A stretch of DNA of 64,000 nucleotides from Mobula hypostoma (Eukaryota): contig NC_086108.1 in NCBI RefSeq assembly GCF_963921235.1, forward strand, positions 46,006,001 to 46,070,000. The letters are read 5' to 3'. Numbering within the stretch: position 1 is the stretch's first letter; each line of letters starts with the position of its first letter. A program made the translations under genes and the position numbers. The notes below the pieces were generated by a model that saw nothing but the letters and a program-made list of their open reading frames with translations, searched no databases and was not told the DNA's origin. This document shows positions 1-64,000 of the stretch, piece by piece.

Positions 1-364
1 TCTACGTACCTATCCTGCACCTGGACCATATTCCTCCAATCTCCTCTCATCTACGTACCTATCCTGCACCTGGACCATATTCCTTCAATCTCCTCTCATC
101 TATGTATCTATCCTGCACCTGGACCATATTTCTCCAATCTCCTCTCATCTATGTACCTATCCTGCACCTGGACTATATTCCTCCAATCTTCTCTCATCTA
201 CGTACCTATCCTGCACCTGGACCATATTCCTCCAATCTCCTCTCATCTATGTACCTATCCTGCACCTGGACCATATTCCTCCAATCTCCTCTCATCTACG
301 TACCTATCCTGCACCTGGACCATATTCCTCCAATCTCCTCTCATCTGTGTACCCATCCTGCACC
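1..364. repeat. 49-bp minisatellite (~7.4 copies, runs off the window edge) derived from the CR1 ORF2 3' end
   Basis: Unit TCTACGTACCTATCCTGCACCTGGACCATATTCCTCCAATCTCCTCTCA starts at 1, 50, 99, 148, 197, 246, 295, 344. The reverse complement encodes DRYVDERRLEEYGPGA, matching the CR1 C-terminus DRYMDGRCMEGYGPCAG at ~40000-40050. Confidence 0.92.
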
Positions 365-890
365 TGCTACTTCTGCTAGCAGCTTGTTCCAGATTCGCAC
401 CATCTTCTGAATGAAGAAGTTTCTCTCCAGAATTCCCTCTGAATATTTCACCTTTCACACTAAACCTATGGTCTCTAGTTCTACTCTCACCCAGCCTGAG
501 AGGAGAAGCACCAGTCCTTACCTCTCATAACTTTGTACACAGTACCTCCATAAGACTTCCCCTCATTCTTCTGCGATCCAGGCAATAAAGTCTTAACTGA
601 TTCAACCTTTCCCCATAACTCAAGTCTTCAAGTCCAGCAACAGCCTGTAATTTTCTCAGCACTCGTTCAAGCTTATTGATGTTTTCCCTGCAGATAGGTG
701 ACCAAAACTGCACATAATACTGAAGACTCTGCCTCAGCAACATCTTGTACAATGTCAGCATTAACAGCCCAACTCCCGTACTCAACGCACTGCTTTATAA
801 AGGCCAATATGTCAAAAGCGTTTTGACCCTATCTACTGTGGTACCACATCAAAGAATTATGGATCTGTATTCCCAGGTCCTTTTTGTATG
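365..890 (-). mobile_element. Degenerate CR1 LINE 3' fragment
   Basis: ORF 525..785 (YYVQFWSP..LERV..LSYGERLNQL..RRRMRG) matches the CR1 ORF2 C-terminal region seen in the other copies. Confidence 0.85.
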
Positions 891-949
891 TCCATCATCC
901 ACGACCTCAACTCCCCTCAGGTCCTACTAGTCACCTGTGCTCTGGAGGC

Positions 950-1090
950 AACTTACATCCATAAGGAACACAGGGCACCAGGAGGAAAACCAAGCAGGCA
1001 CAGGGAAAACATGCAAATTCAGAAGACAGCACTGGAGGCCAGGATTGAACCTGGGTTGCTGGGACTGTGAATCTGCAGCTCCACAGTTAA
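950..1090 (-). mobile_element. Degenerate SINE fragment (V-SINE/HE1-like)
   Basis: cacagggaaaacatgcaaattc...aggattgaacctggg resembles the reverse complement of the SINE body at 46740-46990 plus a tRNA-like B-box. Confidence 0.5.
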
Positions 1091-1204
1091 GTGCTTTTTG
1101 GGATGTAGTTTACTTGAGGAAATCAGCGAACAATTTGTCTGCAGCATGCTCCCACAAAGAGGAATAACATTAATTTTATTCACAATGTTTTCTGGTGCAG
1201 CATA

Positions 1205-1892
1205 GAGGGATCAGAAGTGGAGAGAGTGAGCAATTTCAAGTTCCTGGCTGTCAAGATCTCTGAGGCTCTAATTTGGTCTCAACATATCAATGCATCTATA
1301 AAGAAGGCAAGACAGTGGTTATATTTCATTAGGAGTTTGAAGAGATTTGGTTTGTCACCTAAAACACTCAAAAACTTCTACAGATGTACCATGGAGAGCA
1401 TTCTGACAGGCTGCATCACTGTCTGGTGTGGGGGTAGGTGGGGTGTTGGAGGGCTATTGCACAGGACCAAAAGCAGCTACAGAAAGTTATAAAATTAGTC
1501 AGCTCTGTCTTGGGTACTATTCCCTGTAGTATCCAAGACATCTTCAAGGAGTGGTGCCTTAGAAAGGCGCTGTCCATTATTAAGGACCCCTGTCACCCAG
1601 GACATGCCCTCTTCTCATTGCTACCATCAGGAAGGAGGTACAGAAGCCTGAAGGCACACACTCAGTGATTCAGAAACAGATTCTTCCCCTCTGCCATATG
1701 ATTCCTAAATGGACATTGAACCTGTGAACACTAACTCACTTTTTTTAAAACACACATAGATACACACTTACTGTAATTGAATTATTTATTATTTTTGTTT
1801 CTATATTATCATGTTCAACTGCTGCTGCAAAGTTAACTAATTTCACAACACATGCCCATTACAATAAACCTGGCTCTGATTCTGATTCTGAT
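1205..1892 (+). mobile_element. 5'-truncated Rex1/Babar-like LINE
   Basis: ORFs 1217..1492 and 1438..1668 (VSNFKFL..KKARQWLYFIRSLKRFG..FYRCTMESILTGCITVW; HPGHALFSLLPSGRRYRS). Ends in AATAAA plus a (TCTGAT)n tail. Confidence 0.85.
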
Positions 1893-2482
1893 TAAAATGT
1901 GTCCTTTAGGCAGAACATGATATTGTTACTATTGTTGCAGCCAGCCCACTTTTAGACAGAAAATGGGCTGTAGATGTGGACTGGTTATTCAGAGCTCTTA
2001 CTAAATTCAGAACCAGTAGACATAATAGTGTCTTTATTATTGATTTATTATGAACTCTGAGTCTACACCATAGATGTTGGTTCTTTACTGACCTCCAAAC
2101 AGACCTGGCAAGTTACTGCAGTTCATCAAACTGACCATTGGTTCCACAGGAACATACCCTGTTACTTAACAATCAAGGAAATAAATCACCTACTTCTCTT
2201 GAAAGCTTTATTCATTTGCATATTTGGCTGCTTGTGTGCACATCTATAACTTCTGGGAAAGGGTTACTCCCAATTACTAGATTCTCACTATATTTAAAAC
2301 TGTTCCTGAGTCTGCTACTCCTATTCAAAGGCAATCAGCCAATTTACTTTTGTCTCTGACAGGTTTTTCTGATTTCCTTTCTTTGTCCATTTCTTGGCTA
2401 AGTATATTGTGTGTGTGTGTTTAATGCAATTTGACTGTGCAAAGGCATTCTGTGCTATCTAATAGGAAGTTTGTATACATAC

Positions 2483-2600
2483 TCTAGTATCTTTTGTCCA
2501 TATTCATTGTCCCAGCCATAAGATGGGAAATTCCTTGGTTTTCCAAAAGTAACTCTGGAAGCTGAGACTTTGATGAGGGGGTTGGCCAATGACTGGAAAC
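2483..2600 (-). CDS. ovoA: ovoA exon 7 (start of the FGE-sulfatase-like domain); the gene continues beyond the left edge
   Basis: cctgtag|GTTTCCAG...ATACTAGA|gtatgt, 118 nt, phase 1 to phase 2. Encodes (G)FQSLANPLIKVSASRVTFGKPRNFPSYGWDNEYGQKIL; the GKP..FPSYGWDNEYG motif is characteristic of OvoA. Confidence 0.93.
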
Positions 2601-3569
2601 CTACAGGTGAGAATGAAGATGTAAATCAAAAAAAATTGATGATTGCTACGGGAACACTCATTTCCTTTTTGCTTAAAATAATGACATGCAATGAAAACAA
2701 AAGCATTACTGTATATCCGAATCTGTGCAACTTTTAAACTGTTCTATTTGAGTCCCTTCTGCCCTCTCTTTCCTTTGATCCTCCCAGAGCACAAAGCGTT
2801 TGAAGCCATCTGGCCCCTGCCAGTCTGTTTCTAAAACAGTCCACAGGAAAATGCTTTCTGATTCCTTACTGCTTCTGCCTTGATCTCACCTGAACTGATG
2901 CCAAGTCATGGGGGAAGCACTCCTTGCATTGTCTAAAGCAACTTGGTCATTGCTTTCGTCACTAACTCAGACAGTGGTTTATACAATCTCATCACCCTTC
3001 AGTCCTGTCCTCAGACACGGATGTATTTGTTCAGTACTTTTTGTTAGTAGAAATGTTCCATTCCTCTTTCCGCAACAATATCACTGTGGATTCCACACAC
3101 CTTTTTGAACCATCAACTTCTAATTTAACAAAAACATTAAAGAATGTTTTCTTTCCATACATCCTATTATATTTCGCTCATTGGCTTTCCGGTAGAACCA
3201 GGCCAAGACTATACATTTCTATTCCAACTGCTGTGAAACTATTTATGCATTTAGTCAACATTGCAGTTCAATTATAATGCTGTCTTTCTTGCCAAAAGGC
3301 AGTTATTCACATGTGAATCCACAGTTATTTATTGCATCCGGTGCTCCTCTGTATTGGTGAGACTGTAGGATTTTGCAGCTAAAACATGCGAGAGTCATCT
3401 TCTGTGCTTAACAAAAGCTGCAGAACTTTACTTCCATTATGAACAAACCAAAAACAGTCACCTTCCTCTAACATCATTACATCAGACGTCATCTCTTGAA
3501 GTGAAATGACGGTGTTTGTGAATTATGTGGAACAGTTTCTATGACTAACAATATGTGTCATCGGTTACC

Positions 3570-4060
3570 CTACAACACCTGATGCAGGTTGGAGGATCAC
3601 TTCATTGAGCACCTTCGTTCCACCTGTCGGGATCTCCCTGAGCTAGCTTTTTAAATTTTACTTCCCATTCCCACACTGACATATCTGTCCATGGTCTCCC
3701 CTACTACCAGGCTGAGGCTAGACACAGTTTTGTAGAACAACACCTCATATTCCACCTTGGTCATCTCCAACCTGACAGCATCAACATCAACTCCTCTAAT
3801 TTCAGGAAACTACTCCCCTCTGACCCTTTTTTTTGCCCCTTGTCTCACTAGCCCCCATTATCCCTTCTCTTTCCCCCTCCCCTGTTCTCTTGATCTGCCC
3901 ATCATTCACACATTCCTCCCACTGGTTCCCCTCTTCATATCCTTCCCTTTATCCACAGTCTACTATCAGATTCCATCTTCTTCCGTCCTTTGTCACTTTA
4001 GTTTGTCACTGTGCTCATCCACCATCATCTCAGCTGGCCTTTGCAGCTTCTTCAGAACAA
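3570..4060 (+). mobile_element. Degenerate Penelope-like element 3' fragment
   Basis: Aligns by eye to 21370-21850 (cccattcccacactgacatatctgtccatgg...gaacaacacctcatattcc...ctccaacctga), followed by pyrimidine-rich pLTR sequence. Confidence 0.75.
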
Positions 4061-4264
4061 TTTCCTTTACCTCCTTTTTATTTATCCTCTCTGGGCTTGG
4101 GCACTGATCTCTCTAACCTTATGACCAACTCACTAATGTGTCCAGTGTGGTCACAAGATGTAAGACACGAGAGGCCACTTCCAATCACACAAGAGAGTGC
4201 CAGCCTAGGGAGATATTTTTGCCATCTAGGAATGCTACACTGTGAATATGAGAAATCCACTGAC

Positions 4265-4391
4265 CACTCTTTGACGGGGCATATTTCTAGTTTAGAGGCC
4301 TCTGAACCAGGTGAATTGGCAGCTGACGAATTAGCACGGATGAAGTTTCCAAATGAATTCGCTCATGTTCAAATCCCATGAAAATTGCCCA
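4265..4391 (-). CDS. ovoA: ovoA exon 6, containing the HX3HXE iron-binding motif and an in-frame TAG (4289-4287)
   Basis: tttttttccag|TGGGCA...AAGAGTG|gtcagt, 127 nt, phase 0 to 1. Encodes WAIFMGFEHERIHLETSSVLIRQLPIHLVQRPLN*KYAPSKS(G). Confidence 0.95.
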
Positions 4392-4855
4392 CTGGAAAAA
4401 AAAAGATAAAAATGAGCTGGCTTTCATTTTGTTATTGTCCTTACAAGAAAAGTATTGCAATGCACTGCAGTCTTTGGGAAACAATCTGAAAAAATGCAAT
4501 AGGTTTATTTTTGCAATTCACTTGGAAGTTCAGTCAGGTTTTAATCCCAAATGTCACAAACCGGCTCGTCTCAGCATAGCTGGTGGTTTGGATGCTGAAG
4601 AAGATCTTAGACCTGCTATATGCTGATGCCTGATGTTGTAGTGTGTGAAGGAAGAGAAGTGGGTGCAGTTACTGTTACAAGAGAGAAGATGCTCAAAAAG
4701 CTGAAAGACCTAAAGGTACATAAGTCACCCGGACCAGATGAACTGCACCCTAGGGTTTTAGAAACATAGAAACATAGAAAATAGGTGCAGGAGTAGGCCA
4801 TTCGGCCCTTCGAGCCTGCACCGCCATTTATTATGATCATGGCTGATCATCCAAC

Positions 4856-7800
4856 TCAGAACCCTGCCCCAGCCTTCCCTCCATACCCCCTGACCCCCGT
4901 AGCCACAAGGGCCATGTCTAACTCCCTCTTAAATATAGCCAATGAACTGGCCTCAACTGTTTCCTGTGGCAGAGAATTCCACAGATTCACCACTCTCTGT
5001 GTGAAGAAGTTTTTCCTAATCTCGATCCTAAAAGGCTTCCCCTCTATCCTCAAACTGTGGCCCCTCGTTCTGGACTTCCCCAACATTGGGAACAATCTTC
5101 CTGCATCTAGCCTGTCCAATCCCTTTAGGATCTTATACGTTTCAATCAGATCCCCCCTCAATCTTCTAAATTCCAACGAGTACAAGCCCACTTCATCCAG
5201 TCTTTCTTCATATGAAAGTCCTGCCATCCCAGGAATCAATCTGGTGAACCTTCTTTGTACTCCCTCTATGGCAAGGATGTCTTTCCTCAGATTAGGGGAC
5301 CAAAACTGCACACAATACTCCAGGTGTGGTCTCACCAAGACCTTGTACAACTGCAGTTGTACCTCCCTGCTCCTGTACTCGAATCCTCTCGCTATAAATG
5401 CCAGCATACCATTCGCCTTTTTCACGGCCTGCTGTACCTGCATGCCCACTTTCAATGACTGGTGTATAATGACACCCAGGTCTCGTTGCACCTCCCCTTT
5501 TCCTAATCGGCTACCATTCAGATAATAATCTGTTTTCCTATTTTTGCCACCAAAGTGGATAACTTCACATTTATCCACATTAAATTGCATCTGCCATGAA
5601 TTTGCCCACTCACCCAACCTATCCAAGTCACCCTGCATCCTCTTAGCATCCTCCTCACAGCTAACACTGCCACCCAGCTTCGTGTCATGCGCAAACTTGG
5701 AGATGCTGCATTTAATTCCTTCATCCAAGTCATTAATATATATTGTAAACAACTGGGGTCCCAGCACTGAGCCTTGCGGTACCCCACTAGTCACCGCCTG
5801 CCATTCTGAAAAGGTCCCATTTATTCCCACTCTTTGCTTCCTGTCTGCTAACCAATTCTCCACCCACACCAATACCTTACCCCCAATACCGTGTGCTTTA
5901 AGTTTGCACACTAATCTCCTGTGTGGGACCTTGTCAAAAGCCTTTTGAAAATCCAAATATACCACATCCACTGGTTCTCCCCTATCCACTCTACTAGTTA
6001 CATCCTCAAAAAATTCTATGAGATTCGTCAGACATGATTTTCCTTTCACAAATCCGTGCTGACTTTGTCCGATCATTTCACTGCTTTCCAAATGTGCTGT
6101 TATCACATCCTTGATAACTGACTCCAGCAGTTTCCCCACCACTGACGTTAGGCTAACCGGTCTATAATTCCCCGGTTTCTCTCTCCCTCCTTTTTTAAAA
6201 AGTGGAGTTACATTAGCCACCCTCCAATCCTCAGGACCTAGTCCAGAATCTAACGAGTTTTGAAAAATTATCACTAATGCATCCACTATTTCTTGGGCTA
6301 CTTCCTTAAGCACTCTAGGATGCAGAGCATCTGGCCCTGGGGATTTATCTGCCTTCAATCCCTTCAATTTACTTAACACCAGTTCCCTACTAACATGTAT
6401 TTCGCTCAGTTCCTCCATCTCACTGGACCCTCTGTCCCCTACTATTTCTGGAAGATTATTTATGTCCTCCTTACTGAAGACAGAACCAAAGTAATTATTC
6501 AATTGGTCTGCCATGTCCTTGCTCCCCATAATCAATTCACCTGTTTCTGTCTGCAGGGGACCTACATTTGTCTTTACCAGTCTTTTCCTTTTTACATATC
6601 TATAAAAGCTTTTACAGTCCGTTTTTATGTTCCCTGCCAGTTTTCTCTCATAATCTTTTTTCCCTTTCCTAATTAAGCCTTTTGTTCTCCTCTGCTGAAC
6701 TCTGAATTTCTCCCAGTCCTCAGGTGAGCCACTTTCTCTGGCTAATTTGTATGCTTCTTCTTTGGACTTGATACTATCCCTAATTTCTCTTGTCAGCCAC
6801 GGGTGCACTACCTTCCTTGATTTATTCTTTTGCCAAACTGGGATGAACAATTGTTGTAGTTCATCCATGCAACCTTTAAATGCTTGCCATTGCATATCCA
6901 CCGTCAATCCTTTAAGTGTCATTTGCCAGTCTATCTTAGCTAATTCACGTCTCATACCTTCAAAGTTACCCCTCTTTAAGTTCAGAATCTTTGTTTCTGA
7001 ATTAACTATGTCACTCTCCATCTTAATGAAGAATTCCACCATATTATGGTCACTCTTACCCAAGGGGCCTCTCACGACAAGATTGCTAATTAACCCTTCC
7101 TCATTGCTCAAAACCCAGTCCAGAATAGCCTGCTCTCTAGTTGGTTCCTCGACATGTTGGTTCAAAAAACCATCCCGCATACATTCCAAGAAATCCTCTT
7201 CCTCAGCACCTTTACCAATTTGGTTCACCCAATCTACATGTAGATTGAAGTCACCCATTATAACTGCTGTTCCTTTATTGCACACATTTCTAATTTCCTG
7301 TTTAATACCATCTCCCACCTCACTACTACTGTTAGGTGGCCTGTACACAACTCCCACCAGCGTCTTCTGCCCCTTAGTGTTACGCAGCTCTACCCATATC
7401 GATTCCACATCTTCCCGGCTTATGTCCTTCCTTTCTATTGCGTTAATCTCTTCTTTAACCAGCAACGCCACCCCACCTCCCCTTCCTTCTTGTCTATCCC
7501 TCCTGAATATTGAATATCCCTAAACGTTGAGCTCCCATCCCTGGTCACCCTGGAGCCATGTCTCTGTGATCCCAACTATATCATAATCATTAATAACAAT
7601 CTGCACTTTCAATTCATCCACCTTATTACGAATGCTCCTTGCATTGACACACAAAGCCTTCAGGCGCTCTTTTACAAATCTCTTAGCCCTTATACAATTA
7701 TGCTGAAAAGTGGCCCTTTTTAATGCTTGCCCTGGATTTGTCGGCCTGCCACTTTTACTTTTCTCCTTAGTACTTTTTGCTTCTATCCTCACTTTACACC

Positions 7801-7903
7801 CCTCTGTCTCTCTGCACTGGTTCCCATCCCCCTGCTGTGAACTAACCTCCTCACGCCTAGCCTCTTTAATTTGAATCCCACCACCCAACCATTCTAGTTT
7901 AAA
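4856..7903 (-). pseudogene. CR1 ORF2 (APE endonuclease + reverse transcriptase) with one in-frame TAG (7522-7520) and a catalytic-motif change FADD to FAHD
   Basis: ORFs 7520..7888 and 4856..7471 are in the same frame. Motifs: [52 protein letters not shown]. Confidence 0.92.
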
Positions 7904-8886
7904 GTCACCTCAGTAGCCCCTGCTAATCTCCCTGCCAGGATATTGGTCCCCCTAGGATTCAAGTGTAACCCGTCCTTTTTATACAGGTCACGCCTGCGCC
8001 AAAAGAGGTCCCAATGATCCAAAAACTTGAATCCCTGCCCCCTGCTCCAATCCCTCAGCCACGCATTTATCCTCCACCTCATCGCATTCCTACTCTCACT
8101 GTCGCGTGGCACAGGCAGTAATCCGGAGATTACTACCTTTGCGGTCCTTTTCCTCAACTCCCTACCTAGCTCCCTATATTCTCCTTTCAGGACCTCATCC
8201 CTTTTCCTACCTATGTCATTGGTACCTATATGTACCTCGACCTCTGGCTCCTCACCCTCCCACTTCAGGATATCTTGGACACGATCAGAAATATCCTGGA
8301 CCCTGGCACCAGGGAGGCAAACCACCATCCGGGTCTCTGGACTGTGTCCACAGAATCGCCTATCTGACCCCCTTACTATTGAGTCCCCTATCACAACTGC
8401 CCTCCTCTTCCTTGCCCTACCCTTCTGAGCTACAGGGCCAGACTCTGTGCTGGAGGCACGGCCACTGTCGCTTCCCCCGGGTAAGCTGTCCCCCCCAACA
8501 GTACTCAAACAGGAGTACCTGTTGTTAAGGGGCACAGCCACCGGAGTACTCCCTATTACCTGACTTTTCCCCTTCCCCCTCCTAACCATGACCCACTTGT
8601 CTGCCTCCCGTGGCCCCGGCGTGACCACCTGCCTGCAACTCCTCTCTATCACCTCCTCACTCTCCCTGACCAGATGAAGGTCATCGAGCTGCAGCTCCAG
8701 TTCCGTAACGCGGTCCCTTAGGAGCTGCATCTTGATGCACTTGGCGCAGATGTAGACGTCCGGGAGGCTTGGAGACTCCAGGGCCTCCCACATCCGACAC
8801 CGAGAACAGCAAACTGCCCTCACACTCATACTGCCCCTCTCCTCAAATAGCAACAGAAAATGAATGCCAAACCTTCCTCGCCTCAC
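7894..8886 (-). CDS. CR1 ORF1 protein (zinc finger, leucine zipper, SGNH/GDSL esterase-like domain)
   Basis: CSRC..CAKC zinc finger, LRDRVTELELQLDDL coiled coil, VVIGDSIVRG, HIGTND and DGLHLN SGNH blocks. Frame is intact; the true start is probably MSVRAVCC. Confidence 0.92.
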   Translation of the reverse strand: MRRGRFGIHFLLLFEERGSMSVRAVCCSRCRMWEALESPSLPDVYICAKCIKMQLLRDRVTELELQLDDLHLVRESEEVIERSCRQVVTPGPREADKWVMVRRGKGKSQVIGSTPVAVPLNNRYSCLSTVGGDSLPGGSDSGRASSTESGPVAQKGRARKRRAVVIGDSIVRGSDRRFCGHSPETRMVVCLPGARVQDISDRVQDILKWEGEEPEVEVHIGTNDIGRKRDEVLKGEYRELGRELRKRTAKVVISGLLPVPRDSESRNAMRWRINAWLRDWSRGQGFKFLDHWDLFWRRRDLYKKDGLHLNPRGTNILAGRLAGATEVTLN

Positions 8887-11446
8887 CTGTTTTCGCCTAA
8901 GCCCGTTGAGCCGAAGCCCTTAAGTCTTCACTCTGCTCCCGGCTCACTCCGCAGCCCGCAAACTACGCTGCCCGCTCTATGAGGCTCTGTTCCTTTTAAA
9001 TCTGCCGCGCTGCACTGCCCAACGTCACACGCCTGCGCAGTCCCGCCTCTCAGAACACCGTTGGAGAAAAAAAATAACGAAAATTTCAAAAATGTCTTTC
9101 TCGGCACTCCCACTCAGACTCTCAGACTCCTTGAAAGAGGTAGCATTAGAAATTGTGGTGGAATTAGAAATGATCTTTCAAAACTCATTGAACTCTGGCA
9201 TGGTGCCAGAGGACTGGAAAATTGCAAATGTCACTCCACTCTTTAAGAAAGGAGGAAGGCAGCAGAAAGGAAATTATAGACCAGTTAGACAGACCTCAGT
9301 GGTTGGGAAGATGTTCGAATCAATCGTTAAGGATGAGGTGATGGAGTACTTGGTGACACAGGACAAGATAGTACAAAGCTAGCATGATTTCCTTCAGGGA
9401 AAATCTTGCCTGACAAACCTGTTGGAATTCTTTGAGGAGATTACAAGTAGGATAGATAAAGGGGATGTAGTGGATGTTGCATATTTGGATTTTCAGAAGG
9501 CCTTTGATAACGTGCCACACATAAGGCTGCTTACTAAGTTAAGAGCCCATGGTGTTGCAGGAAAGTTACTAACATGGCTAGAACATTGGCTGATCAGTAG
9601 GAGGCAGCAGGTGGGAATAAAAGGAACCTTTTCTGGTTGGCTGCTGGTAACTAGAGGTGTTCTGCAGGGGTCAGTGTTGGGAGCCCTTCTTTTTATGCTG
9701 TATATAAATGATTTAGTTGATGTAATAGATAGCTTTGTTGCCAAGTTGCAGATGATACAAAAATTGGTGGAGGGGCAGGTAGTGCTGAAGAAACAGATAG
9801 GATGCAGAAGGACTTAGACAGATTAGGAGAATGGGCAAGAAAGTGGCAAATGAAATACAATGTTGGAAAATGCATGGTCATCCACTTTGGTAATAGAAAT
9901 AAATGTGTGGACTATTTTCTAACTGGGGAGAAAATCCAGGAATCTGAGATGCAGAGGGACTTGGGATTCCTTGTGCAGAACACCCTGAAGGTTAACTTGC
10001 AGGTTGAGTCGGTGGTGAGCAAGGCAAATGCCATATTAGCATTCATTTCAAGAAGTCCGGAATACAAGAGCAAGGATGTGATGCTGAGGCTTTATAAGGC
10101 ACTGGTGAGGCCTCACCTTGAGTATTGTGAACAGTTTTTGGCTCCTCATCTTAGAAGAGATGTGCTGGCATTGGAGAGGGTCCAGAGGAGGTTCACAAGG
10201 ATGATTCCAGGAATGAAAGGGTTATCACATAAGGAATGTTTGATGATTCTGGGTCTGTACTTGCTGAAATTTAGAAGGATGAGGGGGAATCTCATTGAAA
10301 CCTTTCGAATGTTGAAAGGCCTAGACAGAGTAGATGTGGAAAGGATGTTTCCCATGGTGGGAGAGTCTAGGACAAGTGGGCACAGCTTCAGGATAGAGGG
10401 GTGTCCTTTCAAAACAGAGATACAGAGAAATTTCTTTAGCCAAAGGGTGGTGAATTTGTGGTAATTGTTGCCACATGCAGCTGTGGAGGCCAGGTCATTG
10501 GGTGTATTTAAGGTAGAGATTGATAAGTTCTTGATTGGACATGGCATCAAAGGTTACGGGGAGAAGGCTGGGAACTGGGGTTGTGGAGGAGATAGAAAAA
10601 AAGATCAGCCATGATTGAATGGCAGAGCAGACTCGATGGGTCAAATGGCCTAATTCTGCTCCTATGTCTTATAGTCTTATAGTCTTATTTAAGAAAAGGA
10701 GAAAGTTCATCACAGAGATGTCCCTTCTAAGAGCTGAGCTGAACTCTGGGTTAAGGGACTTAAAAACGTGCAAAATTACAGCACAGGAAAAGGCCCTTCA
10801 AACCTCGAAGTTGTGCCTTTGCTGAAGTTTCACATTTGATTAGGTTCATTTTACAAGAAACAGACAACCTGTTTAGTCACAAAGAAAAACTCCCATCCAA
10901 CAGCTTTTATTGTTGATTACATCATTGTTAGTGTCCAGAGCCTTTAAAGTGAGGTCATTAGTGTGGGGAATGGAACAGGGTTTTATTTCAGGTACCCCAT
11001 GCTAGCATGGAAGAATGCCGGTACAAGTCTCCTTTCCCATCCTGTGTCAAATACCCAAGTCAGATATTGCATGGATCGGGTGAAAATCAAGCCTCCTTTT
11101 ACACTTGTACATCAGACCTTCTCAGGCTATGAAATAAGGTGCACTTAAAGTTGCCTCTATATTGTCCATTGAAGCACTCTCCACCCTGGGGAAGGCTTAT
11201 TATTAGTAATAAAGTTAATATATAATATTATTAATTATTATTAGTAAAGTTCGCTAAGGTATGCCACCAACATAACGTCACCTGGAATTTCCCTGACTTC
11301 AGCCTAACTTCCATATTGCTTTATTTTTGTTAATAGTAGCAGAGAGTTTGAATGAGGGATGAACAGAGTTGACTAAACAGTACATTTTCCTCCACCATAG
11401 AACTCTTTGTATCTTAAATCAAATGGAAGAATATTTATCTCCTTAC

Positions 11447-11587
11447 CCAAGGACTGTCCATTGTTATTGGAAGCTCTAGTACAGTCTCCTGAATGACTTT
11501 ACGAACTACATACCGTATCTTCTTCCGGTACTCAACACATTCCTTTAACGTAGGCCAGTTGAAACTTCCCCCCAGTCGACAATTCTC
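11447..11587 (-). CDS. ovoA: ovoA exon 5
   Basis: atcatcag|GAGAAT...CCTTGG|gtaagg, 141 nt, phase 0 to 0. Encodes ENCRLGGSFNWPTLKECVEYRKKIRYVVRKVIQETVLELPITMDSPW and joins WAIFMGFEHERIH of exon 6. Confidence 0.93.
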
Positions 11588-11969
11588 CTGATGATATTGA
11601 AACAGCTTTTGACAAACTTCAAAGTTATGAAGCATTTGAAAAGGCAATTTGTGCACTTATACTACCGGGCCTCAAAGGAAGGCATATCATCTGAGAGCTG
11701 AAACAACTGGATGGCCAGCCTTTGACCTGAGTGAGTTGAGATCACCAGGAGAGTGGAGACAACATTGGCAGAGATCTAAAACCAGCCATCGATGCACCCT
11801 TTCAGTGTAATTTGGAAATCTTAAGCAGAAAGTGGATGATAGGCAAGGATAGGGTCAGATTTGACTTGATGAACTGCTGTCAATAGAATAGGTGGCCAAG
11901 ACTGCCTGGATGCACATGGAAAATGCTCATCGAGCTCACTGAAGGTAGAAATATATTTAAACTACATCC

Positions 11970-12500
11970 TAAACACAAGGGATTCTTCAGACACTGGGAA
12001 CCTTGAGCAATACACACACAATGCTGGAGGAACTAAGCAGGTCAGGCAACATCTACAGTACATAGGGGAAAAAAAGCAGTTGATGCTTCAGGCTGAGAAC
12101 CTTCATGAAGATTGGAAAGGAAGAGGGCAGAAGCCAGGACAGGAAGATGGGAGGACAGGAAGTAGTGCAAGCTGGCAGATGATTGGTGAGACCAGGCGAG
12201 AGGAAGGTAAATGAATTAAGATGCTGGGAGACGATGTGGAAGAGGTAAAGGGCTGATGAAGAAGGCATCTAATTGGAGAGGAAAGTGGACCAAAGAAGAA
12301 AGAGAAGGAGGAGAAGAACCAAAAGGTGGCAATGGGCAGGCGAGGAGAAGAGAAAGGGTGAGAGGGTAACCAGAATGGGGAATGGAAAAAGAAGAAAGGG
12401 AAGGAGGAGGAGAATCAGAAGGTGGTAATGGGCAGGTGAGGAGAAGAGAAGGGGTGAGAGGATAACCAGAATGGGGAATGGAAGAAGAAGAAAGGGATTA
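11970..12500 (-). mobile_element. Penelope-type pseudo-LTR with an internal ~95-bp tandem duplication
   Basis: acacacaatgctggaggaactaagcaggtcaggcaacatct motif shared with the other pLTRs. Purine-rich 12310-12401 is repeated at ~12406-12497. Degenerate hammerhead motif at ~12076-12115. Confidence 0.7.
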
Positions 12501-12879
12501 CTGTGATTATTTGAGAGTCCCAAAGTATATCTTCAGGTCAAAATGTTTGGTTTTAAATATTGTCATATCTGAACATTTAACTTTAGAAAAGAAGGAAATT
12601 GTTGCTTTAATTATGCACAACTACATTCAGCAGAAGAGATCAGTTTTGCTATCCCTTGGGGAAGCTGCTCACTGATTGATGGTTTGAAGACTAGAAGATA
12701 ATGACCTGTAGAAGGATGGACTCTGTATTTTATGCCCTACCATTTGGCATAGTCATGACTGGTCAGCCCCAGGCCTCAGCTACCCTTCAATGCTTGATTG
12801 CCATAGCTTTCACTACATCAATTTTTCAAAATATTAGCCATCCCATCTATAAATGCTTCCAGTGCTCCTTCCTCCATGA

Positions 12880-13400
12880 TGTGCTGGTGTAGAGAATTCC
12901 AGAGACTCATCACCCTCTGTGAGAAGAAACTCCTGTGGACCTCAGTTTTAAATAATCACTCCTTATAATGCAATGACGTTTCCTCATCTGAGACTCTACC
13001 ACTAGTGAAACCATCTCAACAACAACAGTACATTGTCACCACCACCTCCTGCCCCACCCTTTGTATCAATTAGATTATCCTATAGTTTCCTAAACCCCAA
13101 AGAATCCAATATAAATGGTTTATAGATCAAACCATATTTCAGAAATTAGCCCAGGAAATCTAATGTTACTTTTCTTTTACAGTTCTTTATTCACTCCAGA
13201 ATTACTATTCTCTACTAGTTCTGGGAATTTTTATGTCTTCTACATTTGTTTAATTTCCCAGTGAATTCTTCATTCACTGATATAATTTTTTCCTTTTTCA
13301 ACCCGTAAGTGATTCACATTAGTTCTTGCTAATCATTTCCTTTCTCCACAAACATTTGAGTCTGTTTTAAAGCTTCTCACTCATCTACTCATATTATTCT
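12880..13400 (-). mobile_element. Highly degenerate CR1 fragments
   Basis: agagaattccagagactcatcaccctctgtgagaagaa is the reverse complement of the CR1 FFTQRVVNLWNSL segment; the rest is weakly similar. Confidence 0.5.
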
Positions 13401-13585
13401 TCCCATTTCCTTACCAATGCCATGGCATTCCCTTTGCTGAATTCTGAAAAATTTCCAATCCTCATGCTACTGCTCCTTTGAGTATCCACACTGGAACCCA
13501 GTCAATAAACTGTAAATAAATACAACTTGACATTTGAAACTTCTGCACCCCAATCCCTGCCCGCTATTGAAAATATTTTACACAC

Positions 13586-13654
13586 CGTGTCATCCCAGGA
13601 CATCTCATCCACTCCCGCCTCAAAGAGAGTTTCAAAGCTGGGTTCTACTTGCTC
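13586..13654 (-). CDS. ovoA: ovoA exon 4
   Basis: tttgttttgtcgtccacag|GAGCAA...GACACG|gtgtgt, 69 nt, phase 0 to 0. Encodes EQVEPSFETLFEAGVDEMSWDDT (OvoA GVDEMSWDD motif). Confidence 0.95.
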
Positions 13655-13879
13655 CTGTGGACGACAAAACAAACAGCAAATTGTATAACCACGATGTACA
13701 TCTTCTCATGTTTAAGCATCGAAAAGTACAGCACAGGATGAAACCTTTGACCCATGTTGTTCCGATGCAAGCAATTGCTTGTTCAAATGAAGCAATGAGA
13801 GATTTAAAAAGAGCTCAGGGCCCTTTGGGACTTTTTGATGGGCTTCAGTCATAGTGATCTATTAGGCATTTGGTAAACG

Positions 13880-15420
13880 TCAATAAGAAGTTGGGTTTAA
13901 GCGGAATGGCCATTGTGGGAGTGATCATAGTTGGAGTTGATCAGTGTTAGAGTGTTTAGTTTTAGGCTTCGGCTCAAGAGGCTTGGGCGAGAAGAGGCAA
14001 AGGCCAAGCTAAGTTTACATCTTTCTTTGCACATTACTACATACCTAGTGCCGTGGCAATGGATCCAGGGTCAGTGGTATGTACTTTATGTGAGATGTGG
14101 GAACTCTGGGAAACCTCCAATCTGCCTGATAACTACATCTGCACGAGGGGTATCCAGCTGTAGCTCCTTACAAACCATGTCAAGGAACAGGAGCTGCAGC
14201 TGGCCAACGTTTGGCTTTCACTGGAGAATGAAGAGATGATAGATAGGAGCAATAGGGTGGTAGCAACCTCTAAGTTGCAGGAGGCAGATAGCAAGGTTAC
14301 TGTCAGGAGAGGGAAAGGGAATAGGCAGTTCTGGATTGGATGTTATGTAATGATCCAGATTTGATTAGGGAGCTTTAGGCAAAGGAACCCTTAGAGCAGT
14401 GATTACAACCTTGAGAGGGAGAAGCTAAACTCAGATGTATGAGCTTACAGTGGAGTAAAAGTGATTACAGAGGCACACGAGAGGAGGTGGCCGAAGTCGA
14501 TTGGAAGGGAACACTAAGGATGGTTACAGAACAGCAATGGTTAGAGTTTCTGGGAGCAGCTGGAATGGTTCAGCAGGACTGGAAAATTACATATGCCACT
14601 CCCCTCTTTAAGAAGCGAGGGAGGCAAAAGACAGGAAATTATAGGCTGGTTAGCCTGACTTCAGTTGTTGGGAAGATGTTGGAGTGCTGTATTAAATATG
14701 AGGATTCAGGGTACTTGGAGCGCATGATAAAAATAGGCTGAAGTCTGCATGGTTTCCTTAAGGGAAAATCTTGTCTGAAAAATCTGTTGAAATTCTTTGT
14801 GGAAATAACAGGCAGGATAAATAAAAGAGAGTCTGTGGATGTTATTTACTTGGATTTTCAGAAGTACTTTGGCAAGGCCACACACGAGGTTGCTAAACAA
14901 GATAAGAGTCCATGGTATCACAAAAGAGATACCGGCATGGATAGAAGATTGGCTGCCTAGCAGGAGGCAAAGAGTGGGAATAAAGGGGGCCTTCTCTGTT
15001 TGGCTGCTGGTGACTAGTGTTGTTCCGCACAGGGCAGGACAGAAAGTGTAAGTATCTGTGTATACTGCATGTATGTAATTATATAGATTATACACTTTCA
15101 TGTCATCTGGTTTATATACATAATTTGAACCACTTCTTTTCATGTTATTTGTCAATGATTTGGATGGTAGAATTGATGGACTTTGTCATCAGGTTTGTAG
15201 ATGATACAAAGATAGGTGGAGGGGCAGGTAGTGTTGAGGAAGCAGGAAGTCTGCAGAAGGACTTGGATAGATTAGGAGAATGGGCAAAGTGGCAAATGGA
15301 ATAGATTGGAAGGAAGGGTGTGGTCCTGCCGTTTGGTAGAAGGAAAAAAGGCATAGACTATTTTCTAAATGGGGGAAAAATTCAGAAATCAGAAGAGCAA
15401 GGGGACTTGGAAGTTCTAGT
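13880..15420 (+). mobile_element. Internally deleted, degenerate CR1 (5' UTR, ORF1 N-terminus, scattered ORF2 pieces)
   Basis: 5' part resembles 25230-25600 (tgtgagatgtgg..tacatctgcacgagg..gagctgcagctgg). ORFs 14439..14741, 14839..15051 and 15017..15304 contain TPLFKK..NYRLVSLTSVVGK and FVDDTKIGG. Confidence 0.8.
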
Positions 15421-16729
15421 TCTTTATATTCTGAGAATGAAAGTCAAATTTGGAAGGTGTTTTATCCAGATGCACTCTAGTATAACCATGCTCACACACT
15501 TCAATCAGCACAAAGATGGACCATCAGGAAAAGAAAGTATTGCCACATGGATGGACTAGGCTTTATAATTGGACAGGCTGATAGGCAGTAGGTGGCACAG
15601 GTAAGTAATTTTGTTGGTGCCTGGCTGAAACCAAAAGTAGACAACTGGAACTGTCAGCCCCCTCACCACCAGCCTTTCAGTTAAAGACTTGATCAGGCAG
15701 AGGTCTTGACCCTATTAATTTGCAACCTGATCTTTTATTGTTGATGCTCTAGAATGAGAAGGCAACCTTTGTTCCACATTTTATTTTTGGTGTGAACTTT
15801 GGCTCTGTTGACTGCATATTTTACTCTGAATGTAAATCAGAGTCCAGTGTCCCATTTCAGAGGCCTGAAACCAAAATCAATACTGAAGCTCAAGTTGAAA
15901 GCATGGTCGTGCAGACAAAATGCCAAAACATTTCAATGGATGTAAAACAAAATCCCTTTGAGATTTATTCAAAAAAGTAGGACTGTTCTCCTTGGTTGAC
16001 AAACTAATTTTATACCTCAGGTGACAATTCACAGATTATTCTGTCATTATTACATTTTTTTTTCTGAGGTTCACAGTGGCTGTGCTTCAGAAAAGTACTG
16101 AGTTGCCTGTTAGGAGTCCTGGGCATCCGGGAATTGCGGAAATGCAACACTTTTCATTTTTATGTAATGCCATTTTCAAACTAAAACCAACTACAGGTGA
16201 ATGACACATCAAATCAAAATTAAAGCTCACTCAAATTGTCCCCTGGAATTGTCCCTGGAAGCAGTTAATATGAACCATGAACATTTGACTATCGTCTTCT
16301 TTCCAAATGGTTCTCTGCTAATGGCAGGATCAGATTTTACAGTGATGTTTCTTCTATATTGCATTCATAGAGCTGGATCATTTAGGGGAAAAATTACCAC
16401 TGGGACGATGGGAGAGTCAGCACAATCAGACCTTGACTGCAGGCATTGCCTTGAGAAAACAAGAGGGAGAATATTCAAAAGAAATGTCAAGTTCTCTCAC
16501 TGACAGCACCATGCAACATTATTAATATTTCAGGACTTTGATTATTCATGTCAACCTAGCAATCACATTAAGCACAAGGGATTGGACAAAATAAATAAAA
16601 GGATGCAATACTATTTCTTTCCTTGACCTGATTTTAAATGTGTTTGTCCAAGATTAATGCCATATAGAGCATTTATTCTAGTTTTCCAGGAGATGATCTG
16701 TAATAATCATGGATTTCTGTCACTTTTAC

Positions 16730-16842
16730 CTTAATGAGTCCAGAGAGCAGCAGTTTATTGATGTAAAACACGGAAGGATGGCAGAAGTAGAAGATGAGAG
16801 GTAGCCGTAGTTGGTCTGGGCACAGGCTGAAGCTGGACTCAC
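16730..16842 (-). CDS. ovoA: ovoA exon 3 (contains the first iron-ligand His, H68)
   Basis: ttttgttctgtttattcttccag|GTGAGTCC...ATTAAG|gtaaaa, 113 nt, phase 1 to 0. Encodes (G)ESSFSLCPDQLRLPLIFYFCHPSVFYINKLLLSGLIK (OvoA LRxPLIFYxxH..xxNKL motif). Confidence 0.94.
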
Positions 16843-18579
16843 CTGGAAGAATAAACAGAACAAAATATTAATAATTCACTGCATATCCTACATCTACACT
16901 GGAAAAAAACAGATGTTTCAAGTATTTTTTGAAATACATTTGCTCTTCCAAGAAAATAAAAGGGATCACTTTTAACCAACAATAGGTGGGGTTGGCTCAG
17001 GCGGTTAACACAGAAGAAGGACATCATAGTAAGTTTAAAAATGGTGAACAAAAGTGAAGAGAAACAATTCAAACTGCAGATTAAAACTGAGTACAGAATT
17101 AAATCATTGAATGACAGAAAAATAACCGGAGACCGGGTCTCTATTGTGAAACGGGATTATCCACTGCATTCTTTTTGGACCACAACCAGTAAAACCTCTA
17201 ATCTCACCCAAATCATCCGAGAATTGGCTTATTGTCATCTAGTGCTGTTGGCTCTTAGAGGGGAAGCCAAGGTTATGCACCTTGCCTCTCGGGTGTGTCT
17301 CAGCAAACTATTTCTAACACAGTACCAAGAATGGAATCAAAGATGCAACCAAAATAGTTTCAGACCCATGTTTGAGAGGCAGTTTAACTACACCTATAAC
17401 CTTGTGGTTGAATGGGTCGGTCTGGGTCTAATCTCGTTGGATCTGGCTTGTTGACTATGGTCCCCACCCACTTGCCCTTACCTGGGGGGGGGGCGGGGTG
17501 GAGCCTCTACACTTGTGAAGGGTGTCGAGACCTCAATGATGACAAGCCACAGTGGGCATGCCTTGGAAGTCCTGCTCCTGCAATCTTTAACAAAGTAGAG
17601 GGGGAGAGGGGGAGAGGGTGAGGGTCGGTGGGGGGGGGGGGAGTGTAGACTTGTATACTGTAAGTAAGACTACTTTGTAGTGTTTAAATATCTTTGACAT
17701 TCACAGGCATTTAAAAATATAAAATTAATGCAACTGGTTAAGAAAAATATCAAAATGAAGTTAACTAAATCACATTAAAACATTTGCAAACCAGTAAAAA
17801 TATTGAACCTGAGTAAACTAATTCCTTTTCTGTGGACTAAGAATTCCAATTAAAATGATCTTTCCTCAGGTCTCACTGGCACAACGCTGGGGAATCCCAA
17901 TCAGATTGGACTCTGTTTTTGAGTGGAGTTGCCATGTAGGGTTCAGCAATAGTACAGAGTGAGAGCCGGGAGCATTTGTTACTCAGTCAGTCGTGGATAT
18001 GAGTAGGAAATAATTCAATGCTTGCTGCTCCCAACATGCATTGAACAGATACAAGCTCAAGCTTAGCCTTTCCTTCCACTGTTCTTTCCAGTGGGAAAAG
18101 GCAGGCTGCTCTGAGATTAGTGACTCTGCCACTTCACAATTGCATTGCGTGCTAGAATTTAAACAATCAGACCCAAAAGCGACAATGACAAGTCACTGTT
18201 AAATGTAGATAGAGCGACGAAGAAACAGTGCTGTGAAACTGGAACCATCCGCTCATGTTATGCACAATTCCCAAATAAATTAGCTTTCTGCAAGTCAAAT
18301 CACGCAACCATTCATTTCCCTTCAGTTCAGCACCTTTCAGGAGCCTGGCCTGGTCATGTCTGTTCATGATGCCCCTGAGTTCGCCCACTGACAACATCTC
18401 ATGCATGTGTTATTGTGCATTAAGGTGCAACTCACAACCTTTGTTTATTTAAGCACAAAAAATACAAAGACTAGACCTTGCAGCAGAGAGGTTCTTGGGA
18501 TGGCTTTGTACTTGCTTGGTCTAGTTGCTGAAGCATGATTATGTTCCTTCAAAGAATGTAGCATTGCACATCCCTCAGA

Positions 18580-19285
18580 CTTACACAGTGGATGGGAGGG
18601 CTGTGAGGTGTGCAATAAGATAAAGGGACCTGGGAATACAGATCCACAATTCCTTAAAAGTGGTATCGCAGGTAGATAGGTTTATAAAGGGAGCTTCTAC
18701 CGCACTGGGTTTCATTGGAAAGTTCTGTTGAAGTTGTATAGGATACTGATGAGGCTGCGTTTGGGGATTGTGTGCAGTTCTCATCATCTACCTCCTAGAA
18801 AGCTATTAATAAGATTAAAAGATGCAGAGAAAAATTACAAGGATGCTCCTGGAGGCAAGTTTGAATAGGTTAGGACTTTATTCTTTGGATCACAGAAAAA
18901 TGAGGGGCGATCTTTTGGAGGGATATAAAGTTATGAGAGGAGCAGTTTAGATAGGGTGAATGCACACAGGCTGCTTGTTCTCAGGTCGGCTGAAACTAGA
19001 ACGAGAGGTTATTGGCCAGGTGAAAGGTGAAATATTTAAGGGCAACCTGAGGGGAAGCTTCTTCACTTAGAGGGTGGTGCGAGTGTTGAATGGGCTGCCA
19101 CCAGAAGTGGAGGATGTGGGTTCAATTGCAGCATTTAAGAGAACTTTGGATGAGTACATGGATGAGAAGGCTTGGAAGGATTATGGTCTGGGTGCACTTA
19201 TATGGGACTAGGCAGAAGACCAGAACAGCATGGATGGGATGCGCCAAAGGGCCTTCTTCTGTGCTGTGGTGCGCTATGACTCTGT
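18580..19285 (+). mobile_element. Degenerate CR1 3' fragment
   Basis: agggacctgggaatacagatcc...cttcacttagagggtggtgcgagtg...gggactag matches the CR1 ORF2 end and 3' UTR. Confidence 0.8.
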
Positions 19286-19737
19286 GACTCAGTGCGAAAT
19301 GCTGCAACATCAGCCATACCTGACAGTGGTGTGGGACCAAACAGCGTACAGGACTGCATTGGCAGTGGCTTCACCCAAGATAGCTGCTTCCTCCCTGACC
19401 TGTTTTCCCACATCTCCTTCTGCAGCTGCTCAGTGGCAAGGAGAGAGGTATTTTAAGTTCTTTTCAATGGTCTGTACAGCAATAATGGAGCAACTGAGCA
19501 TTCCGTCAGGGTGTGCAATATAGTTTTATCAATAAGAGTCAGCACAGAAGTAAGGCCCTTTGGTCCATAAGTGTCCATTCTGACCAAACAGAAGCTTCAT
19601 GGCTAATCCCAATTCCCAACACTTGACTCATGTACCTCAACACTCTTATCTCCCATATACTTTGTAGTGACTGACCGGAGAAGTTGTAGATATGAAAGTC
19701 TGTATTCATCACAACAAACAGACATTCTCATAAAGAC

Positions 19738-20445
19738 CCTCAGAATCAGGTTTAATATCACTGGTATATCATGAAATTTGTTGTTGTATGGCAGCCTGTA
19801 CATTGCGAAACATAATATTAAGAACAGCAAATTACAGTAAGTTTATATATATTTAAAAAGTTAAATTAAATAAGTAGCACAAAAAGAAAACGAAGTAGTG
19901 AGGTAGTATTCATGGGTCCAATGTCCGTTCAGAAATCCGATGGCGGAGAGGAAGAAGCTACTCCTGAATCATTGAGTCTGCTCCTTCAGGCTCCTGTACC
20001 TTCGGCCTGATGGTATCAATGTGAGGTGGGGATGTCCAGGATGACTGGGATCCTTAATAATGGATGCCACCTTTCTGAGGCATCACTGCTTGAAGGTGTC
20101 CTAGGGATGCGGGGAGAGGAGTGCCTATGGTGGAGCTGAATGATTTTACAACTTTCTGCAGCTTATTTTGATCCTGTGCCGTGCACCGCCCCCCCATACC
20201 CAACGGTGTTGTAGCCAGTTAGAATGATCTCCATGATACATCTGTAGAAATCTGTGAGTTTCTCTGGTGACATACCAAATCTCTTCAAACTGCTAATGAA
20301 ATATAACCACTGTAGTGCCTTCTTTGTGAATAAGGAGAGATCCTCACAGGTGTTGACACCCAGGAACATGAAATTGCTCACACTTTCCACTTTTGACTGC
20401 TCAGTGAGGATTGGTGTGTTCCCTCTTCTTACCCTTTCTGAAGTC
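19738..20445 (-). mobile_element. 5'-truncated Rex1/Babar-like LINE
   Basis: ORF 20163..20450 (VESVSNFMFLGV..WLYFISSLKRFGMSP..FYRC). (TCTGAT)n tail at 19740-19750. Confidence 0.82.
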
Positions 20446-20714
20446 CACAACTCTCCTGGTAGTTCTTTAAACTCAAAAGCACATCACATTTTAATATTGT
20501 ACCCTTAAGATCAAAGGTAACAGCTGGTGATTTAATACAATCTCAATAGTTACAATGACATTGTTTACTTCTATACTTTGCATTGACAAATTGTTCCTCT
20601 GAGGTATATATTTACAGTGGAAGTACTTTGTAATTGATAAGACACATCTGAAGTTCAAAAGCCCTGGCTGGGAGAAATTAACTAACACAAATATTCTAAA
20701 AAAAACTTCTGACA

Positions 20715-22050
20715 ACAGAGAGCCAGATACCCACTGACTCTCACAGCTATCTGGACTATTCCTCTTCTCACCCTGTCTCTTGCAAAAATGCCATCCCCTT
20801 CTCGCAATTCCTCCGTCTCCGCCGCATCTGCTCTCATTTGAGGTTTTTCATTCTAGGACGAGGGAGATGTCCTCCTTTTTTAAAAGAAAGGGGCTTCCCT
20901 TCCTCCACCATCAACTCTGCTCTCAAACGCATCTCCCCCATTTCACGCACATCTGCTCTCACTCCAGCCTCCCGTCACCCCACTAGGAATAAGGTTCCCC
21001 TTGTCCTCACCTATCACCCCACCAGCCTCCGGGTCCAACATATTATTCTCCGTAACTTCCGCCACTTCCAACGGGATCCCACCACTAAGCATATCTTTCC
21101 CTCCCCCCCCGCCCCGCTTTCCACAGGGATCGCTCCTTACGCATCTCCCTTGTCCATTCGTCCCCCCCCATCCCTCCCCACTGATCTCCCTCCTGGCAAT
21201 TATCCTTGTAAGCAGAACAAGTGCTACACATGCCCTTACACTTCCTCCCTTACCACCATTCAGGGCCCCAGACAGTCCTTCCAGGTGAGGCGACACTTCA
21301 CCTGTGAGTTGGCTGGGGTGATATACTGCATCTGGTGCTCCCGATGTGGCCTTCTATATATTGGCAAGACCCGACGCAGACTGGGAGATCGTTTTGCTGA
21401 ACACCTACGCTCTGTCTGTCAGAGAAAGCAGGATCTCCCAGTGGCCACACATTTTAATTCCACATCCCATTCCCGTTCTGACATGTCTATCCACGGCCTC
21501 CTCTACTGTAAAGATGAAGCCACACTCAGGTTGGACGAACAACACCTTATATTCCGTCTGGGTAGCCTCCAACCTGATGGCATGAACATTGACTTCTCTA
21601 ACTTCCGCTAATGCCCCATCTCCCCCTCGTACCCCATCCGTTATTTATTTATATACACACATTCTTTCTCTCTCTCTCCTTTTTCTCCCTCTGTCCCGCT
21701 GACTATACCTCTTAGCCCTTGCCCATCCTCTGGGTTTTCACCCCTCCCCCTTTTCCTTCTCCCTGGGCCTCCTGTCCCATGATCCTCTCATATCCCTTTT
21801 GCCAATCACCTGTCCAGCTCTTGGCTCCATCCCTCCCCCTCCTATCTTCTCCTATCATTTTGGATCTCCCCTCCCCCTCCCACTTTCAAATCTCTTACTA
21901 GCTCTTCCTTCAGTTAGTCCTGACGAAGGGTCTCGGCCCGAAACATCGGATGTACCGCTTCCTGGAGATGCTGCCTGGCCTGCTGCGTTCACCAGCAACT
22001 TTGATGTGTGTTGCTTGAATTTCCAGCATCTGCAGAATTCCTTGTGTTTA
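20715..22050 (+). mobile_element. Penelope-like element 3' portion: RT thumb/linker, GIY-YIG endonuclease and pseudo-LTR
   Basis: ORF 20838..21611 has PLVLTYHP, C..C..C and GVIYCIWCSRCGLLYIGKTRRRLGDRFAEH (GIY-YIG). Followed by a pLTR with a hammerhead motif. Confidence 0.9.
21916..21951 (+). ncRNA. Minimal type I hammerhead ribozyme motif in a Penelope pLTR
   Basis: AGTC-CTGACGA-A-GGGT(CTCG)GCCC-GAAAC-ATC-GGAT: CUGANGA core, 4-bp stem II, GAAA, minimal stem III. Other copies in the window give ...GAAACGTCGACT, which closes stem I with AGTC. Confidence 0.65.
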
Positions 22051-22689
22051 CCCAACATTAATGTTGTCAAGGCTGTTACTGAATAAACAAATGTTCTAAG
22101 TACAGAAAAATATTGATTGCCTATACCCGTGACCATGTTTGATATGCTAATTGACAACATCAGTCTGGTCTGCCAACTGGAACTCAAGTCAGGATGCAGA
22201 TAACTTAGTTGTTAGATGTTGCCTGGTTTGATGCAGGGCAATTAACACAACCCCATTGTCTTAATGTTTGGCTGATGTATATACAAACATCTCATGGTCA
22301 CCATTTTGCAAACCATCTCTCTTATGGACAGGATTGTTTATTTGCAAAGCTGTGCTTTTAACCTCAATTTACTGCTTGCAATTTACAATTCACATTAAGA
22401 ACTGAATATTAGTTCTTGCTGGATTTTAATATCTGCTACATTCACATAAATACAGGATATTCCCTAACAAACCTGACCACATACTTTTTAAATGTATGTC
22501 AGCAGGTATACATTTGCTTCAACCACTTCTTCTAGCAGCTGGTTCATCACTGTGTAAAAAATCTATCCCTCAGGATCATATTAAACCTTTCACCCCTGCC
22601 CTTAAAACTAACACTCACAACATGCTGGAGGAACGCAGCAGGTCAGGCAGCATCTGTGGAAACGATCAGTCAATGAAAAACTACCTTTA

Positions 22690-23340
22690 AAACTACGTTT
22701 TCGAGTTTTTGACTCACTAACCCTGGAAATAGGTTCACCACCCCTATCTATGCCCCTAATAATTTAATACACCTCAATGAGATCATCCCTCAGTCTCTTG
22801 TTCATCAAGGAGTAAGGGCCAGCCTGTGTAACTTCAGTTCCTTGACTCCTGGCAACATTCTTGTAAGTCTTAGCTTTGACTCTTTCCAGTCTAATCACTT
22901 CCTTCCTATAACAGTGTAACCAAAACTGAACACAGTACTCTGTGTGGTCTCACCAACGCCTTGCACAATCATAACAATCTCCCAAATCTACATTCAGAGC
23001 CCTGACTGATGAAGGCAAGCACGCTAAAGGCCTTCTTCACTGCTTTGTTGACTTGTGACTCCACTTGGAGGGAACAATGTACCAAGCTTGGTTCAAGGCT
23101 CCTCTGTTCTATGTACAACAATAAGCAGTGCTCTTCTGTTCAATGTCCAACCTTGATTTGACCTTCTGAAATATAATACTTCACGTTTATATGAAAAGTG
23201 CCATTCTTCAGCCAATATACCCAACCAATCAAGATGCCAGCGCAATTCCTGATACTCCTTATGACCGTCTATGACACCACCTATTTTAGTATCTATCATC
23301 TGAAAACTATTCCTTGTATATTCTCCTACATCCAAGAGTC
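22690..23340 (-). mobile_element. Degenerate CR1 fragment
   Basis: ORF 23093..23347 (DTKIGGVID..LAEEW..EVLYFRRSNQG); ccaaaactgaacacagtactc is the reverse complement of EYCVQFW. Confidence 0.7.
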
Positions 23341-23805
23341 CCTGCATAGATCTTCATATAGCACCTCCAGGAGAATGTTATTGAAGTGAGGTGGATTCCT
23401 TGAATGTCTAGATACTCTCTTCATTGTCTCCTCAACTCTAGGATGCATCAAATTACACGATGAGAATGTATCTGTAGGTTCTGGAGTTGAAGTCAACTGG
23501 TGATCAACTGTGTTTGCTCAACCTAGTGCAAATGGTCAGACAAGCTGGAATTGAGTTAGATGGGTTGAGGACCTACTGACATTTCCTGGATTTCCATCTA
23601 CCACTGTCCTTCAGCTCCCAAAAAGTCAGTACTTGAGATTCAGTCTATGCAGCCTACCTCCCGAAATATAGATTCAGTCTACATTCTTATTTATGTTTCT
23701 CAAGGTCCACCAACCTGCATCATATAGACCTATATCTTTGTCGAATGTGGATCCTGAAATTTCCCTTGGGATTAATAAAGTATATCTATCTATCTATCTA
23801 TCTAT

Positions 23806-26800
23806 TTTCCAAAATATTAGCAATTAGAATAGAGAAGATACTACCACAAATAGTCTCAGAAGATCAGACAGGATTTATTAAAAATCGTTACTCACATTTT
23901 AATGTTAGGAGGCTAATGAACATTGTGTACACTACGTCAGTTAAAACTCCAGAATGTGTTATTTAGCTTGACGCCGGGAAGGCATTTGACAGACTTGAAT
24001 GGGAACATTTATTTGATATACTTGAGAAATTTAATTTCAGCTCAAAATTTATATCCTGGATTCAATTGATATATTGTACACCTCTGGCTGCTGTATTTAC
24101 CAATAATCAGAGATCCCCATTTTTTAGGCTTTTTCGAGGTATGAGACAGGGCTATCCTCTAAGCCCTTTACTTTTTGATATTGCCCTGGAGCCTTTGGCA
24201 ATTGCTATTCATGATTCACCTAATATATTTGGCATTTTTTGTGGGAATGGGATGCATAAAATATCACTATATGCAGATGACCTGTTACTATATATCTCTA
24301 AACCAGAGAAATACATTCCTGCAGTAATAACACTATTTGCTCAGTTTAGTAGTTTTTCTGGTTGTAAACTGAATCTTGATAAGAGTGTGCTTTTCCCATT
24401 AAATATGCAAGTTCCAATTTATAGACAATCACCATTTAGATTTGTTACTGATTATTTTACTTATTTGGGTGTTAAGATTACTAAGAAGCATAAGGATCTA
24501 TTTAAAGTTAATTTTTTACCCATAATGATCATGTTAAACAACTGTTTATTAATTGGTCCCCATTGTCCTTATCTTTTATTGGTTGAATTAATACTATTAA
24601 GATGATTATTTTACCTAAATTTCTGTATCTATTTTAGGTGGTAGCAATTTTTTATCCCTATATCTTTTTTTGGTATTATTGATTCTAAAATTTCTTCATA
24701 GATATAGCAGATTAAGTAAGAAATATTTACAGAAATCAAAAAAAGAAGGCGGTTTGGCTTTGCCGAATCTTAGATTTTACTACTGGGCAAATAACATTTG
24801 ATATTTAACGCTTTGGACACAAGAATTGGACGAAACTCAAATGTCCATGATGGATGAACCTTGAGCGGGAGTCTGTACAGGGTTTTTCGCTGGCTTCTAT
24901 TCTAGGAACTGCGATTCCCTTAGCACTTACTAAATTGAATAAACAAATGATAAATCCAATATTTAAACATACAATACGAATATGGTTTCAATTTCATAAA
25001 TTCTTTGGATTGAACAAATTTATCCTGTCAAGTTCTATTATGTCTATTTTTTCTTTCAACCATCTAGAATTGATCAAGCTTTTCTTCTATGGAAAACAAA
25101 GGGAATAACATGTTTTCGTGATTAATTCATAGATGATGAATAAACTCAGACTCAGCAGAAAGCAGCTGATTGGGCAGTCGAGGTCAGGTGACCAAGCATT
25201 TTGAAAAGCTCAAACAGATAAATAGAGGGATAGCTCAAGCGAAGCGGCCAGAGCGTGAGTGGGCCAGTGAAGGAGTGGAACTTTGAGGCTTTGACTCGAG
25301 AGGCTTCGACGAGAAGAGGCGGAGGACAAGCTTGCTCGCAGTTAGTTTTTACAATGTCTCCTGAGACGGTGATGTGCCTCTCATGTGAGATGTGGCAGTC
25401 TTGGGGGAACGCCCCTCTCCCTCAGAGTCACATCTGCCAGAAGTGCATACGGCTGGGCGATATGGAAGACTGTGTAAGGACTCTGGAGCAGCAGCTGGAT
25501 GACCTTTGACTCATAAGGGAGAATGAGGCAGTCACAGATGAGAGCTACAGGGAGGTAGTCACACCTAGGCTGTCGGAAGCAGGTCATTGGGTGACAGTCA
25601 GAGGGTGGAAAGCGAAGGTGAGCAGACAGCTAGTGCAGAGCACCCCTGTAGCCATTCCCCTGAATAATAAGTTTACCGTCCTGGATACTGTTGGCGGGGA
25701 CGACCGACCAGGTGTGAGCCACGGTGGCAAGGCCTCCAGTGCTGAGTCTGACCCGATGGTGCAGAAGGGTGGGACGGAGAAGAGGAGAGCTGTCGTCATT
25801 GGAGACTCTATAGTCAGGGGAGCAGACAGGAGATTTTGCGGACGTGAGAAGGACACCCGCATGGTTTGTTGCCTCCCGGGTGTCAGGGTCCGGGATATCT
25901 CTGACTGGTTGCACGACATCCTGGTATGAGAGGGAAAGCAACCAGAAGTTGTGATACATGTATGGACCAACGACATAGGCAGGAAGAGGGATGAGGTCCT
26001 GAAGTGTTAGTTTCGGGAACTAGGCAGAAGGCTGAAGAACAGGACCTCAAGGGTGGCATTCTCAGGATTGCTGCCAGTGCTATGTGACAGTGATGGTAAG
26101 AATTGGAGGAGATGGCAGTTGAATGCGTGGCTGAGGAGTTGGTGCAGGGAGCAGGGTTTTAGATTTTTGGATCATTGGGATCTCTTCTGGGGAAGGTGGG
26201 ACCTGTACAGATTGGATGGGTTGCACCTGAACTTGAGGGGGAGCAATATCCTTGCAGGTAGGTTCACTGGCATGGTTCGGGAGGGTTTAAACTACTTTGC
26301 AAGGAGGATGGGACCCAGAGTGATAGAGCAGTGAAAGAAGTGCATGGAGTAAAGCCAGATCTAACATATAGAGAAGATTTGAGGAAAGAGAAGCAGAATA
26401 AATGGTGTAAAGACAGTAAGGTAGAGGAGCTGAAGTGTGTGTACCTCAATGCAAGAAGCATCAGGAACAAAGGTGAAGAACTGAGAGCTTGGATACATAC
26501 ATGGAATTATGATATAGTGGCCATTACAGAGACGTGGCTGGCACCTGGGCAGGAATGGATTCTCAATATTCCTGGATTTCAGTGCTTTAAAAGGGATAGA
26601 GAGGGCGGGAAAAGGGGAGGAGGGGTGGCATTACTGGTCAAGGATACTATTACAGCTACAGAAAGGGTGGGTAATGTAGCAGGATCCTCTTTTGAGTCAG
26701 TATGGGTGAAAGTCAGGAACAGGAAGGGAGCAGTTACTCCATTGGGGGTATTCTATAGGCCCCCTGGTAGCAACAGAGATACAGAGAAGCAGATTGGGAG

Positions 26801-29800
26801 GCAGATTTTGGAAAGGTACAAAAATAACAGGGTTGTTATCATGGGTGACTTTAACTTCCCTAATATTGATTGGCACCTGATTAGTTCCAAGGGTTTAGAT
26901 GTGGCAGAGTTTGTTAAGTGTGTCCAGGATGGATTTCTGTCACAGTATATTGACAGGCCGACTAGGGGTAATGCCATACTAGATCTAGTACTAGGTAATG
27001 AACTGGGTCAGGTCACAGATCTCTCAGTGGGTGAGCATCTGGAGGACAGTGACCACTGCTCCCTGGCCTTTAGCATTATCATGGAACAGGATAGAATCAG
27101 AGAGGACAGGAAAATTTTTAACTGGGGAAGGGCAAATTATGAGGTTATAAGGCTAGAACTTGCGGGTGTGAATTGGGATGATGTTTTTGCAGGGAAATGT
27201 ACTATGGACATGTGGTCGATGTTTAGGGATCTCTTGCAGGAAGTAAGGGATAAATTTGTCCCGGTGAGGAAGATAAAGAATGGTAGGGTGAAGGAACCAT
27301 GGGTGACAAGTGAGGTGGAAAGTCTAGTCAGGTGGAAGAAGGCAGCATACATGAGGTTTAGGAAGCAAGGATCAGATGGGTCTATTGAGGAATATAGGGA
27401 AGCAAGAAAGGAGCTTAAGAAGGGGCTGAGAAGATCAAGAAGGGGGCATGAGAAGGCCTTGGCGAGTAGGGTAAAGGAAAACCCCAAGGCATTCTTCAAT
27501 TATGTGAAGAAAAAAGGATGACAGGAGTGAAGGTAGGACCGATTAGAGATAAAGGTGGGAAGATGTGCCTGGAGGCTGTGGAAGTGAGCGAGGTCCTCAA
27601 TGAATACTTCTCTTTGGTATTCACCAATGAGAGGGAACTTGATGATGGTGAGGACAATATGAGTGAGGTTGATGTTCTGGAGCATGTTGATATTAAGGGA
27701 GAGGAGGTGTTGGAGTTGTTAAAATATATTAGGACGGATAAGTTCCTGGGGCCTGACGGAATATTCCCCAGGTTGCTCCACGAGGCGAGGGAAGAGATTG
27801 CTGAGCCTCTGGTTAGGATCTTTATGTCCTCGTTGTCCACGGGAATGGTAGCGGAGGATTGGAGGGAGGCAAATGTTGTTCCCCTGTTCAAAAAAGGTAG
27901 TAGGGATAGTCCGGGTAATTATAGACCAGTGAGCCTTACGTCTATGGTGGGAAAGCTGTTGGAAAAGATTCTTAGAGATAGGATCTCTGGGCATTTAGAG
28001 AATCATGGTCTGATCAGGGACAGTCAGCATGGCTTTGTGAAGGGCAGATCGTGTCTAACAAGCCTGATAGAGTTCTTTGAGGAGGTGACCAGGCATATAG
28101 ATGAGGGTAGTGCAGTGGATGTGATCTATACGGATTTTAGTAAGGCATTTGACAAGGTTCCACACGGTAGGCTTATTCAGAAAGTCAAAATGGCATGAGA
28201 TCCAGGGAAGTTTGGCCAAGTGGATTCAGAATTGGCTTGCCTGCAGAAGGCAGAGGGTCGTGGTGGAGGGAGTACATTCAGATTGGAGGATTGTGACTAG
28301 TGGTGTCCCACAAGGATCTGTTCTGGGTCCTCGACTTTTCGTGATTTTTATTAACGACCTGGATATGGGGGTAGAAGGGTGGGTTGGCAAGTTTGCAGAT
28401 GACACAAAGGTTGGTGGTGTTGTAGATAGTGTAGATGATTGTCAAAGATTGCAGAGAGACATTGATAGGATGCAGAAGTGGGCTGAGAAGTGGCAGATGG
28501 AGTTCAACCCAGAGAAGTGTGAGGTGGTACACTTTGGAAGGACAAACTCCAAGGCAAAGTACAAAGTAAATGGCAGGATACTTGGTAGTGTGGAGGAGCA
28601 GAGGGATCTGGGGGTACATGTCCACTGATCCCTGAAAGTTGCCTCACAGGTGGATAGGGTAGTTAAGAAAGCTTATGGGGTGTTAGCTTTCATAAGTCAA
28701 GGGATAAGAGTTTAAGAGTTGCGATGTAATGATGTAGCCCTATAAAACTCTGGTTAGGCCACACTTGGAGTACTGTGTCCAGTTCTGGTTGCCTCACTAT
28801 AGGAAGGATGTGGAAACATTGGAAAGGGTACAGAGGAGATTTACTAGGATGCTGTTTGGTTTAGAGAGTATGCATTATGATCAGAGATTAAGGGAGCTAG
28901 GGCTTTACTCTTTGGAGAGGAGGAGGATGAGAGGAGACATGATAGAGCTGTACAAGATAATAAGAGGAATAGATAGAGTGGATAGCCAGCGCCTCTTCCC
29001 CAGGGCACCACTGCTCAATACAAGAGGACATGGCTTTAAGGTAAGGGGTGGGAAGTTCAAGGGGGATATTGGAGGAAGGTTTTTTACTCAGAGAATGGTT
29101 GGTGCGTGGAATGCACTGCCTGAGTCAGTGGTGGAGGCAGATACACTAGTGAAGTTTAAGACACTACTAGACAGGTATATGGAGGAATTTAAGGTGGGGA
29201 CTTATATGGGAGGCAGGGTTTGAGTGTCAGCACAACATTGTGGGCCAAAGGGCCTGTACTGTGCTGTACTATTCTATGTTCTATGATTGTTTTATGTCTT
29301 TTGAACAGTTGTCTAATAAATATAATTTGTCTAGATCACACTTCTTCAGATATTTACAGATTAGAAACTTTTTGAACGCTACATTATCTATCTTTCCTAT
29401 ATTGCATCAAATTGAAGTTACAGAAAAATTTTAGGTTTAAACCTCAATCAGAAGAGTTTAATAGCAATTATTTATGATCTGATTATGAAAATATGTCTAG
29501 GTAAATCTGATAAAATGAAGAATGAGTGGGAAAGAGAACTTCAAATATCTTTATCTACAGAGAAATGGGAGAAAATTCTTCAATGAGTCAATACTTCCTC
29601 AATGTGCGCCAGACACGCCCTGATACAATTTAAGGTGGTTTAGAGGGCTCACATGTCCAAGGATAAGTTAGCTCATCTTTATTGCCACATAAATCCTGTT
29701 TGTGATAGATGTAATTCTGAGGTAGCTTCCTTGACACATATGTTCTGGTTTTGTCCTCTTCTAGAAAAATATTGGAAAGATATTTTTGATATCATTTCAG

Positions 29801-30400
29801 TAGTTCTGCGTATTGATTTTCAACCTCATCCTATTACTGCAATTTTTGGACTACCAGTGATAGACTCTAGTCGCTCATCCTTGTTAGCTTGCCATCTAAT
29901 TGCATTTGTTACATTAATAGCCAGAAGATCCATTTTACTTAAATGGAAAGATTCTAATCGCCCCACCACATTTCAATGGTTTTCCCAAACGATAGCATGC
30001 CTAAACTTGGAAAAAATTGGGAGTGGTACTATGGATCCTTCGGTTAAATTTGAGGAAACTTGGAGGCTATTTATTCAATATTTTCACATGATGTAAGTTG
30101 ACCCTTTCTAAATCCTTTGTAGTAATTTTTTGTTCATGTATAGAGGAGCGGAGTTAACAACAAATAATAATTTTAGCCGATGTAATATGAGAGCCCAAGC
30201 TTTTTTTTTAGTTTACTTTGTTAAAATATCTTTTTCATGGTCAGTTACTATGAGATTGGGAGGTTAAATTATATTTGTTACTTGGAATCTGTGCTTGTAC
30301 ATGTTAGCTGTTATTATTGTAATCCCGATCTCCATGTATCATTACTATTATTGTTACGTTTATTAATCTTGAAACTTAATAAAAAGATTGAAAAAGAAAG
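23806..30400 (+). mobile_element. 5'-truncated L1/Tx1-clade LINE (RT and C-terminal zinc-binding region), split by a full-length CR1
   Basis: SKILAIRIEKILPQIVSEDQTGFIKNR, RGMRQGYPLSPLLF..SLYADDLLL, and CDRC..SLTHMFWFCP (ORF 29653..30096). A-rich end at ~30378-30400. DLFIDD|CFMSFEQL is continuous across the insertion. Confidence 0.88.
25138..29282 (+). mobile_element. Full-length CR1 LINE of a second subfamily, several stops and frameshifts, in ovoA intron 2
   Basis: ORF1 pieces 25255..25509, 25591..25929, 26053..26334 (CLSC..CQKC, VVIGDSIVRG, DGLHLN). ORF2 pieces 26331..27521, 27518..28198, 28149..28628, 28765..29223. (TTCTATG)n tail; ATGAT present at both junctions. Confidence 0.93.
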
Positions 30401-30957
30401 ACAAGGTCCTCCAACCACCTCTTCATTTCAAACTACAGAATGACCCCTGATTCCCCAACTTCTCCTATCCAGCTATCCCTAAAGAGTTCTGTGCCTCATA
30501 CACTAAATGCTTGTGAGGTTCTTTGACTCAACATCCTTTTCTTTAGAGACTTTTCTCCAGTTTATCTATTGGATTTATTGGTGAATATTATGAGCAACCA
30601 CTTTAGATTTGTTATTTTATTCTAGATGCTTTCCCAGATCGAATTTAAATTCCCACTGCAACCCTGAGTATATAATCTGTGTCATTATTGTCTGTTAGAC
30701 CAGGATCACCTGAAATCTTCAAATTTTTCATAGATAAACATTCCATAGTCCATACCAACACATAAAAAGTAGCTTCTAAGTTGAACAGCCAGTGTGCTTC
30801 CTGTGAAAAAGCCCCTGATTAAATAACTGAAACAAAGAAAAAGACAAGGAAACTGTTAAAAGCAAACTTCTCCCAGGTCTCAACTTTTAGCCAGTCACAA
30901 TCCAAAGCACATTTGACAGAGGAAAAACAAACAACCCTGAATAATATCCAGCCTTAC

Positions 30958-31022
30958 CTTTGAGGGCACTAAACAATGTTTCATCCAAATCATAAGTATT
31001 CTCAAAGTAATCCAAAATATCC
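30958..31022 (-). CDS. ovoA: ovoA exon 2
   Basis: cttgtatatttcag|GGATATT...CTCAAAG|gtaagg, 65 nt, phase 2 to 1. Encodes (E)DILDYFENTYDLDETLFSALK(G). Confidence 0.93.
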
Positions 31023-31314
31023 CTGAAATATACAAGTGTAAAACAAGCTTATAAACATACCAGCTATAGCACCTTGCAGCAGGATTTTTTTAAAATTGTA
31101 GCAAAAACATCTAAGGATATAAAAAAAATCTTTTAGGCTACTGTTCTAACGCATAGGTACTATACAATACAACAATAAGCCCCGTATCATCAGGAAAAGA
31201 TAGCAGAACTCCCTCTTCACAGGAGTCAATGCTTGTATATTATTGCCACACAATACACTACTCTTCAGATCTTCAGACAGATACATAAAGCACTACAGAT
31301 ATCAATATACTTAC

Positions 31315-31388
31315 TCTTTTGTGCAGTTGGCAAGATCACAGGGTTTAAGGGAGGTCAAACACAGCTTTCTAGTTAGAACAGAGTTCAT
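31315..31388 (-). CDS. ovoA: ovoA exon 1 coding part (start codon)
   Basis: aaaATGAACTCT...ACAAAAGA|gtaagt, 74 nt, ends in phase 2. Encodes MNSVLTRKLCLTSLKPCDLANCTK(E); phase matches exon 2. Confidence 0.88.
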
Positions 31389-31439
31389 TTTCTAGATAGA
31401 TTCTCAGCACAGCTACCTTGCAGCATAGTGTGAGGTGAG

Positions 31440-31547
31440 CTTTTATATGAGTGTGGGCGGGGAGGATTTGTAACCTTTATGTCCAGTTTTCATTGACCTA
31501 TTGATCTCGAGTTTCGTGTTCATTGCAGAGCACCCAGCAATGATTGG
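31440..31547 (-). promoter_or_regulatory. Pol II core promoter of ovoA: CCAAT box, GC box, TATA box
   Basis: Minus strand: CCAAT (31547-31543), CCCCGCCC (31462-31455), TATAAAAG (31447-31440), 52-59 nt upstream of the ATG at 31388. Confidence 0.72.
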
Positions 31548-32734
31548 ACCATATCATATATGCCTTTGACACACTTTCTTAATCAAACTTCTATTAACTC
31601 CCAATGGACCATCTGCCTTCGTATGGATGATAGGGGAATTGGTTTATGCTCCATTACACAGATTCATTCCATTTTGCTCTGGAACTAAAATTATCATATC
31701 AGGACTGGGGAGGAGAACTGTGTTGAGCAAGTGGTTGAAAGAAAGATTCTAATGAGGTGGAAGGCAGAGAATAAATTCAACAGAGGGTTCTTTTTTAAAA
31801 TCCCAACGTGTTCTTAAGAACTCTATCTGTACAAGCTAGTGTACAACTGATTTGATTTGGTATTGGTGACACCAAGGAATGACTGTCCATAATGGGTACA
31901 GAAAAAGCTTGAAACCAAATGACATCAAGGTGCCTATTAGCCAAGCTCCTGACATGCAAAGTGATAGTATCGCAGCCAACAGGGATGAACTGAGCAAAAC
32001 TCCATTAATCTACAATACCGCAATTGAAAACAGGATAGCTCAGCTTCTAGTGTGTGGGGAGCAATCCTCGCAATCTATTTTACACACTGGGGCCCTTGTT
32101 CCCTCACTTCCTTTAAACTCCCCTGGATCCTGGTGCTCACATCATCTTTAAACTCACACACGCTCAGGTTCTAAGATTCTCTTTGAAACTCACCTGGATC
32201 TGTTTCCCATACTCAACTGAAAATCACCAGACACAAAGGAAAAGCACATTATTCTATTGTGCAACATCTGAAAAGTGTCGTAAAAGGACGTTGGTACTAA
32301 CATCCAAGAGTCCAGAAAACTTGCTGTTCTGGTACCCAAGTTTTAGGTGTGTCAGATTAATAGAGTTTTAGTGTATTGTCGTTGGAAACTGTTAAAGAGC
32401 AGCAACAATGCTGCCATTTACCAGACAACTTGGCAGAAAACTTCTCAGCATATGCTCTATTTATTAACAGGTCAGTCCAATGTGGCTAATTACCATTATA
32501 TCAATCTATCACAGAGACCAAAACTGTTGTCCTTTCTATCATATGTCATTTATTTTCCACTAGCTTTTTCATTTTTATGTCAATTACTTTGCTGTAAACC
32601 TGTGCACGGTCTAGGTTTGATTAAGGTCTAAAAATGTTGGCTGCTATGGTGAAAACATCTGCCCTTGCCATCAGCAGCTTTTGAACAAATCTGGCATCAA
32701 GGATTTTTTAAAAAATCTATCATCATGTACTGTG

Positions 32735-33670
32735 GTAGAAGGAATTAAGGCATAGACTATTTTCTAAATGGAGAGAAAATTTAGAGTTCAGAATTGCAAA
32801 GGGACTTGGGAGTCCTTGTGCAGGATTCCCCGAAGTTTAACTTGCAGGTTGAGTCAATGATAAGGACGGCAAACTTACAAACATACCATCTATAGTACCT
32901 TGCAGCAGGATTTTAAATTGTAGCAAAAACATCTAAGAGTATAAAAAAAATCTTTTAAGCTACTGTTCTAATGCATAGGTACTATGTAACACAACAATAA
33001 GCCCTGTATCATCAGGAAAAGATAGCAGAACTCCCTCTTCACAGGCTGAGTCGATGATAAGGAAGGCAAATGCAACGTTAGCATTCATTTTGAGAGGGCT
33101 AGAATGTAAAATTAAACGATTGGTCAGACCGCACTTGGAGTATTGAGAGCAGTTTTGGGCCCCTTATTTAAGAAAACATGCTGGCGTTGGAGAGGATGCA
33201 GCGGAGGTTCATAAGAATGAAGGGATTAATGTATGTTTGATGGCTCTGGGCCTGTACTTGTACTTGATGGAATTTAGAAGAATAAGGGAAGGGGGATCTC
33301 ATTGAAACCTATCGAATATTAAAAGGCCTAGATAGAATGCATGTGGCAAGGATGTTCCCTACAGTGTGGGAGTCTAGGATCAGAGCGCACAACCTCAGAA
33401 TAGAGAGAGATCCCTTTAGAACAGAGGTGAGGAATAATATCTTTAGCCAGAGGGTGGTGAATCTGTGGAATTTATTGAAACAGAGGCCAAGTCACTGGAT
33501 ATATTTAAAGCAGAGGTTATTAGGTTCTTGATTAGTAAGGACATCAAAGGATATAATGAGAAGGCTGGAAGATGCTAATGAGAGGGAAATAGAGGGAATA
33601 AATCAGGCAGGAAGGAGCAGATTCAATGGGCTGAATGGCTGAATGTTGCTCCTACGTCTAACCGTCTATG
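32735..33670 (+). mobile_element. Degenerate CR1 3' fragment interrupted by a templated insertion
   Basis: GIDYFLNGEKI..QRDLGVLVQ, then VRPHLEY..QFWAP and FSQRVVNLWN (ORF 33337..33531). Confidence 0.8.
32870..33045 (+). repeat. ~175-bp direct duplicate of ovoA intron 1 sequence (31044-31223)
   Basis: aaacatacca.ctatag.accttgcagcagga...caggaaaagatagcagaactccctcttcacagg is present at both loci with few differences. Confidence 0.93.
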
Positions 33671-34199
33671 GTCAAAATTTCAAGTCAATGGGAAGGAAGG
33701 TGCAAACCTTTCACTGGCTGGCCGGTGAGCTGGAGGACGACTGTAGTTATCAAAGTTAATGATTTCAACCCGAGGGACTTTGTTATAGGTAGTGGATATG
33801 GAAGTAGCCAAGCTTCAAACAAATGCATCTCCTTCCTCAGTTTTCATGGTGATGATAATGGGAAAGTGTTTACTAAGAATATATGTTGGAATCTGAAATG
33901 AAAGATGTATTAACAAACATGTTGAAGAAAAATAAAAGGATTGGGCAGAGTTAGCATGGATCTATTAAAGGAGAACTAACATTTAACCTATTTGCAGATC
34001 TTATAGGATATCAGAGTCTGGATCAAATGACGTCCCTGCAGCCCACCAAGTCCATGCCCCTCACTGAACTATCGCTACTTTAACCAAACCCCACCCATCC
34101 TGTCCAAGATTCCGGTCCTCACCTATACCCTATGGGCAATTTACAGTGTCCAATTAACTTACTAGCTTATAGAGTGATGTGTGAAGGAACCAGATCACC

Positions 34200-34675
34200 C
34201 AAAGGACCCTGGTCAGACCCCACTTGGAGTACTGTGCTCAGTTCTGGTCACCTCACTACCGGAAGGATGAGAAACCATAGAAAGGGTGCAGAGGAGATTT
34301 ACAAGGATGTTGCCTGGATTGGCAAGCATGCCTTATGAGAATAGGTTAGTGTGGATAGTCAGAGGCTTTGTCACAGGGCTGTAATAGCTAACATGAGAGG
34401 GTACAGTTTTAAGGTGCTTGGAAGCAGGTACAGAGGAAATGTCAAGGCAAGTTTTTTTTTAAACAGAGAGTGGTGAGTGTGTGGAATGAGCTGCCTGCTA
34501 CGGTGGTGGAGGTGGATACAATAGGATCTTTTAAGAGACTGCTGGATAGGTACATGGAGCTTAGAAAAATAGAGGGCTATGGGTAACCCTAGGTAATTTC
34601 TAAAGTAAATACATGTTCGGCACAGAATTGTGGGCCAAAGGGCCTTTATTGTGCTGTAGATTTTCTATGTTTCTA
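34200..34675 (+). mobile_element. CR1 3' fragment with internal deletion and tail
   Basis: ctggtcagaccccacttggagtactgtg (LVRPHLEYC) through ttttctatgtttcta; same subfamily as 37990-39130. Confidence 0.8.
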
Positions 34676-34739
34676 AAGCACACAAACCCTACAGAACCAC
34701 CATGAGAGGTTAAGACTGATCCGAGTTCTATGGAGTTGT

Positions 34740-35370
34740 AAGATAGTAGATTTACCAGCATAAAAGGAATCCCGTGAAAATGGTGTATTTGGTTTTTCAA
34801 AAGACTTACAGTAAAGTCCCATAAACAAGGTCAAAGCTTGTGGAACTGGGAGTGATCTACTGACATGGATTGAGAATTGGTTATTGGATGAAAAGCAAAG
34901 GCTGGGAATGAATGGATCTGAACTTCTGAGATTGGCACGCATGACGAACAAGATACCCCGAGGCCCAAGCCATTTATGATTGGCCAAAGAATGAAGTAGA
35001 TTTCCAAACTGTTGACACTAATTGATGGGATTGTCATATGTGTGGAAGGACGTACAAAGACTTCAAATGAATTCATACAAGCCAAATAGGTGGATGAGAA
35101 CATGGTGGGTGATACAAAACCGCAGTTATTCACCTTACTTACCTCACAGAAAACCAGTGTTTGTTAAATATGAAAGATTGGGTCGTGTTACTGGGTGCTT
35201 ATACACAAGTCACATGCACATGTGGCAACTGATTAGGAGGGTAAATGACACATATTACAGGAGTAACGTGCATTTATCACACATCACAGGAGTAAGGAAG
35301 ATTTAATACAATTATATAGAGCACTGGTAACACTGAAGTATCAGATATAATTTTCTCCCTACACCTAAAA
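34740..35370 (+). mobile_element. Highly degenerate CR1 RT fragment
   Basis: tggtgtatttggtttttcaaaagac..aagtccca..tggattgagaattgg resembles VYLDFQKAFDKVP..WIENWL. Confidence 0.55.
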
Positions 35371-37989
35371 AAGAGATTGTAAGATTATATTCCATTAAAT
35401 CAGCACACTCTACAAAAGTTGCTCTGTGAATAAATCCCTCATTAGGTGTCTTATCCTCAAAGCTGCTGCTGTGCTCAGTAGGTGATGGAAAGGCTTTGGT
35501 ATGTCAGGATGTGAGTTATGTACCACAGCATATCCAGCTTCTGATCTGTTCCTATAGCCACAGTCGCTATGTAACTGCTCCAGATGAATTATGGTCATCG
35601 CTAATGCACCTCCCTCTAGACACAATGGAGATAACCTCGTTGACAATAATGTCATTGAACATCAAGGATTTAAGTCATATTCTAGGCCCCACTAATATTG
35701 ACAATTGGGATTTTCTTGCAACCTGCTCCTCCTGTTAGCTGCTCAATAATCCACCAGCATTCCATGTTAGATATGATAGAAACGTGGCACTTAGATTTAT
35801 TTGTGCATCATGAAACCCAGGTAACTAAACTGAAATAAAAGTGATGGCCTTGTCTAACTAAGAGAGGTAAGACAGTAATGGGGAATGCTGTGCATACTCA
35901 ATCGAAAGAAACCTGAAGGCTAAAGGCAGCTAAGGATATCTAAAGTACAAACAGCATCCTCCATCCTCAGAGAAAACCTGGTTCCTCACACAGCAGGAGA
36001 CCTAGTTTTCAAAAGGGATTCTGCTTGTGCAGCAAATTCTTGGTAGTAGGGCATAGGTCTTCCAGGACATAACTAACAGATTTTTCTTAACATCTATGCA
36101 TTTTGACTAGAGGTTTCAGTACCATCTCTAAAACTGCACTCATTAAGTATCTCAAGCAGTTGAGATCCAAGGTTTAATTAACAAACTATGCAATGGAGTG
36201 CAAGAGGCTGCCAACAAAGGCAAGAATAAAGTTGAGGAAAACCATATGCTCCTCAACTGTTCTGCATTCTTATTGTTGAAATGCTTGTTTAACATTAGGT
36301 GAACAACACAGGATGTATGTTGGTTTTAATGTCAAGGAACTCAAGTAACATACAAAAACAGGGAAGGATTTGGGGAGTATCTTTAACAACATCAGGCATC
36401 AGTTAAGACTGAAATCTATATGACCATGGTTTTCCAAATTAATTAAATCCATGCTGATAGGGTCCTATCTTTTCAACAGCTATTAAGGCTTAGTATTACT
36501 ACATTTTAATAGAGTGAGTTTGAATAGGTGTTTGACCTTGAACAGATTATTGATTAACCAGCAGACTGATAGTGGTATGATTTTGTGTATGTTTGTTAGT
36601 ACCCCACTAAGGTTATATCTGTTTTAGCAACAAACATTGAAACATCAAAATTTAGCAGAGGGTTTGAAGGTCATACATCTTTGACCTTTGATATTTGTCT
36701 TCCTGTTGGTCTGTTCAATTGCTAATTGTCATTGATAAGGTGGAGGAGAGCTGCTGTCAAGCACTATAGTGCATCTGGCAGAGCTCCACCTAAACCACGG
36801 CTAGATGATGATTCGAGAACTTTGACTCTCACTTTCTAACTGTGGAAAGTGACTTCAGCACTCAAAATAATGGCAGATTCTTCGGCTGCTGCATTGGTAC
36901 TTTGCAGATCACTAAATCCTTATGTCACTTTACAATCTTTAAAAACTTTCTGAAAGCCCATGCTGTGAATGAAAGTTTTGATCAGTCTATGATTCAGCAC
37001 CCATTCCCTTTCTTCTATCTAGTTTAAAGTTCAAATTACGTTTATTATCAAAGTATGTATACTTTATACAACCTTCAGATTTGTCTCATTACAGGCAGCC
37101 ACAAAACAAAGAAACCTCAAAGATCCCGGAAAAAAGACAGTAAAACACTCAGTGTACAGAGAGAAAAAAAGGAGATCGCACAAACAATAAAGGCAAGCTA
37201 ACGGAGGTCAGAATTGAAATCCGCGAAAGAAAGTCTGTCTACTGACACAAAGCGACAGACCCTCAGTTCAGTGCAGAGCTGAGTAAACGTCGTACAGCAG
37301 TGAGCCTTGAGCCCTGACACCCTGACCTTCTCCATCTGGCCCTGTGCTTAAATCATCGTCCAACCATTGGGTTCTGTAGCTTCGATACACTCTGGGGCCT
37401 GGAACTGGGAAGGCACTTGAAAGTTTTGTTATGTTTAAAGATATTATATGGATGTAAGTTGCAATTTCCATGATTCCAGGCGACCAATAATTGTCACATT
37501 GGTGATAGGTGGGTTTAGTTACAGGAAAAAGTTGGGTAGGGTAGCACTTTAATGCAGTGTGGGAGCTAATATAATTACAGTCGATAAATGGTAACCAGCT
37601 ATTTATTTGAAGAATGACATAATCTTAATTTGATTTAATGACATGATCTTAATGTATGATTTTCCTCACCTGAGCATTCCTCCTGTCAAAGAGTATTTGG
37701 AATTGTGATTGTTGCCCGTATACACCATCAAAGTGTATGGTTGCATTTTTGTTAGATGTTCCAAGAAAAGCACATTATTGTTTCTTCTCTTCCACAGACC
37801 CTCCCACCCCCACCCAAGTCAAAGGGCAAAGCCTTGTTGTAAAGTTCAATGCTGATGCAGGCATCACTAGTTTTGAAATGTGTATGACAATACACCATCA
37901 CCTTCATTAAAGTAGTGCAATAGATTGCTATTTTATGATCATAACTACTTTACACTGAGTAATGTCAGAACAGTGAACCTCAACTATGA

Positions 37990-39130
37990 TACCCATGTGT
38001 TGGAGGGAGAGGAAGGTTTCTCAGGACCTTGCTTTGTGGATTCAGAACTGGCTTGCCCACAGAAGGCAAAGGGTGGTTGTAGATGGTTCATATTCTTCAT
38101 GGAGGTCGGTGACCAGTGGTGTTCCGCAGGGATCTGGTTCTGGGACCCCTCCTCTTCGTGATTTTTATAAATGACCTGGATGAAGAAGTAGAAGGGTGGG
38201 TTAGTAAGTTTGCTGATGACACAGAGATTGGGGGTGTTGTGGGCAGTCTGGAGGGTTCTCAGAGGTTACTGCGAGACATTGATAGGATGCAGAACTGGGC
38301 TGAGAAGTGGCAGATGGACTTCAACCCAGATAAGTGTGAAGTGGTTCATTTTGGTAGGTCAAATTTGAAGACAAAATGTAATATAAATGGTAAGACTCTT
38401 GGCAGTGTGGAGGATCTGAGAGTTCTTGGGGTTTGTGTCGATAGGACACTCAAAGCTGCGGTGCAGGTTGACTGTGTTGTTAAGAAGGCAAATGGTGTGC
38501 TGGCATTCATCAACTGTGGGATTGAGTTCAAGAGCCCTGAAGTAATGTTACAGCTATATAAGACCTTGGTCAGACCCCACTTGGACTACTGTGTTCAGTT
38601 CTGGTCACCTCACTACAGGAAGTATGGAGATACTATAGAGAGAGTGCAGAGGAGATTTACAAGGATGTTGCCTGGATTGGAGGGCGTACCTTATGAGAGT
38701 AGGTTGAGTGTACTTGGCCTTTTCTTCTTGGAGTGACGGAGGATGAGTGGTGACCTGACAGAGGTGTACAAGATGATGAGGGACATTGATTGTGTGGATA
38801 GCCAGAGGCTTTTCCCCAGGGCTGAAATGTCTAACATGTGGGGGTATAGTTTTAAGATGCTCGGAAGTAGGTACCAAAGGGATATCAAGGGTACGTTTTT
38901 CACACAGAGGTTGGTGGTTGCGTGGAAAGGGCTGCCAGCAATAGTGTTGGAAGCGGATACAATAGGGTCTTTTAAGAACCTCTTAGGTAGGTACATAGAG
39001 CTTAGTAAGATAGAGGGCTTTGCATTGGGAAAATTCTACGCAGTCTCTGGAGTAGGTTACATGGTTGGTACAACATTGTGGGCCGAAGGGCCTGTAATGT
39101 GCTATAAATTTCTATGTTCTATGTTCTATG
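37990..39130 (+). mobile_element. 5'-truncated CR1 LINE
   Basis: ORFs 38116..38736 (VLGPLLF..SKFADDT..RPHLDYCVQFWSP) and 38743..39327. (TTCTATG)n tail at 39110-39130. Confidence 0.9.
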
Positions 39131-39908
39131 ACACTCTGTGTTCCACAGTCATTATCATCCTTTTAAAGCACTACAATGTGAGAACAGACAACAACTGGAC
39201 CAATTCCTTCTCCACACTGTACAGTCTCAAGCTGACAGCTGTACAACATGTATACTATGTGTCTTTGTTAGGTGGCATCATTAAGCATAGAGGAAACAGG
39301 ACACTAAAAGAAAAAAAAGCTTCCTGATGGAGTCTCTGCACCTTTAATTAAGTCTGATGAATACAAGAATAGGAAGAGACAATCCCCCATCAGTCTGCCC
39401 ACACTCACCGGCACTGGTCACGATATCGTCACTCATGAGTTGAGTTTCCTGAGGGGGAAAAGTATGGGCACCTTACCCAGTACTACCTTTTAAAGTCAAT
39501 CAGATGAATTGGAAGCAAAAGGTAAGAAAGTGGTTGGTAGGTGTGGCCTTGAGTGGGTGGGATGTGAAAGGTGACATCCCTGAAATCTTTCATGGACATC
39601 TCAAATTCTCAGTAAATTTATCACAGACTGAGATGAAGGAATAGAAGGTTCTAGGTCCAAGATTGCACAATTAATAGTGTTGATGGAAACAAATTTGCCA
39701 TGATGGAAACTCACTGGTTTCCTTGGTTATGTTGGTCTGGGGAAGACCGTCTCTGGCCCCGCCAAACGTGTCAGATTGAGGTGCGAGCCCACTGACACCC
39801 CATTCGTGTGGCTGCTGCGTGGCTCCTTACCCTGTTACAAACAAGACAGTACACTGCATACAATTAAATGATTTAGCTTTATAATCCTTAATTTCACTAA
39901 AGAGTTAA

Positions 39909-41711
39909 ACCATAGAAACCATAGAAAAACTACAGCACAGAAACAAGCCTTTTGGCCCTTCTTGGCTGTGCCGAACCATTTTCTGCCTAGTCCCACTGAC
40001 CTGCACACGGACCATATCCCTCCATACACCTCCCATCCATGTATCTGCCCAACTTATTTTTAAATGTTAAAAAAGAACCCGCATTTACCACCTCGTCTGG
40101 CAACTCATTCCACACTCCCACCACTCTCTGTATGAAGAAGTCCCCCTTAATGTTCCCTTTAAACTTTTCCCCCCTCACCCTTAACCCATGTCCTCTGGTT
40201 TTTTTCTCCCCTTGCCTCAGTGGAAAAAGCCTGCTTGCATTCACTCTATCTATACCCATCATAATTTTATATACCTCTATCAAATCTCCCCTCATTCTTC
40301 TACGCTCCAGGGAATAAAGTCCTAACCTATTCAACCTTTCTCTGTAACTGAGTTTCTCAAGTCCTGGCAACGTCCTTGTAAACCTTCTCTGCACTCTTTC
40401 AACCTTATTTATATCCTTCCTGTAATTTGGTGACCAAAACTGAACACAATACTCCAGATTCGGCCTCACCAATGCCTTATACAACCTCATCATAACACTC
40501 CAGCTCTTATACTCAATACTTTGATTAATAAAGGCCAATGTACCAAAAGCTCTCTTTACGACCCTATCTACTTGTGACGCCACTTTTAGGGAATTTTGTA
40601 TCTGTATTCCCAGATCCCTCTGTTCTACTGCACTCCTCAGTGCCCTACCATTTACCCTGTATGTTCTACCTTGGTTTGTCCTTCCAAAGTGCAATACCTC
40701 ACACTTGTCTGTATTAATCTCCATCTGCCATTTTTCAGCCCATTTTTCCAGCTGGTCCAAGTCCCTCTGCAGGCTCTGAAAACCTTCCTCACTGTCTACT
40801 ACACCTCCAATCTTTGTATCATCAGCAAATTTGCTGATCCAATTTACCACATTATCATCCAGATGATTGATATAGATGACAAATAACAATGGACCCAGCA
40901 CTAATCCCTGTGGCACACCACTAGTCACAGGCCTCCACTCAGAGAAGCAATTCTCTACCACCACTCTCTGGCTTCTTCCATGGAGCCAATGTCTAATCCA
41001 ATTTACCACCTCTCCATGTATACCTAGCAACTGAATTTTCCTAACTAACCTGCCATGCGGGACCTTGTCAAAGGCCTTACTGAAATCCATGTAGACAATA
41101 TCCACTGCCTTCCTTTCATCCTCTTTCCTGGTAACCTCTTCGAAAAACTGCAATAGATTGGTCAGACATGACCTACCACGCACAAAGCCATGTTGACTCT
41201 CCCTAATAAGTCCCTGTCTACCCAAATGCTTGTAGATTCTGTCTCTTAGTACTCCCTCCAATACCTTACCTACTACCGATGTTAAACTCACCGGCCTATA
41301 ATTTCCCGGATTACTTTTCAATCCTTTTTTAAACAACGGAACAACATGAGCCACTCTCCAATCCTCCGGCACCTCACCCGTAGACAGCGACATTTTAAAT
41401 ATTTCTGCCAGGGCCCCCGCAATTTCAACATTAGTCTCCTTCAAGGTCCGAGGGAACACTCTGTCAGGTCCACTTTAATTTTCCTCAAGACAGCAAGCAC
41501 CTCCTCCTTTTCAATCTGTACAGTTTCCATGATCTCACTACTTGATTCCCTCAATTCCATAGACTTCATGCCAGTTTCCTTAGTAAATACAGACGCAAAA
41601 AACCTATTTAAGATCTCCCCCATTTCCTTTGGTTCCGCACATAGCCGACCACTCTGATCTTCAAGAAGACCAATTTTATCCCTTACAATCCTTTTGCTCT
41701 TAATATACCTG
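39909..41711 (-). mobile_element. Young 5'-truncated CR1 LINE with an intact RT frame
   Basis: ORF 39987..41459 (490 aa, FADD). (CTATGGTTT)n tail at 39909-39930. Small deletion removing KSPG at ~41470. GTTA at both junctions. Confidence 0.93.
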
Positions 41712-42599
41712 TTAGTAAAGAAAGAAGGAAAAAAAGGAACAGGGCCCATTTTAATGAAACAGTCTAATGTGCACATGTTGGAGCTCACATTTTCCCCTTC
41801 GTCGAACCTCCCTCCATCACCCCAGGCTTCATCGAATCACGGCCCCACTCTGGGCCGAATCCTACAACCTCTTCTCTCTGGTGTCTTCTCTCATCATCTC
41901 TCTCTCTAACAAAAGCCCCAAGCCCAACCTTAGTGTCCCTCAACAGAGAAACCTCCCCTTAATCTGACCATCCTAATTGGATGGCACACAATTCTCCTAT
42001 TTCTTACCTTCACCAATAACACAAACATATGCAGAAAACAAGCAGCTCGCACAGAACAGCACAGAATGAAATACAGAACAGCAAAACAGCAAAAAAGTAT
42101 GTACCAGGGCATTACAGGACAATGAAAGATTGACTTTCAAACTGAGAGCATAATATAGTTCAAAGGGAGGAACAATATTACATTTCATTTCTCATTAGTA
42201 AGGAGAATTGTCTGGAATTAGATTGGACAGGGAAAAGGGAGCAGAATGAAATCACATTTCTAAAGTGGGGCCCAAGAAAGAACGTTAGAGAACCATAGAG
42301 ACCCAAGACATGGGACATGAGGGCAGTTATTGATTATCTGGGAAGTTTATGGACAGACATCTTATATACCTCAGAATCATTCCAAATGTAGAACATGTGA
42401 TTTCACAAAAGTCTTGATTTGCCATCCACAAGTGTTCTATTTTCCCTTTGGGCTTGACCTCCTGTCCCAGGTCCCAAGTCGGTATTGTCAAGTGAAATAG
42501 AAACAGTGCAAATAGATAGAGATACTGTCATATACTCATCTCCATTTGTGAAGGTACAGCGAAAAAGCACCCAGGCCTGAGTGCAGCAAAATTCAATAA

Positions 42600-42978
42600 C
42601 ATTTAGGCACAGGCTGGTGGGTCCATTGTGACATGGAAGTGTTTGGCAATGACCTCTCCAACAAGGGAGAGTTCACAGCAGGAACACTAGTCTCAAAAAC
42701 AATTACTTTTCCCATGCAGTAAGGCTGTTCAACACCTCCACACACCCCCACCATCGCTACATTATCATTTCCTATCAGAGACACCTTATGTACAGATATT
42801 TCTGGGCCTAGTGTCACTCTCTGAACATTCAATCAATCTACATCTGTATATACACTATCTTTACCTTATTGTGTCTTTTTTGTGCTGCATCGGATCTGCA
42901 GTAACAATTAGTTTGTTCTCTTTTACAATTGTGTGCTGGAAATGACATTAAACAATCTTGATTTTTGAATCTTGATTC
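42600..42978 (+). mobile_element. Degenerate Rex1/Babar-like 3' end
   Basis: ctagtctcaaaaacaattacttt.ccc..gcagtaaggctg..aac resembles RLKNSFFP.AVRLLN. Tail attaaacaatcttga..tcttgattc. Confidence 0.55.
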
Positions 42979-42979
42979 T

Positions 42980-43490
42980 AACCACTATTTTGACTTTTAA
43001 CAGCTTTACGAATACACAATCTCCCAGTGCTATCATCCTGGACAATCCCATGACTAGAAAAATAACAGGGCCAGCTACTCAAACATTCTGCCGAAGTCTG
43101 CTGGTGAATGATTCACCAAATGACATCCCAGACCCTTTCTATCATGAGGAGTGAACTAGGATATTCTTCACTAACCTGGGTAAGTGCGGCTCCAACAACC
43201 CAGCATAACGTAGGAAACAGCAGCCAATTTGCTGGCACCTCATCGATCATCAAAAATATTCACCCCCCATCCCAAAAGCATTGCCTTGGGTGTTTATTGT
43301 CCACAAAATTCAGTGTAGAACCTCAGAGATTACTGTGATCTTGTGACTTTCACCTTCACGAAGGAGAAAGTCAGCAGGTGCATGGGAACTGCCTTCACTC
43401 AGAGAACTGCAGTGGTTCAAAGCAGAACTTCACTGCAAGGGCAATTAGGGATGGACAATAAATACTGGGTTTGCTAGTGTTGCCTAGATT
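42980..43490 (+). mobile_element. Old CR1/L2-group LINE 3' fragment (same family as 44180-45700, opposite orientation)
   Basis: Ends gggcaattagggatggacaataaatactgg, the reverse complement of cagcatttattggccatccacaaattgctc at ~44228-44258. Confidence 0.6.
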
Positions 43491-44179
43491 CTGTACAAAA
43501 AACCGCATGTAATTGTTAAAATGCAATAATTCTAGACCATATAGAAATAACCCATCTTCTATTCATGAATTGTTGAAGTATACTCCAACTGTATAGATAT
43601 ATCAGCAAGTGACATTACATCCAAGAAATGATGCAACTCTTTATTATGCAAGAGGAATTACTTATTCATGGTCTATGTTCAATTTTATTAAACTGCTCTA
43701 TCGCAGAATGAATAGGTTTGTAATTTCATTTCCCCATCTTAATTTCTCAGCTTTCTGGAGTTATTGGCTGAATGTTAACGTAAAACCTCTTTCACGACGA
43801 ACTTTCCCAGTTCTAGCAAAAGATCAGCACACAGAAACATTAATTCTGCTTCCCTCCTCCTCTCCAGAGATGCTTCCTGACCTGCTGAGTATTTCCAGCA
43901 TTTTCTGTTGGTGCTTAAGGTTTCCAGCTTTTGCAGTATTTTGCTTTTGGAGCATTTGTTAGCAGTAACACCCAAAAACAATAAAGATAATTGACCACAA
44001 TTAGAGATGTCTGGACGGAGTAAGTCTGTTCGCCTTGATTTAATGCTGCCATCACCAAAGTAAAATTAGCACAACAGAAATATTCAAACTTGTTTGTTGG
44101 AGTAACTCAGACACCATTTCCATTGTCAGAAGTGGATGTGGATAAGAGAAGCCTAAAGGGTATAGATTTCTGATTTTTT

Positions 44180-45700
44180 TTTATTTTGAAAATTCACTTT
44201 ATGGGATCTGCACATTGTTGGTAAGGACAGCATTTATTGGCCATCCACAAATTGCTCTTGAATAGGTAGTGATGAGTTGTCTTCTCAAACTGCTGCAGTC
44301 CTTCTGATGAAAGTGCTCCAACTGCACTGGTGAGCTTGGTGTTCCAAGATTTTGACTCAGTAATGCTGATTGATCATCAGTATGTTTCCAGGTCTTGCCA
44401 GTGGGGAGCCTGCAGAAGCTGGTGTTGTCATGCGTCTTGTCATTGCCTAGGTGGTAGAAATCCTAGGCCTTGAAGGAGTGGCTGGTATGGCCTTATTAAG
44501 TAACTGCAGTACATTTTGTTGATATGAGCCAGTAGAGGAGGGAAAGGATGTTTAGTGTGTTGGATGGAGCACCAATCAAGTAGACTGATTTGTCCTATGT
44601 ATTGTTGAGTTTCTTAAAAGTTGTTAGCAAGTGGAGAGTAGTCTCTGTCTTGTACATAGTGGAGAGGCTTTGAGATACCAGATGAGCAGGACACTCAAAT
44701 TCTGACTTTTGCTTGCAGCCACAGTATTTGTAGGGCTGTTCCGGTTGAGTTTCTGATTAATTGTGACCACCAGGAATTTGACGAAGGATTCTGTGATAGT
44801 AACACTATTGAATGTCAGGGAAAGGTGGTTAGATTCCCATGTTGAGGGTGGTAATTTCCCAGCCTTTTCAGCCACATGCTTCTTACCGTTTATTAGCCCA
44901 TCCCCTTTGATGTCCTTTACATTCAGTTTCACCAGGATACCTTAATGCCACATTTGGTCAAATGCAACCGTGATGTCAAAGGCACTCAGTCTCCCTTTAC
45001 CTCTCAAATTCACTCTTTGGTCCAAGTTTGTTCCAAGGCTCCGATGAAGTCTGGAGTCAATTGATGCCCCATTTGGGCTTTGTATCAGTAAGTTATTGAG
45101 AGCACTGTCAGTACCAGCTTACATCACCTTACTGGTGATTGAGAATAGATTGATTGCATTTGTCTTGCTTTTTGAGAACGGACTTACTTGGGCAATTTCC
45201 TATACTGTCAGCAGATGCCAGTATTGTGAATGAATTGGAACAGTTAGTTCAGGGGCACAGATTTTCCTCACCATCTTGTCCAGTCCTATAGTCTTTGCCG
45301 TATCCACTTCACTCAGCTGTTTCTCAACATTGTTTGGAGCGAATGCTATTGGCTGAAAATTGCGCTGTGCAAGAGGAAGGTGAGATGGTTCATCTATTTC
45401 ACAATTCCTGCTGAACATGGATGCAAATGTTTCATCCATTTGCTTAGCACTTGCATGCTGGACCTAACCAATTGTGAGGACGGTACTGTTTTTGGAGCTG
45501 TCTCCTCTTATTGGATGTCTATTTGCCTTCCGCCATTCATAATTAGATGAGACAAGACTTCAGAGCTTTCATCTGAACTGCTGGTTGGGATGTTGCAGTT
45601 CACTATTTGTGTCTCTGATACTCCTCTGCTGTAGTCCTGTTGCTGCAACTTTACCAGGCGCCATCTCAACATTGTAAGTATGCTTGGTGCCACCTCTGCA
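44180..45700 (-). mobile_element. Old degenerate CR1/L2-group LINE
   Basis: ORF 45200..45439 (VEKQLSEVDTAKTIGLD..ICAPEL..P); tttgacatcacggttgcatttgaccaaatgtgg resembles LDI..AFD.VW; ORF 44624..44932. Confidence 0.7.
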
Positions 45701-46290
45701 GTTACTACTGGAAGAGGACTTATTTTCTTGCTTGGTAGAATGCTAACAGATCTATTGGCAAATAGATTCATCGCAGTTTACACAATAGCTTTCTCAGACC
45801 ATGAACAGTAAATATTCCACATATAATCTTGTTAAGGTTTCCTCGCCTACTCCAGTCAGACGATGATGAGTTCTCAGCATCAAACTGCTTGGACTGGTTC
45901 AGGATTGTGGCTGACTGTGTGTTTCTACTCAAATTATCAGACACTTTTCTTCTCGTTAACTGAAATCTCGCAAACGGAGTGTTAGATGCAGCGTGAAACC
46001 TGCCACACTGCTGCCATGACGACAGCAGCTGTTTTGTTTTTGTTCAAATGAAAGGAATGAAACAGCCGACAGTCTACTGGAAAGGTGTGAAGTTGGCAGA
46101 TTATTATGGTTTCGGAGCTCACTTTCCCCCTGCTGTTGGCCATTCAGAGCCTGTAGTGGAGACTGGTTACTCTGCTGACATCACCTTGGATCGCTGGGTG
46201 TAATATTATTCAGAATAGCGCAGGTGCATGAAGACTGTCACTGCCAGAGGCAGATACAATAATCATATGTGGACAGGAACATGGATAGAA

Positions 46291-46368
46291 AAGGGGTTAC
46301 CAACCCGAGGTCCACAGACTCCTTGGGTAATGGTAGGGTCCGTGGCATAACGAAGGTTGGGAATCCTG
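46291..46368. mobile_element. Possible short hAT-type MITE inside a CR1 3' fragment
   Basis: Imperfect terminal inverted repeats aggggttaccaacc / ggttgggaatcctg interrupt CR1 gatagaaaagg|tttagagggatatgggcca. No clean 8-bp TSD seen. Confidence 0.45.
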
Positions 46369-46739
46369 GTTTAGAGGGATATGGGCCAGATGCAGGCAAA
46401 TGGGTCGAGCCTGGAGGGACACTTTGGTCAGCTTGGATAAATTGGATTGTTACAATTGTAAGGTAACCCCAGCTCTGTACTTAAATATGGACCTTGACCA
46501 AGCTAAAACAGAAAGAAATATGAGCATTTACATAGTACTTTTCACAGCCTCAGATTACCTGTACAACTGACGGTGGGGCCTCTGTACAATATAGAAGTTA
46601 TCAAAATATTAGATAAGGCATTATCAATTACACGAGGTGGCTGGTACAATTGGAACTACCCCAGGATTCCATGCTCAGTACTAAAGGATGAAGAAAGGTA
46701 GGAATATCAGTCAAATGTAGATTTGTCTAAAATCTGTTC

Positions 46740-47005
46740 CTGCTGAGTTTAAGAGTTTGTATGCTCTCCCCGTGACCGTGTGAGTTTCCTCTGGGTGCTC
46801 TGGTTTCCTCCCACAGTCCAAAGACATACCAGTTGGTAAGTTAATTGGTCATTGTAAGTTAATTAGTCATTATAAGTTAATTGGTCATTGTAAGTTGTCC
46901 CGTGATTAGGCTAGGGTTAAATTGGGGTTGCAGGGCGGTGCGGCTCAGAGGGCTGGAAGGGCCCATTCCGTGCTGTATCTCAACAAATAAACCAACAAAT
47001 AAATC
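46740..47005 (+). mobile_element. V-SINE/HE1-like SINE with a CR1-like tail and an internal 18-bp triplication
   Basis: gagtttgtatgctctccccgtgaccgtgtgagtttcctctgggtgctctggtttcctcccacagtccaaagac resembles the V-SINE central domain. Ends gggctggaagggcccattccgtgctgtatctc plus (aaat)n. Confidence 0.72.
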
Positions 47006-47100
47006 ATTTAAAGTTATCTGTACATGTATTCTTCAACTTCAAAAAGCTTAATTTACAAATGTTTGTTAGCACATCATTGACTTTTGGCGTACATCTTCTT

Positions 47101-47599
47101 AGAACATAGATCATAGAACATAGAATAGTACAGCACAGTACAGGCCCTTTGGCCCACAATGTTGTGCCGACCCTCATACCCTGCCTCCCATATAAGCCCC
47201 CACCTTAAATACCTCCATATACCTGTCTAGTAGTCTCTTAAACCTCACTAGTGTATCTGCCTCCACCACTGACTCAGACAGTGCATTCCACGCACCAACC
47301 ACTCTCTGAGTAAAAAACCTTCCTCTAATATCCCCCTTGAACTTCCGACCCCTTACCTTAAAGCCATGTCCTCTTGTATTGAGCAGTGGTGCCCAGGGGA
47401 AGAGGCACTGGCTATCCACTCTATCTATTCCTCTTATTATCTTGTGCACCTCTATCATGTCTCCTCTCATCCTCCTTCTCTCCAAAGAGTAAAGCCCTAT
47501 CTCCCTTAATCTCTGATCATAATGCATTCTCTCTAAACCAGACAGCATCCTGGTAAATCTCTTCTGTACCCTTTCCAATGCTTCCACATCCTTCCTATA
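47101..47599 (-). mobile_element. Short CR1 3' fragment (same subfamily as 25138-29282)
   Basis: ORF 47174..47587 is nearly identical to 28765..29223; (TTCTATG)n tail. Confidence 0.92.
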
Positions 47600-47605
47600 G
47601 TGAGT

Positions 47606-47738
47606 AGGTTAATTGGTCATTGTAAGTTAATTAGTCATTGTAAGTTAATTGGTCATTGTAAGTTAATTAGTCATTGTAAGTTAATTGGTCATTGTAAGTT
47701 AATTAGTCATTGTAAGTTAATTGGTCATTGTAAGTTGT
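47606..47738. repeat. 18-bp tandem repeat x7 with alternating G/A variants (36-bp higher-order unit)
   Basis: GTTAATTGGTCATTGTAA / GTTAATTAGTCATTGTAA. The same array occurs in 3 copies at 46840-46898. Confidence 0.9.
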
Positions 47739-49562
47739 CAAAGAAAATATTCTTTACATCACAAAAAGCGCATCACTCTCCACAAATAGGATTTCATGCC
47801 AGGAATTTCCATAGTGCATTTCACCCCAAAATTTTAATTTACACCAAAATTTAGCTTGACAAATGTTTCCCGGGAATGTGTCCATTTGATCACTGACAAC
47901 CTATTTCAGAAACACTGAGGCTGCTGGCTTGGGGAAAGAGGGAGACTGTGCTTATGTAAACCAGGCACGAGGATGAATTAAAAGTTAGATTTCGGATGCA
48001 GGCATGGGAAGCCTTACACTGGAGCAACCTGAATATTGCCTGTCATTATCTAGCACAATGCCCTCATATGCTCGATGGGTAGATTGTAAACTGAAGCCTC
48101 ATAAGAACTCTCATTCTCCGGAAATAAGCTCCTAACTCTACTGAATACATTTCTACAAAAGCATTATTCTATCTTCCTAAGTGCAGCTTAACAACTTAGA
48201 CAGCAAGTCATTTTGCAACTTGCAGCAATTCATTTGAGTATTTATCATAACACTTCCCTTTGACATTTGCTGTGGCACCTCAGAGCTCATGAAGAGGAAA
48301 CAATCATTTGCACAAATGATTGGCTCTTTGTTCACCAAGTCAGCAGGGAATATGATTCAAATGATGAATTTAACTAAAGCATTGCAATAAAATAATTAAT
48401 ATAATAACAAACATAGGTCTGCCTATTTCCTTCACCCTCTGACAGTAGTGGAAACACACACACTGAATCTTAACAACGTCTGTGTCTCAGGAGGTACTGA
48501 GCGGGGTTGTAATGTACAAGGTCTAAATGCTCATTTGACTATTTGTTGGCTATCGTCCTGTTAATTAATTTGTTTCAGTAAAAAAGACCAAGAGATACGT
48601 GACACACAATGAGATAAAGTGCCTTCCATTGTCCAGAAAAACCTGTTGTTGACATCCTGTCTCTTCCACCCTCAATTTTTCCTGTGTTCACATGATCTCC
48701 ACTTGAGTAGTTGCATGCAACTCATTGGAAAATAATTGGCAGCAGACTCATTTTCCTTCTCAAGTCAGGAGGTATGCTCCTACTGTTGTCCTAGCAAGAT
48801 CAGCTCTCAGGGCTGATTTGGAAAGGGTGATAATTAGTTGAACCACACAAACTGGAAGATCCAGAGTTAATATGGCCATCCTTTGTCTTTTAGTTAGGTT
48901 GTAGACCTTTTACACAGTGAAGTTAATTCATCCTGGGTCTTGGAGGATGTGATCCCTGCTGGATGTTAGATGAGGACTGGATCGGAGTGGACCAGAATAA
49001 ACTAAGATGCATGAAGAATGGCTGTTCGAACTTGGAATAAATATGCATTGTGGATCCAGTATTTATATCCACAATTCTGGTGGGAATATTCAAAAATAAA
49101 TGGCATGTTTACTAAAAATACATATCCCATTGGCTCAGACAATTGACCATTATTCAGTATGACACTTAGATCACAGAACAATGCATAACTTTGGAAAACG
49201 TCCCCGGATGTTTCTCAGGGCTATAAGCAAACAATATCGAATGAGGAGATATCAAGGAAGATGCTTGGTTATAGTGAACTATAAAGAACATTTAAAGGAG
49301 AAAAGATGATGAAAGAGAGGAAGACCTGAAGGCAAAGCTGCTGATGGTAAAGGACTGAATCAGAATACACTTAGTGGAGAAATATTTCTAGAGTGGGGGC
49401 ATGCAAGGGTTGTTGGACTGAAGGAAATTACCAAGACAAGAGAAGGACAGTCAGTCTGTTTAAAAAATATTAATCTTAATACCATTAGGGTTGTTTAGTT
49501 TTCATTTCACTACATGGATATGATTACTGTATTAACAAACCATTGGTGTATACAATGGCAAT

Positions 49563-50375
49563 ATATACTTTATACTTTATTGTCGCCAAACAATTGATAC
49601 TAGAACGTACAATCATCACAGCGATATTTGATTCTGTGCTTCCCGCTCACTGGATTACAAATCGATAGTAAATATTAAAAATTTAAATTATAAATCATAA
49701 ATAGAAAATAGAAAAATGGAAAGTAAGGTAGTGCAAAAAAACCGGGAGGCAGGTCCGGATATTTGGAGGGTACGACCCAGATCCGGGTCAGGATCCGTTC
49801 AGCAGTCTTATCACAGTTGGAAAGAAGCTGTTCCCAAATCTGGCCGTACGAGTCTTCAAGCTCCTGAGCCTACTCCTGGAGGGAAGAGAGATGAAAAGTG
49901 TGTTGACTGGGTGGGTCGTGTCCTTGATTATCCTGGCAGCACTGCTCCAACAGCGTGCGGTGTAAAGTGAGTGTAAGGACGGAAGATTGGTTTGTGTGAT
50001 GTGCTGTGCCATGTTCATGACCTTCTGCAGCTTCTTTCGGTCTTGGACAGGACAACTTCCATACCAGGTTGTGATGCACCCTAGAAGAATGCTTTCTACG
50101 GTGCATCTATAAAAATTACTGAGGGTTTTAGGGGACAGGCCAAATTTCTTTAGTTTTCTCAGGAAGTAAAGGCGCTGGTGGGCCTTCTTGGCAGTGGACT
50201 CTTCTTGGTTGGACCAAGTCAGGTCATTTGTGATATTGACCCCAAGGAACTTAAAGCTTTTGACCTGTTCCACTTGCGCACCACCGATGTAAATTGGATC
50301 ATGCGGTCCGCTACTCCTTCTGAAGTCAACAACCAATTCCTTCGTCTTGCTGACGTAGAGGGATAGGTTATTATA
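49563..50375 (-). mobile_element. 5'-truncated Rex1/Babar-like LINE
   Basis: ORF 49788..50336 (MVVDFRR..VKSFKFLGV..KKAHQRLYFLRKLKKFG..NSFFPTVIRLLN). (ATAAAGT)n tail. Confidence 0.88.
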
Positions 50376-52199
50376 TAGGTTGAGGGATAGCCTGCTTCTT
50401 TAAATTAACATTATAAATTAAATTAGAACAATTTCTACTTTATTGAAATTAAAACACTGCTTAAATAACTTAGTTTCAGATGATATCAATGAAAAGTGGC
50501 TTCTTTGAAAAAGTGTCAGTACTTGAAGAACAAGTGTCAATGACAGATACTAAACAAATTTATTCTTTCAAGGTCTGGACACAAAATGTGCTCTAGGTCT
50601 CCAATTAGTGCCCACTTTTAACAGGTTTATCAACAATGATAATCATTTAAGTGTTTGGAGACATAGTAAAGCAAACCCATACAACCATCTGAAGAGACTA
50701 AGGTGATTTGGAAATTCTGATTAAATTAGATATTTTAATATAATAGTTAATGTTTAGCAATTGATCCATAGGAAAAACACGGAGAACATTTCTGGACTGC
50801 GTATAGTGATGTGGGATTTACTATCTGATAGCTCAGATGCTCAATGGCAACGTTCAGAATATAATTTTACTCAAGGACTATTTGCAAAGCTATGGAAAAG
50901 CAGAGATGTGTGGGACTAATTGTACGGTTTGAAAGATCTTCCAATTAGTTGCTCTTTAAAATTGCCAGGACCAAAGGGATAAACGGCTTTGTTCCAAAAT
51001 CTATGACTTAACAAACAAAATCCATTTTGGCTAATAGGCAACGTGATCATCCCACAGAGGCGCAGCTGACATTTGCAAACTGTATTCCCAAATTTGCATG
51101 TATCCATGGAATGGGATTAACAAGCAGAGAGCAAAATTGTTATAATTGGCCAGAACCGGTCTTGAAGACAACCTGAAATGATTTGCCATCTTACAGAAAT
51201 AGTACACACCACAGAAAGTCTCATATTTCTAAGTAGCAACTAACATGTATTTTATACTGTTTTCCTTTTGTTGTCAACTCAGGCAATTTGAATGAAAAGA
51301 AAAACAGTTCAGTTACATTAAAACATTTTAAAGATTTTTAGTGATAAGCAGAGTAGTGAACAGATTGAAAAAGAAATCAATCATTCTTAATTACAATACA
51401 AATATCACCTGCCAGTCAAAAGCTTTAGTCATCTCCTATTAAAGTGAAAATGCTTCAGTAACAAATACCTGCGGGAGAAGCAGATGTAGAGCTGTGTGCT
51501 AGTTGTGTGAGTGATGTGCATGAGTACACTTTACATCATTTCCATTGTGTGTTTGCAACAAATGAGGAAACGTTTCCAAATACTATTGAGTTTGCCATTG
51601 TGCTCTCAGCATCGCATTTCAAGAAACATTTCTTTGAATTGACTTTAGGATTCACTGACATTTATACTGAAGCAGAAGACATTTATTTTAATAAATTACC
51701 TTTTACAATCTTTACTTTTCATCTGGAATAGGAGAAATCAAATTGAAGAAAAGGATTATAAAGCAGGATTGAGAAAATAATTCACTGTAATGAAGGAACT
51801 CAAATTCACACTGAGACATTTACAAGTAATGGGGAAAGACAGGGATTTTTTTTTGCTCAAAGCAACTGCTGTCTACCAAGGAAGGCTGTTAAAGTCTGAT
51901 GCATAAATGGGCTGAGAAGGCAATGATGGGTTTCCGTAATTATGTGAGCTGATTTTATATACAGGTATATGAAGTTCTAGCAGAAATGTGGCCAGCTGGT
52001 CCTGCATATTCAGGAACTATGGATATGTTATACACAAATTTCTGATTTTAATGAACATAAATTTGTGGTCAGTAAATGCTTGATTTCCTCAGTATAAGTA
52101 GATGTTAGGGATAATGTACTGAGAAAGTAATTATGTGCAGATGAAATCTAAACAAAATGTAATTGTTAGATCAGTTACTTCCCATTGCTAAAATTTTTT

Positions 52200-53127
52200 G
52201 AACACGAGATTCTGCAGATGCTGGACATCCAAAGTAGTATACACAAAATGCTGCAGGAACTCACCAGGTTAGGCAGCATCTGTGGGAAGGAATGTCTCCG
52301 GCCAAGATCCTTCATCAGGTCCGGAAATGAAGAGGGTAGAAAAAGGAGGGGGGAGGGGAGGAATACAGGCACACCTTTGCTCAGTCCGAAACAAACAGAA
52401 TTTCCCGGTCGCCAACCATTTAAAATCCAATCCCTATTCCCACTCTGATATCACAAGCACAAGAAAATTTTCAGATGCTGGAAACCCGAAGTAATACACA
52501 CAAAATTCTGGAGGAGTTCAGCAGGCCAGGCAACATCTACGGGAAAGAATAAACAGTTAACGTTTCAGGCTGAGACCCTTCAGCAGGACTGGAAAGGAAG
52601 AGGAGAAGTCGGAGTAAGAAGGTGGGGGAGGGGAGGAAGAAGTACTAGGTGGTAGGTGATAGGTGAAACCGGGAGAGGGGAAGGGGGTGAAGTAAGGACC
52701 TGGGAAGTTGATTGATGAAAGAGATAAAGGGCCAATCAGCCTCCCACTCTGACACATCGCTTCATGGCCTTCTCTATTGCCACTCTCAGATTGAAGGAGC
52801 AACACCTCATATTCCGTCTGGCTTGCTTCTAACCTGATGGCATGAACACCGACTTCTGTGACTTCCAGCAATTTCTCTCCTTCCCCCATCTCTCTTTTTT
52901 CCATTTCCCATTCTCGCTCCCCTCTTACCTTTTCTGTTCTCCTCACCTGCCTCTCAACTCTCTCTGGTGCCTCTCCTCCTTCCCTTTCTCCCGTGGTCTC
53001 CTTTCCTCTCCTATCAGATTCCTTCTTCTACAGCTTTCTACTTTTTCCACCCATCACCTCCCAGCTTCTCACTCAAACCCCACCCCCTCAACTGGCTTTA
53101 CCTATCACCCTCAGCTTGCACTCCTTC
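52200..53127. mobile_element. Cluster of Penelope pLTR and GIY-YIG 3' fragments in both orientations; the last piece continues at 61004-61150
   Basis: Minus-strand pLTRs at 52200-52350 and 52455-52730 with hammerhead motifs; plus-strand 3' fragment 52735-53127 similar to 21470-21850. Confidence 0.75.
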
Positions 53128-53296
53128 TGTTACGTTTTGGAACTCCAGAAAATAAAAACTAATTGCAAGAAAAAGACAGAAGCCCAGGAGGATGGGTCTT
53201 ACTTTAAGCGAGGAAGACATGTATGGCATGGCAGTGTGATGACATATGCTGTTCACATTCTATGACATATAATCTGTAATACATTATTTAAGTAAA

Positions 53297-53537
53297 GATG
53301 AGAAAATCTGTTGATGCTGGAAATCCAAATAAACACGCACAAAATGCTGGAGGAACTCAGAGGGCCAGGCAGCATCTATGGAAAAGAGTAAACAGTCGAC
53401 GTTTCGGGCCGAGACCCTTCAGCGGGACCCTTCACAAGTGCTGATGAAGGATCTAAGCCTAAGACATTGACTGTTTACTCTTTTCCATTGAGGCTGCCTG
53501 GCCTGCTGATTTCCTTCAGCATTTTGTGTGTGTTACT
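53297..53537. repeat. Palindromic Penelope pLTR pair (inverted arms ~95 bp) inserted in the Gypsy LTR
   Basis: cacaaaatgctggaggaactcag..ggcagcatctatggaaaagagtaaacagtc is mirrored by gactgtttactcttttccattgaggctgcctgg..cagcattttgtgtg. Confidence 0.8.
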
Positions 53538-53649
53538 ATTTAAACAAAGAATGCTTACTGAAACAATATGTTTACAATATTTCTCAAATTTTACTGCAAT
53601 ATTAAACACACAACACTCCTCTCTTCTTAGCTATAAATCCCAGCTCAAT

Positions 53650-55805
53650 CATCATCATGTGCCGTGCCCAGTTTGAGCTTTGACTGCCATGGCCCACACA
53701 CTCCTGTTTCGGGTCAAGTGGATCAATTCATTGGTATTCATTTCCAGTTCTCTGGCTGCTGTCTCCATCATCATTTGTCTTTGTCTTCCTCTTGCTTTCT
53801 TCCCTTCAATCTTTCCCATAATTACCGTGCATTCTAACTCCTCTTTCCTAATCACATGTCCAATGAAGTTACATTTGCCTTTTCATGATCTCATGCATTA
53901 TTTCTCTTTTTGTTTGCTCTGTTCATGACATCGTTATTAGATATTTGTTTCATCCATGATATTCTTTGCATCCTCCTCAAAAACCACATCTCTGCTGCTT
54001 CAATTCATTTCCTCATGTTACTAGATATTGTCCAACATTCTGAGCCATATAACATAACTGGATAAATGTAAAATTTCAGTACTCTGAGGCAAGTTGTCAT
54101 GCCTAGTTTAGTATTGGTCAGTATACTCGTCATTCTCATAAAGGTGTCTTTTGCCATCCCTATTCTTCTTTTGATGTCCAAGTTGCACCTGCCATCTGAT
54201 GTCACCCAGCTTCCTAAGTAGCAAATATTCTGGACTTGTTTTATGCCTTCCCTGATTATTCTCAGCATGCAGATAGGATTCTCCTTCTTTTTGGATATCA
54301 CCATACATTCTGTCTTTTTGCAATTGATAGATAGACCCATTTTTGCATTTTCTTCAACAATTATATCAATTATGTTTCGTAGTTCTTCCTCCGTACTTGC
54401 AATTAACACAGTGTCATCTCCATATCTGAAATTATTGATGTTTTCACTGCCAACTTTGACTCCCAAGATGTCTCTTATTTCTTGTAATATTGTTTCACTG
54501 TACACATGAAATAAATCAGGGGGGAAAATATACCCTTGACTCACTTCTCCATCTATTTTTACAGCGGCACTTTGTTCCCAGTACAGATTTCTGATTAGGC
54601 GGAGGTCTATTGAATCTAAATCTTGAGCTTTCTGTAATATTTCATCTAACTTATTGTGTTTCACTTTATTAAATGCTTTTGTGTAGTGGATAAAACAAAC
54701 AAACAAATCTTTTTGCACTTGAATAGCTCATCCTGATAGTATCCTTAACATCAATATTGTGTTTCTTGTACCTTTGTCTTTCACAAAACCATGTTGTTCT
54801 TAACCCATTTCAGCTTGTATCTTACTTTAAGCTCTTGGTGATATAACTCATTAAACTTATGGTCCTATGTAATTCACATTCTATTGCTCCAGGTTTCTTA
54901 GGAAGAGTGATAAATATTGAATTTTTTCATCTCTTCTGGTATTATTCCAGTCTCATAAAATTCATTGATTAAATCAGTGAGTTTTTCAATTCTATAATCT
55001 TCAAGGGTGATAATTTGTTCTATTACTAATTCATCAGGACCTGCTGCCTTTCCTTTCTTCATCTTATTTATTGCATTACGAACTTCAGATTTTAAAATAC
55101 TTGGATTTTCAATGTTTTTCTTAATTTCTGGTTTTTCTCCTCGATCATCTTCAAACAATTCCTGTATATACTCAGTCCATCTGTTCATAATCTCATCGTT
55201 TTCCATGATAATGCTTTCAAACATCCACCTGAAGAACAGGGGAGCTTTTTACCGGTGATATTCTTGATTTGGTGATGTAACCTTTTTGGATCAGTAATAG
55301 GGATTCTTTCTATTTGCTTACATTCCTGATTTAACCATTCTTCTTTGGCTTTTTGACATAAGCTTTTAAATTTTTTATCTAAGGACTTATATCCTATAGG
55401 ATTTGCTTTTTTCCATCTCCGTTCTTCCATTAGATTTTTGACTTCATCTGTCATTCATTTATTCTTTGTACTTTTTTCTTTTTTAGGAATCACTGACTTT
55501 GCTGATTCTACTAAAGCATCCTTTAGAGAGTTAAAATTCATTTCTACATGATTGCTATCATCTTCAACGGATTCTTTTTCTAGACTTTGAAATCTATTCC
55601 TTACTTCAATTATAAATTTTTGTCTTAAGTTTTCTTTAATTAATTGCAAGTAGTCAAGGGATTGTTCAGATTTTTACTTCTTTAGTTTTTTAAGTTTTAC
55701 TTTTGCATGACATATTACTGGGTTATGGTCACTATTACAGTCAGCACCTGGATATGTTTTGCATTGAGTCACTGAGTTTCTAAATCTTTGGTTTATTGTA
55801 ATAAA
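53650..55805 (-). mobile_element. 5'-truncated RTE-clade LINE
   Basis: ORFs 54005..54718 (FVCFIHYTKAFNKV..NNFRYGDDTVLIA..YLGSWVTSDG), 54898..55224 (KAAGPDE) and 53655..53855 (GKIEGKKARGRQR). (GAT)n tail; TSD CTCAAT at 53644-53649 and 55806-55811. Confidence 0.9.
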
Positions 55806-58106
55806 CTCAATACAAAATTATATACTCTACACTATATAAGTAATATACACAATTTCACAGCATAGTAAATTTTAAATTGACCCATTCAGGCCTGAAGATT
55901 TAATTGTTATGAAGACTTTCTTACTCTTGTGGGATAATGTCTTTCCTGACAAGGGGGGTCACTCTGCTTGGCAGTGAGACTTGTGGCTGTGAAACAATCT
56001 CAGGTTCTGGGGCCTCCTCTGTGGTGGTTTTAGGAGTTGACTCCGGAACTGCAGTAAGTGATTCTGGCAAATCTGAATAACTTTCTTCTGGATGTGTGGA
56101 TCATAATGTGTGAGTACAGTGCTGATGCCCCTATATCCTTTGCCTTTTGGAAAGCCACCTCGGACTGCTTTATCCATTGTCATTGCTTCCTGATCTGTAG
56201 TAATGAGTTTAAGGGGTGGAGCACAGTAGCCAGATTTCACAGGAACCTGTTACAATAACTGACAAATCCTAAAAAGGACTGGAACTACGACACATCTTTT
56301 GGTCTTGGGTCCTCTGCCACCCTCTTGAATTTCCTCAGCACCCGGTGCGTCAGTAGTGTGACCACAGTAAGTAGTGCTTGGTTTAAAGAATTCACACCTG
56401 TTGTGCATGCCCTGAGCCCATAAACTTCTAATCTTTTTAACAGTGTCTCCCGATTTCAGAGATGTTCCTCATCATCTTCACTGGTAACAATGATGTCGTC
56501 CAGGTGACACTGAATGCCTGGTCAGCCTTGCAACACCTGGTCTCTGGCTTTCTGCAAGTGCGCAGGGGCCAATAGAAGCCTATTATAGCAATGAAGCACT
56601 TCGTGAGTGTTTATGGTGAGAAACACGTCGGGCTCTTCTTCCATCTCTATCTGCAGGTAGGCTTTCACTAAGTTTACTTTGCTAAAGTATTTTCCTCCAC
56701 AAAGGATTGTACAGATATTCACCGTCCTGGGCAGAGAGATAAATTTACTTTCAGTACTGGGTTGAAGGTGACTTTAAAATCACCACAGATCCTGACAGGC
56801 CCATTCTTCTTTGCTACTGGAACCACTGGCTCATGGGCTCTAATCAACCTTGAAAAGAATTCCTTCAGACTCCATGTGATCTAGCTCACTGGCTACGTCA
56901 TCATGGATGATATAAGAAAGAGGGCCTTTGTAAAAATCTAGGTGTGGCATTTTCATTTAACACCATTTTACCCTTGATATGTTTGAGTTTTCCAATGCCA
57001 TCCTTGAACATTGCTGAGGCATCATCCAGTACCTTTCTTAATTTGCCTTCAGTCGACTCTTTTGCAGGGGATGTGGTGGATGGATCTCCAATTGAGTTGC
57101 AGTTGTCTCAGACAATCATGACCCCAAAATGCTGCCTCTCCTGTTTTTACCACATTCAAGTCCAATGTGGCTTATTGGTTGTTGTATTTCAGTCTTACAA
57201 ATGTCATTACCACAGATGTTATCTTTTTTCCAGTATAAATTCTTAGTTGGATATTTGTATGTTTCAATTCAGTATCTTTGAAATGCTATTCAAACTCATT
57301 TTGTGGAATGATTGAAACTGCCAAACCAGTGTCCAATTTCATTTAATTAATTTGTCGTTCACTTCTGGGGTAAGCCAAATTGCTTGTCTATTATTAGTTT
57401 GTACATTACAAGCTGAAGGCTACCCAATCCTGTGTTACTACCGTCATCATCAGATTTTCCATCAACAGACTGGAGATTAGTGCTCATTCTGAAACTGCAA
57501 CTTGCCTTTTTATCTTTTTTCTCTTCCCAGTGCAGTCCATTTATTTTTGTCTGCCTGAGATGCCCTTTGTTTGTGTCCTACTGTATTGCATTTTCTGCAA
57601 GTTTAGAATTTAAATCTGCATTGATCTGGTGTACATGAGCCCCTACAACAATGGGTAACACAATTTGTTCAGCCAGGCCAGTTTCTGTTTAGATTCTGCA
57701 ATTGAATTTAAGAAAGTGTAACTCAATTGCGCCCGTCTGCCGTTTCCATTGATACAGTTATTTCAACTGCTGTTATATATAAATTGTACTTCAGTGAGAA
57801 GTCGTTTTTGAATGTTTTCTTGTAATGTTCCTGCATTACTTTCACAATATCAGCAAAGCTCATTTTGGCTAGTTTGGTTGGAGCAGATAAATTTTGAAGC
57901 AAACTGTTTGCCTTTAAATCCAACACATGCAGCAAAGCTGGCACTTGTTTCACATTGGCTATTCCATTTGCTTTAAAATATTGCTCAATCTGTTCCATAT
58001 AAAATATATCATTACCTGTTGAGTAATTAAAAACATCAATCTTTCCAATGTAGCCAGCCTTTTCCTGCATTTTTAGGATTATTATCACCCGATGTTCACT
58101 GTTTAT

Positions 58107-59637
58107 ACCATAGAAACCATAGAAAAACTACAGCACAGAAACAGGCCTTATGGCCCTTCTTGGCTGTGCCGAACTATTTTCTGCCTAGTCCCACTGGCCT
58201 GCACATGGACCATATCCCTCCATACACCTCCCATCCATGTATCTGTCCAATTTATTCTTAAATGTTAAAAAAGAACCCGCATTTACCACCTCATCTGGCA
58301 GCTCATTCCATACTCCCACCACTCTGTGTGAAGAAGCCCCCCCCTAATGTTCCCTTTAAACTTTTCCCCCCTCACCCTTAACCCATGTCCTCTGCTTTTT
58401 TTCTCCCCTTGCCTCAGTGGAAAAAGCCTGCTTGCATTCACTCTATCTATACCCATCATAATTTTATATACCTCTATCAAATCTCCCCTCATTCTTCTAC
58501 GCTCCAGGGAATAAAGTCCTAACCTATTCAACCTTTCTCTGTAACTGAGTTTCTCAAGTCCTGGCAACGTCCTTGTAAACCTTCTCTGCACTCTTTCAAC
58601 CTTATTTATATCCTTCCTGTAATTTGGTGACCAAAACTGAACACAATACTCCAGATTCGGCCTCACCAATGCCTTATACAACCTCATCATAACACTCCAG
58701 CTCTTATACTCAATACTTTGATTAATAAAGGCCAATGTACCAAAAGCTCTCTTTACGACCCTATCTACTTGTGACGCCACTTTTAGGGAATTTTGTATCT
58801 GTATTCCCAGATCCCTCTGTTCTACTGCACTCCTCAGTGCCTTACCATTAACCCTGTATGTTCTACCTTGGTTTGTCCTCCCAATGTGCAATACCTCACA
58901 CTTGTCTGTATTAAACTCCATCTGCCATTTTTCAGCCCATTTTTCCAGCTGGTCCAAGTCCCTCTGCAGGCTCTGAAAACCTTCCTCACTGTCTACTACA
59001 CCTCCAATCTTTGTATCATCAGCAAATTTGCTGATCTAATTTACCACATTATCATCCAGATGATTGATATAGATGACAAATAACAATGGACCCAGCACTG
59101 ATCCCTGTGGCATACCACTAGTCACAGGCCTCCACTCGGAGAAGCAATTCTCTACTACCACTCTTTGGCTTCTTCCATTGAGCCAATGTCTAATCCAGTT
59201 TACCACCTCTCCATGTATACCTATTGACTGAATTTTCCTAACTAACCTCCCATGTGGGACCTTGTCAAAGGCCTTACTAAAGTCCATGTAGACAATATCC
59301 ACTGCCTTCCCTTCATCCACTTTCCTGGTAACCTCCTCGAAAAACTCCAACAGATTGGTCAAACAGGACTTACCACGCACAAAGCCATGTTGACTCTCCC
59401 TAATAAGTCCCTGTCTATCCAAATGCTTGTAAATTCTGTCTCTTAGTACTCCCTCCAATAACTTACCTACTGCCGACGTTAAACTTACTGGCCTATAATT
59501 TCCCGGATTACTTTTCGATCCCTTTTTAAACAACGGAACAACATGAGCCACTCTCCAATCCTCTGGCACCTCACCCGTAGACAGCAACATTTTAAATATT
59601 TCAGCCAGGGCCCCCGCAATTTCAACACTAGTCTCCT
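58107..59637 (-). mobile_element. Young 5'-truncated CR1 LINE, near-identical to 39909-41440
   Basis: ORFs 58283..58957 and 59036..59590; same (CTATGGTTT)n tail. TAT at both junctions inside the Gypsy leader. Confidence 0.93.
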
Positions 59638-59949
59638 ATGAGTTTGTCTGTTTTCTGCATTTAAAAAAGAACCTGCCCGTGTCTGTCCCTTCAAAAGAAA
59701 CATGTGCTGTGCTATTTTTTTTAACTCGGCTGTTTCTCGCTGCACTTTTTAAAAAAACTTAGGCTCATTTTAAACTTCTTCATTGCTACTGTTATGTTTC
59801 ATAACTCCACAAAATAAAAACTAATCACAAGAAAAAATGGAAGCCCAGGAGAACAGGTCTTAGTTTCATTTTTACTTTAAGTTAGGCACACATGTAAGAT
59901 GTGATGCCATTCACTTACTGTTACATAGAACTCACAATGAATTGTTTAC

Positions 59950-60919
59950 TACTCCTTCTTCACTTACGACTGTGTACCTGCATTTAACACCAATATCATC
60001 GTCAAGTTTGCAGACGACACAAAAGTGATCGGGTTGATCTCCAACAGAGACGAATCAGTGTACAGAGTGGAGGTACAGAACTTAGTGAGCTGGTGCTCAG
60101 AAGACAACCTGTCTCTGAATACAGACAAGACTAAGGAGCTAATTATCAATTTTGAAAAGTCACGGGATGACGAGTACGCTCTAGTCTACATTAACGGAGA
60201 CATAGTGGAGGGAGTGTCCAGTTTCAGGTTTCTGGGTATACATATCTCAGAAGACCTTACATGGTCCACTAACACCACAACGATAGTTAAAGCACAGCGA
60301 CACTTGTTTTTCCTCAGGACGCTGAAGAAAATTGGTCCATCTGAACAGATGCTGGTGACCTTTTACCGCTGCACCATAGACAGCATCTTAACATACTGCA
60401 TCACTCTACAGCAGCTGATAGGAAAGCACTTCAGCGGGTCGTCTCTAGCGCACAGAAGATCATCGGGACACAGCTCCCAGCCCTGGAGGACACCTACAGC
60501 TCTCGCTGCTTAAGGAAAGCTACAAGCATCTGTAAGGACAATACACACCCATGCAATCATCTGATTGAACTTCTTCCATCTGGCAGACGTTATAAGATTT
60601 TCTATGCCCGCACTTCCAGACTGAAAAATAGCTTTATCCCCCAGAACTATAATTGCTCTGAACCAATCGATCAAGTATCATCCATAAATTTGTTATATTG
60701 CTACTTTAATACTGGTTTTATGGCTGTCATGGATCTGAGTTGTGCTTTTGTACTGCTGGACATTGCTTGTACTGGCTGGTTACTTGATTTTATTTATTGT
60801 TTATTTATTTTATTTGTTGTTTTATAGCATTGAGTATGAGAGTTGCAAACTCATTTTCGCTGTATTGGTGCATGACAAATTGTACTATGCAATGACAATA
60901 AAGATATTTCAATTTCAAT
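59950..60919 (+). mobile_element. 5'-truncated Rex1/Babar-like LINE inserted in the Gypsy 5' LTR
   Basis: IVKFADDTKVIGLIS..KTKELIINF..FRFLGIHISEDLTW (ORF 60025..60513). AATAAA plus (TTTCAA)n tail. Confidence 0.88.
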
Positions 60920-61294
60920 AAACAAAGAATGCTTACTTAAACTTACTTAAATAAGATTTTTATAATATTACTCAAATGTAATTGAAATATTAAATAGACA
61001 ACAACTTCTCCTCCCCTGACCTTGTTATTCTGAATTCTCCCCTCTTCCTTTCCAATCCTGATGAAGGGTCTTGGCCGGAAATGTCAAATCTTTATTCCTT
61101 TCCATAATGCCACCTGAACTGCTGAGTTCCTCCAACATTTTGTGTGTGTGTTATCAAAAATTCTTGAAATTTTATTTAGACTCAAAATAAGGCTATTGCT
61201 CTCAGACGGGGAATGGTATCAACCGATTATCAAAATGCATGGAAATATTGTGGCTACATTAAGGGAGCAATGCAAATCTGCATTTAGATACTTT

Positions 61295-61610
61295 AAAGAT
61301 TAAAGATCTAAGGATTAGCTTTATTCATCACATGTACATCGAAACATGCAATAAAATGCATCACTTGTGTCAAGTTAAATCAGCAAGGAATGTTCGGGGC
61401 AGCCTGCAAGTGTTGCCACGACACCTCTGCCGGCATAGCATGTTCACTACCCTTAACCGTACATGTTTGGAATGTGGGATGAAACTGGAGGAACCCACGC
61501 AGTCCTGGGGAAAATTTACAAACTCGTTACAGACAGTGGCGAGGATCGAACCCCGGTTGAATATACAGCTGGCTCTCTAAAGTGTTGTTCAAACCGCTAC
61601 AGTACCATAT
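61295..61610 (-). mobile_element. SINE (V-SINE-like body, Rex1-like tail)
   Basis: ttggaatgtgggatgaaactggag.gaacccacgcagtc..caaactc..gatcgaacccc is the reverse complement of a V-domain plus tRNA-like head. Confidence 0.6.
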
Positions 61611-62645
61611 CCAACTGAGTATTTTTATATTCCTGGACTGAATATTTTTAGTCACTCTCCCTTAATTATATTTCACGATTTCCAAGATCTGAGCTGTACC
61701 TTCATTGTTTCGGATTTGATTAAGTGGCGATATGAACTGCATTAAATAGAAAGCCAAAGATCATCAAGTAACAATTAGAAAATCTGTTTCTGTGATGTTA
61801 TTTCAGGACAAATATTGGCCTGTTTACTGGGAATTAAAGCCTTGGTTCTCTTTGTTAGGCTTTGCCATTTCGAACTTCCATCAGGGATGGTTGATTGAAG
61901 AAATCGGCCCACCTGAACACAGGAAATCTGGATCAGACCTGACCCAAGGATTTGGATTAAGTTTTGATTCCTAAACAATTCGTAATCAACATGGATAATA
62001 GAGTCTACATGGCCCCCAATCAGGTGACCAAAGCACAGATTTGATGTTTCTTTAGCAAGATGGTACCGAAACAATGCTTTGAAATATTGAGAGAAAGAAA
62101 GAGAATGAGTCAATAAGGGGAAAACAAAAAGGGAAGGAGCAAAGCTGTCAGTGAGGCCTACATGTGGAGAATTAATGACCAACTTAAGGTCTCCTATGAC
62201 TGAAAACAATCGCTTTTGATAGCTGAAAATATCATTTAATGATTTAATGAAGTTGTTTGATCAGTAATGTCATTCCCATCATTTGTAATATGTAACAGAT
62301 TATGAAAAGTTAAAAATCAATATGATGGTTGCTACACCTAATTGCTGACTCAAGATCTAGCCATGCAAATTTAGGGTATTCTACAGAAGGTAATCAACAA
62401 CTTCATTATTTCTTACTATCATTACAAACAGTGACGGTAATATATTTAAGACTCAGTGTTAGCTGGTGTTAAATAGTGCATCAGGACTCTGGGCATATTT
62501 TATAACACTACTGCAATATTAACAAGATTAATCTCAGGCAAAGCCAACAAAGCCCAAAATAGCATAACAGTGTAGTTACTGTCAAAACCAGCTTATTCTA
62601 GGTTAATGGCAGTAAGTTCACAACCACAGTCACTTTTCTTATCAT

Positions 62646-62865
62646 AAACAAGAGAAAATCTGCAGATGCTGGAAATCCAAGCAACACACACAAAATGCAG
62701 GAGGAACTCAGCAGGCGAGGCAGCACCCATGGAGAAGAGTACAAGCAATGTTTTGGGCCGAGACCCTTCAGCAGGACTTCTCTCGGCCTGAAACGCCGAC
62801 TGTACTCTTTTCCATAGATGCTGCCTGGCCTGCTGAGTTCCTCCAGCATTTTGTGTGTGTTGCTT
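62646..62865. repeat. Palindromic Penelope pLTR pair
   Basis: caacacacacaaaatgcaggaggaactcagcaggcgaggcagc..ggccgaga is mirrored by tctcggcc..gctgcctggcctgctgagttcctccagcattttgtgtgtgttg. Confidence 0.8.
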
Positions 62866-63417
62866 TTCCTATCATGTTTTGTAATGGAAATGAATCTGAA
62901 GATATTGCAAGTATATCAATCTTAAAGCAAAAGATTTTTTTTGGTCCTACAGCGACAGCTGTACTCAATTACTTTTATCAGAATTGAGATGAATGGGATT
63001 TGCATCATCTGATATGCAAATTTTCTTTATAAGGTTCTCCACTATAATGGCACTGAAAGGTACAGCATTAACTTGTAACATACATGCACTCCAGAATTAA
63101 TGTCCTTTCTCTGTGAAGCAGCGTTACAGAAATATTGCATAAAACAGCTTCAGGATTTAGTGTCTGTAAGAGTCAGTCAGGTACACTTTTTGACAGTATC
63201 TTTCTATAGCATTAACAACTTCTGAATATGTGATCTCTGAGGACAAGCTAAGGCGTGATTCTCAATACCAGGATAACTTGCATAATTCGAAGAGCTGAAA
63301 GACTTCTCCAGTGAGTGATTTGTAGCTGTGAGGAAGCAGTGTCTAGCTGTTAATAAGTGTCATTACTGTTTTTTATCCTGATTGTGAAGTAATTAAGGAA
63401 GTGGCAGTGAATGCAAA

Positions 63418-63519
63418 TCAAAGAGTGGAAGAGATGTCTCTATTCCTGTGGATGCTCAACAGCTCAGTGATATCCTTCTGACCAGCTTGCAGAGCAATGT
63501 TCACAGCAGTGCTGCCGTT
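63418..63519 (-). CDS. KANK4: Terminal coding exon (last ankyrin repeat) of a KANK-family gene, most like KANK4 in exon structure
   Basis: tctctctcattttcccaacag|AACGGC...CTTTGA. Encodes NGSTAVNIALQAGQKDITELLSIHRNRDISSTL*, resembling the KANK fifth ankyrin repeat (DGSTALSIALEAGHKDIA.LL). Stop codon within this exon, as in KANK4. Paralogue assignment is uncertain. Confidence 0.55.
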   Translation of the reverse strand, partial: NGSTAVNIALQAGQKDITELLSIHRNRDISSTL

Positions 63520-64000
63520 CTGTTGGGAAAATGAGAGAGACAAGCAGGGTATGAAACACTGAACATGTGGTAAGTAAATCATTTAGCATTTTGTCAAAGG
63601 TCAAAGTCCCTGCCAGCATTACGCTCCAGCACTGCTCTTAGAAATGTCACAACACAGAGAACAGGTTCATTTCCTCACCTACCACTCGCCCTACGTGTGA
63701 AGTTCATGCCTTCAAATCAAACTGTAGCAGCCAATTATTAAGTGATGCTGAAGCTTATTCCCCAAGGAAGAAAAAAATACAACTGAGGGACCAGTGCTTT
63801 TACTACATAGTTTAATTCATATTTAATATAATCCTTCCATTTTGATTCATAAAAATTAAGATCTTCTTTCTCAATGCCTTTATTTGCCTCTCTGGGCAGT
63901 TCATTTTTCAAAGAGAAAAGGGAATAATCCTGGTTTGGTCACAGGGTGTGACAAAACAGGTCTGCAGGCACCACAGCAAAGGATGAGGCAGATGGTACTA

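Follow-up and report, generated by a model that had tools for sequence, protein, structure and literature searches.

The DNA analysed here, hereafter the window, is a 64,000-nucleotide stretch of the genome of the ray Mobula hypostoma, and it raises the question of whether this species has recently lost ovoA. OvoA is the 5-histidylcysteine sulfoxide synthase/methyltransferase, the first enzyme in the synthesis of the antioxidant ovothiol, and its structure is available as 8KHQ. The gene is reported in Callorhinchus and as lost in bony vertebrates, nematodes and insects, and the cartilaginous fishes are described as the jawed vertebrates that retain it (PMC4768315); the presence of ovoA in copepods, decapods and amphipods revises the arthropod part of that account (PMC8623360). 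A first-pass annotation of the window, made from its letters, described a single in-frame TAG at codon 189 of an otherwise clean ovoA, in an exon 6 whose frame continues to the donor by 4265 and through an intact exon 7, with no frameshift, splice-site defect or lost iron ligand to be seen.

Mapping by tblastn with four ray and shark OvoA proteins, over the 64-kb window and 120 kb of adjoining contig, yields a gene of 19 exons and 772 codons on the minus strand, with its ATG at 31388. The window holds exons 1-7, while exons 8-19 lie outside it (G000:C50:46002448-45951522) and reach up to 54.5 kb past its left end. The features within the window are as follows.

31315..31388, minus strand: ovoA exon 1, coding part (ATG at 31388; codons 1-25), from tblastn, boundaries and phase
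30958..31022, minus strand: ovoA exon 2 (codons 25-47), from tblastn, boundaries and phase
16730..16842, minus strand: ovoA exon 3 (codons 47-84; Arg59, Tyr65 and iron ligand His68), from tblastn and phase, residues mapped on 8KHQ
13586..13654, minus strand: ovoA exon 4 (codons 85-107), from tblastn, boundaries and phase
11447..11587, minus strand: ovoA exon 5 (codons 108-154), from tblastn, boundaries and phase
4265..4391, minus strand: ovoA exon 6 (codons 155-197; iron ligands His163 and His167; contains the stop), from translation, phase and the X5 contig spliced to exon 7
4287..4289, minus strand: premature TAG at codon 189, TGG (Trp) in relatives, from the assembly, the X1 and X5 contigs, relatives' contigs and protein alignment
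2483..2600, minus strand: ovoA exon 7 (codons 197-236; the FGE-like domain begins), from tblastn, phase and the X5 spliced contig

Most of the initial description is upheld at the level of gene structure. Exon 6 is bounded by an AG acceptor and a GT donor (4264-4263), one of its 42 codons is a stop, and protein searches with it return ray and shark OvoA as the best hits; exon 7 (2600-2483) is open. A boundary and phase check of all 19 exons finds GT-AG ends at 18 of 18 introns, joining phases and no frameshifts, and the three iron-binding His residues are present. The gene is not otherwise clean, however: the 2,319-nt frame has stops at codons 189, 758 and 773, every one TAG, of which the last is natural and the second falls in exon 19, outside the window. 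The NCBI annotation already divides the locus at the codon-189 stop, as two uncharacterised genes, one of them (XP_062920045.1; P0008, 188 aa) identical to codons 1-188 and the other (P0228, 402 aa) to codons 356-757. No second ovoA copy or intact paralogue was found in the genome assembly, which may be incomplete: a search with exon-6 DNA gave one match, and one with the C-terminal 402 aa gave 10 among 16 candidates scored, all of them exons of this locus.

The reality of the codon-189 stop can be judged from sequencing runs as well as from the assembly, in which it occupies minus-strand positions 4289-4287; eight of the 24 runs available were compared with the window. A lone altered base in a nearly intact gene could be a consensus error, which was one of the options first listed, but two runs separately assembled from reads both read TAG with no differences around it. 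From the DNA run X1 (sample S1, possibly the source sample), a contig of 991 nt spans 3664-4620 and shows no difference from the window. The other run, X5 (sample S2, with another study code), is probably RNA; it provides a 246-nt contig, likewise with 0 differences, in which exon 6 is spliced to exon 7 over a GT-AG intron, and a loose end among its contigs matches the start of exon 8. The RNA status of X5 is presumed, and is supported by this spliced contig. An error of assembly is accordingly a negligible prospect. A-to-I editing, also among those options, deserves attention in that UAG would become UIG, which is exactly Trp, and in that assembled contigs hide minor variants and a single tissue run covers the site. 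Yet the spliced X5 contig reads TAG, which refutes bulk editing, and the best partner of a 41-mer at the stop within 6 kb forms an interrupted duplex of -33.7 kcal/mol, against -24.4 to -37.6 for nine control exon 41-mers; we regard restoration of UGG in the message as no more credible than an assembly error.

The suggestion that the stop derives from TGG is supported by the relatives. All three related organisms that span codon 189 (B, D and G) have C at plus-strand position 4288 and thus read TGG; organism C (contigs ending at 4109), X20 (no exon cover), X10 and X12 give no cover at this codon, and in those three runs the lack of cover bears neither on expression nor on genotype. Organism B is the closest, with 50 differences in 2,024 non-coding bases (2.5%), and D and G are ~7% and ~6% diverged. 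In exon 6, by codon reading among the matches listed, the other eight differences of D and three of three in G are synonymous, and B has one missense (Arg185Ser) and one synonymous change. Full-length ovoA models are available for Hemitrygon, Pristis, three skates and several sharks, and the alignment of related rays and sharks that the first-pass annotation proposed as a check has Trp at codon 189 in all 12 full-length orthologues from chondrichthyans; the Hypanus fragment and 105 of the 113 other, non-chondrichthyan, OvoA rows have it too. None of the matches listed (120 rows per search) is a protein labelled as another Mobula species. The codon-189 stop is therefore real, derived and unedited, and a single G-to-A change from TGG to TAG at the Trp189 codon of the sole ovoA copy would account for it. 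As a separate observation, the Arg185Ser of B (window 4299, run X6), an organism that keeps TGG, alters a residue for which all 12 chondrichthyan rows have either Arg or Lys.

How far these data speak for the species depends on the samples. X1 is one of four DNA runs from the same sample, and assembled contigs drop minor alleles and variants, whether from heterozygosity or minor editing. S1 and S2 are the sole two conspecific samples over codon 189 among the runs compared; six X5 pieces, 1,769 nt in all, are free of differences, and the two samples may be one animal. A TGG allele in S2 is unlikely, since an intact allele, if expressed, would be no rarer in RNA than the nonsense allele, and it is likely that no TGG allele is expressed in that sample.

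The consequence for the enzyme can be read against OvoA itself (TIGR04344 plus TIGR04345; 8KHQ, from Hydrogenimonas thermophila), with which the Mobula gene shares its domain order and mapped active-site residues. All catalytic residues mapped by alignment to 8KHQ are encoded: His68, His163 and His167 equal H71, H162 and H166, Arg59 equals R62, Tyr65 equals Y68, Tyr466 equals Y406 and Phe469 equals F409. The OvoA active site is described as a three-His iron site at which Arg and Tyr bind cysteine, with a Tyr and a Phe (Tyr466 and Phe469 here) that touch the metal-bound water and the histidine substrate (PMC10696552). Unlike the known enzyme, the Mobula frame is cut at codons 189 and 758, and the enzyme is likely not made. 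The predicted removal of the FGE-like and methyltransferase domains holds, as both are encoded past codon 189; in intact Hemitrygon OvoA the FGE-like domain occupies residues 208-515 and is followed by the methyltransferase (Pfam), and Tyr466 and Phe469 are in exon 12, past the stop. Translation would end at residue 188 and leave a fragment that has the iron His residues and lacks both the Tyr466/Phe469 half of the active site and the methyltransferase, so that the sulfoxide would not be made. The first in-frame Met past the stop is 356, and a product from it would be without the iron site. Against TIGR04344 (cut-off 400 bits) the intact Hemitrygon protein scores 635 bits and the two Mobula fragments, scored as separate pieces, 239 and 222 bits; TIGR04345 matches P0228 with an E value of 8.6e-17, which, as for the intact Hemitrygon protein, is under the bacterial cut-off.

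The spliced ovoA message is present, as the X5 contig attests, and is probably a target of nonsense-mediated decay, which is expected because 13 exon junctions lie downstream of the codon-189 stop. With stops at codons 189 and 758 no uninterrupted OvoA reading frame exists, and on this evidence from sequence ovoA is very likely non-functional in this animal and its ovothiol synthesis has likely ended. Two routes of rescue, the skipping of exon 6 and the use of a cryptic donor ahead of the stop, were considered and rejected, the outcome being either out of frame or without most of the FGE-like domain.

Some function might nevertheless persist, either through UAG readthrough, which was an option from the outset, or through the downstream half acting alone as a thiohistidine methyltransferase. 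The message is normally spliced at exons 6-7-8, the downstream exons are well preserved and modelled by NCBI as a separate 402-aa gene, and bacteria have stand-alone methyltransferases of such kind (OvoM, OvsM). Readthrough itself finds no support: we know of no readthrough motif that the AAC-UAG-AAA context fits, the predicted fold of the 100 nt past the stop is no more stable than that of shuffled sequences (z -0.78), the stop is not conserved, being TGG in the relatives, and TAG also serves as the natural end of this gene. The preservation of the downstream exons is accounted for by the recency of the lesion, and the codon-758 stop truncates the downstream model in turn. Partial function is in our view improbable.

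The second in-frame TAG, at codon 758 (G000:C50:45951569; L007, near 5569; minus strand), stands 15 codons before the natural stop and trims 15 residues. It follows directly on the conserved Trp757 of the last strand and replaces a Lys that is present in 10 of 12 chondrichthyan rows. All 102 of the other rows with Trp757 extend at least two residues beyond it, most by three or four, and Chiloscyllium ends two residues past the Trp. The 14 codons past the codon-758 stop still resemble the Hemitrygon tail. This stop may have struck a gene that was already dead, or it may be older and no more than a mild, tolerated shortening; both nonsense codons are on the same assembly haplotype.

Besides the two stops, no decay in the form of frameshifts, splice defects or an excess of missense changes was detected across the 19 exons, and 710 of 772 residues are identical to those of Hemitrygon akajei OvoA. 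At 230 sites kept in at least 80% of the 113 non-chondrichthyan rows, Mobula differs at 15, namely the stop and 14 changes each common to another cartilaginous fish. Private missense changes at the 229 deeply conserved sites are thus 0, against ~5.7 expected under neutral evolution ever since B split off (P ~0.003), an expectation that assumes equal rates and a transition bias of 4; the 95% bound on neutral time is about half of the branch since that split. The 334 sites invariant among other chondrichthyans give no age bound, with five private missense changes in Mobula against 0-13 in other sharks and rays. Changes on its own lineage number 17 in Mobula and 30 in Hemitrygon (P 0.08). The lesion looks young, and the loss recent, because 18 of 18 introns keep GT-AG ends and there are neither frameshifts nor private missense changes at deeply conserved sites.

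Rates measured against Pristis are 52:25 for Mobula, 61:26 for Hemitrygon and 43:23 for Hypanus. These ratios, with the changes that the three share at conserved Tyr52, Arg57 and Val131, pointed to relaxed selection throughout the stingray clade, an idea rejected in that Leucoraja is also faster (81:30) and the conserved-site counts are like those of other tips. Counting Tyr110, Mobula, Hemitrygon and Hypanus have changes in common at four positions conserved elsewhere, near the cysteine-binding loop, and none of these is mapped as catalytic.

The youth of the lesion is also what makes it possible that the stop is a segregating null allele, for which this animal is homozygous or hemizygous by chance while the species retains working ovoA alleles. 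The rest of the gene is without decay, so that the lesion is young enough for polymorphism, and the site is covered in only two samples, possibly from one animal. Individuals commonly carry homozygous loss-of-function alleles, as human data show. Set against this, a homozygous derived allele should more often be fixed when divergence (~1.2% per branch) exceeds diversity, and the haplotype carries another nonsense codon as well. We treat a segregating allele as a serious but unlikely alternative, and favour a fixed, species-level and recent loss of ovoA in M. hypostoma, which is probable on the sequences compared here.

The stop is transcribed and spliced without editing, as the X5 contig indicates; more tentatively, the allele would have gone to fixation, and the loss would be tolerated in that a live-bearing plankton feeder may get ovothiol from its prey. 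Mobulids filter plankton (PMC12690469), and ovothiol is reported in the lens of fish without ovoA, its source being left unsettled between diet, symbionts or another pathway (PMC6572425). The dietary account has against it that B, ~2.5% diverged and presumably of similar diet, keeps TGG. The loss may be separate from that in bony vertebrates. The losses in bony vertebrates and in nematodes and insects likewise removed the first ovothiol enzyme from an animal, but they are ancient and no orthologue was found there, whereas in Mobula the whole gene of 19 exons is present, it is transcribed, and the site is one base from that of the relatives.

Closer counterparts are the young unitary pseudogenes and loss-of-function alleles of primate GULO and UOX and human CASP12. 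In each, as in Mobula ovoA, a single-copy gene is disabled by a nonsense change, and the product of GULO is dietary; fixation and loss of the product are established for GULO and UOX, CASP12 is polymorphic, and Mobula ovoA is a candidate only. It has the marks of a unitary pseudogene in its germline disabling mutation, the absence of any intact paralogue seen and the intact orthologues of its relatives. In the literature searched, which takes in few subscription papers, no lesion of ovoA was found described for any ray. The mechanism, a single nonsense change, is ordinary, and the value of the case is that of a young and testable pathway loss: the age of the bony-vertebrate loss bars tests of the reasons proposed for it, while a young loss in Mobula beside a TGG relative at 2.5% permits direct comparison, the question being whether M. 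hypostoma still contains ovothiol, and from what source. Should the stop prove to be one animal's null allele, the case would come down to a reference genome that carries a loss-of-function variant, and to the reason why NCBI splits the gene.

A possible parallel is offered by Hypanus sabinus, whose ovoA appears in NCBI as two models of 301 aa and 343 aa (P0124, P0229), with exons 1, 7, 8 and 11 absent from both. A broken locus can present itself in this way. Yet none of 264 invariant sites is altered in the modelled exons, which are 96.3% identical to Hemitrygon; such conservation is in keeping with a fault in the assembly or the annotation, or with deletions that are very recent. It is conceivable, if rather doubtful, that ovoA has been lost repeatedly and independently among the live-bearing batoids of the stingray line, through the nonsense change in Mobula and separate breaks in Hypanus sabinus, with diet replacing synthesis; if so, species with and without the gene would form a living paired model for the loss of ovothiol synthesis in bony vertebrates. 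Upstream of Mobula exon 1, the translation of window 35598-35545 (minus strand) matches the odd N-terminus of P0124, with 14 of 18 residues identical, which suggests that P0124 took a non-gene segment as its first exon.

Several ray and shark OvoA models end in alternative tails past exon 17. Just past this exon, intron 17 of the Mobula gene (~C50:45966030-45965760, L002-L006) contains a match to one such tail, that of Hemitrygon isoform X2 (P0004), which in Mobula is interrupted by a stop and changes frame.

Of 28 long frames in the window, 14 were scanned, and no other cellular gene was identified among them. Intron 5 of ovoA contains a young, near full-length LINE (window ~4760-9120, minus strand) in the same orientation as the gene, ending ~370 nt before exon 6. 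It has a 341-codon ORF that encodes a GDSL/SGNH esterase domain, and an endonuclease-RT frame that is open for 887 codons. Out of 1,699 candidates for other copies, the 39 that were scored match a 301-nt piece of it at 98-99% identity. Further retroelement remains, at 20700-21611 (plus strand), 26262-27521, 38113-41474, 49788-50399 and 54005-60513, comprise one GIY-YIG (Penelope-like) frame along with several frames for RT or endonuclease. In intron 7, window positions 1-380 are a minisatellite with a unit, judged by eye, of ~46 nt.
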